Shown piece after piece: positions 1 to 64,000 of a stretch of 64,000 nucleotides of DNA. Positions within the stretch are counted from its first letter, which is position 1; every line of letters begins with the position of its first letter. Origin of the DNA: Macrostomum lignano (taxonomy: Eukaryota). The notes under the pieces are model-generated. The model searched no databases and had not been told where the DNA came from. It saw nothing but the letters and a program-made list of their open reading frames with translations. The position numbers and the translations under genes are program-made. Location of the stretch: assembly GCA_002269645.1 (NCBI GenBank), contig NIVC01001341.1, positions 1 to 64,000 on the forward strand, written 5' to 3'.

Positions 1-440
1 CGGTATTGTGTTTGTTTCTGGCGCCAAAGAATCAGCGATATGGTGTTTGTTTATGGCGCCAAAGAATCAGCGATATGGTGTTTGTTTCTGGCGCCAAAGA
101 ATCAGCGATATGGTGTTTGTTTATGGCGCCAAAGAATCAGCGATATGGTGTTTGTTTATGGCGCCAAAGAATCAGCGATATGGTGTCTGTTTTTGGCGCC
201 AAAGAATCAGCGGTATTGTGTTTGTTTCTGGCGCCAAAGAATCAGCGGTATGGTGTTTGTTTTTGGCGCCAAAATATCAGCAGAGGTATCTGTTCTTGGC
301 GCCAAAGAATCAGCGATATGGTGTCTGTTTTTGGTGCCAAAATATCAGCAATATGGTGTCTGCTTTGGCGCCAAAATATCAGCGATATAGTGTCTGTTTT
401 TGGCGCCAAAATATCAGTAAAATGTCAGCTTTGGCGCTAA
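1..440. repeat. 35-bp minisatellite (GGCGCCAAA core) in a DHTKD1 intron
   Basis: Unit GGCGCCAAAGAATCAGCGATATGGTGTTTGTTTCT. Confidence 0.95.
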
Positions 441-574
441 AATATGGATAATACAGGGTGAAGTTAAGATAATTGCCTCAATAATGGCCTGAATGTTTAT
501 TAGCACTGGATTAGAAAACAGTTAACTAAAAGATCAAACATCTTCACTCTCTCAATCATTGTCTTCCAATCCAG

Positions 575-3067
575 ATTCGTGAGCAGCCTCGACTCCAATC
601 TGCAATCCCAAGTGGCCGACTCTTGCTCCAAATGGCGCCAGCATCTCTCAGATGAATTGGCCCTGTCTGAATCTGTCAAAATCGATCAGTACGTTCGCAA
701 AGGTGACTGGAGTTCAGTCAGGCCGCCTGAACGGCGATTAACAGTTTGGGATACCGGATTCGACACTGACAAATTGAAACGCATAGCAACCGCTTCTGTA
801 GCAACTAAAGATTCAACATTTCAATTGCATCCTACGTTAGTTAAAGGGCACGTTGCTAAGCGGTTAGAGCGCCTAGCAACGGGTATGGATTGGGCCACGG
901 CCGAGTGTCTGGCCATCGGCTCGCTGATGCTGCAGGGTCGGCATTGTAGAATCAGCGGCCAAGATGTTGGCAGGGGTACATTCAGTCAGCGGCATGCTAT
1001 GCTAGTTGATCAGGCTGGCGGCGCTATCGATGTACCGTTGAATAGGCTGGCCGATGCCTCCGGTAGGCTGGAGATCGCCAACAGCATTTTATCCGAAGAG
1101 GCTGTGCTAGGATTCGAATTCGGCATGGCCATGGATCAGCCCGATCGGCTGTGCATCTGGGAAGCTCAGTTCGGTGACTTCTTCAACGGTGCTCAAATTA
1201 TTATTGACACTTATATTGGCTCGGCTGAGGCTAAGTGGGGCCATCAGAATGGCCTGGTGCTGTTGCTGCCTCACGGTTACGATGGAGCTGGGCCGGAGCA
1301 CTCCAGCTGCCGGATCGAACGTTGGCTTCAGCTGACTGATTCTAGCGAGGTTGAATCCGACACCGATATGGTTAATATGCAGGTAGATTAGCTGCACCTA
1401 TTCACGCTGTTGTCTGTGTTGAGTTCTTTTTAAATTTGACAAATATTTTTGTCAATATTCGACGGCGGGATTAGTTTGATTAATTAAGCTCAAAAAGCTC
1501 GAAACTTCACAAACTCGAATCTTCACAAACTCTATTCTTCCCAAACTTGATTCTTCCCAAACTCGATTCTTCCCAAACCCGATTCTTCCCAAACTCGATT
1601 CTTCCCAAACCGATTCTTTCCAAACTCGATTCTTCCCAAACCCGATTCTTTCCAAACTCGATTCTTCCCAAACTCGAATATTCACAAACTCGAATCTTCT
1701 CAAACTCGATTCTTTCCAAACTCGATTCTTTCCAAACTCGATTCTTCCCAAACTCGATTCTTCCCTAACTCGATTCTTCCCTAACTCGATTCTTCCCAAA
1801 CTCGATTCTTCCCAAACTCGATTCTTCCCAAACTCTAATATTCACAAACTCGAATCTTCTCAAACTCGAATCTTCACAAGCCCGTAGCTTCACAGACTCT
1901 AAATTTCAGCCAGCTCGAAAAAAGACTAATTAGCAAGATTTTTTCTACTTTAATTTTTTTGCTTTTAGCTTTAGAAAACGACATCGATAGTAATTCGCTG
2001 GAAACTATGATTTAGTATCTAACGGAGACTTTAAATTAATTACCTTTCTACCAAGGTTGTCAACCCGACCACGCCTGCTCAGTACTTTCACCTGCTTCGT
2101 CGCCAACTAATTGGTAGGAAATTTCGTAAGCCTCTAATTGTTGTCAGCCCGAAGACTTTGCTAAGACACCCGGCTGCAGTGTCCAGTTTGGAAGAGCTCG
2201 CACCTGGTAGACACTTTCAGCATGTTCTGCCCGACCCTTCTGTGAGATTTGATCTTCACTTCTTTGTGTCCATGTTCTTGAATGTACCCTGCCCCAAAAA
2301 GAAAGTACTTTGAGCTCTTCCCCTCTGCCCCAGAATACATGTACATAGCCCTTCCCCCTGCCTCCAGAATGACTGTACACTGAGCCCTTCTCTCTGCCCC
2401 AGAATGAATGTACACTGAGCGGTTCCCCCTGCCCCAGAATGTACACTGAGCCGTTTACCTCTGCCCCAGAATGTACACTGATCCGTTCCCCTCCGCCCCA
2501 GAATGTACACTGAGCCGTTTACCTCTGCCCCAGAGTGTACATTGAGCCGTTTACCTCTGCCCCAGAGTGTACATTGAGCCGTTCCCCTCTACCCCAGAAT
2601 GTACATTGAGCCGTTCCCCTCTACCCCAGGGGATGTACATTGAGACGTTCCCTCTGCCCAGAATGTACATTAGAAAACGAATCAACCATCTGCAGGCGCC
2701 ACAAAGCCCTAAGCGGATAATCATGTGCACAGGCAAGCACTATTACGCGTTGGACGAATATCGCAGAGCCAAGTCGATAAAAGACGCCGCTATAATTCGC
2801 GTGGAACAGCTGACCCCGTTCCCGCTGCACGATGTGCACGCTCAACTAGCCAAATATCCCAACGCTAGGGAACTGGTCTGGAGCCAAGAGGAGCCTCGCA
2901 ATATGGGCGCGTGGTCCTTTGTTGAAGCCAGATTGAGGAATCTTCTGGGCCTGACTGGTGTGCGCTATGCTGGCAGAAAGGAGCTGGCAACACCGGCTGT
3001 TGGTATCGGTTCGCTGCATCGAAGTGAAGCTGACCAACTGATGACTGACGCTTTCTTTTATAATTAG
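575..3067 (+). CDS. DHTKD1: 2-oxoadipate dehydrogenase E1 (DHTKD1), 3' part; exons 575-1382, 2056-2241, 2696-3067; 5' exons lie upstream of the window
   Basis: Motifs [45 protein letters not shown] and [20 protein letters not shown] (the GAG..SSCR form is DHTKD1-type rather than OGDH-type), then [17 protein letters not shown] and [15 protein letters not shown]. Canonical AG/GT boundaries; the two internal junctions are phase 0. Confidence 0.93.
1500..1900. repeat. 16-bp minisatellite, DHTKD1 intron
   Basis: Unit AAACTCGATTCTTCCC; a related array lies at 9050-9230. Confidence 0.9.
2310..2675. repeat. ~32-bp minisatellite, DHTKD1 last intron
   Basis: Unit GAATGTACACTGAGCCGTTCCCCTCTGCCCCA. Confidence 0.9.
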
Positions 3068-3399
3068 TTATTGAAATGCGATTAAGAATTTCTAATTGGA
3101 ATTTTTGTTAATCTCTATTGAAATTTATTGTTGATTTATGAATTAGTTGGTTTAATCCTTTTTAAGACTAGCAATACGAAAATGAATCTGAGTGAATGGG
3201 TTATTTTATTTAGCTTAATTTCGAGCAGTATTCTTAATTATTGTCTTCCTATGTGTATGTGTTAAAAAATATTTTATCCTTAATAGCTAACTTGATCTTT
3301 TAAACAAGTTCTGTCAGCTGTTTAGCGCCAATTTGAGTCAATGTTTAGCGTAGCGTCACTTTGAAATCATTTCGGATGCTAGTTCGAATCATAGTTTTA

Positions 3400-3990
3400 G
3401 CGCTATTTTGAATCATTGTTTTGGCGCTATTTTGAATCAATGTTTGGCGCTATTTTGAATCATTGTTATTAATTTTTGGCGCTATTTTGAACTAATGTTT
3501 GGCGCTATTTTGAACTAATGTTTGGCGCTATTTTGAACTAATGTTTGGCGCTATTTTGAACTAATGTTTGGCGCTATTTTGAATTAATTTTTGGCGCTAT
3601 TTTGAATTAATGTTTGGCGCTATTTTGAATTAATTTTTGGCGCTATTTTGAAATAATGTTTGGCGCTATTTTGAACTAATGTTTGGCGCTATTTTGAACT
3701 AATGTTTGGCGCTGTTTTGAACTAATGTTTGGCCAATTTGAATCACTGTTTGGCGCCAATTTAAATCATTGTTTGGCGCCAATTTGAATCACTGTTTGGC
3801 GCCAGTTTGAATCAATGTTTGGCGCCAATTTGAATCACTGTTTGGCGCCAATTTAAATCATTGTTTGGCGCCAATTTGAATCACTGTTTGGCGCCAGTTT
3901 GAATCAATGTTTGGCGCCAGTTCGAATTAATGTTTGGCGCCAATTTAAATCATTGTTTGGCACCAATTTGAATCAATGTTTGGCGCCAAT
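3400..3990. repeat. 23-bp minisatellite (GGCGC core)
   Basis: Unit GGCGCTATTTTGAACTAATGTTT grading into GGCGCCAATTTGAATC variants. Confidence 0.92.
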
Positions 3991-4619
3991 TCGACTGCGT
4001 TGTCCATTTAGTAATTTTTCAAGTACGTTGCACTTATGAAACGAGATTTCGGCTCTTAGAATCCTTGTGAAGTACTCGTAGCTATCATGCATGCATATTA
4101 ATAGTTATCAGCCTTGTTGTTAGTCTGTTTCAAGAGCTCATTGTTTTAAATTCACCAATATTTGTTTTTCTCTCCGTTTGTTATAGTCTCGCTTGAAGTT
4201 CTCGTCTCCTCCCTATATTTTTGGGTTATTTTTTGTTCATTTTCTTCCCAGTGTCAATTTTTCCTTTGTCGAGTCTTATTAGTTTAGTCAGTAGCTTTTT
4301 TATCTAACTTTGTGTATTATTATTCTGTATTAGATGAAAGTTGATCAGGTGCCAGTTGTTTATCAATAGTGCCTATAAGTCCTGCTAATTTCACTTATAG
4401 TTATCTCTGATACTGAAATCTGTATTATTATTTAAACACGATTTCTGCTCTTATCAAATCAATTTAAATCTTCAATTAAAAGTTTATTTTACCCTCCAGT
4501 TCGGCTTAGTAGTTTACAAACAAAACTACTTAACAGTAATAAAATATATATTACATATATTGCGGAAATTGCGTTGATTCTATTTTTCTATTGTGATTTT
4601 CTATTGTGATTGAGCCTTA

Positions 4620-5400
4620 GAATCTATAGACTTCTATCCCAAATCTATAGACTTCTATCCCAATCTGTAGACTTCTATCCTTCTATCCCAATCTGTAGAC
4701 TTCTATCCCAAATCTATAGACTTCTATCCCCAATCTGTAGACTTCTATCCCCAATCTATAGACTTCTATCCCTAATCTGTAGACCTCTATTCCCAATTTA
4801 TAGACTTCTATCCCCAGTTTATAGAATTCTATCCCCAATCTATAGACTTCTATCCCCAATCTATAGACTTCTATCCCAAATCTATAGACTTCTATCCCCA
4901 ATCTGTAGACTTCTATCCCCAATCTATAGACTTCTATCCCCAGTTTATAGAATTCTATCCCCAATCTATAGACTTCTATCCCCAATCTATAGACTTCTAT
5001 CCCAAATCTATAGACTTCTATCCCCAATCTGTAGACTTCTATCCCCAATCTATAGACTTCTATCCCTAATCTGTAGACCTCTATCCCCAATTTATAGACT
5101 TCTATCCCCAGTTTATAGAATTCTATCCCCAATCTATAGACTTCTATCCCAAATCTATAGACTTCTATCCCAAATCTATAGACTTCTATCCCAAATCTAT
5201 AGACTTCTATCCCAAATCTATAGACTTCTATCCCAAATCTATAGACTTCTATCCCCAATCTGTAGACTTCTATCCCCAATCTATAGACTTCTATCCCAAA
5301 TCTATAGACTTCTTTCCACAATCTATATACTTCTATTCACAATCTATAGACTTCTATCCCAAATCTATCAACTTTTATCTCCAATCTGTAGAGCTAGTTC
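4620..5400. repeat. 21-bp minisatellite
   Basis: Unit TCTATAGACTTCTATCCCCAA. Confidence 0.95.
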
Positions 5401-5779
5401 TCACCCCAATATCTTTTTTCCAAGTTATTTTTCCTATCTTTAGAATTGTGTCCTCAATTTCAAGAATACTACCGCTAATCCCACCCAGTGTATCCTTAAT
5501 CTCACCAAGTCTATCTTTAATCTCACCCAGTCTATCCCTAATCTCACCCAGTCTATCTCTAATCTCTCAATCTCACATCTGTACATATCCCTTAGAGGTC
5601 CTATAACTTTTAGACATATAATCGGTTTGTTTTTTTCATGCTTCAGTGGAGCTTCAATTACAAAGAAACCCTAAATTTCGTAAAAAAAAACCCAACAACA
5701 GATAATCAGTAATTCCAGTTAATTTTTTCAAAACTCTGCCTTCATCTTTGATGGTGAGTAAATAAGTCTAAAAGAGAAA

Positions 5780-7135
5780 ATGGATGGATCAACTGCTGAT
5801 CACGAAGTGCCAATAATCAGTCCGTCTACTTCTAGTAGCAACAGGCAGCAATTATTCGCCGTTGGTAAATTGTTAGCTGAAAAATTCGAAAATGGCGTCG
5901 CGCATTTCAAAGTTCGCTGGAAGAATTATTCGTCAGCTCACGATACCTGGGAACCGGAGAGCAACCTGAGCTCCGTAGCCGAGCTGGTGCAACAATTTCG
6001 ACAGAAAGGTGCCGTCGCTTCCGGCAGTGGCGTCGGTAGCTCTGCTCACACTACTGCCAGTAGTAGTTCTAGAAAACGTAATGCCAATCGAAAATGGGAC
6101 GTCGTGCCCGCTAGTCAGTTAGTCGCGTCGAAAACGAAATTTTTCGACGATTTAGAAGCGGGTAAAATCGATATTATGTAAGTGAACTTTGTGGTTTGGA
6201 TTGAGACTTGTAGCTAACGTAATTTGAATTCTCCTGGGCAGGTGTGCCAATTAGAGGCAGAGGGCTGTGTGCACCCTGGCGCACTTCAAGCGACATTGTC
6301 ACACAACCGGCGAGAGGCACTGCTGCCCATTCCACTGACTCCCCTGAGCAGGCACACAAGCGCGCGGATACGTACGCAGACACACACTCACACAGGAGTG
6401 TACAGCGGCCCTAACTTTATTTATCGTTAGGCATGTACACTTCACTGTGCCTTGGGGGTTGGGCCTCAAGGCCGTTAATTGCACGAGCAGAGCCAAGCCA
6501 AGACTCCAATTTAGCCCCAAATTAATGTGACTGCACTTGGAATCGAGCCTGGGCCGCTGGTCTACGGCGCTCTTGGCTACCCATACAGTCATTGTCAATC
6601 AATTATCTTTGAAGTCTTTGTTCAGATTGACAATATCCTCATTGAGTCTTTGTTCAGCTCGCTAATATCGATACCCCATTTAAAATGAGCCGTTGGCCAT
6701 TCGAACTTTTCCTTGGTCTCTGTTCATCATCAAGCGCCTCATCAACTTCTCTCCTCCCCCTTCCTCAGATCTAACGATCTCTACAGTCGTGTGAAATGCC
6801 GACGTCGAATCAACGGCGACAGCGAGAGCGCCGCTTCGGACCTGGACGATGACGAAATCGACGTCCCAGTTCGAGCCGTCTCATCCGAGCCTCCAGTCCA
6901 GTCCCGATTCGAAGAGTCCGAAAAAATCAATGACGATTTGAATAATGAAAGTCGCACAGCTGATGCCGGTGAGGCTGATTATGAAGACGATGATGATGAT
7001 GATGTGGATGCGAATTCGAACCACTCGGATACTGGCAGCTGCTTTGCGGCCAACTCTGTTGGCTCGTCTAGCACCGTTGAGATGGACGAAAGCCGGCCAG
7101 CTGTTCAGGTAGCTGGGCGCGTTTTTTATGACAGG

Positions 7136-7168
<33 letters not shown>

Positions 7169-7194
7169 GGACACTAAGACAGACATACAGACAT

Positions 7195-7261
<67 letters not shown>

Positions 7262-7287
7262 ACTGAACTGACAGACACACACACAGG

Positions 7288-7325
<38 letters not shown>

Positions 7326-7388
7326 ACTGAACTGACAGACACACACACAGGCAGACAGACAGACAGACAGACACATAGACAGGAAGGC

Positions 7389-7436
<48 letters not shown>

Positions 7437-7480
7437 GGACACTAAGACAGGCAGACAGACAGACAGACAGACAGACACTA

Positions 7481-7525
<45 letters not shown>

Positions 7526-7616
7526 ACTGAACTGACAGACAGACAAACAGACAACTGAACTGACAGACACACACACAGGCAGACAGACAGACAGACAGAC
7601 ACATAGACAGGAAGGC

Positions 7617-7664
<48 letters not shown>

Positions 7665-7708
7665 GGACACTAAGACAGGCAGACAGACAGACAGACAGAC
7701 AGACACTA

Positions 7709-7753
<45 letters not shown>

Positions 7754-7896
7754 ACTGAACTGACAGACAGACAAACAGACAACTGAACTGACAGACACAC
7801 ACACAGGCAGACAGACAGACAGACAGACACATAGACAGGCAGACAGGAAGGCAGACAGACAGACAGACAGACAGACAGACACTAAGACAGACACTA

Positions 7897-7965
<69 letters not shown>

Positions 7966-10900
7966 CTAAGACACACAGACAACTGACAGACAGACAACTG
8001 ACAGACAGACAAACAGACTGACGAAAACAGACAGGCAGACACTTCAAGACAGGCAGACACTTCAAGACAAGCAGACACTACAAGGATAGACAGAATCTAC
8101 AAGCCAGACAGACACTACAAAACAAAGACACTTAAAACACTCGTATAAACACAGTCAGATACTACGACAGATAGCTGAACTGATATGTATATAAATAATA
8201 ATAAAATAGCAGTATAACTAGGTATAGTCAAGACATAAAGCCTATTAGTCTCACACATTTATTTTCAACCTCATTGCATCCAGGGCCTGACAACTTCCAC
8301 TGTGGCCGCTTTAAGCGTTGTTGCCAAGGATGTCATCGCTAATAACTCGGCGTCCAGTTGCGACTCTGGCTGCCCAGTCACTCCGCCTAAACAGCAGCAA
8401 CAACAGCAGAAGCAGCAGCAGCAGCAATCTTTGCTTAACAACTTGCTTTTATCCGCTAAAAAGCCTAGAATTCATACGCAAAAGCGAAAGCAGATCAAGC
8501 AGCAACAAAAGCAACAACAACACGAGGATGAAGGCGTTGTTGAAAATGATGAACAAATCGATGATGAAATCGACGAATTTGACGATTTAACTGGCGTAGA
8601 TTTGCCAACGCCTTCCTATAGTCAAGTTGAACTGTTTAGAGCTCACCTGAGACCGAGCGTTTCGGGCGATGTTGGTCGGATTGATGGCGGCGACGTCTTG
8701 ACTTTGTCAGCTAAGCAACAATTTCGCCGCAGGCGTCGTTCCGCTCCGTTGTCGTTTGCGGCGCTGTGCCAGGCGGTTGAACGTGGCGACTGGCTTGCCG
8801 TCCAGCGGACTCTGATGCTTCGCGGATCATTTAGTAGGGCCAGCTTAGCGATGGCTTCCATGCCGTCAGTTGCTGTCTCGTCTGAGGAGCGATTAACGCT
8901 AGACTGTTTTCGCCGGCTGCTTTGCTTGGCGGCTAGCCGTGGTCACGCTTGCCTGGTGGACCTGTTGCTGGCTAAAGCGCCGGAGTTCTGTGATGGACAG
9001 GTTAGAAATCCAATTGGATAGATGTTTTCTTGTAGCCTTAGGGTGACGTAGTTTTCACAACTCGAATCTTCACCGGCTCGAATCTTCAGAAGCTCGAAGC
9101 TTCAGAAGCTCGAATCTTCACAAACTTGAATCTTCACCAGCTCCAATCTTCACAAGCTCCAATCTTCATAAGCTTGAATCTTCACAAACTTGAATCTTTA
9201 CAAGCTCGAATCTTAACAAACTCGAAAGTTCATGAGCCTTCTCACTTTTCTTGTACATGCATGTATGTTCTGTTTGCATTAATTATCTCTATCCTAAGGG
9301 AGAAACTATCAACTTGAAATCCTTCAACAATGCCTGCAGAATCTAGACGTGAATTTCCAATCGCCGGACCCCTGCTTCGGCCCGGCTTCGCCTCTAATGC
9401 TGGCGGTTGAACAGGACTCGCTGCCTACTGTGCATCGCCTGCTGATTGCCGGTGCCGATCCCGACCACTGTTGCTTCGACGACAGCGGCGTCGGCGGCTG
9501 CAGAAGCTCCGCACTCTACAGAGCCATCCGTAATCGCCGGCCTCATCTAGTGGAAGCTCTCTGCTCTGAAGGTGGCGTAGATTTTGCCGCTATTGTCGAC
9601 TCGCGCGATAATTTAACAGCGTTGCGCTATGCTAAGCAAACTTGTCAGCGCAGCGCGTTGGTATTGCAACGCTACGCTCGGCAGGTGTGCAAATCGATGC
9701 ACGATCTTTTGATTGATCGGCTGGGTAGATTTGGATTCGAACCGGCTGTGCTGCTGTTCGCTCCGCATTATGTTCGGCCTGGGAGTGCTGCGGCTGCAGT
9801 CGACTCGGATAGCTGTGAGCTTTCTTTGGTTTTCCAGGGCTATGCGGTTTCTAGGCTGTTGCTATGCGGTTTCTAGGCTGTTGCTATGCGGTTTCTAGGC
9901 TGTTGCTATGCGGTTTCTAGGCTGTTGCAATGCGGTTTCTAGGCTGTTGCTATGCGGTTTCTAGGCTGTTGCTATGCGGTTTCTAGGCTGTTGCAATGCG
10001 GTTTCTAGGCTGTTGCAATGCGGTTTCTAGGCTGTTTCTATGCGGTTTGTAGGCTGTTGCTATGCGGTTTCTAGGCTGTTGCAATGCGGTTTCTAGGCTG
10101 TTGCTATGCGGTTTCTAGGCTGTTGCAATGCGGTTTCTAGGCTGTTGCTATGCGGTTTCTAGGCTGTTGCAATGCGGTTTCTAGGCTGTTGCAATGCGGT
10201 TTCTAGGCTGTTGCTATGCGGTTTCTAGGCTGTTGCAATGCGGTTTCTAGGCTGTTGCAATGCGGTTTCTAGGCTGTTGCTATGCGGTTTCTAGGCTGTT
10301 GCAATGCGGTTTCTAGGCTGTTGCAATGCGGTTTCTAGGCTGTTGCTATGCGGTTTCTAGGCTGTTGCAATGCGGTTTCTAGGCTGTTGCTATGCCGTTT
10401 CTAGTCTGTTGCTATGCGGTTTCTAGGCTGTTGCAATGCGGTTTCTAGGCTGTTGCTATGCGGTTTCTAGGCTGTTGCTATGCGGTTTCTAGGCTGTTGC
10501 AATGCGGTTTCTAGGCTGTTGCAATGCGGTTTCTAGGCTGTTGCAATGCGGTTTCTAGGCTGTTGCTATGCGGTTTCTAGGCTGTTGCTATGCGGTTTCT
10601 AGGCTGTTGCAATGCGGTTTCTAGGCTGTTGCTATGCGGTTTCTAGGCTGTTGCTATGCGGTTTCTAGGCTGTTGCTATGCGGTTTCTAGGCTGTTGCAA
10701 TGCGGTTTCTAGGCTGTTGCAATGCGGTTTCTAGGCTGTTGCAATGCGGTTTCTAGGCTGTTGCAATGCGGTTTCTAGGCTGTTGCAATGCGGTTTCTAG
10801 GCTGTTGCTATGCGGTTTCTAGGCTGTTGCTATGCGGTTTCTAGGCTGTTGCAATGCGGTTTCTAGGCTGTTGCAATGCGGTTTCTAGGCTGTTGCAATG

Positions 10901-11124
10901 CGGTTTCTAGGCTGTTGCAATGCGGTTTCTAGGCTGTTGCAATGCGGTTTCTAGGCTGTTGCAATGCGGTTTCTAGGCTGTTGCAATGCGGTTTCTAGGC
11001 TGTTGCTATGCGGTTTCTAGGCTGTTGCTATGCGGTTTCTAGGCTGTTGCTGGGTGTTTTAGGCTGCTGCTATGCGGTTTCTATGCTGTTGCTATGCGGT
11101 TTCTGTGAAATTTCTTTACGCATG

Positions 11125-11162
<38 letters not shown>

Positions 11163-11745
11163 GCTGTTGCTATGTGGTTTCTAGGCTGTTGCTATGCGGT
11201 TTTTAATCGGCTGCTATGTGGCTTCTAATCGGTTGCTATAGTATGTGGTTTCTAAGCTGTTAGTTACTCCACGAGTATTGTCATCTCACAATCTGTAAAG
11301 CTACTCAAACCCATCCGACTTGTTTTGTCCAGCGAACAACAATCGGAACTGGTCGACAAATTTTCACCTACCCGCTGATGAAGCCGCTCGGCGCGGTCAC
11401 GTTCTGGCTCTGATCCACTGCCACCAGCAGCCCAGATCGCTGCTGCTAGCGCCAGCCAGTGGCGGTGCCGAAGAGCCACCGCTCAACCTGCACTGTTGGC
11501 TATCCGATGGTCCGTGTCACGTGACCAGCGTGTTATTAAACGATCATCGACAATTGCCATTGTTAGTTAGCGGCGATCGATTTCTAGTCGGTTTGAGTAA
11601 CTGCTTGCCGGGCGAGAATCGATTAAGATTAACCTTTTCTCGCTGTCAGCAGCAGCAGGAACGGCTCAGATGCCTTCGTATTGGAGTCTTCGCCTTTCGT
11701 CTTGTAGAGCGAACCGGCAGTGAGGCGGCAACAGCTGATTCTTAA
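5780..11745 (+). CDS. MPHOSPH8: MPP8-like chromodomain-ankyrin-PINIT protein (~780 aa); exons 5780-6177, 6769-7108, 8284-9000, 9340-9814, 11333-11745
   Basis: N-terminal chromodomain LFAVGKLL...[18 protein letters not shown] with aromatic cage F/W/Y; acidic linker; ankyrin repeats ([42 protein letters not shown]); C-terminal [17 protein letters not shown]...PGENRLRL resembles the MPP8 C-terminal domain. Splice phases 2,0,0,1 join into one 2343-nt ORF. Confidence 0.8.
6290..6592 (-). mobile_element. Second putative tRNA-derived SINE family
   Basis: B-box-like GGCTCGATTCC near 6538-6548. Body (GGCATGTACAC..CTTGGGGGTTG) is shared with 43960-44090 and, inverted, with 44200-44285. Confidence 0.55.
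7130..8100. repeat. (GACA)n microsatellite with higher-order duplicated blocks, MPP8-like intron 2
   Basis: GACA runs interrupted by recurring ACAACTGAACTG / GGACACTAA blocks. Confidence 0.95.
9840..11260. repeat. 22-bp minisatellite plus a short (GATA)n, MPP8-like intron 4
   Basis: Unit GGCTGTTGCTATGCGGTTTCTA. Confidence 0.95.
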
Positions 11746-11959
11746 TAACTTTGCTACAGTTTTCATAAGAACGTCTACTCTTTTTTCAGTAGTTTGTCTG
11801 CGTAGTGTCACTCAAATTTAATTGGACAAGCTAAAATTTTCATTCATTCCTCGGGGTTGGCAGCGCCTCATGAACATATTGGGTTGAGAATGAACAGCAA
11901 GCATTTAATTCGATGTACAGAAGTGAACGCCGAGAGAGACGTAATTCAACTTGTCAGCA

Positions 11960-12260
11960 GGCCCGATCTAGCTCAACCAATCAGAGAGCAGTAAAGAGAG
12001 AGGGCAAAGTCAGACGGACGAAACTCAGCCTAGGGGCAGGCCAAATTTAGCTCAGCCAATGAGAGAGCAGGAAGGAGAGAGGTCAAAGTTAGACGGACGA
12101 AACTCCAGCCTAGTGGGGACAGTCCCAATCTGGCTCAGCCAATGAGAGAGCAGTAAGGAGAGAGGTCAAATTCAGACGGACGAAACTCCAGCCTAGGGGG
12201 GACAGTCCCAATCTGGCTCAGCCAATGAGAGAGCAGTAAGGAGAGAGGGCAAAGTTAGGT
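11960..12260. repeat. ~60-70 bp tandem repeat x4 containing CCAAT
   Basis: CTCAGCCAATGAGAGAGCAG..GACGGACGAAACTC repeated. Confidence 0.8.
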
Positions 12261-13279
12261 TGAAGATTCTTACTGAAAGTGAGTAGATATGTGCAGAGCG
12301 AACATTTGAATTTAATATATCATAGTGTATCTGTGCTCATAGTCTAATTTAGCTTGCAAAATGCATATAAAACAAATGCATTGTGCATAAAAAATCTGTC
12401 ACCGTGTTTGTCAGGCTGTTTTGACTCAATTTTTTTCAAAGAAATAATAAAAAAGCAAAATGTCTTTTTATTCACATTTTGCCTTTACTTTCTTAAACAC
12501 CGAATTTGGCCTCGTGTATTCATTTTTGTAAGTGTCTGACAGGTCTGTATATGTTGATTATTAATCTGATGTACAGTTATCAGCCAATTTAATATGTCGA
12601 TCAATAACTATAATTTTTTCTTGCAGTATTTTCATATTGTAATAAATATAAGTAATTAAGATTTTGTTATGTTTATTAATTTAATACTGTGATTTTTTGT
12701 ATGGCACAGTTGTTGCTGATAAAGTTAATTTGTGTGCTAAGTTTAAACACTCGATAAGTATTAAATAAGCCTAGTCAGGTGACTTCTGTCTGTTCAAATT
12801 TTTGTACTTTAGTTTTTCTATTTAACTCTGTTAATAATTATATTCCTTAATCCTTGTAATAATTAAATTTAATTTTGATGTGTTAATAATCTTAATATTT
12901 ATAATTATTTTGACGTGCTGTTTATTTTTTCTTTCTCAGACCCAGACCTATTTATGCATTTTGTTAACGAACTTTGTTAAAAGTAGTATGTATAGCAAAC
13001 AGTAGCTAATAAGTTATAAATTGATTTGATTATATAGTGATGTCGAATCACAAATAAAGTGCCACGTCTTACTGTGCAAAAGTGTAATCTGGTAATTTCT
13101 TTTTATCTACCTGTTAAAAGTTATCAATTTATGAAATTAGTACTATAAACTTTCGTTTTGCTGATAATATTTAATATTAACTTCAATATTTTTTTGCTGT
13201 CATGATCTCTTGTTTGCTGGTGTCCCGCACTGTTAAGCCTCACTGTTAAACCTACTTAGCTTCTCAAAACTTTAATCTT

Positions 13280-13650
13280 GTTTTAATGACCTTTCGTATT
13301 CCTAAACCCTTGTTCAGTGACCTCTTATGATTCTTGACTTCTCTTGTTCACTGACCTCTATTTTCCTTGAAATATCTTGTTCAATGACCTCTTGTTTAAT
13401 GACCTTTCATATCCCTAAGCCCTTGTTCAATGACCTCTTGTTTAATGACCTTTCATATCCCTAAACCCTTGTTCAATGACCTCTTATGTTTCTTGACTTC
13501 TCTTGTTCAATGACCTCTCTTGTTCAATGACCTCTCATGTTCAATGACCTCTCATGTTCAATGACCTCTTATGTTCAATGACCTCATATTTTCCTTAAAC
13601 TCTCTTGTTCAATAACCTCTACTGTTCCTTGACCTCTCGTGTTCCTAAAT
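13280..13650. repeat. Degenerate TGTTCAATGACCTC repeat
   Basis: Recurrent motif with variable spacing. Confidence 0.75.
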
Positions 13651-14339
13651 CTTCGCAGAATAACAAAACATTCGCAGAATAACTTTCGATTCGTTTAATA
13701 ACTTTCAGTGTCCCTGTACTGGTTGGTGTCCTTTCGCATGCGCTTGTGTGTAGTGCAGTCTGCTAATGCTGCTAAATAATAGTTTTAAGTTTTGAGTGCT
13801 AGTAAATCTGTATTTTAGAGGCCAATTTGATAATATAACACTGGCTTCTAATGGATGGATTGTATTTGTTATTTTAATTTCAGGTTTTCAAATTTGTATT
13901 AAAAACTGCATGAACTGTATTTAATTTAACTCGAGTAGAAGTATGTGTTCGATTAATAGATTTGTATGTACATTAATTTTTTATTACTCTGCGAAGCTAT
14001 GAGTGTACATTTTTTATGTCTCACCATTTGATTTCTGTTGATAAGTTTTGTTGTTCATTTACTAGACCGAAAGATTAGCTGCCAAAGAAGTTTTGAATCG
14101 CTTTGTAAAACGTATTTGATTTCTGTATACAACAGGATGGTATTAATATTAATCATAATCATAATCATAATCGTTTTTCCTTGAAGCTGAATCCCCCTGT
14201 CTCCATATTTTCATTTTTGCAGATCTGAAATCTGATAATAATATTTATTTCAATAAAATACAGTGTCAACTCTTTCTCTCTCCTATATTAATGCTTTTCT
14301 GACTTCGTTTTTCTTGCTCCTTAATTATAGAAATTCAAA

Positions 14340-15045
14340 AGCGGTCATAATCATCCTCATAATTGGTCATAACAGTCATACCGCAACGGTTATAAGCATC
14401 CTCATAATTACTCATGAGAGTTAAACCGCAACGGTCATAAGCATTCTCATAATTGGTCATTAGAGTCATACCGCAACGATCATAAGCATCCTCGTAATTG
14501 GTCATAAGAGTCATACCGCAACGGTCATAAGCATCCTCGTAATTGGTCATAAGAGTCATACCTAAACGGTCATAAGCATCCTCGTAATTGGTTATAAGAG
14601 TCATACCGCAGCGGTCATAAGCATCCTCATAATTGGTCATAAGAGTCATACCGCAACGGTCATAAGCATCCTCATAATTAGTCATAAGAGTCATACCGCA
14701 ACGGTCATAAGCATCCTCATAATTAGTCATAAGAGTCATACCGCAACGGTCATAAGCATCCTCATAATTAGTCATAAGAGTCATACCTAAACGGTCATAA
14801 GCATCCTAATAATTGGTCATTAGAGTCATACCGCAACGGTCATAAGCATCCTCATAATTGGTCATAAGAGTCATACCGCAACGGTCATAAGCATCCTCAT
14901 AGTTGGTCATTAGAGTCATACCGCAACGGTCATAAGCATCATCATAATTGGTCATAAGAGTCATACCTAAACGGTCATAAGCATCCTCGTAATTGGTCAT
15001 AAGAGTCATACCGCACTGGTCATAAGCATCCTCATAATTGGTCAT
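14340..15045. repeat. 39-bp minisatellite
   Basis: Unit GGTCATAAGCATCCTCATAATTGGTCATAAGAGTCATACCGCAAC-like, period 39. Confidence 0.93.
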
Positions 15046-15192
15046 GCTCTCCGATCTTATGTATGCATATCTAATTGTAGATGTCAGCCGTGGTCTGTCA
15101 ATAAGTTTTTAAACCAAAAGTGAATTTTATATCTTTTACCTAAACAGTGATGCTGATTTTTTCAGCCTCACGCTGCCTTCACCGGATAAAGC

Positions 15193-18100
15193 ATGCCAAG
15201 CGAAAAAGTGGCCAGATGGGAGGTGCCCCTCAGCGACGGAGTCTACATTGTAGAGTTTGAGCACGGCACTACTACTGGTGGGCGGGCAGTCTTTATTAAT
15301 GGACGAGTAAGTAGCAATATATGTATATTCGATACACATTTGGTAGTTTTTGTGACAAAAAAAAATTTTTAGAGTTTTACGTCTAGCGATTCTATGTTGA
15401 AATTTGGGTGATTCTCGGGTGAGATTTAGGGCGAATAGGCGATTCTCGGGTGAGATTTAAGGCGAAAAGGCGATTCTCGGGTGAGATTTAGGGCGATTCT
15501 CGGGTGAGATTTAAGGCGATTCTCCGGTGAGATTTGGGGCGATTCTCAGGTGAGATTTAAGGCGATTCTCCGGTGAGATTTATAGGGGATTCTTTGGTAA
15601 GATTTATTGACTATTCTCAGGTGAGATTTGGGGTGATTCTCTGGTGAGATTGATAGGCGATTTCCGAGTGAGATTTAAGGTGATTCTCTGGTGAGATTGA
15701 TAGGCGATTTCCGAGTGATATTTAAGGTGATTCTCTGGTGAGATTTGGGGTGTTTCTCAGGTGAGATTTGGGGCGATTCTCCGGCGAGATTTATAGGTGA
15801 TTCTCGAGTGAGATTTTGGGTGCTTCTCAGGTGAGATTTGGAGTGATTCTCAGGTGAGATTTGGAATGATTCTCAGGTGAGATTTGGGGCGATTCTTCGG
15901 TGAGTAGGGCGATTCTCAGGTGATATTTATGGCGATTCGCGGATGAGATTTGCGAGCGATATCACTAGAACTTAATTGAAAAAAATTCGTCGCCCTATGT
16001 GAATCGCAATCCAGTGCATTCGCCGCGAGGAGTTCATGTTTAAACTGGTTGGCTCAGAGGAGTTCAAAATCAAAGATACTCGTTGCGTCATTCGAATTGA
16101 CGCTGTCAGCGGTTTTGCTTACGAATACTGCTTGTACGTCAATGGTAAACCGTTGGAAAAGTTCACGGAGAACCAGTCCAAGGTGCTCAAGTGTTGGCTG
16201 TGTCCAGTGGATGGCAAGATGACCAGAGTTGTGCTGGAGAAGGACACCTTGGATGTCTATGTTAATAGCAAGCGGGTGGAGACTGCCGTGAGTTGCTGAG
16301 GGTCTGCCCCTGTGTCTCAGATCCTTCAGTGTCTGTACACCCCCTGTGTCTAAGAATCTTCAGTATATGTACACTCCCTGTGTCTCAGATCCTTCAGTGT
16401 CCTGTCCTATCCTGTCTCAGATCCTTCAGTGTCCTGTCCTATCCTGTCTCAGATCCTTCAGTGTCCTGTCCTATCCTGTCTCAGATCCTTCAGTGTCCTG
16501 TCCTATCCTGTCTCAGATCCTTCAGTGTCCTGTCCTATCCTGTCTCAGATCCTTCAGTGTCCTGTCCTATCCTGTCTCAGATCCTTCAGTGTCCTGTCCT
16601 ATCCTGTCTCAGATCCTTCAGTGTCTTGTCCTATCCTGTCTCAGATCCTTCAGTGTCCTGTCCTATCCTGTCTCAGATCCTTCAGTGTCTTGTCCTATCC
16701 TGTCTCAGATCCTTCAGTGTCTTGTCCTATTCTGTCTCAGATCCTTCAGTGTCCTGTCCTATCCTGTCTCAGATCCTTCAGTGTCCTGTCCTATCCTGTC
16801 TCAGATCCTTCAGTGTCCTGTCCTATCCTGTCTCAGATCCTTCAGTGTCTTGTCCTATCCTGTCTCAGATCCTTCAGTGTCCTGTCCTATCCTGTCTCAG
16901 ATCCTTCAGTGTCCTGTCCTATCCTGTCTCAGATCCTTCAGTGTCCTGTCCTATCCTGTCTCAGATCCTTCAGTGTCCTGTCCTATCCTGTCTCAGATCC
17001 TTCAGTGTCCTGTCCTATCCTGTCTCAGATCCTTCAGTGTCCTGTCCTATCCTGTCTCAGATCCTTCAGTGTCCTGTCCTATCCTGTCTCAGATCCTTCA
17101 GTGTCCTGTCCTATCCTGTCTCAGATCCTTCAGTGTCTTGTCCTATTCTGTCTCAGATCCTTCAGTGTCCTGTCCTATCCTGTCTCAGATCCTTCAGTGT
17201 CCTGTCCTATCCTGTCTCAGATCCTTCAGTGTCCTGTCCTATCCTGTCTCAGATCCTTCAGTGTCCTGTCCTATCCTGTCTCAGATCCTTCAGTGTCCTG
17301 TCCTATCCTGTCTCAGATCCTTCAGTGTCCTGTCCTATCCTGTCTCAGATCCTTCAGTGTCTTGTCCTATTCTGTCTCAGATCCTTCAGTGTCCTGTCCT
17401 ATCCTGTCTCAGATCCTTCAGTGTCCTGTCCTATCCTGTCTCAGATCCTTCAGTGTCCTGTCCTATCCTGTCTCAGATCCTTCAGTGTCATGTCCTATCC
17501 TGTCTCAGATCCTTCAGTGTCCTGTCCTATCCTGTCTCAGATCCTTCAGTGTCCTGTCCTATCCTGTCTCAGATCCTTCAGTGTCCTGTCCTATCCTGTC
17601 TCAGATCCTTCAGTGTCCTGTCCTATCCTGTCTCAGATCCTTCAGTGTCCTGTCCTATCCTGTCTCAGATCCTTCAGTGTCTTGTCCTATCCTGTCTCAG
17701 ATCCTTCAGTGTCCTGTCCTATCCTGTCTCAGATCCTTCAGTGTCCTGTCCTATCCTGTCTCAGATCCTTCAGTGTCTTGTCCTATTCTGTCTCAGATCC
17801 TTCAGTGTCCTGTCCTATCCTGTCTCAGATCCTTCAGTGTCCTGTCCTATCCTGTCTCAGATCCTTCAGTGTCTTGTCCTATTCTGTCTCAGATCCTTCA
17901 GTGTCCTGTCCTATCCTGTCTCAGATCCTTCAGTGTCCTGTCCTATCCTGTCTCAGATCCTTCAGTGTCCTGTCCTATCCTGTCTCAGATCCTTCAGTGT
18001 CCTGTCCTATCCTGTCTCAGATCCTATTCAGTTTTTCAATAAGCACTGTGTCATTCACTGCATGGTACTTCAATCAAATTTATATCAAGTTCATAACTGA

Positions 18101-18295
18101 AGTTTTTGAATCGTCAAAAAATGCACACACGCACAGGGTGAATTCACTGACGACGGCACAGAGACCCACTTTAACATTAGCGGCCACGCCTGCTACATCA
18201 AAGCCATCACTAGCGGGCACAAGCGTACTGGGCTGCTGCACGCTCTGATTGTTGACGGCTGCGAAATACCCGAAGCATCTGTTGATCAATGGTAA
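15193..18295 (+). CDS. FAIM: Fas apoptotic inhibitory molecule (181 aa); exons 15193-15306, 16015-16287, 18137-18295
   Basis: WEVPLSDGVYIVEFEHGTTTG / MFKLVG..IDAVSGFAYEY / VVLEKDTLDV / GEFTDDGTETHF are diagnostic FAIM segments. Phase-0 GT/AG junctions. Confidence 0.93.
15400..15960. repeat. ~22-bp degenerate minisatellite, FAIM intron 1
   Basis: Unit GGGCGATTCTCGGGTGAGATTT. Confidence 0.88.
16310..18025. repeat. 32-bp highly homogeneous minisatellite, FAIM intron 2
   Basis: Unit TGTCTCAGATCCTTCAGTGTCCTGTCCTATCC, ~53 copies. Confidence 0.97.
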
Positions 18296-20514
18296 GTCAT
18301 TTTCTATACATATCGGTAGGTTTGCAATCTGGAGGGTCAGGTTACCCAATTTTTGCCATCATGTCTAGAAGATTAATTATTGCTTTCCTTTGTTTAAAAT
18401 AGTTTGATTTGCTATTTTTTCTACTAATTTCGCTGTGTCAAATATTTTTAGTATATGCTTTTGCAGTTAAGCTACTAAAAGTAGTTAAAATCTCCATTAT
18501 CAAATTTTAATTATAACTTATTTTCAGATAATTTTTACTTCGACAAGTCATTTTTGGCAAGTTGGTAAATTTTAAAGGGTAGCATTTTCTATAGCTTATC
18601 TATATATATCTATATATTCGTATTATTGTTGTCTGAAATACGTTTTATATAGTCCGTAGGATATTAACAATTGTACTTTTATGTCTGATTGCCCTTGATA
18701 ACTCATATATAAAAGTGCTTCATGTTTCGCCTCGTTAAATAATAATGTAGTTTAAAAAAACTGTATATTGTTGTCAATTAAAACAACTTAAGAGTAGACA
18801 GGATTCTTGAGTCTACAAAAATTGTCATTTTAATCCATTTCAGCTCCTAACAGCAAAGCTTGAGTACTGGAAGTTCAAGAAGAGAGAGATGTTGCAAAGT
18901 TTTTCATTTTTATTGTCACTATTAAAAATTATAAATATTACTCAACATAATTAGTCTACTCGAGTCTTGTCACCTGTTTTGCTACGAGTAATAGCATTTA
19001 GACACTGGCCTATATTATTATTATAATATTTCAACTACAAATGCTTATATGCGTACTGAAAATGCGATATACAGCTTAGCAACATCAAATAATACTTTGC
19101 TGTATCAAAAATGCACTGTTTTTTTAGAAACTTTAACATCCGAGTACATTTCTGTCCTTTTTTCTCGTCTATTTTTTCTTCATATTTTTTATGTTTTAAT
19201 TTTAACTTCTTGCTTTACTTTTTCGTTGTCTGTTTTTTTTTTTAACACACATGTAGAGTTTACATGTCGTATGATTTTAGAAAGTCAAAGGGCCGCTTTG
19301 CGCAATGTGCTCAGAAGTCAGTGGAATAGGGGACCTAATCTATCGCAAGCTCGAAATATAGATTTTTCGACAATAAAACATTCACTCTACCTAGACAGAC
19401 CACAGATACTAGAATAACTAGATGGGCCACTGAGCAAACTTGCGTGTAAGCTACTTTCAGTTCAGTAGTAAGTTAAACTGAAGAATTTTAATGTATTTTT
19501 AAAGCCCAGGCTCATTTTATTGGCTCCTTGCCCCCAGACTTAAAACGTCCGACCGCGCCTTTCCACACTTCCCCCGCCCCGCCCCGATTTTTATTGCCTT
19601 TCTCGGAATTCCAGCCTAAAGCGGCAATGTACATTTCAGCAGACTGACTAATGTACATTATTGCTGAACCAATTAGCAAGTTGTTTACGCCTGCAAGCTT
19701 GGGCTTCTAAACTTATCAAAGTAGTTTCAACTGCCTTTTTTATAAAATAGCATTTGTATATTCTTTTTTGCTACTGAACTGAAAGTAGAATGCTGATTTA
19801 TCAAGTATATATATATGCCTTAATGACTTTAAGAGTGGCCTATCTAGTTATTTTAGTATTTGTGCTCTAGACCAAGCTCGTCATGTATTGTATGTATTTT
19901 TCTAGAATCAGAATCATGTATTTGTGACTGTGCACCATTTTTTATCTTATAGTCATTTTACTCCGTCCAATTTGGATTTTAATTACTCCGGCCATTCTTA
20001 CAAAACAAACTTTTTTCACATTTTCGTGTTTTTTTACACCTGCCTGTAGCTTTGCTCTACCCGCGTTCTATCTTGTCTGTAAGCCTTTGTCGGATAAAGG
20101 TAATTGAAAACAATAAATGTATAAGTGGATTTTTTAATTTAAAAATGCATGTTTGCGTGAAAATGCGTTTTCAAGTGCTTTTCTTGTTGATTTCAATTTT
20201 TATTGTACGCTTGTAGAATAGGACTAGTTTGAGAGTTTGTTTTTTAAGGACTTCGATCAGTCAGCTCCTCGAGGCTTATGTCTCTTCACAGCTCTGTTCT
20301 ATCCAGTCTCCCCTCTTCTCTCTCCCTTCATCTAGCACCTCCTTTATCTTCTCTTTCCTCTATTCCCTCTAATCTAGTTCGGAGCTAAAGTGTTTGCTGA
20401 CCTCTACTTTAAGAATATAAGCAATTCTTCACCTTTTTGCGTTCATTTTTGACAGGCTTCTAAATAGATACGTATTGGACATAGATTTTCCTGCTCAGGC
20501 TTGTTTCCTTGCAC

Positions 20515-21010
20515 ACAGATCCAGACCATAGACAAATCCGATGGTTATGTGAAGTCAGTGAATCGTTGCACACAGATCCAGACCATAGACAAATTCGATG
20601 GTTATGTGAACTCAGTGAATCGTTGCACACAGACCCAGACCATAGACAAATTCGATGGTTATGTGAACTCAGTGAATCGTTGCACACAGATCCAGACCAT
20701 AGACAAATCCGATGGTTATGTGAACTCAGTGAATCGTTGCACACAGACCCAGACCATAGACAAATCCGATGGTTATGTGAACTCAGTGAATCGTTGCACA
20801 CAGACCCAGACCATAGACAAATTCGATGGTTATGTGAACTCAGTGAATCGTTGCACACAGATCCAGACCATAGACAAATCCGATGGTTATTTGAACTCAG
20901 TGAATCTTTGCGCACATATCCAGACCATAGACAAATCCGATGGTTATGTGAAGTCAGTGAATCTTTGCGCACATATCCAGACCATAGACAAATCCGATGG
21001 TTATGTGGAT
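20515..21010. repeat. 60-bp minisatellite x8
   Basis: Unit ..CAGACCATAGACAAATCCGATGGTTATGTGAACTCAGTGAATCGTTGCACACA.. Confidence 0.93.
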
Positions 21011-21328
21011 ATATAGGGATCCATGTCAAAATTGAGTCTTTATTATTGCTCCTAGTGGAAAATTGAACTCAAAAAGATGTAGAGATATATTATCATGATA
21101 GCCAAGCTATGAGAGCGTGAAATTCCCTGAATTTTTGCGCGATAGCTATAACAATTCTTTTTTGCTGAAGAGGTGCTGTGTTAATAACTATATAATGGAG
21201 TCTTGTTGTTTATTATAGTTATTACGGAACTAATTATTGAATTTGTTGTTATCATTACTAAAACTGACTAGCTAATTTTGAGAAAAAAACTTTTTTATGT
21301 TATTCAAAAATATCCATCAGCTCCGATA

Positions 21329-24300
21329 ATGACAACTGTCAACGCTGCTGACGATCATGCTGATCTGTTGTCTACCGAAACAGCTACAGAAAAACAACAA
21401 TCAACGGTGTCCATTCCAAATCTTGGCCATATTAGCGACAATAACTTATTTAATAGCAGTTCAACTAGAATAAAATTAGTTTGGCAAACCGCTTGCATTG
21501 CGGCTATTAGTGCGGTTGTATTGAAATTATCGTCAGCGTGGAGTTTGGCGACATATTTAGCGGCAGTTGTTGGCCTAGTACTGCTCTATTGGAGCTATGA
21601 CCCTAAACAGGAGAAGAAGGCTGAAATCAGCCGGTCTAATCGAAGCGTTAATCGTAGAAATCAATCAACGATTAGTGATAGACGATTGCGTCCAGATAAT
21701 ACTTTGTTCTCCACTCTGGGTGTCACCTGCGATGACTTTTTACAGTTTCAAGCCATCACGGATCGGTTTAGCACCTTCCAGGAGATTGTGGAAGCTTGCA
21801 AAGCTACTCAGTTGGACTCCTTTAATATGATTGTTGCTGTGGACTTTTCGGCGTCTAACGAATGGCAGGGTAGACGGACTTTTCACGGGAAACCGTTGCA
21901 TAAGGTGAGTGTTGGAGTCTGCTGACTCGATTCTCAGTTGAGTTCAGAGGTGATGATTCTCAGCTGAGTTCTGAGGTGTCGATTCTCAGTTGAGTTCTGA
22001 GGTGTCGATTCTCAGTTGAGTTCTGAGGTGATGATTCTCAGTTGAGTTCTGAGGTGATGATTCTCAGTTGAGTTCAGAGGTGATGATTCTCAGCTGAGTT
22101 CTGAGGTGATGATTCTCAGATGAGTTCTGAGGTGTCGATTCTCAGTTGAGTTCTGAGGTGTCGATTCTCAGTTGAGTTCTGAGGTGTCGATTCTCAGTTG
22201 AGTTCTGAGGTGTCGATTCTCAGTTGAGTTCTGAGGTGATGATTCTCAGCTGAGTTCTGAGGTGATGATTCTCAGTTGAGTTCAGAGGTGATGATTCTCA
22301 GCTGAGTTCTGAGGTGTCGATTCTCAGTTGAGTTCTGAGGTGTCGATTCTCAGTTGAGTTCTGAGGTGATGATTCTCAGTTGAGTTCAGAGGTGATGATT
22401 CTCAGTTGAGTTCAGAGGTGATGATTCTCAGCTGAGTTCAGAGGTGATGATTCTCAGTTGAGTTCAGAGGTGATGATTCTCAGCTGAGTTCTGAGGTGTC
22501 GATTCTCAGTTGAGTTCTGAGGTGTCGATTCTCAGTTGAGTTCTGAGGTGTCGATTCTCAGTTGAGTTCTGAGGTGTCGATTCTCAGTTGAGTTCTGAGG
22601 TGATGATTCTCAGCTGAGTTCTGAGGTGATGATTCTCAGCTGAGTTCTGAGGTGATGATTCTCAGCTGAGTTCTGAGGTGTCGATTCTCAGTTGAGTTCT
22701 GAGGTGTCGATTCTCAGTTGAGTTCTGAGGTGTCGATTCTCAGTTGAGTTCTGAGGTGATGATTCTCAGCTGAGTTCTGAGGTGATGATTCTCAGTTGAG
22801 TTCAGAGGTGATGATTCTCAGCTGAGTTCTGAGGTGATGATTCTCAGTTGAGTTCTGAGGTGATGATTCTCAGTTGAGTTCAGAGGTGATGATTCTCAGC
22901 TGAGTTCTGAGGTGATGATTCTCAGATGAGTTCTGAGGTGATTATTTTCAGTTGATTTTATTAGAGAAAATTCACACTGTGTGGTTGGTTGCGCGAGAAA
23001 AAGTCGGTTTTTAGATAAAAAAATGAGAACTGAAACAATTGAAGAAATGGTTGAACATTTTACATCAGATTATTGCAATTGGTTCAATTTTATCGAGTTA
23101 TATTAAAAAAATATATAGTAGATAATTCAAATCGGCAAACCAAGTTTCTTAAATTTTTAAAGCTGGTGGGAACACAGTTTGGAGTTTCCGGAAACAGAAG
23201 ACAGGTCAGATCAGGACAGGACAGAAAACTAGATTGACGGATTAAAAATTCTCAAAACATTGGCGAACACGCTAGCTAAATTTTTTTTATTAGTTTATTG
23301 GCTTTATAGTCTATGGCCCAGAGCAGTACTGTGAAAGATCAATAGAGGCTGAACTTGACCCAGTCGGCACTCGTCTCGATCTCCTCCTCCACCTGAGCAT
23401 CGGTGAATAGCAGCAGGCGACAGACTTTCAGCTTGCTGTTGTACAGCACGTGTCTGCAGTTGCCAGCACGCATAGCGGCAGCGACGCAATGTACAGAGTT
23501 CTTCACCTGCTGCAGTTCGGTGTTGCAATACTTATTTTTATGATTAAAATACGTTCTTTTAAAGGCAGTTTTCCTCCAGATATTCTCAGCAATTGGTCTG
23601 CCGCTCTGTGTAGCTGGGTCCAATATTCGCAGGCGAAACCGTTCCTTGTGACGCACCATTCGGGTGCAAGCTTATTTTGATCGTTATATAGCTTTCCCAC
23701 GCAGTCCATGCCCCCAGAAACTGACCATCCATTTAACCACAGCGAATCGTCCAGTGGTAAAATTCCGTTATCGTTAACTCGCTGCCAGCCGGATCTGTTG
23801 CTAACTCTTTCGTCAGCCAGATCGGTCAGTCCCAGCCATAGATTGCAGTCGCAGCTCAGGCTTGGCATGCTGCTGATTAACTTCAACGAACTGTACGAGT
23901 TAACAAGCTCGCCGCCAATTAGTGCGCATTGTTGATTCGCCTCGCACCAGGTGTAACCATTCTCCGTGTTAGCGAAAACGCATTTAGCAGCCTCTAGTTG
24001 ATAGGGAGCCGGACAGGCAGCTCCAACTAGTAGCGTATTGTTGGTCAAGACTAAATTAACAACAGTTAGAATGCAAAAGAGTATAGGATTGGACATTGCG
24101 CACTGCTTTTTTGACGATGATAGATGGAAACTTCCAGATTTCGATAAACTGCTTCACTTTCGAATTAGCCTTTTATATACTATTTTCCAAATAATTGTTC
24201 AATAAAAAATTAATTCAATTTATTTGAAATGCTTGCCAATTTATAATCCAGGGAACGATTCAAGGTTTGTTAGCGTTAATATTTAATCAACTAAGTGCTA

Positions 24301-26890
24301 ATTAACGGCGCTTCTGTTTTGTCACTTTACCAGTACTAATTGTTTTGCCTGATTAATAGATGCTAATTTTTTTAATCCGAAAGATTAAATGGGCTAGTTT
24401 TTCAAGTCCTTAGGCGGTTAGTTTAGGTTATTTTTGTCGAAAATCAATCAGCTACTGAGGATCTGGGAGGCTGGCCCAGCTACTGAGGATCTGGGAGGCT
24501 GGCCCAGCTACTGAGGATCTGGGAGGCTGGCCCAGCTACTGAGGATCTGGGAGGCTGGCCCAGCTACTGAGGATCTGGGAGGCTGGCCCAGCTACTGAGG
24601 ATCTGGGAGGCTGGCCCAGCTACTGAGGATCTGGGAAGCTGGCCCAGCAACTGGGGATCTGAGAGGCTGGCCCAGCTACTGAGGATCTGGGAGGCTGGCC
24701 CAGCTACTGAGGATCTGGGAGGCTGGCCCAGCTACTGAGGATCCGGGAGGTTGGTCCAGCAATTGGGGATCTGGGAGGCTGGCCCAGCAACTGAGGATCC
24801 GGGAGGTTGGTCCAGCAACTCTAGAGCGATCTGGGAGGATACTCGACCATACTAACTGTTGTGTCCCGAGACGGACCAGCCAGCTACGTCTTGCGCTCTG
24901 TACGAGCAGGAAAACGCAGCCCCAGTCCTGCTGCTTGCCAACCCACTGTCGCACAAACGCGCAGGCAGTAGGCCAGCAACCAGGGTCGCAGCGAACGCAC
25001 AGGCCCCGGTGACAAAGTCCTAGAGGCACTTGACCCCGAAATAACAGGAACAGAACGATACTTACTGTGGCGCGGATACTTGGCGCGCTGGGCGTCTATG
25101 TTGAACACGATTGTTGGCACGCTTGTTTTTGGTTTATTGTCATATAGTATACTATTTGCGGCGAAGGAGTCAGAGGAGAAGCGGTCGCATGGGGGGGGAG
25201 GACAGGAGCGCACGCCAATAAATATCTGCCAGCACAACATGGGGTGGGGCAAAAGCTGCAGGGTAAGAGAAAAGGCGGGGTGGGCAGAGAGAGCGAGCGG
25301 GGATTGGCTGCAGCCACACAAAACGCGACTGGGGGTAGAAAACCAGAATTACAGAAAACAGCGACAGCCAATGAGAGAGCACGGAGGGGGAGGGATAATA
25401 ATAATCAGGGGTGAGAAAGTTGCAGACATAGGCTGGACAAATACGAGGGGTGATCAAAAAGTTCTGCAAGTGACCTCACAACTCTGTGCTGCAGCAGCCG
25501 AGGCGTCTAATCAGTGTCACATTCCCTTAAAGTACTTTCCACCACTATCTATGCACCGTCGCATCCGTGTGCACCATGTCTGAAAGCAGTCATGGTACTC
25601 CAAAGTTGGTATACCCTGTAGAGCTGAATGTACCGCTTGGGCAAGGTCTTGCATGCGTGAAAACGGCCTCCCAGAAACGACGGATTTGATCCTCGGGAAC
25701 AGCCAAAAGTCGGAAGGTGCTAGGTCTAGAGAGTAGGGTGGATGGGGCAGCAGCCGGACCCCCTGCTGCTCCAGGTACGCCATGGTTGATGCCGCTCTGT
25801 GCGGTGCCGCATTGTCATGGTGCAGCAGGAGTCGAGGTCCATGCCTGGTTCGCGCACGTTCCTGCCGCTCCTGCAGCACGCCTGGCAGAACAGTGTCTGT
25901 GTAGTACCTGGCAGTCACTGTGGCACCCGCTGGAAGGATGTTCACCGATACAACACCCTGAGAGTTGAAAAAAATGGTGAACATCCGCTTCCGACTGCGG
26001 AATCCGGTCTTCAGCACCTCAGGCCTTGGCTCATCTTCTGCCAGCCAGACCATGTTGGACTGCTTATCCCTCATGGTAAAGAAGGAGATACAACATTTGT
26101 CTCCTGTGATGACATCTGACAGTTGTCGTGGGCCGTGGGGCTCAAACATTTGCAGCCACAAGCGACAGATGCGCACCCTCTCTGCTTGCTGCTCCGGAGT
26201 GAGAAGATGGGGTACCCACCGAGCGCAGGTCTTTGTGCGGCCTAGTTGCTCATGCATGATGTTATGAGCACTTCCATAGCTGACACCAAGCTCATAGGCA
26301 ATGAATCTTAGCAAAAAGCTCCAATCCTCATGAATTATTGCATCGGCATGGGCCACGACATCTTCGGTCACGGATGTCCGGGGTCGGCCAGACCTTGGTT
26401 CATCGTTGAAGCTGTCCCAGCCTTCCAAGAAATGGCGCAGCCAGCAGGCAACTGTGTCAAATGATGGAGCAGAGTCAGCTAAAACATTCACAAAACATGG
26501 TGTGAATCTCTGTCACTTTGCAACCAAGTTGCATGCACATAAAGATATAGAAGCGAACACTGTCTTTTGATGTTTCCATCAGCTACTGAAAACACATGGA
26601 AAATATATGGCTGTGAAATTTTACTGGAGCACATTTGGAAGCCAAAAATGCATATAAATATAGCAAACAGATATAGCCGCATATGTGTAAGTTTTTGGCT
26701 TTTGCTGATTCTATAACTAAAAGCTATAACAAAAGGTTGCAGAACTTTTTGATCACCCCTCGTAAACAACTAAGAACAACTATGAAATAAACAACTACAA
26801 TAATAGTTCATCAATTGATTGGGTCTAGTGCAGTGGCACCAAAAAATAACAAGTTGCAAGCATGGAAGGGGTGGGGAGGGTTGGCAGAGG

Positions 26891-26952
<62 letters not shown>

Positions 26953-28613
26953 ACAGTAAGGGCAAATACATTGAGTTACTAATTCACAGCATAACTGTTG
27001 ACCGCCCGTTAATCTCCGCACAGATAACAACCACGGCGGTGTCTGGCATTCTGGGCTCGTCAGTGAGCAAACAATGGAATCCCTATCAGAGAGTGATCAG
27101 CGTCCTTGATCAGACTCTGTCAGCATTTGTGCCGCCCGGGGCGGGAATCTACGGTCTCGGCTTTGGTCACGACGCAACGTCGACAGACGCTCCGACTTCC
27201 TCCGTGTTCAATCTGGCTAGCGAGTGTGGTATCGCCCAGTTTGCTAATCGGTCGCAATTCCGTAATCTCCGCGAACTGCTAACCGCCTATAATAAGCTGG
27301 CCTGCAGTCTGCCATTGGGCGGGCCCACCGACTTGGCTGGCGTTATAAGGCGCAGCGTTGATCTAGTGCGTCAGTCTGGCGGTGACTATCACGTGCTGGT
27401 CATTATCACTGACGGGCAGTTGAGCGGCAACCCGCAGGTACTTCATGTTCACAGATTAGATCCCTATTTGACATAAAGTAGATCATGCTTGACCCAAAGT
27501 AGATGTCTGTGCTTGACCTGGTGTAGATTTATATGCTTGACCCAAAGGAGATCTCTGATTGACCCAAAGGAGATCTCTATGCTTGACCCAGTATAGATCC
27601 CTATGCTTGACCCAAAGGAGATCTCTATGCTTGACCCAAAAGAGATCTCTATGCTTGACCCAGTATAGATCCCTATGCTTGACCCAAAGGAGATATCTGC
27701 TTGACCCAAAGGAGATTTCTATACTTGACCCAAAGTAGATCCCTATGCTTGACCCAAAGGAGATCTCTGCTTGACCCAAAGGAGATCTCTATGCTTGACC
27801 CAGTATAGATCCCTATGCTTGACCCAAAGGAGATCTCTATGCTTGACCCAAAGGAGATCTCTATGCTTGACCCAGTATAGATCCCTATGTTTGACCCAAA
27901 GGAGATCTCTATGCTTGACCCAAAGGAGATCTCTATGCTTGACCCAGTATGGATCCCTATGTTTGACCCAGTATAGATCCGTATGCTTGACCCAAAGGAG
28001 ATCTTTATGCTTGACCCAGTATAGATCCCTATGCTTGACCCAAAGGAGATCTCTATGCTTGGTCCAGTATAGATCCCTATGCTTGACCCAGTATAGATCC
28101 CTATGCTTGACCCAAAGGAGATTTCTATACTTGACCCAAAGTAGATCTCTATACTTGACCCAAAGCAGAACCCTAAGCTTGACCTAAAGTAGATCTCTCT
28201 GCGTGACTCAAAGTAATGACCCATACTGTATTTCTATTGAAATCTAGACCCAAAGTAGATTTTACTAAACTTGACCCAAAGTAGGTCTCTGCTTGACCCA
28301 GATTTGACCAATAACGGACCCAATCCAATGGCCCCAATCGCAGGACAGTATCGACGCAATCGTGGACGCCTCGGACCACCCGCTGAGCATAGTGGTAATT
28401 GGAGTTGGCGACGGTCCGTTCCACGACATGTGCGAATTTGACGACAGTTTGATTCGTCGGAAATTTGACAACTTTCAGTTTGTGGACTATCACCGGGTGA
28501 CGGCCAAGGCTAAGAATGCCGACCAGTCGCTGGCGCTGCACTGCCTGATGGAAATACCCGACCAGTACAAATCTATTGTTCGCCAGGGCTATCTGAAACC
28601 TGCGAGCGGTTGA
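21329..28613 (+). CDS. Copine-family vWA-domain protein without C2 domains, with N-terminal hydrophobic segments (~419 aa); exons 21329-21904, 27024-27437, 28344-28613
   Basis: IVAVDFSASNEWQGRRTF..LH, NPYQRVIS, GGPTDLA, YHVLVIITDGQ and LSIVVIGVGDGPFHDMCEFDD..RKFDNFQFV are copine/RGLG-type vWA motifs. Phase-0 junctions. Confidence 0.85.
21925..22955. repeat. 26-bp minisatellite, copine intron 1
   Basis: Unit GATTCTCAGTTGAGTTCTGAGGTGTC/GAT. Confidence 0.95.
23339..24096 (-). pseudogene. Intronless secreted C-type lectin + PAN/apple-like protein nested antisense in copine intron 1, with a 1-nt frameshift at ~23622
   Basis: Signal peptide, then CTLD pattern C..C/WCEANQQC/LWLGL/DC..WC..FACEY. 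A second frame continues LDPATQ...HCVAAA..GNCRHVLYNSKLKVCRLLLFTDA. One extra T (GAA TAT TTG GAC) joins the two frames. Could be intact if this is a consensus error. Confidence 0.7.
24452..24830. repeat. 28-bp minisatellite
   Basis: Unit CTACTGAGGATCTGGGAGGCTGGCCCAG. Confidence 0.93.
25444..26762 (-). mobile_element. Full-length mariner (DD34D) DNA transposon, 1319 bp
   Basis: Perfect 26-bp TIRs CGAGGGGTGATCAAAAAGTTCTGCAA (25444-25469, 26737-26762) flanked by TA on both sides. Internal transposase. Confidence 0.96.
25517..26579 (-). pseudogene. Mariner transposase, frameshifted near 26493
   Basis: METSKDSVRFYIF..TEIHTMF then +1 shift to VNVLADSAP. Motifs RWVPHLLT, ITGD, HHDNAAPH and YSLDLAPSD, with 34 residues between the 2nd and 3rd Asp. 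Confidence 0.9.
26890..26950. repeat. (GA)n microsatellite
   Basis: Direct reading. Confidence 0.95.
27480..28310. repeat. 24-bp minisatellite, copine intron 2
   Basis: Unit GCTTGACCCAAAGGAGATCTCTAT / GCTTGACCCAGTATAGATCCCTAT. Confidence 0.93.
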
Positions 28614-28619
28614 GTTTGA

Positions 28620-29725
28620 AAATCGCCTATGAGAATCGCCCTAGATTATCGCCGAGTATGAGAATCCCCCTAGATTATCGTCTACTCTGAGAATCGCCCC
28701 AGATTATCGTCTACTCTGAGAATCGCCCCAGATTATCGTCTACTCTGGGAATCCCCTTAGATTATCGCCTCTTCTGGGAATCCCCCTAGATTATCGCCTA
28801 CTCTGAGAATCCCCCTAGATTATCGCCTACTCTGGGAATCCCCCTAGATTATCGTCTACTCTGAGAATCGCCCCAGATTATCGTCTACTCTGAGAATCGC
28901 CCTAGATTATCGTCTACTCTGAGAATCGCCCTAGATTATCGTCTACTCTGAGAATCGCCCCAGATTATCGTCTACTCTGAGAATCGCCCCAGATTATCGT
29001 CTACTCTGAGAATCGCTCTAGATTATCGTCTACTCTGAGAATCCCCCTAGATTATCGCCTACTCTGAGAATCCCCCTAGATTATCGTCTACTCTGAGAAT
29101 CGCCCTAGATTATCGTCTACTCTGAGAATCGCCCCAGATTATCGTCTACTCTGAGAATCGCCCTAGATTATCGTCTACTCTGAGAATCGCCCCAGATTAT
29201 CGTCTACTCTGAGAATCGCTCTAGATTATCGTCTACTCTGAGAATCGCTCTAGATTATCGTCTACTCTGAGAATCGCTCTAGATTATCGTCTACTCTGAG
29301 AATCGCTCTAGATTATCGTCTACTCTGAGAATCGCTCTAGATTATCGTCTACTCTGAGAATCGCTCTAGATTATCGTCTACTCTGAGAATCGCTCTAGAT
29401 TATCGTCTACTCTGAGAATCGCTCTAGATTATCGTCTACTCTGAGAATCGCTCTAGATTATCGTCTACTCTGAGAATCGCTCTAGATTATCGTCTACTCT
29501 GAGAATCGCTCTAGATTATCGTCTACTCTGAGAATCGCTCTAGATTATCGTCTACTCTGAGAATCGCTCTAGATTATCGTCTACTCTGAGAATCGCCCTA
29601 GATTATCGTCTACTCTGAGAATCGCTCTAGATTATCGTCTACTCTGAGAATCGCTCTAGATTATCGTCTACTCTGAGAATCGCTCTAGATTATCGTCTAC
29701 TCTGAGAATCGCTCTAGATTATCGC
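28620..29725. repeat. 29-bp minisatellite (copy A)
   Basis: Unit GAGAATCGCTCTAGATTATCGTCTACTCT. Confidence 0.95.
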
Positions 29726-30529
29726 CTATAAAATTGACCATAAAGGTATCTAGATTTTATAAAGATATTTTTCCTTTAATTTTTGTTTAAATTCTCAATA
29801 TCAGTAAAGTTTTTTTGCAATTGTTGATGATATTATCACAAGAATAAAATAGGATATATATTTTATGGTATACTTTTTATTGTTCCCTACATAAATAATT
29901 ACCAGCTGCGATGTTTTTGCTCCGTTACAAGCCATTTATAATTCCTTCTGTGGTATATGGTTGTGTTTTATAGCAGTTTATTTGATGTGATGCTTTAGTT
30001 CCTCATTTTAGTTCTTCATTTTAGTTCCTCATTTTAGTTCCTCTTTTTTACAATTATTTATTTTTCATTTCTATATATACATTGTGAATCCTAAATTTAT
30101 ATATTGTATTTTATGTAAAGACTGTGCAATTGTTATTTATGAAGCATTTTACTGCTATTACAAATGGAGTTGTTTACTGTTTATTGTTTAATTGTTTCAT
30201 TTTAACTCCATTAATGGATTTAATAGAGTTAAAATTAATTTTACTCCATAAATGTATAACTATAATATTCCAGTAGTGGTACTTATAGTAACTAGATGTA
30301 ATTTAATTTATTTAATAAATTAAAATAATTAAAATAATTAAAATAAAATAATAATATTTAATTTTTAAATAAATTTCTATTACAATTTCTAGGCAGATCA
30401 AATATTTTCAAAAAATATGTTAGTCTTTTATTTTTTATTTTCTAAAAGTTAAGTGTTACCTAATCATATGTGTCATTTATAAGAATCCCGTTTATAAAAC
30501 GTTCATTTTTAATAAGATTCTAATTCCTA

Positions 30530-33085
30530 AGCATCTTTCTTATTTCTAAGAATCTTATTTCTTGGAAGCTCATTTAAAAAAATCTCATTTCTTGGAAGCT
30601 CATTTCTAATAATCTCACTTCTTGGAAGCTTATTTTGTAAGAATCTCATTTCTTGGAAGCTCATTTCTAATAATCTCACTTCTTGGAAGCTTATTTTGTG
30701 AGAATCTCACTTCTTGGAAGCTTATTTCTAAGAATCTCATTTCTTGGAAGCTCATTTCAAAAAATCTCATTTCTTGGAAGCTTATTTTGTAAGAATCTCA
30801 TTTCTTGGAAGCTTATTTCTAAGAATCTCATTTCTTGGAAGCTTATTTCTAAGAATCTCATTTCTTGGAAGCTTATTTCTAAGAATCTCACTTCTTGGAA
30901 GCTCATTTCTAAAAATCTCATTTCTTGGAAGCTCATTTCTAAGAATCTTATTTCTTGGAAGCTCATTTCTAATAATCTCACTTCTTGGAAGCCTTTTTCT
31001 AAGAATCTCATTTCTTGAAAACTCATTTCAAAGAATCTCACTTCTTGGAAGCTCATTTCTAAGAATCTCATTTCTTGGAAGCCTTTTTCTAAGAATATCA
31101 TTTCTTGGAAGCCTTTTTCTAAGAATCTCACTTCTTGGAAGCCTTTTTCTAAGAATCTCCTTGGAAGCTCATTTCTAAGAATCTTATTTCTTGGAAGCCT
31201 TTTTCTAAGAATCTCATTTCTTGGAAGCTCATTTCTGAGAGTCTCATTTCTTGGAAGCCTTTTTCTAAGAATCTCATTTCTTGGAAGCTCATTTCAAGAA
31301 TCTCATTTCTTGGAAGCTCATTTCAAAGAATCTCACTTCTTGGAAGCCTTTTTCTAAGAATCTCATTTCTTGGAAACTCATTTCAAAGAATCTCACTTCT
31401 TGGAAGCTCATTTCTAAGAATCTCATTTCTTGGAAGCCTTTTTCTAAGAATCTCATTTCTTGGAAGCCTTTTTCTAAGAATCTCACTTCTTGGAAGCTTA
31501 TTTCTAAGAATCTCATTTCTTGGAAGCTCATTTCTAAGAATCTCATTTCTTGGAAGCTCATTTCTAAGAATCTCATTTATTGGAAGCTCATTTCTAAGAA
31601 TCTCATTTCTTGGAAGCTCATTTCTAAGAATCCCATTTCTCTCATTTCTTCTTTCTTCTTGGAAGCTCATTTCTAAGAATCTCATTTCTTGGAAGCTCAT
31701 TTCTAAGAATCTCATTTCTTGGAAGCTCATTTCTAAGAATCCCACTTCTTGGAAGCTCATTTCTAAGAATCCCACTTCTTGGAAGCCTTTTTCTAAGAAT
31801 CTCATTTATTGGAAACTCATTTCAAAGAATCTCATTTCTGGGAAGCTCATTTCTAAGAATCCCACTTCTTGGAAGCTTATTTTGTAAGAATCTCGCTTCT
31901 TGGAAGCTCATTTCTAAGAATCTCATTTCTTGGAAGCTCATTTCAAAAAATCTCATTTCTTGGAAGCTTATTTTGTAAGAATCTCATTTCTTGGAAGCTC
32001 ATTTCTAAAAATCCCACTTCTTGGAAGCCTTTTTCTAAGAATCTCATTTATTGGAAACTCATTTCAAAGAATCTCACTTCTTGGAAGCTTATTTCTAAGA
32101 ATCTCATTTCTTGTAAGCTCATTTCTGAGAGTCTCATTTCTTGGAAGCTCATTTCTAAGAATCTTATTTCTTGGAAGCTCATTTCTAATAATCTCACTTC
32201 TTGGAAGCCTTTTTCTAAGAATCTCATTTCTTGAAAACTCATTTCAAAGAATCTCACTTCTTGGAAGCTCATTTCTAAGAATCTCATTTCTTGGAAGCCT
32301 TTTTCTAAGAATATCATTTCTTGGAAGTCTTTTTCTAAGAATCTCACTTCTTGGAAGCTTATTTCTAAGAATCTCATTTCTTGGAAGCTCATTTCTAAGA
32401 ATCTCATTTCTTGGAAGCCTTTTTCTAAGAATCTCACTTCTTGGAAGCTCATTTCTAAGAATCTCATTTATTGGAAGCTCATTTCTAAGAATCTCATTTC
32501 TTGGAAGCTCATTTCTAAGAATCTCATTTCTTGGAAGCTCATTTCTAAGAATCCCATTTCTCTCATTTCTTCTTTCTTCTTGGAAGCTCATTTCTAAGAA
32601 TCTCATTTCTTGGAAGCTCATTTCTAAGAATCCCACTTCTTGGAAGCTCATTTCTAAGAATCCCACTTCTTGGAAGCCTTTTTCTAAGAATCTCATTTAT
32701 TGGAAACTCATTTCAAAGAATCTCATTTCTGGGAAGCTCATTTTTAAGAAGCCCACTTCTTGGAAGCTTATTTTGTAAGAATCTCACTTCTTGGAAGCTC
32801 ATTTCTAAGAATCTCATTTCTTGGAAGCTCATTTCAAAAAATCTCATTTCTTGGAAGCTTATTTTGTAAGAATCTCATTTCTTGGAAGCTCATTTCTAAA
32901 AATCCCACTTCTTGGAAGCCTTTTTCTAAGAATCTCATTTATTGGAAACTCATTTCAAAGAATCTCACTTCTTGGAAGCTTATTTCTAAGAATCTCATTT
33001 CTTGTAAGCTCATTTCTGAGAGTCTCATTTCTTGGAAGCTCATTTCTAAGAATCTCATTTCTATAAATCCCATTTCTAAGAATAT
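30530..33085. repeat. 30-bp minisatellite (copy A) with ~890-bp higher-order duplication
   Basis: Unit TTTCTTGGAAGCTCATTTCTAAGAATCTCA; the variant pattern at 31869 recurs at 32760. Confidence 0.95.
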
Positions 33086-33343
33086 TTTCCTTTTTTCAAA
33101 AACCCTCTAGTCAATTTGTAAGAATGACTTTAACCCAATTTCTGCAATTCTTTTATGAATTAGCTATCTGTATTAAACCTTATCCATCTTATATTAAAGA
33201 CTCGTCGTTAATTGCATTTTTTTTAAATCAGCTTGTTAATAGTTTTCTAGGAATCGCCTTACAGTCAGTTACAACGTTTCTTGGAGTTTCCAGGCTCTAT
33301 TTAATCGCGTAACTATATTGAAAGCATTCTTGTTAATATTTGC

Positions 33344-34188
33344 ATGTCCGACTCTTCAACACCGCCAGCTCAGCCCAGTCGCGAACCCTTATTGAGCGAA
33401 GCAGCAGACCAGTCTGTTAACAGCAAAGAAGATAAAGCCAATAAATTGCCAGTCATGAATGAGGGCATCGCTCAGAGTTTGCCAAGCAAAGGCATGGTAC
33501 TTATAGCTGGCAATTCTCACCCGGAATTTGCTAAACTAGTAGCTAAATATCTATCCGTACCATTGGGCAGCGTGTCTGTTGGTCCGAAGAGCAACAATGA
33601 GACTGGCGTAGAGATTAACGAAACAGTTCGCAGTCGCGATGTCTACATTATACAGACTGGCACTAAGAATGTCAATAACGACATTATGGAACTACTAGTG
33701 ATGATGTACGCCTGCAAAACTTCTGACGCTCGAACTATTAATGTTATAATGCCCTATCTGCCCTACTGTAAGCAGAGTAAGATGCGCAAACGAGGCTCGA
33801 TTGTTAGCCATTTATTGGCTAGGCTATTCTGCCGGACAGGCTTGAATCGTATGATAACAATCGACTTGCATAAGAAAGAGATTCAAGGCTTCTACAATGT
33901 TCCAGTTGATAATTTGCGCGCATCGTCCTTCCTCATCCAGTACGTGACCAGTAACGTGTCGGACTATCGGAATGCAGTGATAGTAGCCAGGAATGCCGCC
34001 GCGATGCAGAGAGCTACGTCTTATTCCGAACGGCTCCGCCTGCCATTGGCTGTCATTCACGGCGAAGAGCACTCGGAATCCGAACGATCCGATGGTAGGA
34101 ATTCGCCGCCGCCGTTGCAGCTGTCTGGCGGCGGCGACAGTGCTGTCGCAGTCGAAGGCGGGCGAACCTCTGGAGATGAAAAGAGCAG
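33344..34188 (+). CDS. PRPSAP: Duplicate copy of PRPSAP exon 1, followed by the duplicated copine last exon instead of its own downstream exons
   Basis: Translation identical to 40868-41712. Donor AG|GTGATT at 34189. Confidence 0.8.
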
Positions 34189-34369
34189 GTGATTATTCTG
34201 CAGATAAAAATTTCCATAGCATAGCTCTTAGAGAGACTATGCCGCTTCTTTTGCTAAGCAGTAAAACGACTGAACTACTTGGTTTCATCAAGGACCACTG
34301 TAAATATAGTAGGACCTTAAACTCAAAGATCGTGTAGTTTTTTGGAGGCCAATTTCCTGGGGAAAAAAG

Positions 34370-35160
34370 TAGATCTCTATGCTTGACCCAAAGTAGATCC
34401 CTATGCTTGACCCAAAGTAGATCCCTGTGCTTGACCCATGTAGATCCCTGTGCTTGACCCAAAGTAGATCCCTATTCTTGACCCAAAGTAGATCCCTATT
34501 CTTGACCCAAAGTAGATCCCTATGCTTGACCCAAAGTAGATCCCTATTCTTGACCCAAAGTAGATCCCTATGCTTGACCCAAAGTAGATCCCTATGCTTG
34601 ACCCAAAGTAGATCCCTATGCTTGACCCAAAGTAGATCCCTATGCTTGACCCAAAGTAGATCCCTATTCTTGACCCAAAGTAGATCCCTATGCTTGACCC
34701 AAAGTAGATCCCTGTGCTTGACCCAAAGTAGATCCCTATGCTTGACCCAAAGTAGATCCCTGTGCTTGACTCAAAGTAGATCCCTATGCTTGACCCAAAG
34801 TAGATCCCTATGCTTGACCCAAAGTAGATCCCTATGCTTGACCCAAAGTAGATCCCTATGCTTGACCCAAAGTAGATCCCTGTGCTTGACTCAAAGTAGA
34901 TCCCTATGCTTGACCCAAAGTAGATCCCTATGCTTGACCCAAAGTAGATCCCTATTCTTGACCTAAAGTAGATCCCTATGCTTGACCCAAAGTAGATCTC
35001 TATACTTGACCCAAAGCAGAACCCTAAGCTTGACCTAAAGTAGATCTCTCTGCGTGACTCAAAGTAATGACCCATACTGTATTTCTATTGAAATCTAGAC
35101 CCAAAGTAGATTTTACTAAACTTGACCCAAAGTAGGTCTCTGCTTGACCCAGATTTGACC
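34370..35160. repeat. Hybrid 24-bp array containing the duplication junction
   Basis: Left part matches 41895-42500; right part matches 28133-28310. Confidence 0.9.
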
Positions 35161-35194
35161 AATAACGGACCCAATCCAATGGCCCCAATCGCAG

Positions 35195-35464
35195 GACAGT
35201 ATCGACGCAATCGTGGACGCCTCGGACCACCCGCTGAGCATAGTGGTAATTGGAGTTGGCGACGGTCCGTTCCACGACATGTGCGAATTTGACGACAGTT
35301 TGATTCGTCGGAAATTTGACAACTTTCAGTTTGTGGACTATCACCGGGTGACGGCCAAGGCTAAGAATGCCGACCAGTCGCTGGCGCTGCACTGCCTGAT
35401 GGAAATACCCGACCAGTACAAATCTATTGTTCGCCAGGGCTATCTGAAACCTGCGAGCGGTTGA
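35195..35464 (+). pseudogene. Orphan duplicate of the copine-family last exon
   Basis: Same translation as 28344-28613 and the same acceptor context. No copine upstream exons precede it. Confidence 0.8.
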
Positions 35465-35469
35465 GTTTG

Positions 35470-37320
35470 AAAATCGCCTATGAGAATCGCCCTAGATTAT
35501 CGCCGAGTATGAGAATCCCCCTAGATTATCGTCTACTCTGAGAATCGCCCCAGATTATCGTCTACTCTGAGAATCGCCCCAGATTATCGTCTACTCTAGA
35601 TTATCGCCTCTTCTGGAATCCCCCTAGATTATCGCCTACTCTGAGAATCGCCCTAGATTATCGTCTACTCTGAGAATCGCTCTAGATTATCGTCTACTCT
35701 GAGAATCGCCCCAGATTATCGTCTACTCTGAGAATCGCCCCAGATTATCGTCTACTCTGGGAATCCCCTTAGATTATCGCCTCTTCTGGGAATCCCCCTA
35801 GATTATCGCCTACTCTGAGAATCGCCCTAGATTATCGTCTACTCTGAGAATCGCCCTAGATTATCGCCTACTCTGAGAATCCCCCTAGATTATCGCCTAC
35901 TCTGAGAATCCCCCTAGATTATCGCCTACTCTGGGAATCCCCCTAGATTATCGTCTACTCTGAGAATCGCCCCAGATTATCGTCTACTCTGAGAATCGCC
36001 CTAGATTATCGTCTACTCTGAGAATCGCCCCAGATTATCGTCTACTCTGAGAATCGCTCTAGATTATCGTCTACTCTGAGAATCGCTCTAGATTATCGTC
36101 TACTCTGAGAATCGCTCTAGATTATCGTCTACTCTGAGAATCGCTCTAGATTATCGTCTACTCTGAGAATCGCTCTAGATTATCGTCTACTCTGAGAATC
36201 GCTCTAGATTATCGTCTACTCTGAGAATCGCTCTAGATTATCGTCTACTCTGAGAATCGCCCTAGATTATCGTCTACTCTGAGAATCGCTCTAGATTATC
36301 GTCTACTCTGAGAATCGCTCTAGATTATCGTCTACTCTGAGAATCGCTCTAGATTATCGTCTACTCTGAGAATCGCTCTAGATTATCGTCTACTCTGAGA
36401 ATCGCTCTAGATTATCGTCTACTCTGAGAATCGCTCTAGTTTATCGTCTACTCTGAGAATCGCCCCAGATTATCGTCTACTCTGAGAATCGCCCTAGATT
36501 ATCGTCTACTCTGAGAATCGCCCCAGATTATCGTCTACTCTGAGAATCGCTCTAGATTATCGTCTACTCTGAGAATCGCTCTAGATTATCGTCTACTCTG
36601 AGAATCGCTCTAGATTATCGTCTACTCTGAGAATCGCTCTAGATTATCGTCTACTCTGAGAATCGCTCTAGATTATCGTCTACTCTGAGAATCGCTCTAG
36701 ATTATCGTCTACTCTGAGAATCGCTCTAGATTATCGTCTACTCTGAGAATCGCTCTAGATTATCGCCTACTCTGAGAATCGCCCTAGATTATCGTCTACT
36801 CTGAGAATCGCTCTAGATTATCGTCTACTCTGAGAATCGCCCCAGATTATCGTCTACTCTGAGAATCGCTCTAGATTATCGTCTACTCTGAGAATCGCTC
36901 TAGATTATCGTCTACTCTGAGAATCGCTCTAGATTATCGTCTACTCTGAGAATCGCTCTAGATTATCGCCTACTCTGAGAATCGCCCTAGATTATCGTCT
37001 ACTCTGAGAATCGCTCTAGATTATCGTCTACTCTGAGAATCGCCCCAGATTATCGTCTACTCTGAGAATCGCTCTAGATTATCGTCTACTCTGAGAATCG
37101 CTCTAGATTATCGTCTACTCTGAGAATCGCTCTAGATTATCGTCTACTCTGAGAATCGCTCTAGATTATCGTCTACTCTGAGAATCGCCCTAGATTATCG
37201 TCTACTCTGAGAATCGCTCTAGATTATCGTCTACTCTGAGAATCGCTCTAGATTATCGTCTACTCTGAGAATCGCTCTAGATTATCGTCTACTCTGAGAA
37301 TCGCTCTAGATTATCGCCTA
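35470..37320. repeat. 29-bp minisatellite (copy B, longer)
   Basis: Same unit as 28620-29725; ~1.85 kb versus ~1.1 kb. Confidence 0.95.
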
Positions 37321-38114
37321 TAAAATTGACCATAAAGGTATCTAGATTTTATAAAGATATTTTTCCTTTAATTTTTGTTTAAATTCTCAATATCAGTAAA
37401 GTTTTTTTGCAATTGTTGATGATATTATCACAAGAATAAAATAGGATATATATTTTATGGTATACTTTTTATTGTTCCCTACATAAATAATTACCAGCTG
37501 CGATGTTTTTGCTCCGTTACAAGCCATTTATAATTCCTTCTGTGGTATATGGTTGTGTTTTATAGCAGTTTATTTGATGTGATGCTTTAGTTCCTCATTT
37601 TAGTTCTTCATTTTAGTTCCTCATTTTAGTTCCTCTTTTTTACAATTATTTATTTTTCATTTCTATATATACATTGTGAATCCTAAATTTATATATTGTA
37701 TTTTATGTAAAGACTGTGCAATTGTTATTTATGAAGCATTTTACTGCTATTACAAATGGAGTTGTTTACTGTTTATTGTTTAATTGTTTCATTTTAACTC
37801 CATTAATGGATTTAATAGAGTTAAAATTAATTTTACTCCATAAATGTATAACTATAATATTCCAGTAGTGGTACTTATAGTAACTAGATGTAATTTAATT
37901 TATTTAATAAATTAAAATAATTAAAATAAAATAATAATATTTAATTTTTAAATAAATTTCTATTACAATTTCTAGGCAGATCAAATATTTTCAAAAAATA
38001 TGTTAGTCTTTTATTTTTTATTTTCTAAAAGTTAAGTGTTACCTAATCATATGTGTCATTTATAAGAATCCCGTTTATAAAACGTTCATTTTTAATAAGA
38101 TTCTAATTCCTAAG

Positions 38115-40610
38115 CATCTTTCTTATTTCTAAGAATCTTATTTCTTGGAAGCTCATTTAAAAAAATCTCATTTCTTGGAAGCTCATTTCTAATAATCTCA
38201 CTTCTTGGAAGCTTATTTTGTAAGAATCTCATTTCTTGGAAGCTCATTTCTAATAATCTCACTTCTTGGAAGCTTATTTTGTGAGAATCTCACTTCTTGG
38301 AAGCTTATTTCTAAGAATCTCATTTCTTGGAAGCTCATTTCAAAAAATCTCATTTCTTGGAAGCTTATTTTGTAAGAATCTCATTTCTTGGAAGCTTATT
38401 TCTAAGAATCTCATTTCTTGGAAGCTTATTTCTAAGAATCTCATTTCTTGGAAGCTTATTTCTAAGAATCTCACTTCTTGGAAGCTCATTTCTAAAAATC
38501 TCATTTCTTGGAAGCTCATTTCTAAGAATCTTATTTCTTGGAAGCTCATTTCTAATAATCTCACTTCTTGGAAGCCTTTTTCTAAGAATCTCATTTCTTG
38601 AAAACTCATTTCAAAGAATCTCACTTCTTGGAAGCTCATTTCTAAGAATCTCATTTCTTGGAAGCCTTTTTCTAAGAATATCATTTCTTGGAAGCCTTTT
38701 TCTAAGAATCTCACTTCTTGGAAGCCTTTTTCTAAGAATCTCCTTGGAAGCTCATTTCTAAGAATCTTATTTCTTGGAAGCCTTTTTCTAAGAATCTCAT
38801 TTCTTGGAAGCCTTTTTCTAAGAATCTTATTTCTTGGAAGCCTTTTTCTAAGAATCTCATTTCTTGGAAGCTCATTTCAAGAATCTCATTTCTTGGAAGC
38901 TCATTTCAAAGAATCTCACTTCTTGGAAGCCTTTTTCTAAGAATCTCATTTCTTGGAAACTCATTTCAAAGAATCTCACTTCTTGGAAGCTCATTTCTAA
39001 GAATCTCATTTCTTGGAAGCCTTTTTCTAAGAATCTCACTTCTTGGAAGCTTATTTCTAAGAATCTCATTTCTTGGAAGCTCATTTCTAAGAATCTCATT
39101 TCTTGGAAGCTCATTTCTAAGAATCTCATTTATTGGAAGCTCATTTCTAAGAATCTCATTTCTTGGAAGCTCATTTCTAAGAATCCCATTTCTCTCATTT
39201 CTTCTTTCTTCTTGGAAGCTCATTTCTAAGAATCTCATTTCTTGGAAGCTCATTTCTAAGAATCTCATTTCTTGGAAGCTCATTTCTAAGAATCCCACTT
39301 CTTGGAAGCTCATTTCTAAGAATCCCACTTCTTGGAAGCCTTTTTCTAAGAATCTCATTTATTGGAAACTCATTTCAAAGAATCTCATTTCTGGGAAGCT
39401 CATTTTTAAGAAGCCCACTTCTTGGAAGCTTATTTTGTAAGAATCTCACTTCTTGGAAGCTCATTTCTAAGAATCTCATTTCTTGGAAGCTCATTTCAAA
39501 AAATCTCATTTCTTGGAAGCTTATTTTGTAAGAATCTCATTTCTTGGAAGCTCATTTCTAAAAATCCCACTTCTTGGAAGCCTTTTTCTAAGAATCTCAT
39601 TTATTGGAAACTCATTTCAAAGAATCTCACTTCTTGGAAGCTTATTTCTAAGAATCTCATTTCTTGTAAGCTCATTTCTGAGAGTCTCATTTCTTGGAAG
39701 CTCATTTCTAAGAATCTTATTTCTTGGAAGCTCATTTCTAATAATCTCACTTCTTGGAAGCCTTTTTCTAAGAATCTCATTTCTTGAAAACTCATTTCAA
39801 AGAATCTCACTTCTTGGAAGCTCATTTCTAAGAATCTCATTTCTTGGAAGCCTTTTTCTAAGAATATCATTTCTTGGAAGCCTTTTTCTAAGAATCTCAC
39901 TTCTTGGAAGCTTATTTCTAAGAATCTCATTTCTTGGAAGCTCATTTCTAAGAATCTCATTTCTTGGAAGCCTTTTTCTAAGAATCTCACTTCTTGGAAG
40001 CTCATTTCTAAGAATCTCATTTATTGGAAGCTCATTTCTAAGAATCTCATTTCTTGGAAGCTCATTTCTAAGAATCTCATTTCTTGGAAGCTCATTTCTA
40101 AGAATCCCATTTCTCTCATTTCTTCTTTCTTCTTGGAAGCTCATTTCTAAGAATCTCATTTCTTGGAAGCTCATTTCTAAGAATCCCACTTCTTGGAAGC
40201 CTTTTTCTAAGAATCTCATTTATTGGAAACTCATTTCAAAGAATCTCATTTCTGGGAAGCTCATTTTTAAGAAGCCCACTTCTTGGAAGCTTATTTTGTA
40301 AGAATCTCACTTCTTGGAAGCTCATTTCTAAGAATCTCATTTCTTGGAAGCTCATTTCAAAAAATCTCATTTCTTGGAAGCTTATTTTGTAAGAATCTCA
40401 TTTCTTGGAAGCTCATTTCTAAAAATCCCACTTCTTGGAAGCCTTTTTCTAAGAATCTCATTTATTGGAAACTCATTTCAAAGAATCTCACTTCTTGGAA
40501 GCTTATTTCTAAGAATCTCATTTCTTGTAAGCTCATTTCTGAGAGTCTCATTTCTTGGAAGCTCATTTCTAAGAATCTCATTTCTATAAATCCCATTTCT
40601 AAGAATATTT
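38115..40610. repeat. 30-bp minisatellite (copy B)
   Basis: Same unit and variant order as 30530-33085, a few units shorter. Confidence 0.95.
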
Positions 40611-40867
40611 TCCTTTTTTCAAAAACCCTCTAGTCAATTTGTAAGAATGACTTTTAGCCCAATTTCTGCAATTCTTTTATGAATTAGCTATCTGTATTAA
40701 ACCTTATCCATCTTATATTAAAGACTCGTCGTTAATTGCATTTTTTTTAAATCAGCTTGTTAATAGTTTTCTAGGAATCGCCTTACAGTCAGTTACAACG
40801 TTTCTTGGAGTTTCCAGGCTCTATTTAATCGCGTAACTATATTGAAAGCATTCTTGTTAATATTTGC

Positions 40868-43800
40868 ATGTCCGACTCTTCAACACCGCCAGCTCAGCCC
40901 AGTCGCGAACCCTTATTGAGCGAAGCAGCAGACCAGTCTGTTAACAGCAAAGAAGATAAAGCCAATAAATTGCCAGTCATGAATGAGGGCATCGCTCAGA
41001 GTTTGCCAAGCAAAGGCATGGTACTTATAGCTGGCAATTCTCACCCGGAATTTGCTAAACTAGTAGCTAAATATCTATCCGTACCATTGGGCAGCGTGTC
41101 TGTTGGTCCGAAGAGCAACAATGAGACTGGCGTAGAGATTAACGAAACAGTTCGCAGTCGCGATGTCTACATTATACAGACTGGCACTAAGAATGTCAAT
41201 AACGACATTATGGAACTACTAGTGATGATGTACGCCTGCAAAACTTCTGACGCTCGAACTATTAATGTTATAATGCCCTATCTGCCCTACTGTAAGCAGA
41301 GTAAGATGCGCAAACGAGGCTCGATTGTTAGCCATTTATTGGCTAGGCTATTCTGCCGGACAGGCTTGAATCGTATGATAACAATCGACTTGCATAAGAA
41401 AGAGATTCAAGGCTTCTACAATGTTCCAGTTGATAATTTGCGCGCATCGTCCTTCCTCATCCAGTACGTGACCAGTAACGTGTCGGACTATCGGAATGCA
41501 GTGATAGTAGCCAGGAATGCCGCCGCGATGCAGAGAGCTACGTCTTATTCCGAACGGCTCCGCCTGCCATTGGCTGTCATTCACGGCGAAGAGCACTCGG
41601 AATCCGAACGATCCGATGGTAGGAATTCGCCGCCGCCGTTGCAGCTGTCTGGCGGCGGCGACAGTGCTGTCGCAGTCGAAGGCGGGCGAACCTCTGGAGA
41701 TGAAAAGAGCAGGTGATTATTCTGCAGATAAAAATTTCCATAGCATAGCTCTTAGAGAGACTATGCCGCTTCTTTTGCTAAGCAGTAAAACGACTGAACT
41801 ACTTGGTTTCATCAAGGACCACTGTAAATATAGTAGGACCTTAAACTCAAAGATCGTGTAGTTTTTTGGAGGCCAATTTCCTGGGGAAAAAAGTAGATCT
41901 CTATGCTTGACCCAAAGTAGATCCCTATGCTTGACCCAAAGTAGATCCCTGTGCTTGACCCATGTAGATCCCTGTGCTTGACCCAAAGTAGATCCCTATT
42001 CTTGACCCAAAGTAGATCCCTATTCTTGACCCAAAGTAGATCCCTATGCTTGACCCAAAGTAGATCCCTATTCTTGACCCAAAGTAGATCCCTATGCTTG
42101 ACCCAAAGTAGATCCCTATGCTTGACCCAAAGTAGATCCCTATGCTTGACCCAAAGTAGATCCCTATGCTTGACCCAAAGTAGATCCCTATTCTTGACCC
42201 AAAGTAGATCCCTATGCTTGACCCAAAGTAGATCCCTGTGCTTGACCCAAAGTAGATCCCTATGCTTGACCCAAAGTAGATCCCTGTGCTTGACTCAAAG
42301 TAGATCCCTATGCTTGACCCAAAGTAGATCCCTATGCTTGACCCAAAGTAGATCCCTATGCTTGACCCAAAGTAGATCCCTATGCTTGACCCAAAGTAGA
42401 TCCCTGTGCTTGACTCAAAGTAGATCCCTATGCTTGACCCAAAGTAGATCCCTATGCTTGACCCAAAGTAGATCCCTATTCTTGACCTAAAGTAGATCCC
42501 TATGCTTGACCCAAAGTAGATCCCTATGCTTGACCCAAAGTAGATCCCTATGCTTGACCCAAAGTAGATCCCTATGCTTGACCCAAAGTAGATCCCTATG
42601 CTTGACCCAAAGTAGATCCCTGTGCTTGACTCAAAGTAGATCCCTATGCTTGACCCAAAGTAGATCCCTATGCTTGACCCAAAGTAGATCCCTATTCTTG
42701 ACCTAAAGTAGATCCCTATGCTTGACCCAAAGTAAATCCCTATGCTTGACCCAAAGTAGATCCCTATTCTTGACCCAAAGTAGATCCCTATGCTTGACAC
42801 AAAGTGGATCTCTATGCTTGACCCAAAGTAGATCCCTATGCTTGACCCAAAGTAGAACCCTGTGCTTGACCCAAAGAAGGTCCCTGTGCTTGACCCAAAG
42901 TAGATCCCTGTGCTTGACCCAAAGTAGATCCCTATGCTTGACCCAAAGTACATTGTGATGCTTGACCCAGATTTGAGCCATAACGGGTCCAATTCAATGC
43001 CCTAATCGCAGGACAGTATTGACGGTACTATGCATCGGTATAGGGCAGGATGCATGGTCGAAATTCTTACTGCTAAAAGAAACTGAAGATTGACTTTTCA
43101 ATAGAGATTGATTCATAGAGAATCACACTCTTAAGTGCTATCTCCGGTTCCATAACATAATTTTGTCAAAAGCCTTTTCGTCAAATGGGAAAGTAGACAA
43201 GTGATCTTAATCTTAAGTAGACAAGTGATCTTAAGTAAGTGAAAAGTAACTTTAATTGTAGTCTTTTACAAGAAACAGTTTCTAAGAAAAAATACGCACA
43301 TTTGACGTACAAAATTCTACTATCTAAAGCCTTTTCGTCAAATGGGAAAGTAGACAAGTGATCTTAATCTTAAGTAGACAAGTGATCTTAAGTAAGTGAA
43401 AAGTAACTTTAATTGTAGTCTTTTACAAGAAACAGTTTCTAAGAAAAAATACGCACATTTGACGTACAAAATTCTACTATCTAAATGTCTGCTTTCCGCC
43501 GTTTGATGAGTTGACCAAATGACTGTTTGATGAAAAGGTTTTTGACGACGTGTCCGTCCACCGCATCTCCTAACATTTAACATTCGATTAACAACCCAAG
43601 AATGCAATTTTCTAAACTGACTACTAAATTGCAGCTACCCAGACCTGCAACAGTGGGAACCGCCTCAACAGCGGTAAAGAAAACTTTTTTATAAAAATGT
43701 TTTTTCAACTACACGCGTGATAGAAAGCATCTTGCCAATAACCCCCAGTTTCCGGAACTATTTTGCGAGAAATAACGGTTGTTAAGACTGTAGGATAGCT

Positions 43801-45775
43801 CGAAATTAATATTCATTGAAAAAACTTCGAGATCTAGTAAAATTTGAATTCATAAGCTGCGTACTAACTTAAAATCTATTTCTAAATGCGAATTACTTTT
43901 TCATCTCGGGCCTAGGCGAAAGAAGAAAGAAAGAATAAGAACAAGCGCACCAATACTGCATGCAGGCACGCACCCATACACACGCTCACACAGCGTGCAC
44001 AGCGGCCCTGACTTTTCATCATCAGGCATGTACACTCTGTGACTTGGGGGTTGGCCCTCATAGGTGGGAATTGAACGACAAACCACCTACTGGCCAGTTT
44101 TGGGGTACAACCGCCAACAAAGATTGAAAGAATGACAAATCAAAGAGTTGAGGGTTGAGCACGAAAATTGGTTCGAGGGCTTGCCGTTTAGTTCACAGGC
44201 ACGATGACTCAACCCCCCAAGGCTCAGGATGTACATGCCCGACGGTTAGGTCAGTGTCTCTGTGCACCCACTGTGAGTACTGGCTCGCTCGTACGCTCGT
44301 ATTTGCCTCGGAACTGGTTGGAATGTCGCCGAAGGCTTTGCTTCAGGGTTGCCCCATGGCCCTGTTGCGAATGTGCATTTATTTTGCGTCGTCTGCTGGC
44401 TGTGCTCGACTGTCAGCTTGGTTTTAGTCAGAGTCTGGGCGTCAACTAGACAAGGACTACTCAAATTGAACGATAAACTACGTTTCTTGGAAAACTTTAG
44501 AAGGCCGGTTTTACCAGGAAAACCCACTACAAAGATTGGAGGTATTCATTTTCAGCACAAAACGCTCTATGAATATCAATAAGGCTATAAGAAAAAGGCA
44601 AGACATCTCAAAAAATGAACATTGTGTCCCATCCTAAGAGTACTTGAGTAGTCGTTGCAACTACGAGACATCACAGTGAGACATCCAGCTAACCAGTGTT
44701 CACAATTCTACTCACATTTTTAATAGTCTACTCGCGCTTGCGGTTGCATCTACCCGACTGTTGAAAACTAATTACCACAATAGTAGATTGTTGTAAAAAA
44801 TTAAATGTAATAAGCCAAGCCTTTGTTTTAACCAGCATCCATTTTGGTTTTCAAAAATGGTAAGAAACTTTCTGCTGGTATAAACCATTATTTCACCAAC
44901 TAATCCTTAGTTTGAGCAGCGAATGTTTTCATTTCGAATGTGACAACTGTCAGATTGATTGAAGCATAGAAGCATCTTTCGGACAATAGCCTAATGAGGA
45001 GTATCTGCTCAACCTTCGTACCATACTAATGTTGCTGCGACACCATTATCTTGATATATGTAGGTTGTTAAGTTCATTAACTTGATCTATCCTATTCCAG
45101 GCGCTCCCGACTAGACAGTGCACGCTATTCCAGGTGAGTCTTATAACTTGAATTTAAAAATATTATCCTTTGATGTAGGGAAATGCTTTGAAGTGACTAC
45201 CAAGAAGTTTCTATAAAAAGTGCAATTGAAAGGTTTTGCAGTGCACTACTGATAGGTACCGGTAAAATATAGAACATAGGTGGGGACATGGCTCGAAGGC
45301 CCCGCGATTATAACAAAGAAACTTTAATATTGGTTTGTTTTTTTCTGTGTTGTTTTTGTCAAGGCCCGGCCAGTACCAGGGCATGAACTATTTCCCGCCT
45401 CTGATGGCCAAAGAGAAAGGCCCGATGCATCTCGTTGGCGATGTCTCCGGCCGGATCGCCATCATCATTGACGACATGATCGACGATGTTGAACAATTCG
45501 CCGCTGCGGCTACGGAACTGAAAGAACGCGGCGCTTTCCGCGTCATTGTCATGGCAACGCATGGTTTGTTGAGCGCCGATGCGGCTACAAAGATTGAAGC
45601 GTCGGACATTAACGAAGTGGTAGTGACCAACACCGTACCGCACGAGGTGCAGAAGATGCAGTGCCACAAAATTAAAACTGTCGATGTCTCGGTTCTCATC
45701 GCTGAGGCCATTCGACGGATTCAGAACAACGAGAGCATGTCCTACCTGTTTGCGCATGTGACATGCGACGATTGA
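40868..45775 (+). CDS. PRPSAP: PRPP synthetase-associated protein (~429 aa); exons 40868-41712, 45101-45133 (microexon), 45364-45775
   Basis: [35 protein letters not shown] and [14 protein letters not shown] are PRPSAP-type rather than catalytic PRPS; C-terminal [17 protein letters not shown]. Phase-2 junctions are consistent. Confidence 0.9.
41895..42970. repeat. 24-bp minisatellite, PRPSAP intron 1
   Basis: Unit GCTTGACCCAAAGTAGATCCCTAT. Confidence 0.95.
43170..43486. repeat. ~158-bp direct tandem duplication x2
   Basis: GCCTTTTCGTCAAATGG..CTACTATCTAAA occurs twice. Confidence 0.9.
43960..44290. mobile_element. Two diverged, oppositely oriented copies of the second SINE-like family
   Basis: 43978-44062 aligns to the reverse complement of 44204-44278 and to 6380-6470. 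B-box-like GTTCAATTCCC on the minus strand at ~44067-44077. Confidence 0.5.
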
Positions 45776-48491
45776 GAATTCAACTCGATGACGTTCGTGT
45801 TAGGATGAAGTGAAGTTGTATCCGTGTGTCCATCGTGTGGTTTCGTCTCGTCTTTGAAATTCTTTTAAAAAATTCAATAATAAGTAATTTTCCAGATATA
45901 ATCTCAATATTCTGTTTCGAATTAACTATTTTAAAATATAATAAATCGTAATTAAATGTCAATGCAATTCATTTACTGCAACTCTTCTTGGCTGCAATGT
46001 ACGCGATTTGTCCTGAAAATTCTGAGACATGATCCCAAAGCAATATGGAAGCAGATAAATAAAAGGTCAATATCAACATTAAGTATTAGTTTTTTATTTG
46101 AGTTGCCGATGCTCGTCCAATATTGGACATCTTCAGGGTCGATATTTATTTGAAACATTGATTCGATGTAGGAGTTGACTTGCAACAGTTGTTGTGACGC
46201 TGACCCACACGAGATGAATAGGGCTATTGATTTTTGCAATAGAGATCACATGCTCTGCCTATTAGAAGCCCTGCAGTACATTAAAACGAGACAGCCTACG
46301 TTAAATAATCAACTCGCGATGGGTGGGGCTAGCCGACAACTCTGCATATTTTAGTTTACCTTGCTAATAACTGGACTCGAATGAAACCGACATGCATTCT
46401 CCCCTACCAATAATGCTTCTACTTTCGATTAATATGTACAAGTTTTTCAACCATCAAAATTACATGTATTTTCATACTTCTCTGCCACTCACTATATATA
46501 CTGTTTGCGTTGAATAATTTGGTTCAAATAAATTTCGACCCTGAAGATGTCCAATATTGGACGAAATGCATCGGCCAACTCAAATAAATAACTAATACTT
46601 AATGTTGACATTGACCTTTATTAATATGGAAGCAGCCACAAGCAGAATGTGGTGTCATTTAAAATCGACAAACTTTTTCCATTTAATAAAGATTATTTCA
46701 TTCAAAAGTGATGATTCGAAACAAATCGTTGTCTTTAAATATCACTATCACCCTTCAAGAGATTCTTCTCAATGTAGTTTCATTTAAATATTTATCCGTG
46801 TATTGAACTCAAACTTTGACTAATAAGCATGTTCTAACCAAAACTGGTTCTTTAAATGTAACTTATGTATTTTTTACGTGGCACCTCACCTATGTATGTA
46901 ACATGTAGTAAGCATCGTTATCGATCTTTTTGTTTACACAGCGGCATTCGTAAATCAATAAATCAATTATTTGTTTGGCTGGAACAGCTTCTGCTATGAA
47001 AATATTGTCTATTAATTGTTTGCATCATTTATTTGTTTTTTGTTTCATTGAGTCCAAGCCTATCTGTACGACGCCAGATTTTAGAAAATGAGATTATTGC
47101 TTTTGTAAATCAAGTTACAATTACTCGTAAATTCAATTAAAGAACACTATGGCAAAGAGTTTATGGGCCTCAGCTATTCAATGGCTCCCTTAAATTCATT
47201 TACTAAAAATGGTCTGTCGGCAGGTGGGTATCTATCTAGGTATGTAATCGATTTTTAGCAAAAACGGATCAACCGATTTTCATCGAACTTGCTCTAATGC
47301 GTTCTCTAACGCCAAGACGTCTATGGCCAAGACCTTTTACAAAGCCAAAATACGAAAGTTCTTTCATAAACTGAATTCCTTAAATATTAACTAGATTTAC
47401 AAAAACGATACCGGTTTAGAAATGAAAATGAGATTGATTGAGTTTCTGCATCAACTTGGACAGCATACTCGTATGATTCTGGTGAAGAAGTTAGTCAGTG
47501 GACTGGTCTAAGCGTATGTCCAATCCAAATGAAGCCGCATTGCAAGACGTCAATTAGCCCCGATGTGAATGTTACCCAGGCCAAGAAGCGTCCCGGAGTC
47601 TAAATAGGAAAGAAGTGATTCTAAACGACTGTAAGTCGTCAAAGAGTCGCCCCTGAATCACTTTAAAGCGTTTTATTGTCTGCAACTCTGAAACGATTCT
47701 GGGGCGACGGTATAACGATTCTGGGGCCGTAGAGTCATATTTGAGGCGTCCCAGAGTCGCGATTCTTTTCACGTTTATCGTTTTCAACGAGAGTCTCCCA
47801 AATGCAAATCTACGAGTACAAGCGATTACACTGCTCTCCGCGTGACCCGTTTCAAAAAATATCTGGTTGACAACATAAAAAATACCGACTCGAAATCTTT
47901 CTGCCTATCTGCGGCTCTGCTTCGTGTCACTGAGAGGACTCTGGAAGGCAAGCCATCATCAACAACAACAACAAAATATTTCTCCCGCCAGGAAGGGGGA
48001 ATACATGTAAGTCAGAGAGCGCGTCTTTGGGCCATAAGCCCTTAAAAAGTCACACTCCCAGCTTGGCGCCAGCATCGGTAAAAAGCAGGATATCTCGCCG
48101 TTAGAACGAACGTATACTCTATAGTTATCCAATTTTACCTCAGAGTACCATTTAAGACCATGGAGACAATGGCAGCTGAGAAATTTCAACAAAGGCAGCC
48201 TTTCATGATGAGTGAGGCAGACAAATATGTACTTTACAATACATCGACGGCTAACGACTCCGCCTAATGTACGCGTACTTTGGATTGCTGTATGGGCAGT
48301 GAGGACAGAAGCAGCACTTAATGAATTTTCTGCAAGGCCCCCAGAATTCCGAATCTCGTATTGCTGCAGTTGTTTACTCGTATTCTTATTCATCACGAGT
48401 TTCAAAGCTAGCTTATAAATTGTTTTCATTGATTTTCCATGACTTTTTGAGTTAAAAATAAATGTAATAATTTAGTAATTAATTTATTGAT

Positions 48492-48763
48492 GACACCTGC
48501 CCTAATGGGCAAACGTGCAACCGACAGCTCAGCCGCAGCTATTGCGCGGCGCATCTGAAGGCTGCGTACGGCTGTTCAGTCCAAGGACTGGGGGGGTCGC
48601 CACACACCCCCTCAATTCCCCCAGCTAATGCTGGCACCCATTTTACAGCTGGATGAACTGAAGCAATGCAGAGTTAAGTGTAATTGTTCCAGTGGGATCA
48701 GGAATCGAACCCCGACCTTTCAGTCGTGAGTCCGATGCTCTGACCACTATAGCTTACAACACC
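48492..48763 (-). mobile_element. tRNA-derived SINE with CORE-like domain (copy 1, internal deletion)
   Basis: Minus-strand head with A box AGCTATAGTGGTCAGAGC and B box GGTTCGATTCC; body nearly identical to 60365-60639. Confidence 0.8.
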
Positions 48764-49073
48764 TTCAGTTCAATATGCATTCAAGTTGCTCGAATGCTTT
48801 AACAAAAAGACCCATCGATTGTCTCTTTAATCTCACCGACAGAGAAAGCGTAGTTCAATGAAAACATGTACAAGTTACACATATTGTATGTATTTATGGG
48901 TACATTTCAAAGCTAGCTAGCTATCTGCTTCGGTTACGAGTTTATCTTACCACAGTACTAACAGTAGCTTATTGCAGACTATAAATATTGAAAGTGAGTT
49001 TAGTCGAGAGACAGATCGGATTGGGTTGGGATTGAATTTTCACCAAAATGTTATGCAATATTAACAACTGCCT

Positions 49074-52000
49074 TTATGCATCAGACTGCTGACGTCTTTG
49101 GCCAGTTCGCCTACTGTTGAATTCAATGAGCTGATCAGCCAAGCTGCAGGCCTCCTGCAGGGTGTTGACGATCAGGACGGCGGCATCCTGCAAGTGGATA
49201 TGATCGGTTCTGTAATAGAAACTTATAGCGTCAAGTTGAGCTACAAGCTTGCAAAGCTACGAGCGTCATAGCTACGAGCTTAAAGTGGAGCTACGTACGA
49301 GCCTTATAGCTGCGAGCTTGTGGAGCCACGAGCCTTATAGCTGCGAGCTTGTGGAGCCACGAGCCTTATAGCTGCGAGCTTGTGGAGCCACGAGCCTTAT
49401 AGCTGCGAGCTTGTGGAGCCACGAGCCTTATAGCTGCGAGCTTGTGGAGCCACGAGCCTTATAGCTGCGAGCTTGTGGAGCTACGAGCTTATGAAGCTAC
49501 AAGCTTGTGGAGCTACGAACCTCGTAGCTACAAGCTTGTGGAGCTACGAGCTTATGAAGCTACAAGCTTGTGGAGCTACGAACCTCGTAGCTACAAGCTT
49601 GTGGAACTACGAGCTTATGAAGCTACAAGCTTGTGGAGCTACGAACCTCGTAGCTACAAGCTTGTGGAGCTACGAGCTTATGAAGCTACAAGCTTGTGGA
49701 GCTACGAACCTCGTAGCTACAAGCTTGTGGAACTACGAGTTTATGAAGCTACAAGCTTGTGGAGCTACGAGCTTATGAAGCTACGAGCTTGTGAAGCTAC
49801 GAGCCTCATTGCTACGAGCTTGTAAAGCTACGAGTTTGTGAAGCTACAAGCTTGTGGAGCTAACCTGAAAAGCTACAAAAATATCCCACAGAAACTGCAT
49901 CGAGAATAAAAGTTATTAGGAAAACGGCAAACTCACTCCAGAGTGGGAGGCAAAGCAGTGGCAGTAGTGAGTGCCACTAGAGCTGTCCCTGATAATGTAG
50001 GCAAAGTTCGATCTGAGCGAGCTGTCCTGACTGACAAAATAGATGTCGGTGATTCTGTGCTCAGTGATTACCATCTGCAAGGTTGGATGTTCTTAGTAGT
50101 AGTATAATTGGTGAAGATTTCTGTTGAGCAGCTTCATAAAGCTAACGAATAACCAGGGTGGCTATTCCCATAAACATCCTATCTGAAGCTCTTCGTTACA
50201 AAAACCTTGCTAGCGATGAAATCCAGTCCGTTAAGTCTTCCCTCACCTCGTTGTCCGGATTGACAAACTTCACGCCCAAGCAGCTGATCGACAAGCTGAT
50301 CTGCGGCAATTTCAATATATCGGCACTTTTGCATCGAAAATGGTGCATGTGACACTCGGCCTCGCCTCTGTCTGTGTGGTCCTTGACCGGGCGAAAGCCG
50401 AGATACTGGGAATGAAATGGTAGTAAACGAGTAATGGGAATGAAACCATTTTTGGATTGTTAAAAACTTTGAAAAATGTGAAACTTATTTTAAGCAGCGT
50501 AAAGCTTAGATAACCTTATAAGCTAATGGGAAGGATTTCGGATGCCTAAAGTATTTTGACGTCGATTTTAGGTTTAGGTATATTAAATAATATATATTTT
50601 ATATTAATATTAAACCTAAATAAGTTTAGGTATTGAGGTGCTTGGCCGCATGACCTTTATGTATTTTTATATGATGAATTTAAGGCATTGTGACGCTTAG
50701 GTATTGTGGCGTTTAGGCATTGTGACGCTTAGGTATTGTGGCGTTTAGGCATTGTGACGTTAGGCATTGAAACGTTTAGGCAACTGTGACTTTTTGGCAT
50801 TAAACTGACTTTTAGGTATTAAAGTGACATTTAGGCATTGTTACGTTTAGGTATTGCGACGCTTAGGTTTGACATTTAGGCATTATTAAGTTTAGGCATT
50901 GTTGACGTTTAGGCATTGTGACGTTTAGGCATTGAGACGTCCAGGCATTGTGACGCTTAGGTGCGGCATTTAGGCATTTCGAAATTTAAGCATTTTGACG
51001 TTTAGGCATTAAAGTGACGTTTAGGTATTGAGACGCTTCGACGATTAAAAATATCACAACCGGAAATTTTAGTGCATTCATTAATGCTTGGGAAGCCTCC
51101 CCCCATTGTCGCTAAGAATCTTCACAGCACAGCACTGACTCACCGACACAGCATAGGCTACTCGACCACCAAGTAGCACCTGCGGGTGATGCGGCCACCC
51201 CGGCTTCACTTCAGGCTTGAACGCCGATTTCCGATGATCCAATTGTTTCATCGAACTTTCTTTTTTTCGTTTTTGACGTTTTCGGTGAATCTGCAACGTC
51301 TGATTCGGCTGCTTGTTGGTTTCTTGAGGTAGCGACTGTTGAGTTCTGGATGCTGGATATTTGGAGTCTATTGTTCGATCCAACGAGTTGGAATTGTTAT
51401 AAGACACTCTGTTACCATGCTGTTGTTGTTGTTGTTGCTGTTGTTGGCATAGCAGCAGATTAGGACTCGATCGGAGACTTAATCGACTCAAACAGCGCAG
51501 AATACGACGCCTGTGACCCAGCTGATGGATTTGATACTTCTGAAGGAGCAATTTACAATATTATTATTGTGTCGGTTCTGTAAGAATTAGTTTTTTTGCA
51601 AAACCTACCAAATTCAATTCTCTGTCCGTTACACCAGCAAGGCAGTCAACCAGACAGTGACGGAGCTCTTTGAACTCGGCTGCCAGATGCTGTTGAAGGC
51701 ACAACCGTTGCAGGAATGTCTCCACAGTGGCAGATGCGGACAGGGAAGCTGCGACTGTTGTTGAGAATTGAGTAGTGCTGGTTTTTGTGTGTCTTTGTGC
51801 TTGTCTGCTTCTGCCTTAGTGTCAGTCTTAAACTGTTAAGGACATTGTTTGAAAATGTGTATAGTCCTTGTGTCTGTCTTGTTATTTTGTTTAGCCTGCA
51901 GGTGTGTCAACTATAAATACTTGTACGCCTCACCAGTCTGAATCCCTTTCGGCAAGTCGAGCACAGCGACCAGGATGTGCCTCCGTTGGCCGGGACACAA

Positions 52001-53003
52001 GATCCCCATTTCCTGTAAATCTTCCTCCGTGATTACGTCATTCTGTAAAAAATCAGAAGACTAATTAATTTAAAGCATTTTTAAAAAGCCTCTGAGTAAG
52101 TGATTTACTTACAATGAAGCTGGCACAGTCAAATCCAAAATTTAGCAGCACTGGCACCGTCTCTTCAAGCCGGTTCAGAGTTGCCCAGTCTTCCAAGCTG
52201 ACCAGAAAGTCGATTAGAGCAGCCGCTACTGATGCTCGAGCAGCTTCGCTTGCTCTGCTGTTAAACTCGGACTCGAGACAAGAATTTCTGGGGTTTAAGT
52301 TAGCAAATTCGGACAAAGGAGAAGCATCATCTCGGGAGGCCGATATGGACAAGTCGGACTGGCGTTTAAGGCTGAGCTGCTGGTGCTGTTGCTGATGCTG
52401 GAGCAGTGAGATCCAAGACGATCGATTTGGGTCCATCGATGCCAGGATGGAGTCAATCTGTGAATTTTGGTAAAAGATCGAGTGGTTTTTTATAAGACTG
52501 AGGGAGTGACCCACTGTTAAATGAAGGAGTGACCCACTCTCCCTCAGATGGGAGCTGAGGGAGTGACAGAGTGATAGATGGGAGCTGAGGGAGTGACAGA
52601 GTGATAGATGGGAGCTGAGGGAGTGATAGAGTGATAGATGGGAGCTGAGGGAGTGATAGAGTGATAGATGGGAGCTGAGGGAGTGATAGAGTGATAGATG
52701 GGAGCTGAGGGAGTGACAGAGTGATAGATGGGAGCTGAGGGAGTGACAGAGTGATAGATGGGAGCTGAGGGAGTGATAGAGTGATAGATGGGAGCTGAGG
52801 GAGTGATAGAGTGATAGATGGGAGCTGAGGGAGTGATAGAGTGATAGATGGGGATCTGAAAGAAGAATGGACTAACAGCATTGTAGAACTAAGGCACCGA
52901 CTAAACCTTAGACAAAAATACGTGTAGTGTTTTGAAAAAAATGTAAATAAAACTTTACTATGAAACGGTGACTCACCTCTGCCCAAACGGTCGATCGGTC
53001 CAT
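49074..53003 (-). CDS. ANKS1/AIDA-1-like SAM-SAM-PTB adaptor without ankyrin repeats (~477 aa); coding exons 53003-52977, 52457-52113, 52042-51934, 51754-51609, 51539-51144, 50405-50247, 50074-49937, 49187-49074
   Basis: WAEIDSILASM; SAM1 (LLNFGFD..ITEEDLQEMGILCPGQRRHIL); SAM2 (LGHRRRILRCL); PTB (WPHHPQVL..YLG..LPQISLSISCLGVKFV..FAYIIRD..HYCHCF). All seven junctions are GT/AG and phase-consistent. Confidence 0.85.
49250..49860. repeat. 31-bp then ~60-bp related minisatellite, last intron of the SAM-PTB gene
   Basis: GAGCTTGTGGAGC core. Confidence 0.9.
50680..51030. repeat. Degenerate ~20-bp minisatellite
   Basis: TTAGGCATTGTGACG motif. Confidence 0.8.
52545..52855. repeat. 30-bp minisatellite in the first coding intron of the SAM-PTB gene
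   Basis: Unit GATGGGAGCTGAGGGAGTGATAGAGTGATA. Confidence 0.93.
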
Positions 53004-53599
53004 GCCAGTTAATCTTACAATTTTCTGGCTCACGACTTGAAATCAGGATCAAACGCGGCACTTTATTAACTGAGAGAGAGAGAGAGGCCCTGCAGATCTT
53101 TTATACACAGCTATATAGCTATTCAAAGGGTTTCAAGAGTCGAGTTTTCAAGAATCGCTGGACCGGCCAACGGTTGCTTGTCGAGCGCGTTCGTCGAAAA
53201 AAAAAACTGCACAAACTCGAATCTCTCTGCCCTGTGTGCGTGACAAACTCTCTCTCTCTCCTCTCCTCTCTCCTCTGCTCTCTCCTCTATCCAGTTAGCT
53301 AGAATCGCTTGTTATGTAAGTATAAATAGCCTATACTATACTAGTTATAGATAGATAGATTTACAGAGTAATTATGTTTGTACAACAATGCAATTAATTA
53401 TAAGAACGACTTTAGAGATGAAAAGCTCTAAAATAAGTTAGCATTCATGCTGAGCTGTTGCGTAATAGTTATGAGCAGAGAATTAGTAAAGCTTGGAACA
53501 GAATATCTCATGCTTAGCGTCATGAATAACAAGCGATAGAGATATGAGGAGTGAGAAAGATATTCTTCTCTGACGGGTTTCATTAATTTTTCGTTTGCT

Positions 53600-54555
53600 C
53601 TGACTGAGGACAGTGACAGACTGGGAACTGAGGACAGTGACAGACTGGGAACTGATGGGAGTGACAGACTGAGAACTGAGGACAGTGACAGACTGAGAAC
53701 TGATGGGAGTGTCAGACTGAGAACTGAGGGGAGTGACAGAGTGGGAACTGAGGACAGTGACAGACTGGGAACTGATGGGAGTGACAGACTGAGAACTGAT
53801 GGGAGTGACAGACTGAGAACTGAGGACAGTGACAGACTGAGAACTGATGGGAGTGTCAGACTGAGAACTGAGGGGAGTGACAGACTGAGAACTGAGGACA
53901 GTGACAGACTGGGAACTGATGGGAGTGACAGACTGAGAACTGATGGGAGTGACAGACTGAGAACTGAGGACAGTGACAGACTGAGAACTGATGGGAGTGT
54001 CAGACTGAGAACTGAGGGGAGTGACAGAGTGGGAACTGAGGACAGTGACAGAGTGGGAACTGAGGACAGTGACAGACTGAGAACTGAGGACAGACTGGGA
54101 ACTGAGGACAGTGACAGACTGAGAACTGAGGACAGTGACAGACTGGGAACTGAGGACAGTGACAGACTGAGAACTGAGGACAGTGACAGACTGGGAACTG
54201 AGGACAGTGACAGACTGAGAACTGAGGACAGTGACAGACTGAGAACTGAGGACAGTGACAGACTGGGAACTGAGGACAGTGACAGACTGGGAACTGAGGA
54301 CAGTGACAGACTGGGAACTGAGGACAGTGACAGACTGAGAACTGAGGACAGTGACAGACTGAGAACTGAGGACAGTGACAGACTGGGAACTGAGGACAGT
54401 GACAGACTGGGAACTGAGGGCAGTGACAGACTGGGAACTGAGGACAGTGACAGACTGGGAACTGAGGGCAGTGACAGACTGGGAATTGAGGGCAGTGACA
54501 GACTGGGAACTGAGGACAGTGACAGACTGGGAACTGAGGACAGTGACAGACTGGA
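53600..54555. repeat. 24-bp minisatellite
   Basis: Unit GACAGTGACAGACTGGGAACTGAG. Confidence 0.95.
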
Positions 54556-55189
54556 CACCTGTTTACTCTGCAAACTAAATTAGCTAGGTGATCTGAAGTT
54601 GATTCGAAAGGCTTTCGATATAAACTTAGAAAAATACATTACGCTAGAGAACGGGGCTAGCAGAATTAATACTCATTAGAACAAGAAAGTATTTTTTACA
54701 TGTACATTGATAGGAAACTTGTTGGCTGCATTTAAGGAAGTTCAGTAGGCTGCATAAGGACGTGCATGTTGTCAGTGTAAGGAATTCCTATAATATAGTG
54801 GCACAAAAATGCATATTTCAAACGCACGCCTCACTAGCATACCCCAACAGATTGAAACAAGAAAATATTTAAAAAAAAGAATATTTAACTACACCACCAA
54901 CTGTTTAGTTGCAACTGCTTGGATCTGCGCACTAAGCATCTACTGCAGATGCAACTTATTTCATTGCTTAACCAAGCTTCACTTCACTTTCACAAAAAAT
55001 AAATGCATTTTTGTTGCCACAGAAAATTTCTGCCGTTTTGTCTGAAGGCACTGCAGATCTTGTACAGAATTTCAGGCTAAATTAACTATCCAATTCCATG
55101 TGTGCTGCTTTCAGCTAATGGGCAAATATAATACATTCTAAGGCTGCTTTGTAACCTATTGCAATAGCACTCTTCTGAGTACTGGAGAA

Positions 55190-55790
55190 GTGACAGACTG
55201 GAAGCTGAGTGATAGACTGGGAGAGTGATAGACTGGGAACTGAGAGAGTGATAGATTGGGAACTGAGAGAGTGATAGACTGGGAACTGAGAGAGTGATAG
55301 ACTGGGAACTGAGAGAGTGATAGACTGGGAACTGAGAGAGTGATAGACTGGGAACTGAGAGAGTGATAGACTGGGAACTGAGAGAGTGATAGACTGGGAA
55401 CTGAGAGATTGATAGACTGGGAACTGAGAGAGTGATAGACTGGGAACTGAGAGAGTGATAGACTGGGAACTGAGAGAGTGATAGACTGGGAACTGAGAGA
55501 GTGATAGACTGGGAACTGAGAGAGTGATAGACTGGGAACTGAGAGAGTGATAGACTGGGAACTGAGAGAGTGATAGACTGGGAACTGAGAGAGTGATAGA
55601 CTGGGAACTGAGAGAGTGATAGACTGGGAACTGAGAGAGTGATAGACTGGGAACTGAGAGAGTGACAGACTGGGAACTGAGAGAGTGACAGACTGGGAAC
55701 TGAAGAAGTGACAGAATGGGAGCGTAAAGGAGTGACAGACTGGGAGCGTAAGGAGTGACAGACTGGGAGTGTACGGAGTGACAGACTGCA
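55190..55790. repeat. 23-bp minisatellite
   Basis: Unit GACTGGGAACTGAGAGAGTGATA. Confidence 0.95.
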
Positions 55791-56064
55791 AACTGGATGC
55801 TATCTGATACTTTGCGGTTCTTCTGTTCTCAAGTTAAATGCAATTAAGTTTAGCGTGTTTTTTACTGCATCTTACATGGCCGTAGAGCTCAGGTGTTTAT
55901 GTACTTTAAATTTTGTACGCTCGTATGATATGCAATTGTATTCATAAAAACATATTTCACATTTAGCTACATGTAGTTGTGTATCATAATTCACTATTGT
56001 CGATCTGCATGTGTCCCCCTTAACCTATTGACTTGTTATTCAAATCTAGACATTTTGCTTCAGG

Positions 56065-56545
56065 GCGCCAAAATGTCGAGTGACTGCGGCGCCAAAATGA
56101 GTGCCTGAGTGCCTGTGGCGCCATGAAAATTAGTGTTTAAGTGCCTGTGGCGCCAAAATGAGTGCCTGAGTGTCTATGGCGTCATGAAAATGAGTGCCTA
56201 AGTGACTGCGGCGCCAAAATGAGTGCCTGAGTGCCTGTGGCGCCATGAAAATTAGTGTTTAAGTGCCTGTGGCGCCAAAATGAGTGCTTGAGTGCCTGTG
56301 GCGCCATGAAAATGAATGCCTAAGTGACTGCGGCGCCAAAATGAGTGCCTGAGTGCCTGTGGCGCCATGAAAATTAGTGTTTAAGTGCCTGTGGCGCCAA
56401 AATGAGTGCCTGAGTGTCTATGGCGTCATGAAAATGAGTGCCTAAGTGACTGCGGCGCCAAAATGAGTGCCTAAGTGCCTGTAGCTAGCGCCAAAATGAG
56501 TGTCTGCGGCGCTAAACTGCATGCATGAGTGCCTACTGCGGCGCC
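56065..56545. repeat. GGCGCC-core minisatellite with higher-order structure
   Basis: GGCGCCAAAATGAGTGCCTGAGTGCCTGT variants. Confidence 0.9.
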
Positions 56546-58475
56546 TCAGCTAAATAAATTATAAAATTGCCTATGCATGTATCCAATAGCCATACCTAAT
56601 TAGCATTTAGGTAATTAGCATACTTGTATAAAGTTTGGCACGTGTTCAACCAGTTTGAAACGGATCGAACTGTGCATAATATAATACTCGTATGCATAAT
56701 AGATTGTTCCCTGAGAGCCGTGGCATGCTAAGCAGAGCATGGTTTCTCGTGTAGGAGGCTGGTGCGTTCGGCTACAGTTTATACCCACGCTTTGCGGTCT
56801 TTAAGTATACAATATGCAATCCTGCAAGTTGTTTCAAGGTCAACATTCATTTTAGCTACATGTGTATACACAGTGCTTTAGTATCGTATAACACATATTT
56901 ATTCATACATTGGCATGTAACCCCTTGGCATTCAGTATTACTTGATTGTTTACATTGAATGCAACGGTTCTGTGCTTATAGTTTTGACTTGACTTTTATA
57001 ATTTAGGTCTGGTATTAAATGTAGGTCTTGTGAAATTTAGTTCTCATGAAGTTTTAGGCCTTGTGTGAAAGTTAGGTCCTGTAAAATTTAGGTGTTGTGA
57101 AATTTAGGTCTCATGAAGTTTAGGTTTTGTGATGAAATTTAGGTCTTGTTTCTTGTAAAATTTACGTCTTATGAAACTTAGATTTTGAGAAAATTTAGTA
57201 GGTCCGAAAAACACGTCATTCAAACAGCTATAATGAAAATAATAGTTACCAGTAAATATAAGTAAGATAGTCGTGTATTTATTTATTTTTCTCAAAAATG
57301 CAGAAAATTGTGATAATTTATAAAAAATATGAAACATTTCAGAACTACAAGGACACTGTAAAGTCACAAGGATTAAAAGTATTATTGAAATTATTTTTGT
57401 TATAAAAGACTGTACGTAGCCATTTCTCATTAGATTGGAAATAATTATCCATTATTAGAGAACTTCATCTGGATGCATTCCACCAAAAAAGGATTTTTAC
57501 ATCTTGTTTTTGGATATCAAACTTTTTAAACAGTAAAACAGTGATTCCATAAATTAAATAAACAATTAATAAAAAATAAAAACCGATTCAACGGTCTACA
57601 ATCATTATACGAGTAGCTAAAGTACAAATTGTTATTCAACTCTGTATATCAAAATAGCATTATAAAATGGCGTTTAAAAAAACAAAGTTCCGTTAGCTAG
57701 CTAGATACCGGTAAATTTAGAAATCGAATCCTAAAGTTGCTACTTTAACTAGTCAATGCTTATATTATATAATAGTATAAAAATAAAAAAATTTAGCTAG
57801 TAGTCATTTAAAAAAGACTAAATTTAATATCGAAAACTTGCGAATAAGGCATTTTTTAAAACTAATCGAAATGTCCTTGTTGATAAAACGCGTTAGCTTA
57901 GCGTCTTTTTTTCCAAGAAACGCTCGAAGTATCTTGATCGTCTCTCGTTTTACAGTTCTACAGTTGTAGCGAACTAGCTATACGAGTATTTTGGTAATTG
58001 TGCAAAATGATAAAATCGTGCTTTAATAATCATCTAAATAAAACTTAATAGAAACATATCGTTGCTTATAATTATAAAGGTTATTTTAATTACGAGCGTA
58101 TAAAGCTACTTAACAACACTCAACAAAAATGTCGACATCATCCAATACGGATTTTAAAATTGCAGCTAATTTTTGCATCCTTGTACATCAGTTGTGCACT
58201 TTGACCCTAGTGAAAATAGAACTATAATTATTATTTGTTAATTCTATGTATATATCTCTCGATCTATATCTAAATGGGTGTTAACAAAAAGTGCCCTGAT
58301 GGCGTTGGTTGGACACTTAAGAAACTAACAATGGTCGACTGTTATCTTAGAGTTACAAAAGCATGAACGATACTATTTTCTTCGTCAGCTGATCTTTTAA
58401 CTACTGAGCTACCACCTGGGGGGACAACTCACTTTAAGCCAATTAAAATCGTTCGAAATCTCATCCGATCAAGAC

Positions 58476-59900
58476 TTAGTCTTCTTCATCGTCAGCATCC
58501 TCATCTTCATCTTCTTCCTCATCATTATCATTCTTCACATCTTGCTGGCCCTCCGGATCTCCCATGTCTTTGTCCGCAGCTTCCAATTCATCATCGTCCA
58601 GATTTTCCGAATCTGTCAGCCAGAACGCAAACCTCACCAGATAGCGAAGGCGGATTCGAGATTCGTCGACACGACATACTCCGAATAGCGCGAATGCCAA
58701 TCGGTGCAGCCGCTGAAAGCGCCTCGACGATACCGCCGACCCCACGGTGGAGTTGGTCGGCCAAGGTCGCCAAGAGGAACGACAACTGCAACTTTGTCAC
58801 CAGTGCCGGACTTTGGCAGCTGCTGAAGCAGCAGTTGAACGTCGCCGTCTGCTGATGGCGACTGTTGGCCAACGACCGTTACAACCGGCCGGTCCTCGTT
58901 TTCAACGTCGGTCTTGGTCGTCTTAGTCGTTTGTCGGTCTGGCGCCACATTAATAAATAAAACTTCAAGTAGTACAGCTTTTTTCTATACTAAAATCAGA
59001 AAACTTACAAATGAAAATGTGCCTAGATCGTGTGCCTAAATCATGTGTCTAGATCGTGTGCCTAGATCGTGTGCCTAGATCGTGTGCCTAGATCATGTGC
59101 CTAGATCGATGCCTAGATCGATGACTAGATCGATGCCTAGATCGTGTGCCTAGATCGATGCCTAGATCGTGTGCCTAGAGCCTTGATGGATGCTGGATCG
59201 ATATACGAATATAAATGTAGACCAATATATTGTCTAGTTTTCACGACCGTACGTCTTTTAAAAAACACTTTTTACGTTTTCTTCTGCGACACCTCTTTAA
59301 TAGGAGGGTTTAAAAGAAACTTCATAAAGCACTTTCCTAAGACTCTTCTCAATAAAGCTCCTAGTTCTTGAAACACTTCCTAGGACACGTCCTAAGTTCT
59401 TAAAACAATACCTTGAGACGCTTATTTGGATCACTTTCCTAAGACACTCCCTGAAGACACTTTCCTAGAAGACTTGCTTAAAGAACTTCCTGGGAACACA
59501 ATTCCTTGAGACCAATCAACCAGCTAATCCTACCTCGACCTCGTCTCCAGTCTCGACGTCCATCAGACTGCCCGACGGCCAGACCTCATGAGCGTCCGTG
59601 GTGTCCACCTCCGCTAGCAGCGCAAACAGCTGATTGTCCCGTCCGCGAACGCCGCCAGCAGCTTCGCGTCGACAGTAGGCGGCGCTCTTGGCAAAGACGT
59701 CGGCAAAATAGATGCCACGGCCGCGGACTCGACCGACCCTGGAGACCGACGGCGGCGCTAGCAGGAAACCGTCGCGCAGCATCCGGTGGCGATGAGATGT
59801 TGATGCCGGTTTTGAAGGCAGCTCGACAATCTGCTGGGTGCGTGCACCCAATTCGTAGATGCCAGACACGTAGACGCTTGGCTGTTGAGTTCGCATGTAC
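58476..59900 (-). pseudogene. PARP catalytic-domain gene (PARP1/2/3-like), two exons (~59900-59536 and ~58940-58476), damaged
   Basis: LRDGFLLAPP, GRGIYFADVFAKSAAYC, LLAEV, VVPLG, YSEYVV then a shifted frame DESRIRLRYLVRF. WHG motif absent. Acceptor TTTTACTAACAG at 59901. Junction between the exons not resolved. Confidence 0.75.
59025..59180. repeat. ~13-15 bp GCCTAGATCG repeat in the PARP intron
   Basis: Direct reading. Confidence 0.85.
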
Positions 59901-60331
59901 CTGTTAGTAAAATGCTCTTGTACCTACTAAATCCGGAGAGTAGCTCAGTGGGTAACGCGTCCAATTCTGGCGTAACCAAGGCACAGAGTACATGTACGTG
60001 TAACTTCCAGAGTTGCAAACAAGTTCGCACGCACTCAATCACCTACGTACCTCTCGGCCCACCGACGTTTTCAGGCCCGAGAACCTCTGCCAGCTCGTCC
60101 ACTACCTAAGGGCTACCGGGCGAGCGACCATCCACCTCCTGGACTCTACGGAGGGGGGGCCACGCTAACCACACTGCGTCAATCAGCTGCCTGTGGTTGC
60201 CAGGGGTTAGCGGAATGGGCGTCAACGCCTCCCTGCTGTATCCGGATGCCCGGAATGATGAAAGTAAGTCAGCCTAATCAATCACGTATTGGAGTAACAT
60301 GAGACCTCACAGAGTGCATGGATATCTACCG

Positions 60332-60639
60332 GTATAATAATGATAATAATAACAATAATTGATTACACCTGTCTCAATGGCCAGATGCGCAACCGACAGC
60401 TCAGCCGCAGCTATTGTGCGGCACATCTGAAGGCTGTTCAGTCTAAGGACTGAGGGTCGCCACACACACCCTCAATTACTCCAGCTAAAGCTGGCACCCA
60501 TTTTACAGCTGGGTGAACTGAAGCAATGCAGAGTTAAGTGTCTTGCTTAAGGTCGCAAATTGTTCCGAGTGGATCGAGAATCGAACCCCTGACCTTTCAG
60601 TCGTGAGTTCGACACTCTGATCACTAGGCTACAGCCCCT
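60332..60639 (-). mobile_element. tRNA-derived SINE with CORE-like domain (copy 2) and (TTA)n tail
   Basis: tRNA-like head, then CCTTAAGCAAGACACTTAAC..CAGTTCACCCAGCTGTAAAATGGG resembling the CORE consensus; simple-repeat tail at 60332-60360. Confidence 0.8.
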
Positions 60640-61609
60640 TCATGAGATATTAAACTACCAACAACAACATTAAGTCACAGTTTTCCGTAGTCTAAAGATA
60701 TAAGTTACATGTAACTGATAATTCAACAAGGTAATTTTGCTATTCATTCAAATCTATAAAGCACCTTGCAAAAAACAGGCTTTTATCGAAATTGGCTGAT
60801 TTTTCAAAACTATACATATAATTATACAAAGTATAATTAACTACCAGCTAACGCCAATTAGCATTCCAACATCAAACTTCAGCAATATGTATGAACACAC
60901 AAAATTCGTTTTTCAAAGAATACGGCAAATTAATATAGAGGCTACTAACTTGCATGCATATTACTATTCAGCTCCTTAATTCCCTTGCAATTCAGAGTAA
61001 TTATAAATTCAATTAATTTCCAATGCTTCGTAACATACATGTATGGATGCTCTACAGTTGGAAGACATACTTGCAAGTATGTAGATACAGAAATTTCTTT
61101 CTTTCGGCAGCTAATACAAAAAGTCGTCAACCTTGTAGAAATGCAATTCCGAGAAAAAAATGCTGGGAAAAAAACCAGTAGACCAGTAGACTCGATCCTT
61201 GTATAGGCTGCTTTCTCAGGCCGAAAGGAGCCGCGCAGTATCCCCTGGGGAAGCTCACAAGGCTTATTGAGTCTCTTGAAGTGGCTGCTTTGCTGCCATT
61301 CCTTATATTGTAGAATACAGAGATAAGAATTGGCCCTGGGTTTTCCGCAGATCGCGGAGAAAAGGATCAAGAGGAAATGTGTTTTTTGAATTTCCTAACA
61401 GCGGCCGGAGACATTGACGAAACATGAGACTTGCAGAGTTACTTAAAGAGGCTTGATCAAGTGTAAGTGAAAAAATTACTGAATATTTCATACAGTATAT
61501 GCTTTTCGGGAATATCATATCTTATCGCTTTTTCCCAAGATAAAATTTTGCAGAGAAGTAGGCCACACACTGGCAAACAAAGTTTGAATATTTGAAGAGT
61601 CAAACTGGG

Positions 61610-63100
61610 TAAATGTGGCGCCACAAACTGTAGAATCCAACTGGTAAATATGGCGCCACAAACTGTAGAATCCAACTGGTAAATACATGTATGGCGCCAC
61701 AAACTGTAGAATCCAACTGGTAAATGTGGCGCCCCAAACTGTAGAATCCAACTGGTACATTTAAATGTGGCGCCACAAACTGTAGAATCCAACTGGTAAA
61801 TGTGGCGCCCCAAACTGTAGAATCCAACTGGTAAATGTGGCGCGACAAACTGTAGAGTCCAACAGGTAAATATGGCGCCACACACTGTAGAATCCAACTG
61901 GTAAATATGGCGCCACAAAGTGTAGAATCCAACTGGTAAATGTGGCGCAACAAACTGTAGAATCCAAGTAGTAAATGTGGCGCCACACACTGTAGAATCC
62001 AACTGGTAAATGTGGCGCCAAAAACTGTAGAATCCAACTGGTAAATGTGGCGCCACAAACTGTAGAATCCAACTGATAAATATGGCGCCACAAACTGTAG
62101 AATCCAACTGGTAAATATGACGCCACAAACTTTAGAATCCAACTGATAAATGTGGCGCCACAAACTGTAGAATCCAACTGATAAATGTGGCGCCACAAAC
62201 TGTAGAATCCAAGTAGTAAATGTGGCGCCACACACTGTAGAATCCAACTGGTAAATGTGGCGCCACAAACTGTAGAATCCAACTGATAAATGTGGCGCCA
62301 CAAACTGTAGAGTCCAACAGGTAAATATGGCGCCACAAACTGTAGAATCCAACTGGTAAATATGGCGCCACAAAGTGTAGAATCCAACTGGTAAATGTGG
62401 CGCAACAAACTGTAGAATCCAAGTAGTAAATGTGGCGCCACACACTGTAGAATCCAACTGGTAAATGTGGCGCCAAAAACTGTAGAATCCAACTGGTAAA
62501 TGTGGCGCCACAAACTGTAGAATCCAACTGATAAATATGGCGCCACAAACTGTAGAATCCAACTGATAAATATGGCGCCACAAACTTTAGAATCCAACTG
62601 ATAAATGTGGCGACACAAACTGTAGAATCCAACTGGTAAATATGGCGCCACAACCTTTAGAATCCAACTGATAAATGTGGCGCCACAAACTTTAGAATCC
62701 AACTGATAAATGTGGCGCCACAAACTGTAGAATCCAAGTAGTAAATGTGGCGCCACACACTGTAGAATCCAACTGGTAAATGTGGCGCCACAAACTGTAG
62801 AATCCAACTGATAAATGTGGCGCCACAAACTGTAGAATCCAACTGATAAATGTGGCGCCACAAACTGTAGAATCCAACTGATAAATGTGGCGCCACAAAC
62901 TGTAGAATCCCACTGGTAAATATGGCGCCACAAACTGTATAATCCAACTGGTAAATATGGCGCCACAAACTGTATAATCCAACTGGTAAATAAGGCGCCA
63001 CAAACTGTAGAATCCAACTAGTAAATGTTGCGCCACACACTGTAGAATCCAACTGATAAATGTGGCGCCAAAAATTGTAGAATTCAACTGGTAAATATGG
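61610..63100. repeat. 35-bp minisatellite (TGGCGCCA core)
   Basis: Unit TGGCGCCACAAACTGTAGAATCCAACTGGTAAATG. Confidence 0.96.
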
Positions 63101-63407
63101 CAAAACTAAACAAACTTACTCTCTAACTAAAGTGCAAATTTCGACAGCCAAATGCAGATCAAATTTTGCCATGCATGTAAGAAGGAATTCGAATCCTAGA
63201 TGCAGCAGATGTCAGTTTAGAGTTCGTTGGCGACGCTTGCTAAAAATTCCCAACCCATTTTCGCCATTTTGCAATAATGTCGCCTGATTCCAGTTTATTT
63301 TCGATTTTTCAGCTAGAAACTTGAGCTGGGTCAGCTGGGTTATCGTGACTGCCAGTCATTTCGTACTTATGTACTGACTTGCCTAGCAATGTATCGTTTG
63401 AGTCTGG

Positions 63408-63990
<583 letters not shown>

Positions 63991-64000
63991 GACAAGGTTC

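Follow-up and report, generated by a model that had tools for sequence, protein, structure and literature searches.

The HUSH complex, which silences transposons, has been described as vertebrate-specific (PMC7532188, PMC10915761), so a gene of the flatworm Macrostomum lignano whose product resembles the HUSH subunit and methyl-histone reader MPP8 (MPHOSPH8) raises two questions: is the protein a true member of the MPP8 family, and could it act in a comparable complex? The window analyzed here is a stretch of 64,000 nucleotides (positions 1 to 64,000 of contig NIVC01001341.1), and all coding features described below lie on its forward strand. A first-pass annotation had proposed that the locus encodes an invertebrate MPP8-family protein in which a chromodomain, a linker and ankyrin repeats are followed, in that order, by a PINIT-like domain. 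This proposal is now supported by independent sequence, profile and structure tests, and the locus very probably encodes an MPP8-family member that shares its architecture and fold with human MPP8.

Gene structure

The gene has five exons, which join into 2343 nt (780 codons and a stop) and yield a 780-aa protein. Exon 1 (5780-6177; aa 1-132 plus 2 nt) opens with an ATG at 5780, matching the start of PAA69195.1, and is followed by a GT donor at 6178; it carries a Ser-rich N-terminus, the chromodomain, a Ser-rich spacer and the first half of a conserved linker motif. Exon 2 (6769-7108; aa 133-246), between an AG at 6767-6768 and a GT at 7109, encodes an acidic, Ser-rich disordered linker. Exon 3 (8284-9000; aa 247-485), bordered by an AG at 8282-8283 and a GT at 9001, contains the poly-Q/acidic linker, the pre-ANK peptide and ankyrin repeats 1-2, which form helix pairs in the AF2 model. 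Exon 4 (9340-9814; aa 486-643 plus 1 nt), with an AG at 9338-9339 and a GT at 9815, adds ankyrin repeats 3-5, a long helix and strand 1 of a beta-sandwich, while exon 5 (11333-11745; aa 644-780) follows an AG at 11331-11332 and closes the ORF at 11745 with a TAA stop at 11743-11745. All introns are of the GT..AG type, and polypyrimidine tracts precede the acceptors; cumulatively, the phases run 2/0/0/1/0.

The translation is identical over its whole length (100% identity, 100% length) to M. lignano GenBank PAA69195.1 / UniRef A0A267F5Z1 (BOX15_Mlig020555g1), a "hypothetical protein" whose annotated gene range on NIVC01001341.1 is also 5780-11745. The underlying annotation was derived from RNA-seq transcripts assembled with the genome as guide (PMC5730564). 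The five phase-consistent exons and the 780-aa ORF predicted at first pass are thus borne out at their exact coordinates; the accompanying remark that the gene is easy to miss is moot, because the complete model was already public in GenBank, merely unnamed.

Two of the introns carry tandem repeats. Intron 2 (7109-8283) is almost wholly a (GACA)n-type microsatellite (TRF: 7130-8041, period 4, 229 copies), and intron 4 (9815-11332) holds 57 copies of a 22-bp repeat (TRF: 9842-11104, period 22, 96% matches). A second, near-identical locus (L003) has the same exon structure, with 911 nt instead of 1175 in intron 2 and 1387 nt instead of 1518 in intron 4. An older gene model, P0002 (670 aa), sets different boundaries within exon 2 and for the exon 4/5 transition.

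From chromodomain to pre-ANK peptide

The chromodomain (5855-6007; aa 26-76) is recognized by Pfam PF00385 at E 1.1e-12. Its aromatic cage, F26/W47/Y50 together with E58, aligns with the cage of human MPP8, in which the three aromatic counterparts are F59/W80/Y83. The best PDB sequence matches are MPP8 chromodomains (9h77/3qo2/3lwe, E about 1e-9), above CBX5, the next best at E 2e-8, and Clr4. The methyl-lysine cage reported at first pass is therefore indeed kept, and these conserved residues suggest that the domain would bind methyl-lysine. At the fourth cage position stands H54, in line with the His of CBX5, whereas human MPP8 has Asp there.

The linker (aa 79-395) is S-, D- and Q-rich, with poly-Q and poly-D runs. 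Within it lies the conserved motif (6131-6808; aa 118-146), coded by 6131-6177 and 6769-6808 and thus spanning intron 1. An uninterrupted, near-identical copy is present in an "MPP8-like" mite protein (P0005; BLASTP E 7e-8) and in another contig, L002, which supports the junction 6177/6769. It was not found when looked for in vertebrate MPP8. This protostome motif may hint at lineage-specific partners.

Downstream of the motif, the pre-ANK peptide (8593-8655; aa 350-370) is a candidate equivalent of human MPP8 536-562, the segment that contains F548 and binds the SPOC domain of TASOR (PMC7618375). It aligns with vertebrate GMDLNLDWMTLDDFQKHLNG, placing F364 opposite F548, and a 19-residue stretch of it aligns with GMDLNLDWMTLDDFQKHL; both are short motifs that carry no statistic. 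The peptide was sought in mite P0005 and is not recognizable there. In a non-functional human MPP8, F548 was mutated together with R741 and F813 (PMC7618375). Of these last two residues, which contact DomI, R741 is conserved as R615, while F813 is not conserved, being replaced by Arg716 in the flatworm protein, Ile in its paralogue and Val in the mite.

The C-terminal fold

Five ankyrin repeats (8755-9726; aa about 404-614) are coded by 8755-9000 and 9340-9726, with Pfam families Ank_2, Ank and Ank_3 detected at about aa 502-586. Both AF2 models (pLDDT 76 and 70, one of them built from a non-vertebrate alignment) contain five helix pairs, at 10-19/22-32, 58-70/74-87, 109-115/119-127, 149-155/159-169 and 185-192/194-220 in model numbering. 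The last helix is long (27 residues, aa 588-614) and resembles alpha10 of human MPP8. It is followed by a PINIT-like beta-sandwich with eight predicted strands (9736-11709; aa about 618-769), which includes strand 1 next to R615 and a 17-residue core, is coded by 9736-9814 and 11333-11709, and so spans intron 4. In a Pfam search of the 780-aa protein, no model covered this C-terminal domain (CTD).

For both models the first Foldseek match is 8QFB, the human MPP8 CTD (E 2e-16 and 1e-13). The alignment covers the whole 298-residue target, with a TM-score of 0.72, or 0.66 with the non-vertebrate alignment, and the next matches are ankyrin-only proteins at about 5e-6. The rmsd of the superposition is high (6.6-7.5 A); long insertions interrupt both ANK1-2 and the sandwich, with low pLDDT at model residues 35-53 and 282-300. 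The C-terminal exon had been expected to fold as a PINIT-like domain, and both models agree with this, including the one derived from non-vertebrate sequences.

Membership of the MPP8 family

In a single-sequence search of 5.8e9 sequences, the best named matches outside Macrostomum are the mite "MPP8-like" protein and fish MPP8; the proposed best-match relationship with MPP8 thus holds in the forward direction, the one covered by the search. By BLASTP, fish MPP8 matches collinearly over the chromodomain (E 9e-11) and over aa 401-755 against 582-866 (E 2e-7). A profile of two flatworm sequences and one mite sequence reaches vertebrate MPP8 at 7e-35 to 8e-29. When alignments of the flatworm lineage and of vertebrates are compared by hhalign, the ankyrin and C-terminal region gives 99.4% probability (E 2.3e-21) over 272 collinear columns, and the beta-sandwich alone 88.9% (E 2.4e-6). 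Identity to vertebrate MPP8 is low across the ANK+CTD region, at about 25%. The three human segments quoted in the first-pass annotation are real, since tarsier MPP8 (P0170) reads LRDAVKNGD, ALHFAKQS and GPCSVQAVVLNDTFQLP, with which flatworm segments align.

Could such a likeness arise from a faulty gene model or from chance? Fusion of exons from separate transcripts, for example those of one gene with a chromodomain and another with ankyrin repeats, has to be considered in an organism where polycistronic, trans-spliced transcriptional units are numerous (PMC5730564) and where P0002 differs at some boundaries. Such an artefact is nonetheless highly improbable. The linker motif crosses junction 1/2, the beta-sandwich needs both exons 4 and 5, GT..AG introns with consistent phases are found at two loci, and the parts occur in identical order in the paralogue (P0003), the mite protein and contig L002. 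The separate-transcript scenario raised at first pass is thus not borne out. It is just as hard to believe that an unrelated chromodomain and ankyrin protein came to look like MPP8 by convergence, the likeness being due to two common domains. Both domains are indeed promiscuous, an exhaustive HMMER search with ANK+CTD is dominated by unrelated ankyrin proteins, and the CTD has no Pfam model. However, the non-ankyrin CTD matches MPP8 on its own, and the named matches of its profile are all MPP8, though one fish sequence was included in that profile. Collinearity runs from the pre-ANK segment through the last strand, and for the predicted fold every ankyrin-only structure trails the match to the whole of 8QFB by 7-10 orders of magnitude, also when the alignment is non-vertebrate. 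An unrelated origin is thus largely refuted by the CTD-only match, the collinearity and the whole-length fold match, and the agreement of chromodomain, profile and fold identifies a true MPP8-family member.

Relatives and analogues

Human MPP8 (chromodomain 3LWE/9H77, CTD 8QFB) and the flatworm protein share one order: a chromodomain comes first, then a disordered linker, the pre-ANK peptide or its flatworm candidate, five ankyrin repeats and, at the extreme C-terminus, the PINIT-like beta-sandwich. Besides the substitutions and insertions already described, the flatworm linker is poly-Q/acidic and bears the protostome-specific motif, whereas the human one is Lys/Glu-rich, and M. lignano has two diverged paralogues (about 46% identical). 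An invertebrate parallel is the "M-phase phosphoprotein 8-like" protein of the mite Oppia nitens (XP_054163077.1, P0005), with which a fragment from Oppiella nova is grouped. The mite protein is made up of the same four parts, has the linker motif FxxDLEEGKIDxxxxDLYSRVK in common with the flatworm, and reaches fish MPP8 with its CTD at about 1e-19. At 559 aa it is the shorter of the two; it is AT-rich/Asn-rich and carries an MPP8-like name at NCBI where the flatworm protein has none.

More distant likenesses are functional or partial. Schizosaccharomyces pombe Chp1, in RITS, is a chromodomain H3K9me reader in an RNA-linked heterochromatin complex, and the resemblance between HUSH and RITS has been noted by Douse et al. 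(PMC7532188). Chp1 is an analogue outside the family: RITS has its chromodomain on the very protein that forms the SPOC/PIN scaffold, without an ANK-PINIT-like module. HP1/CBX proteins share the chromodomain fold and cage, down to the His of CBX5, but the flatworm protein lacks their chromoshadow domain and has the ANK and PINIT-like module as its C-terminal half. PINIT domains found in Siz/PIAS proteins are linked to it through the reported similarity of their beta-sandwich topology to that of the MPP8 CTD (PMC7618375), but the sequences show no similarity, and SP-RING and PINIT motif are both absent.

A possible role in silencing

A mechanism can be proposed on the basis of human MPP8. The chromodomain would read H3K9me3-type (ARKme3S/T) marks, and the pre-ANK peptide and ANK-PINIT-like module would bind a TASOR-like scaffold at its SPOC-DomI part. 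Through mark reading and docking, the protein would therefore anchor a HUSH-like silencing complex at heterochromatin, and it may help to keep repeats and retroelements repressed in an H3K9me-dependent way. HUSH itself consists of MPP8, TASOR and periphilin and works with SETDB1 and MORC2; within the 64-kb window there is no gene for a TASOR-like protein, periphilin or MORC2.

A true MPP8 homologue might instead work outside any HUSH-like complex, for instance as a stand-alone H3K9me reader recruiting SETDB1/ATF7IP-type or G9a-type methyltransferases, or with lineage-specific partners recruited via the linker motif. Direct binding of human MPP8 to methylated peptides from SETDB1, ATF7IP, G9a and GLP has been reported (PMC7618375), and in mouse cells some chromatin sites carry MPP8 alone (PMC10915761). 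The lack of conservation at F813, a DomI contact, a motif common to the mite and L002 but missing from vertebrates, and the description of HUSH as vertebrate-specific all point the same way. Against this, the parts that serve to bind TASOR in humans (the ANK-PINIT-like module, the candidate pre-ANK peptide with F364, and R615) are the best conserved outside the chromodomain, and TASOR-like DUF3715-SPOC-DomI proteins have been reported in invertebrates, across Metazoa (PMC10578480). We consider independence from HUSH less likely, and lean toward a HUSH-like complex in which the protein acts via a TASOR-like partner. As a whole, an MPP8-family gene with such a HUSH-like mechanism is probably the best explanation of the locus.

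Evolutionary meaning

No paper linking MPP8 to flatworms was found in the literature. The novelty of a flatworm MPP8 is moderate, being reduced by the NCBI-named mite protein and by the published metazoan-wide TASOR-like proteins (PMC10578480). Tentatively, the MPP8-TASOR core of HUSH might be ancestral to Bilateria, flatworms and oribatid mites having kept it and flies and nematodes having lost it, with the two M. lignano paralogues silencing LTR retrotransposons and transgenes. If so, this core would be no vertebrate invention, the two paralogues would possibly serve two HUSH-like complexes, and the very abundant LTR retrotransposons of M. lignano, like its transgenes, would be subject to transcription-coupled, H3K9me-based silencing.

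Gene structure

The flatworm gene comprises exons 5780-6177, 6769-7108, 8284-9000, 9340-9814, and 11333-11745 (+), which join into 2343 nt with a 780-codon ORF. All four introns run from GT to AG, with pyrimidine-rich acceptors and cumulative phases of 2/0/0/1. The window is the first 64 kb of NIVC01001341.1 (Mlig_3_7, GCA_002269645.1) and shares its coordinates with the database locus of the encoded protein, and the product matches GenBank PAA69195.1 / UniRef A0A267F5Z1 at 100% identity over its full length. The exons, frames, and splice sites that the first-pass annotation had proposed for a five-exon MPP8-like gene are borne out by this exact match. Its remark that the gene is easy to miss does not hold, as the model is already public and merely lacks a name (the records are titled “hypothetical protein BOX15_Mlig020555g1” and “Chromo domain-containing protein”).

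Macrostomum gene annotation was made from genome-guided RNA-seq transcript assembly (PMC5730564), and the origin of PAA69195.1 thus lends indirect support to a single transcript. Junction 6177/6769 is crossed by a 29-residue motif that is contiguous both in the Oppia nitens mite protein (P0005) and in L002, an unrelated transcript-like Logan contig (DRR639838_137542). Junction 4/5 is supported by the predicted structure, in which the beta-sandwich would take one strand from exon 4 and the remainder from exon 5. The five exons and the GT..AG introns recur in L003, a near-identical second copy on NIVC01000056.1, where length differs in the repeat-filled introns alone.

Relationship to MPP8

The chromodomain (aa 26-76; Pfam, E 1e-12) has as its best three matches among all PDB sequences the MPP8 chromodomains (E about 1e-9), followed by CBX5, Clr4, and HP1. 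In the alignment, the cage positions of human MPP8 are matched by F26, W47, Y50, and E58; the fourth cage position of the flatworm protein is a His, as it is in CBX5. After a Ser/Asp/Gln-rich linker with poly-Q and poly-D runs (aa 79-395), Pfam recognizes ankyrin repeats at about aa 502-586, and no Pfam model matches the last ~190 residues.

Among 5.8e9 proteins, a single-sequence search placed a multi-chromodomain protein first outside Macrostomum, followed by the Oppia nitens “M-phase phosphoprotein 8-like” protein and fish MPP8. BLASTP against fish MPP8 gave two collinear blocks, the chromodomain (E 9e-11) and aa 401-755 versus 582-866 (E 2e-7). A profile built from the two flatworm paralogues and the mite retrieved vertebrate MPP8 at 7e-35 to 8e-29. 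Tarsier MPP8 contains the three segments that the first-pass annotation had listed as human, and they align with the flatworm protein as claimed there. The reciprocal-best-hit test covers the forward half only, where the mite MPP8-like protein and fish MPP8 are the best named matches outside Macrostomum.

All proteins retrieved with a profile of the domain following the ankyrin repeats are named MPP8, a result that is partly circular because a fish sequence was within the profile. An HMM of the same domain built solely from Macrostomum still picked out fish MPP8 and one relative without a name when run on 156 local proteins, of which 148 came from the ankyrin-dominated match list of an exhaustive HMMER search. 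Comparing flatworm-lineage and vertebrate profiles gave 88.9% (E 2.4e-6) for the post-ankyrin domain alone, and 99.4% (E 2.3e-21, 272 collinear columns) for the ankyrin plus C-terminal region. The exhaustive HMMER search itself, run with the ankyrin plus C-terminal domain (CTD) profile, was largely uninformative since ankyrin repeats drove the scores: multi-ankyrin proteins swamped the list, and its sole true relative (P0084) emerged after re-scoring with a CTD-only HMM, which would have been the better query. Word-indexed searches retrieved vertebrate MPP8, two mites, and no further invertebrate phyla, and are unsuited to mapping the wider invertebrate spread of the family.

Predicted fold

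The structure of the human MPP8 CTD (8QFB, solved in 2024; PMC7618375) comprises five ankyrin repeats together with the extended helix alpha10 and a beta-sandwich that is PINIT-like. AlphaFold2 was run twice on aa 395-780. The first run, on an 11-row alignment with vertebrates in it, gave a model (pLDDT 76, pTM 0.76) in which there are five helix pairs, the last helix being 27 residues long, and eight strands. A Foldseek search of the PDB placed the 8qfb chains at the top (E 2e-16, TM 0.72 on the target, with the whole target aligned), and designed ankyrin proteins came next at about 8e-6. As this alignment might have imposed the fold, the second run was made without vertebrates, using nothing but the two Macrostomum paralogues and the relative without a name. 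Its secondary-structure pattern is unchanged (pLDDT 70) and 8qfb is again first (E 1e-13, TM 0.66), with the following matches at about 5e-6. On both results, the last exon does form part of a predicted PINIT-like domain, arranged as in MPP8, in agreement with what had been read from the sequence.

Possible TASOR contacts

Information on the DETERMINANTS of TASOR binding comes from human MPP8 (PMC7618375). There, residues 536-562 engage the SPOC domain of TASOR, the sandwich engages DomI, and the F548G/R741A/F813A mutant is non-functional. The 19-residue pre-ankyrin peptide of the flatworm protein (aa 350-368) aligns with the vertebrate GMDLNLDWMTLDDFQKHL, and F364 is the candidate equivalent of F548. 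R741 corresponds to R615, and F813 to R716, so that this Phe is not kept. The pattern of kept residues suggests that docking on a TASOR-like partner may have been retained. TASOR, periphilin, and MORC2 are all absent from the 64-kb window; TASOR-like DUF3715-SPOC-DomI proteins have been reported in invertebrates (PMC10578480).

The linker also carries the motif F[FW]xDLxEG[KR]ID[VI]xxxDLYSRVKxR (6131-6177 + 6769-6808, aa 118-146), which is near-identical in the flatworm protein, the oribatid mite MPP8-like protein (aa about 187-213), and L002 (448-957). It was not found in 15 vertebrate MPP8 sequences, and in the Macrostomum paralogue it is degenerate. This candidate site may be a protostome-specific partner-binding site.

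Paralogues and related genes

Outside the window, M. lignano has another MPP8-like paralogue, diverged and 754 aa long (P0003/P0240; Mlig014748g4/g1, Mlig017043g1), with Leu at the F364 position. The two paralogue groups (Mlig020555/006785 and Mlig014748/017043) share about 46% identity overall and 51% over the ankyrin plus C-terminal region, and each has two or three near-identical genomic copies. The karyotype of M. lignano is known to be duplicated, with which these copies are consistent. L003 differs from the window exons at 2 of 2343 nt (one synonymous, one not), too few for the comparison to be informative on constraint.

The mite protein, labelled MPP8-like by NCBI, has a CTD that matches fish MPP8 at about 1e-19. 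L002 (4512 nt, GC-rich) is a further non-vertebrate MPP8-like gene: on one strand, ORFs 60-359, 448-957, and 957-2672 encode a chromodomain, the linker motif, and ankyrin repeats with an MPP8-like CTD, and their shifted frames suggest short introns or frameshifts.

Genomic surroundings

Tandem arrays lie upstream of the gene (4621-5392, 21 bp x36), in intron 2 (7130-8041, (GACA)n x229, which fills the intron), intron 3 (9054-9237, 16 bp x11), and intron 4 (9842-11104, 22 bp x57), and downstream (11958-12255, 83 bp x3.6). Intron 2 measures 1175 nt in the window versus 911 in L003, and intron 4 1518 versus 1387. A tRNA-derived SINE was suspected in intron 1; ARAGORN detects nothing there. Next to the gene on its upstream side lies a 2-oxoglutarate-dehydrogenase-like gene (579-3067, +; Transket_pyr, E1_dh, OxoGdeHyase_C). 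As such a gene also precedes the NIVC01000056.1 copy (L003 1-489), the duplication is segmental or larger.

Downstream, a Copine-domain gene (21326-27476, +) has a mariner/Tc1-type transposase ORF (25517-26491, -; Transposase_1, HTH_32) between its Copine-matching ORFs. About 5.07 kb is present twice as a tandem segmental duplication (30001-35066 and 37593-42590, 97.8% identity), with one ribose-phosphate pyrophosphokinase-like ORF per duplicate (33344-34192 and 40868-41716), and both copies contain 15/30-bp repeat arrays. A large satellite-like array at about 28490-31400 (29-bp period, about 100 register copies, 90-97% identity) adjoins a 15/30-bp array. At 16293-18248 (+), long ORFs run in each of the three frames (651, 584, and 537 aa), a pattern that usually marks a low-complexity or tandem-repeat tract and not a gene; the sole Pfam match, a ZNF451 zinc finger, looks spurious, and no stretch passes alone.

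Implications

HUSH has repeatedly been called “vertebrate-specific” in primary papers (PMC7532188, PMC10915761), and MPP8 is said to be without Drosophila and Caenorhabditis orthologues (PMC9635835). Literature searches brought up no paper that joins MPP8/MPHOSPH8 with flatworms, and for planarians just one unrelated review; the genome-paper supplements covered (PMC5730564) do not mention MPHOSPH8, TASOR, or Mlig020555g1. The first-pass annotation had made novelty depend on invertebrate MPP8 proteins being uncatalogued, and the mite “MPP8-like” entry is already in NCBI. The flatworm gene thus adds a new, so far nameless member to a known family, which it extends to Platyhelminthes, and does not define a novel type of system. 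In practical terms less is gained: the gene is already public, and what it needs is naming and not discovery.

The flatworm protein keeps the entire MPP8 architecture, probably including the segments that in humans hold TASOR. Together with the published invertebrate TASOR-like proteins, this argues that the reader-scaffold core long predates the vertebrates and disappeared from the classical invertebrate models. With RNAi and transgenesis at hand, and with repeats making up more than half of its genome (PMC5730564), M. lignano may be a tractable non-vertebrate system in which to ask whether silencing that is intron-sensitive and sequence-independent represents an ancient principle of genome defence.
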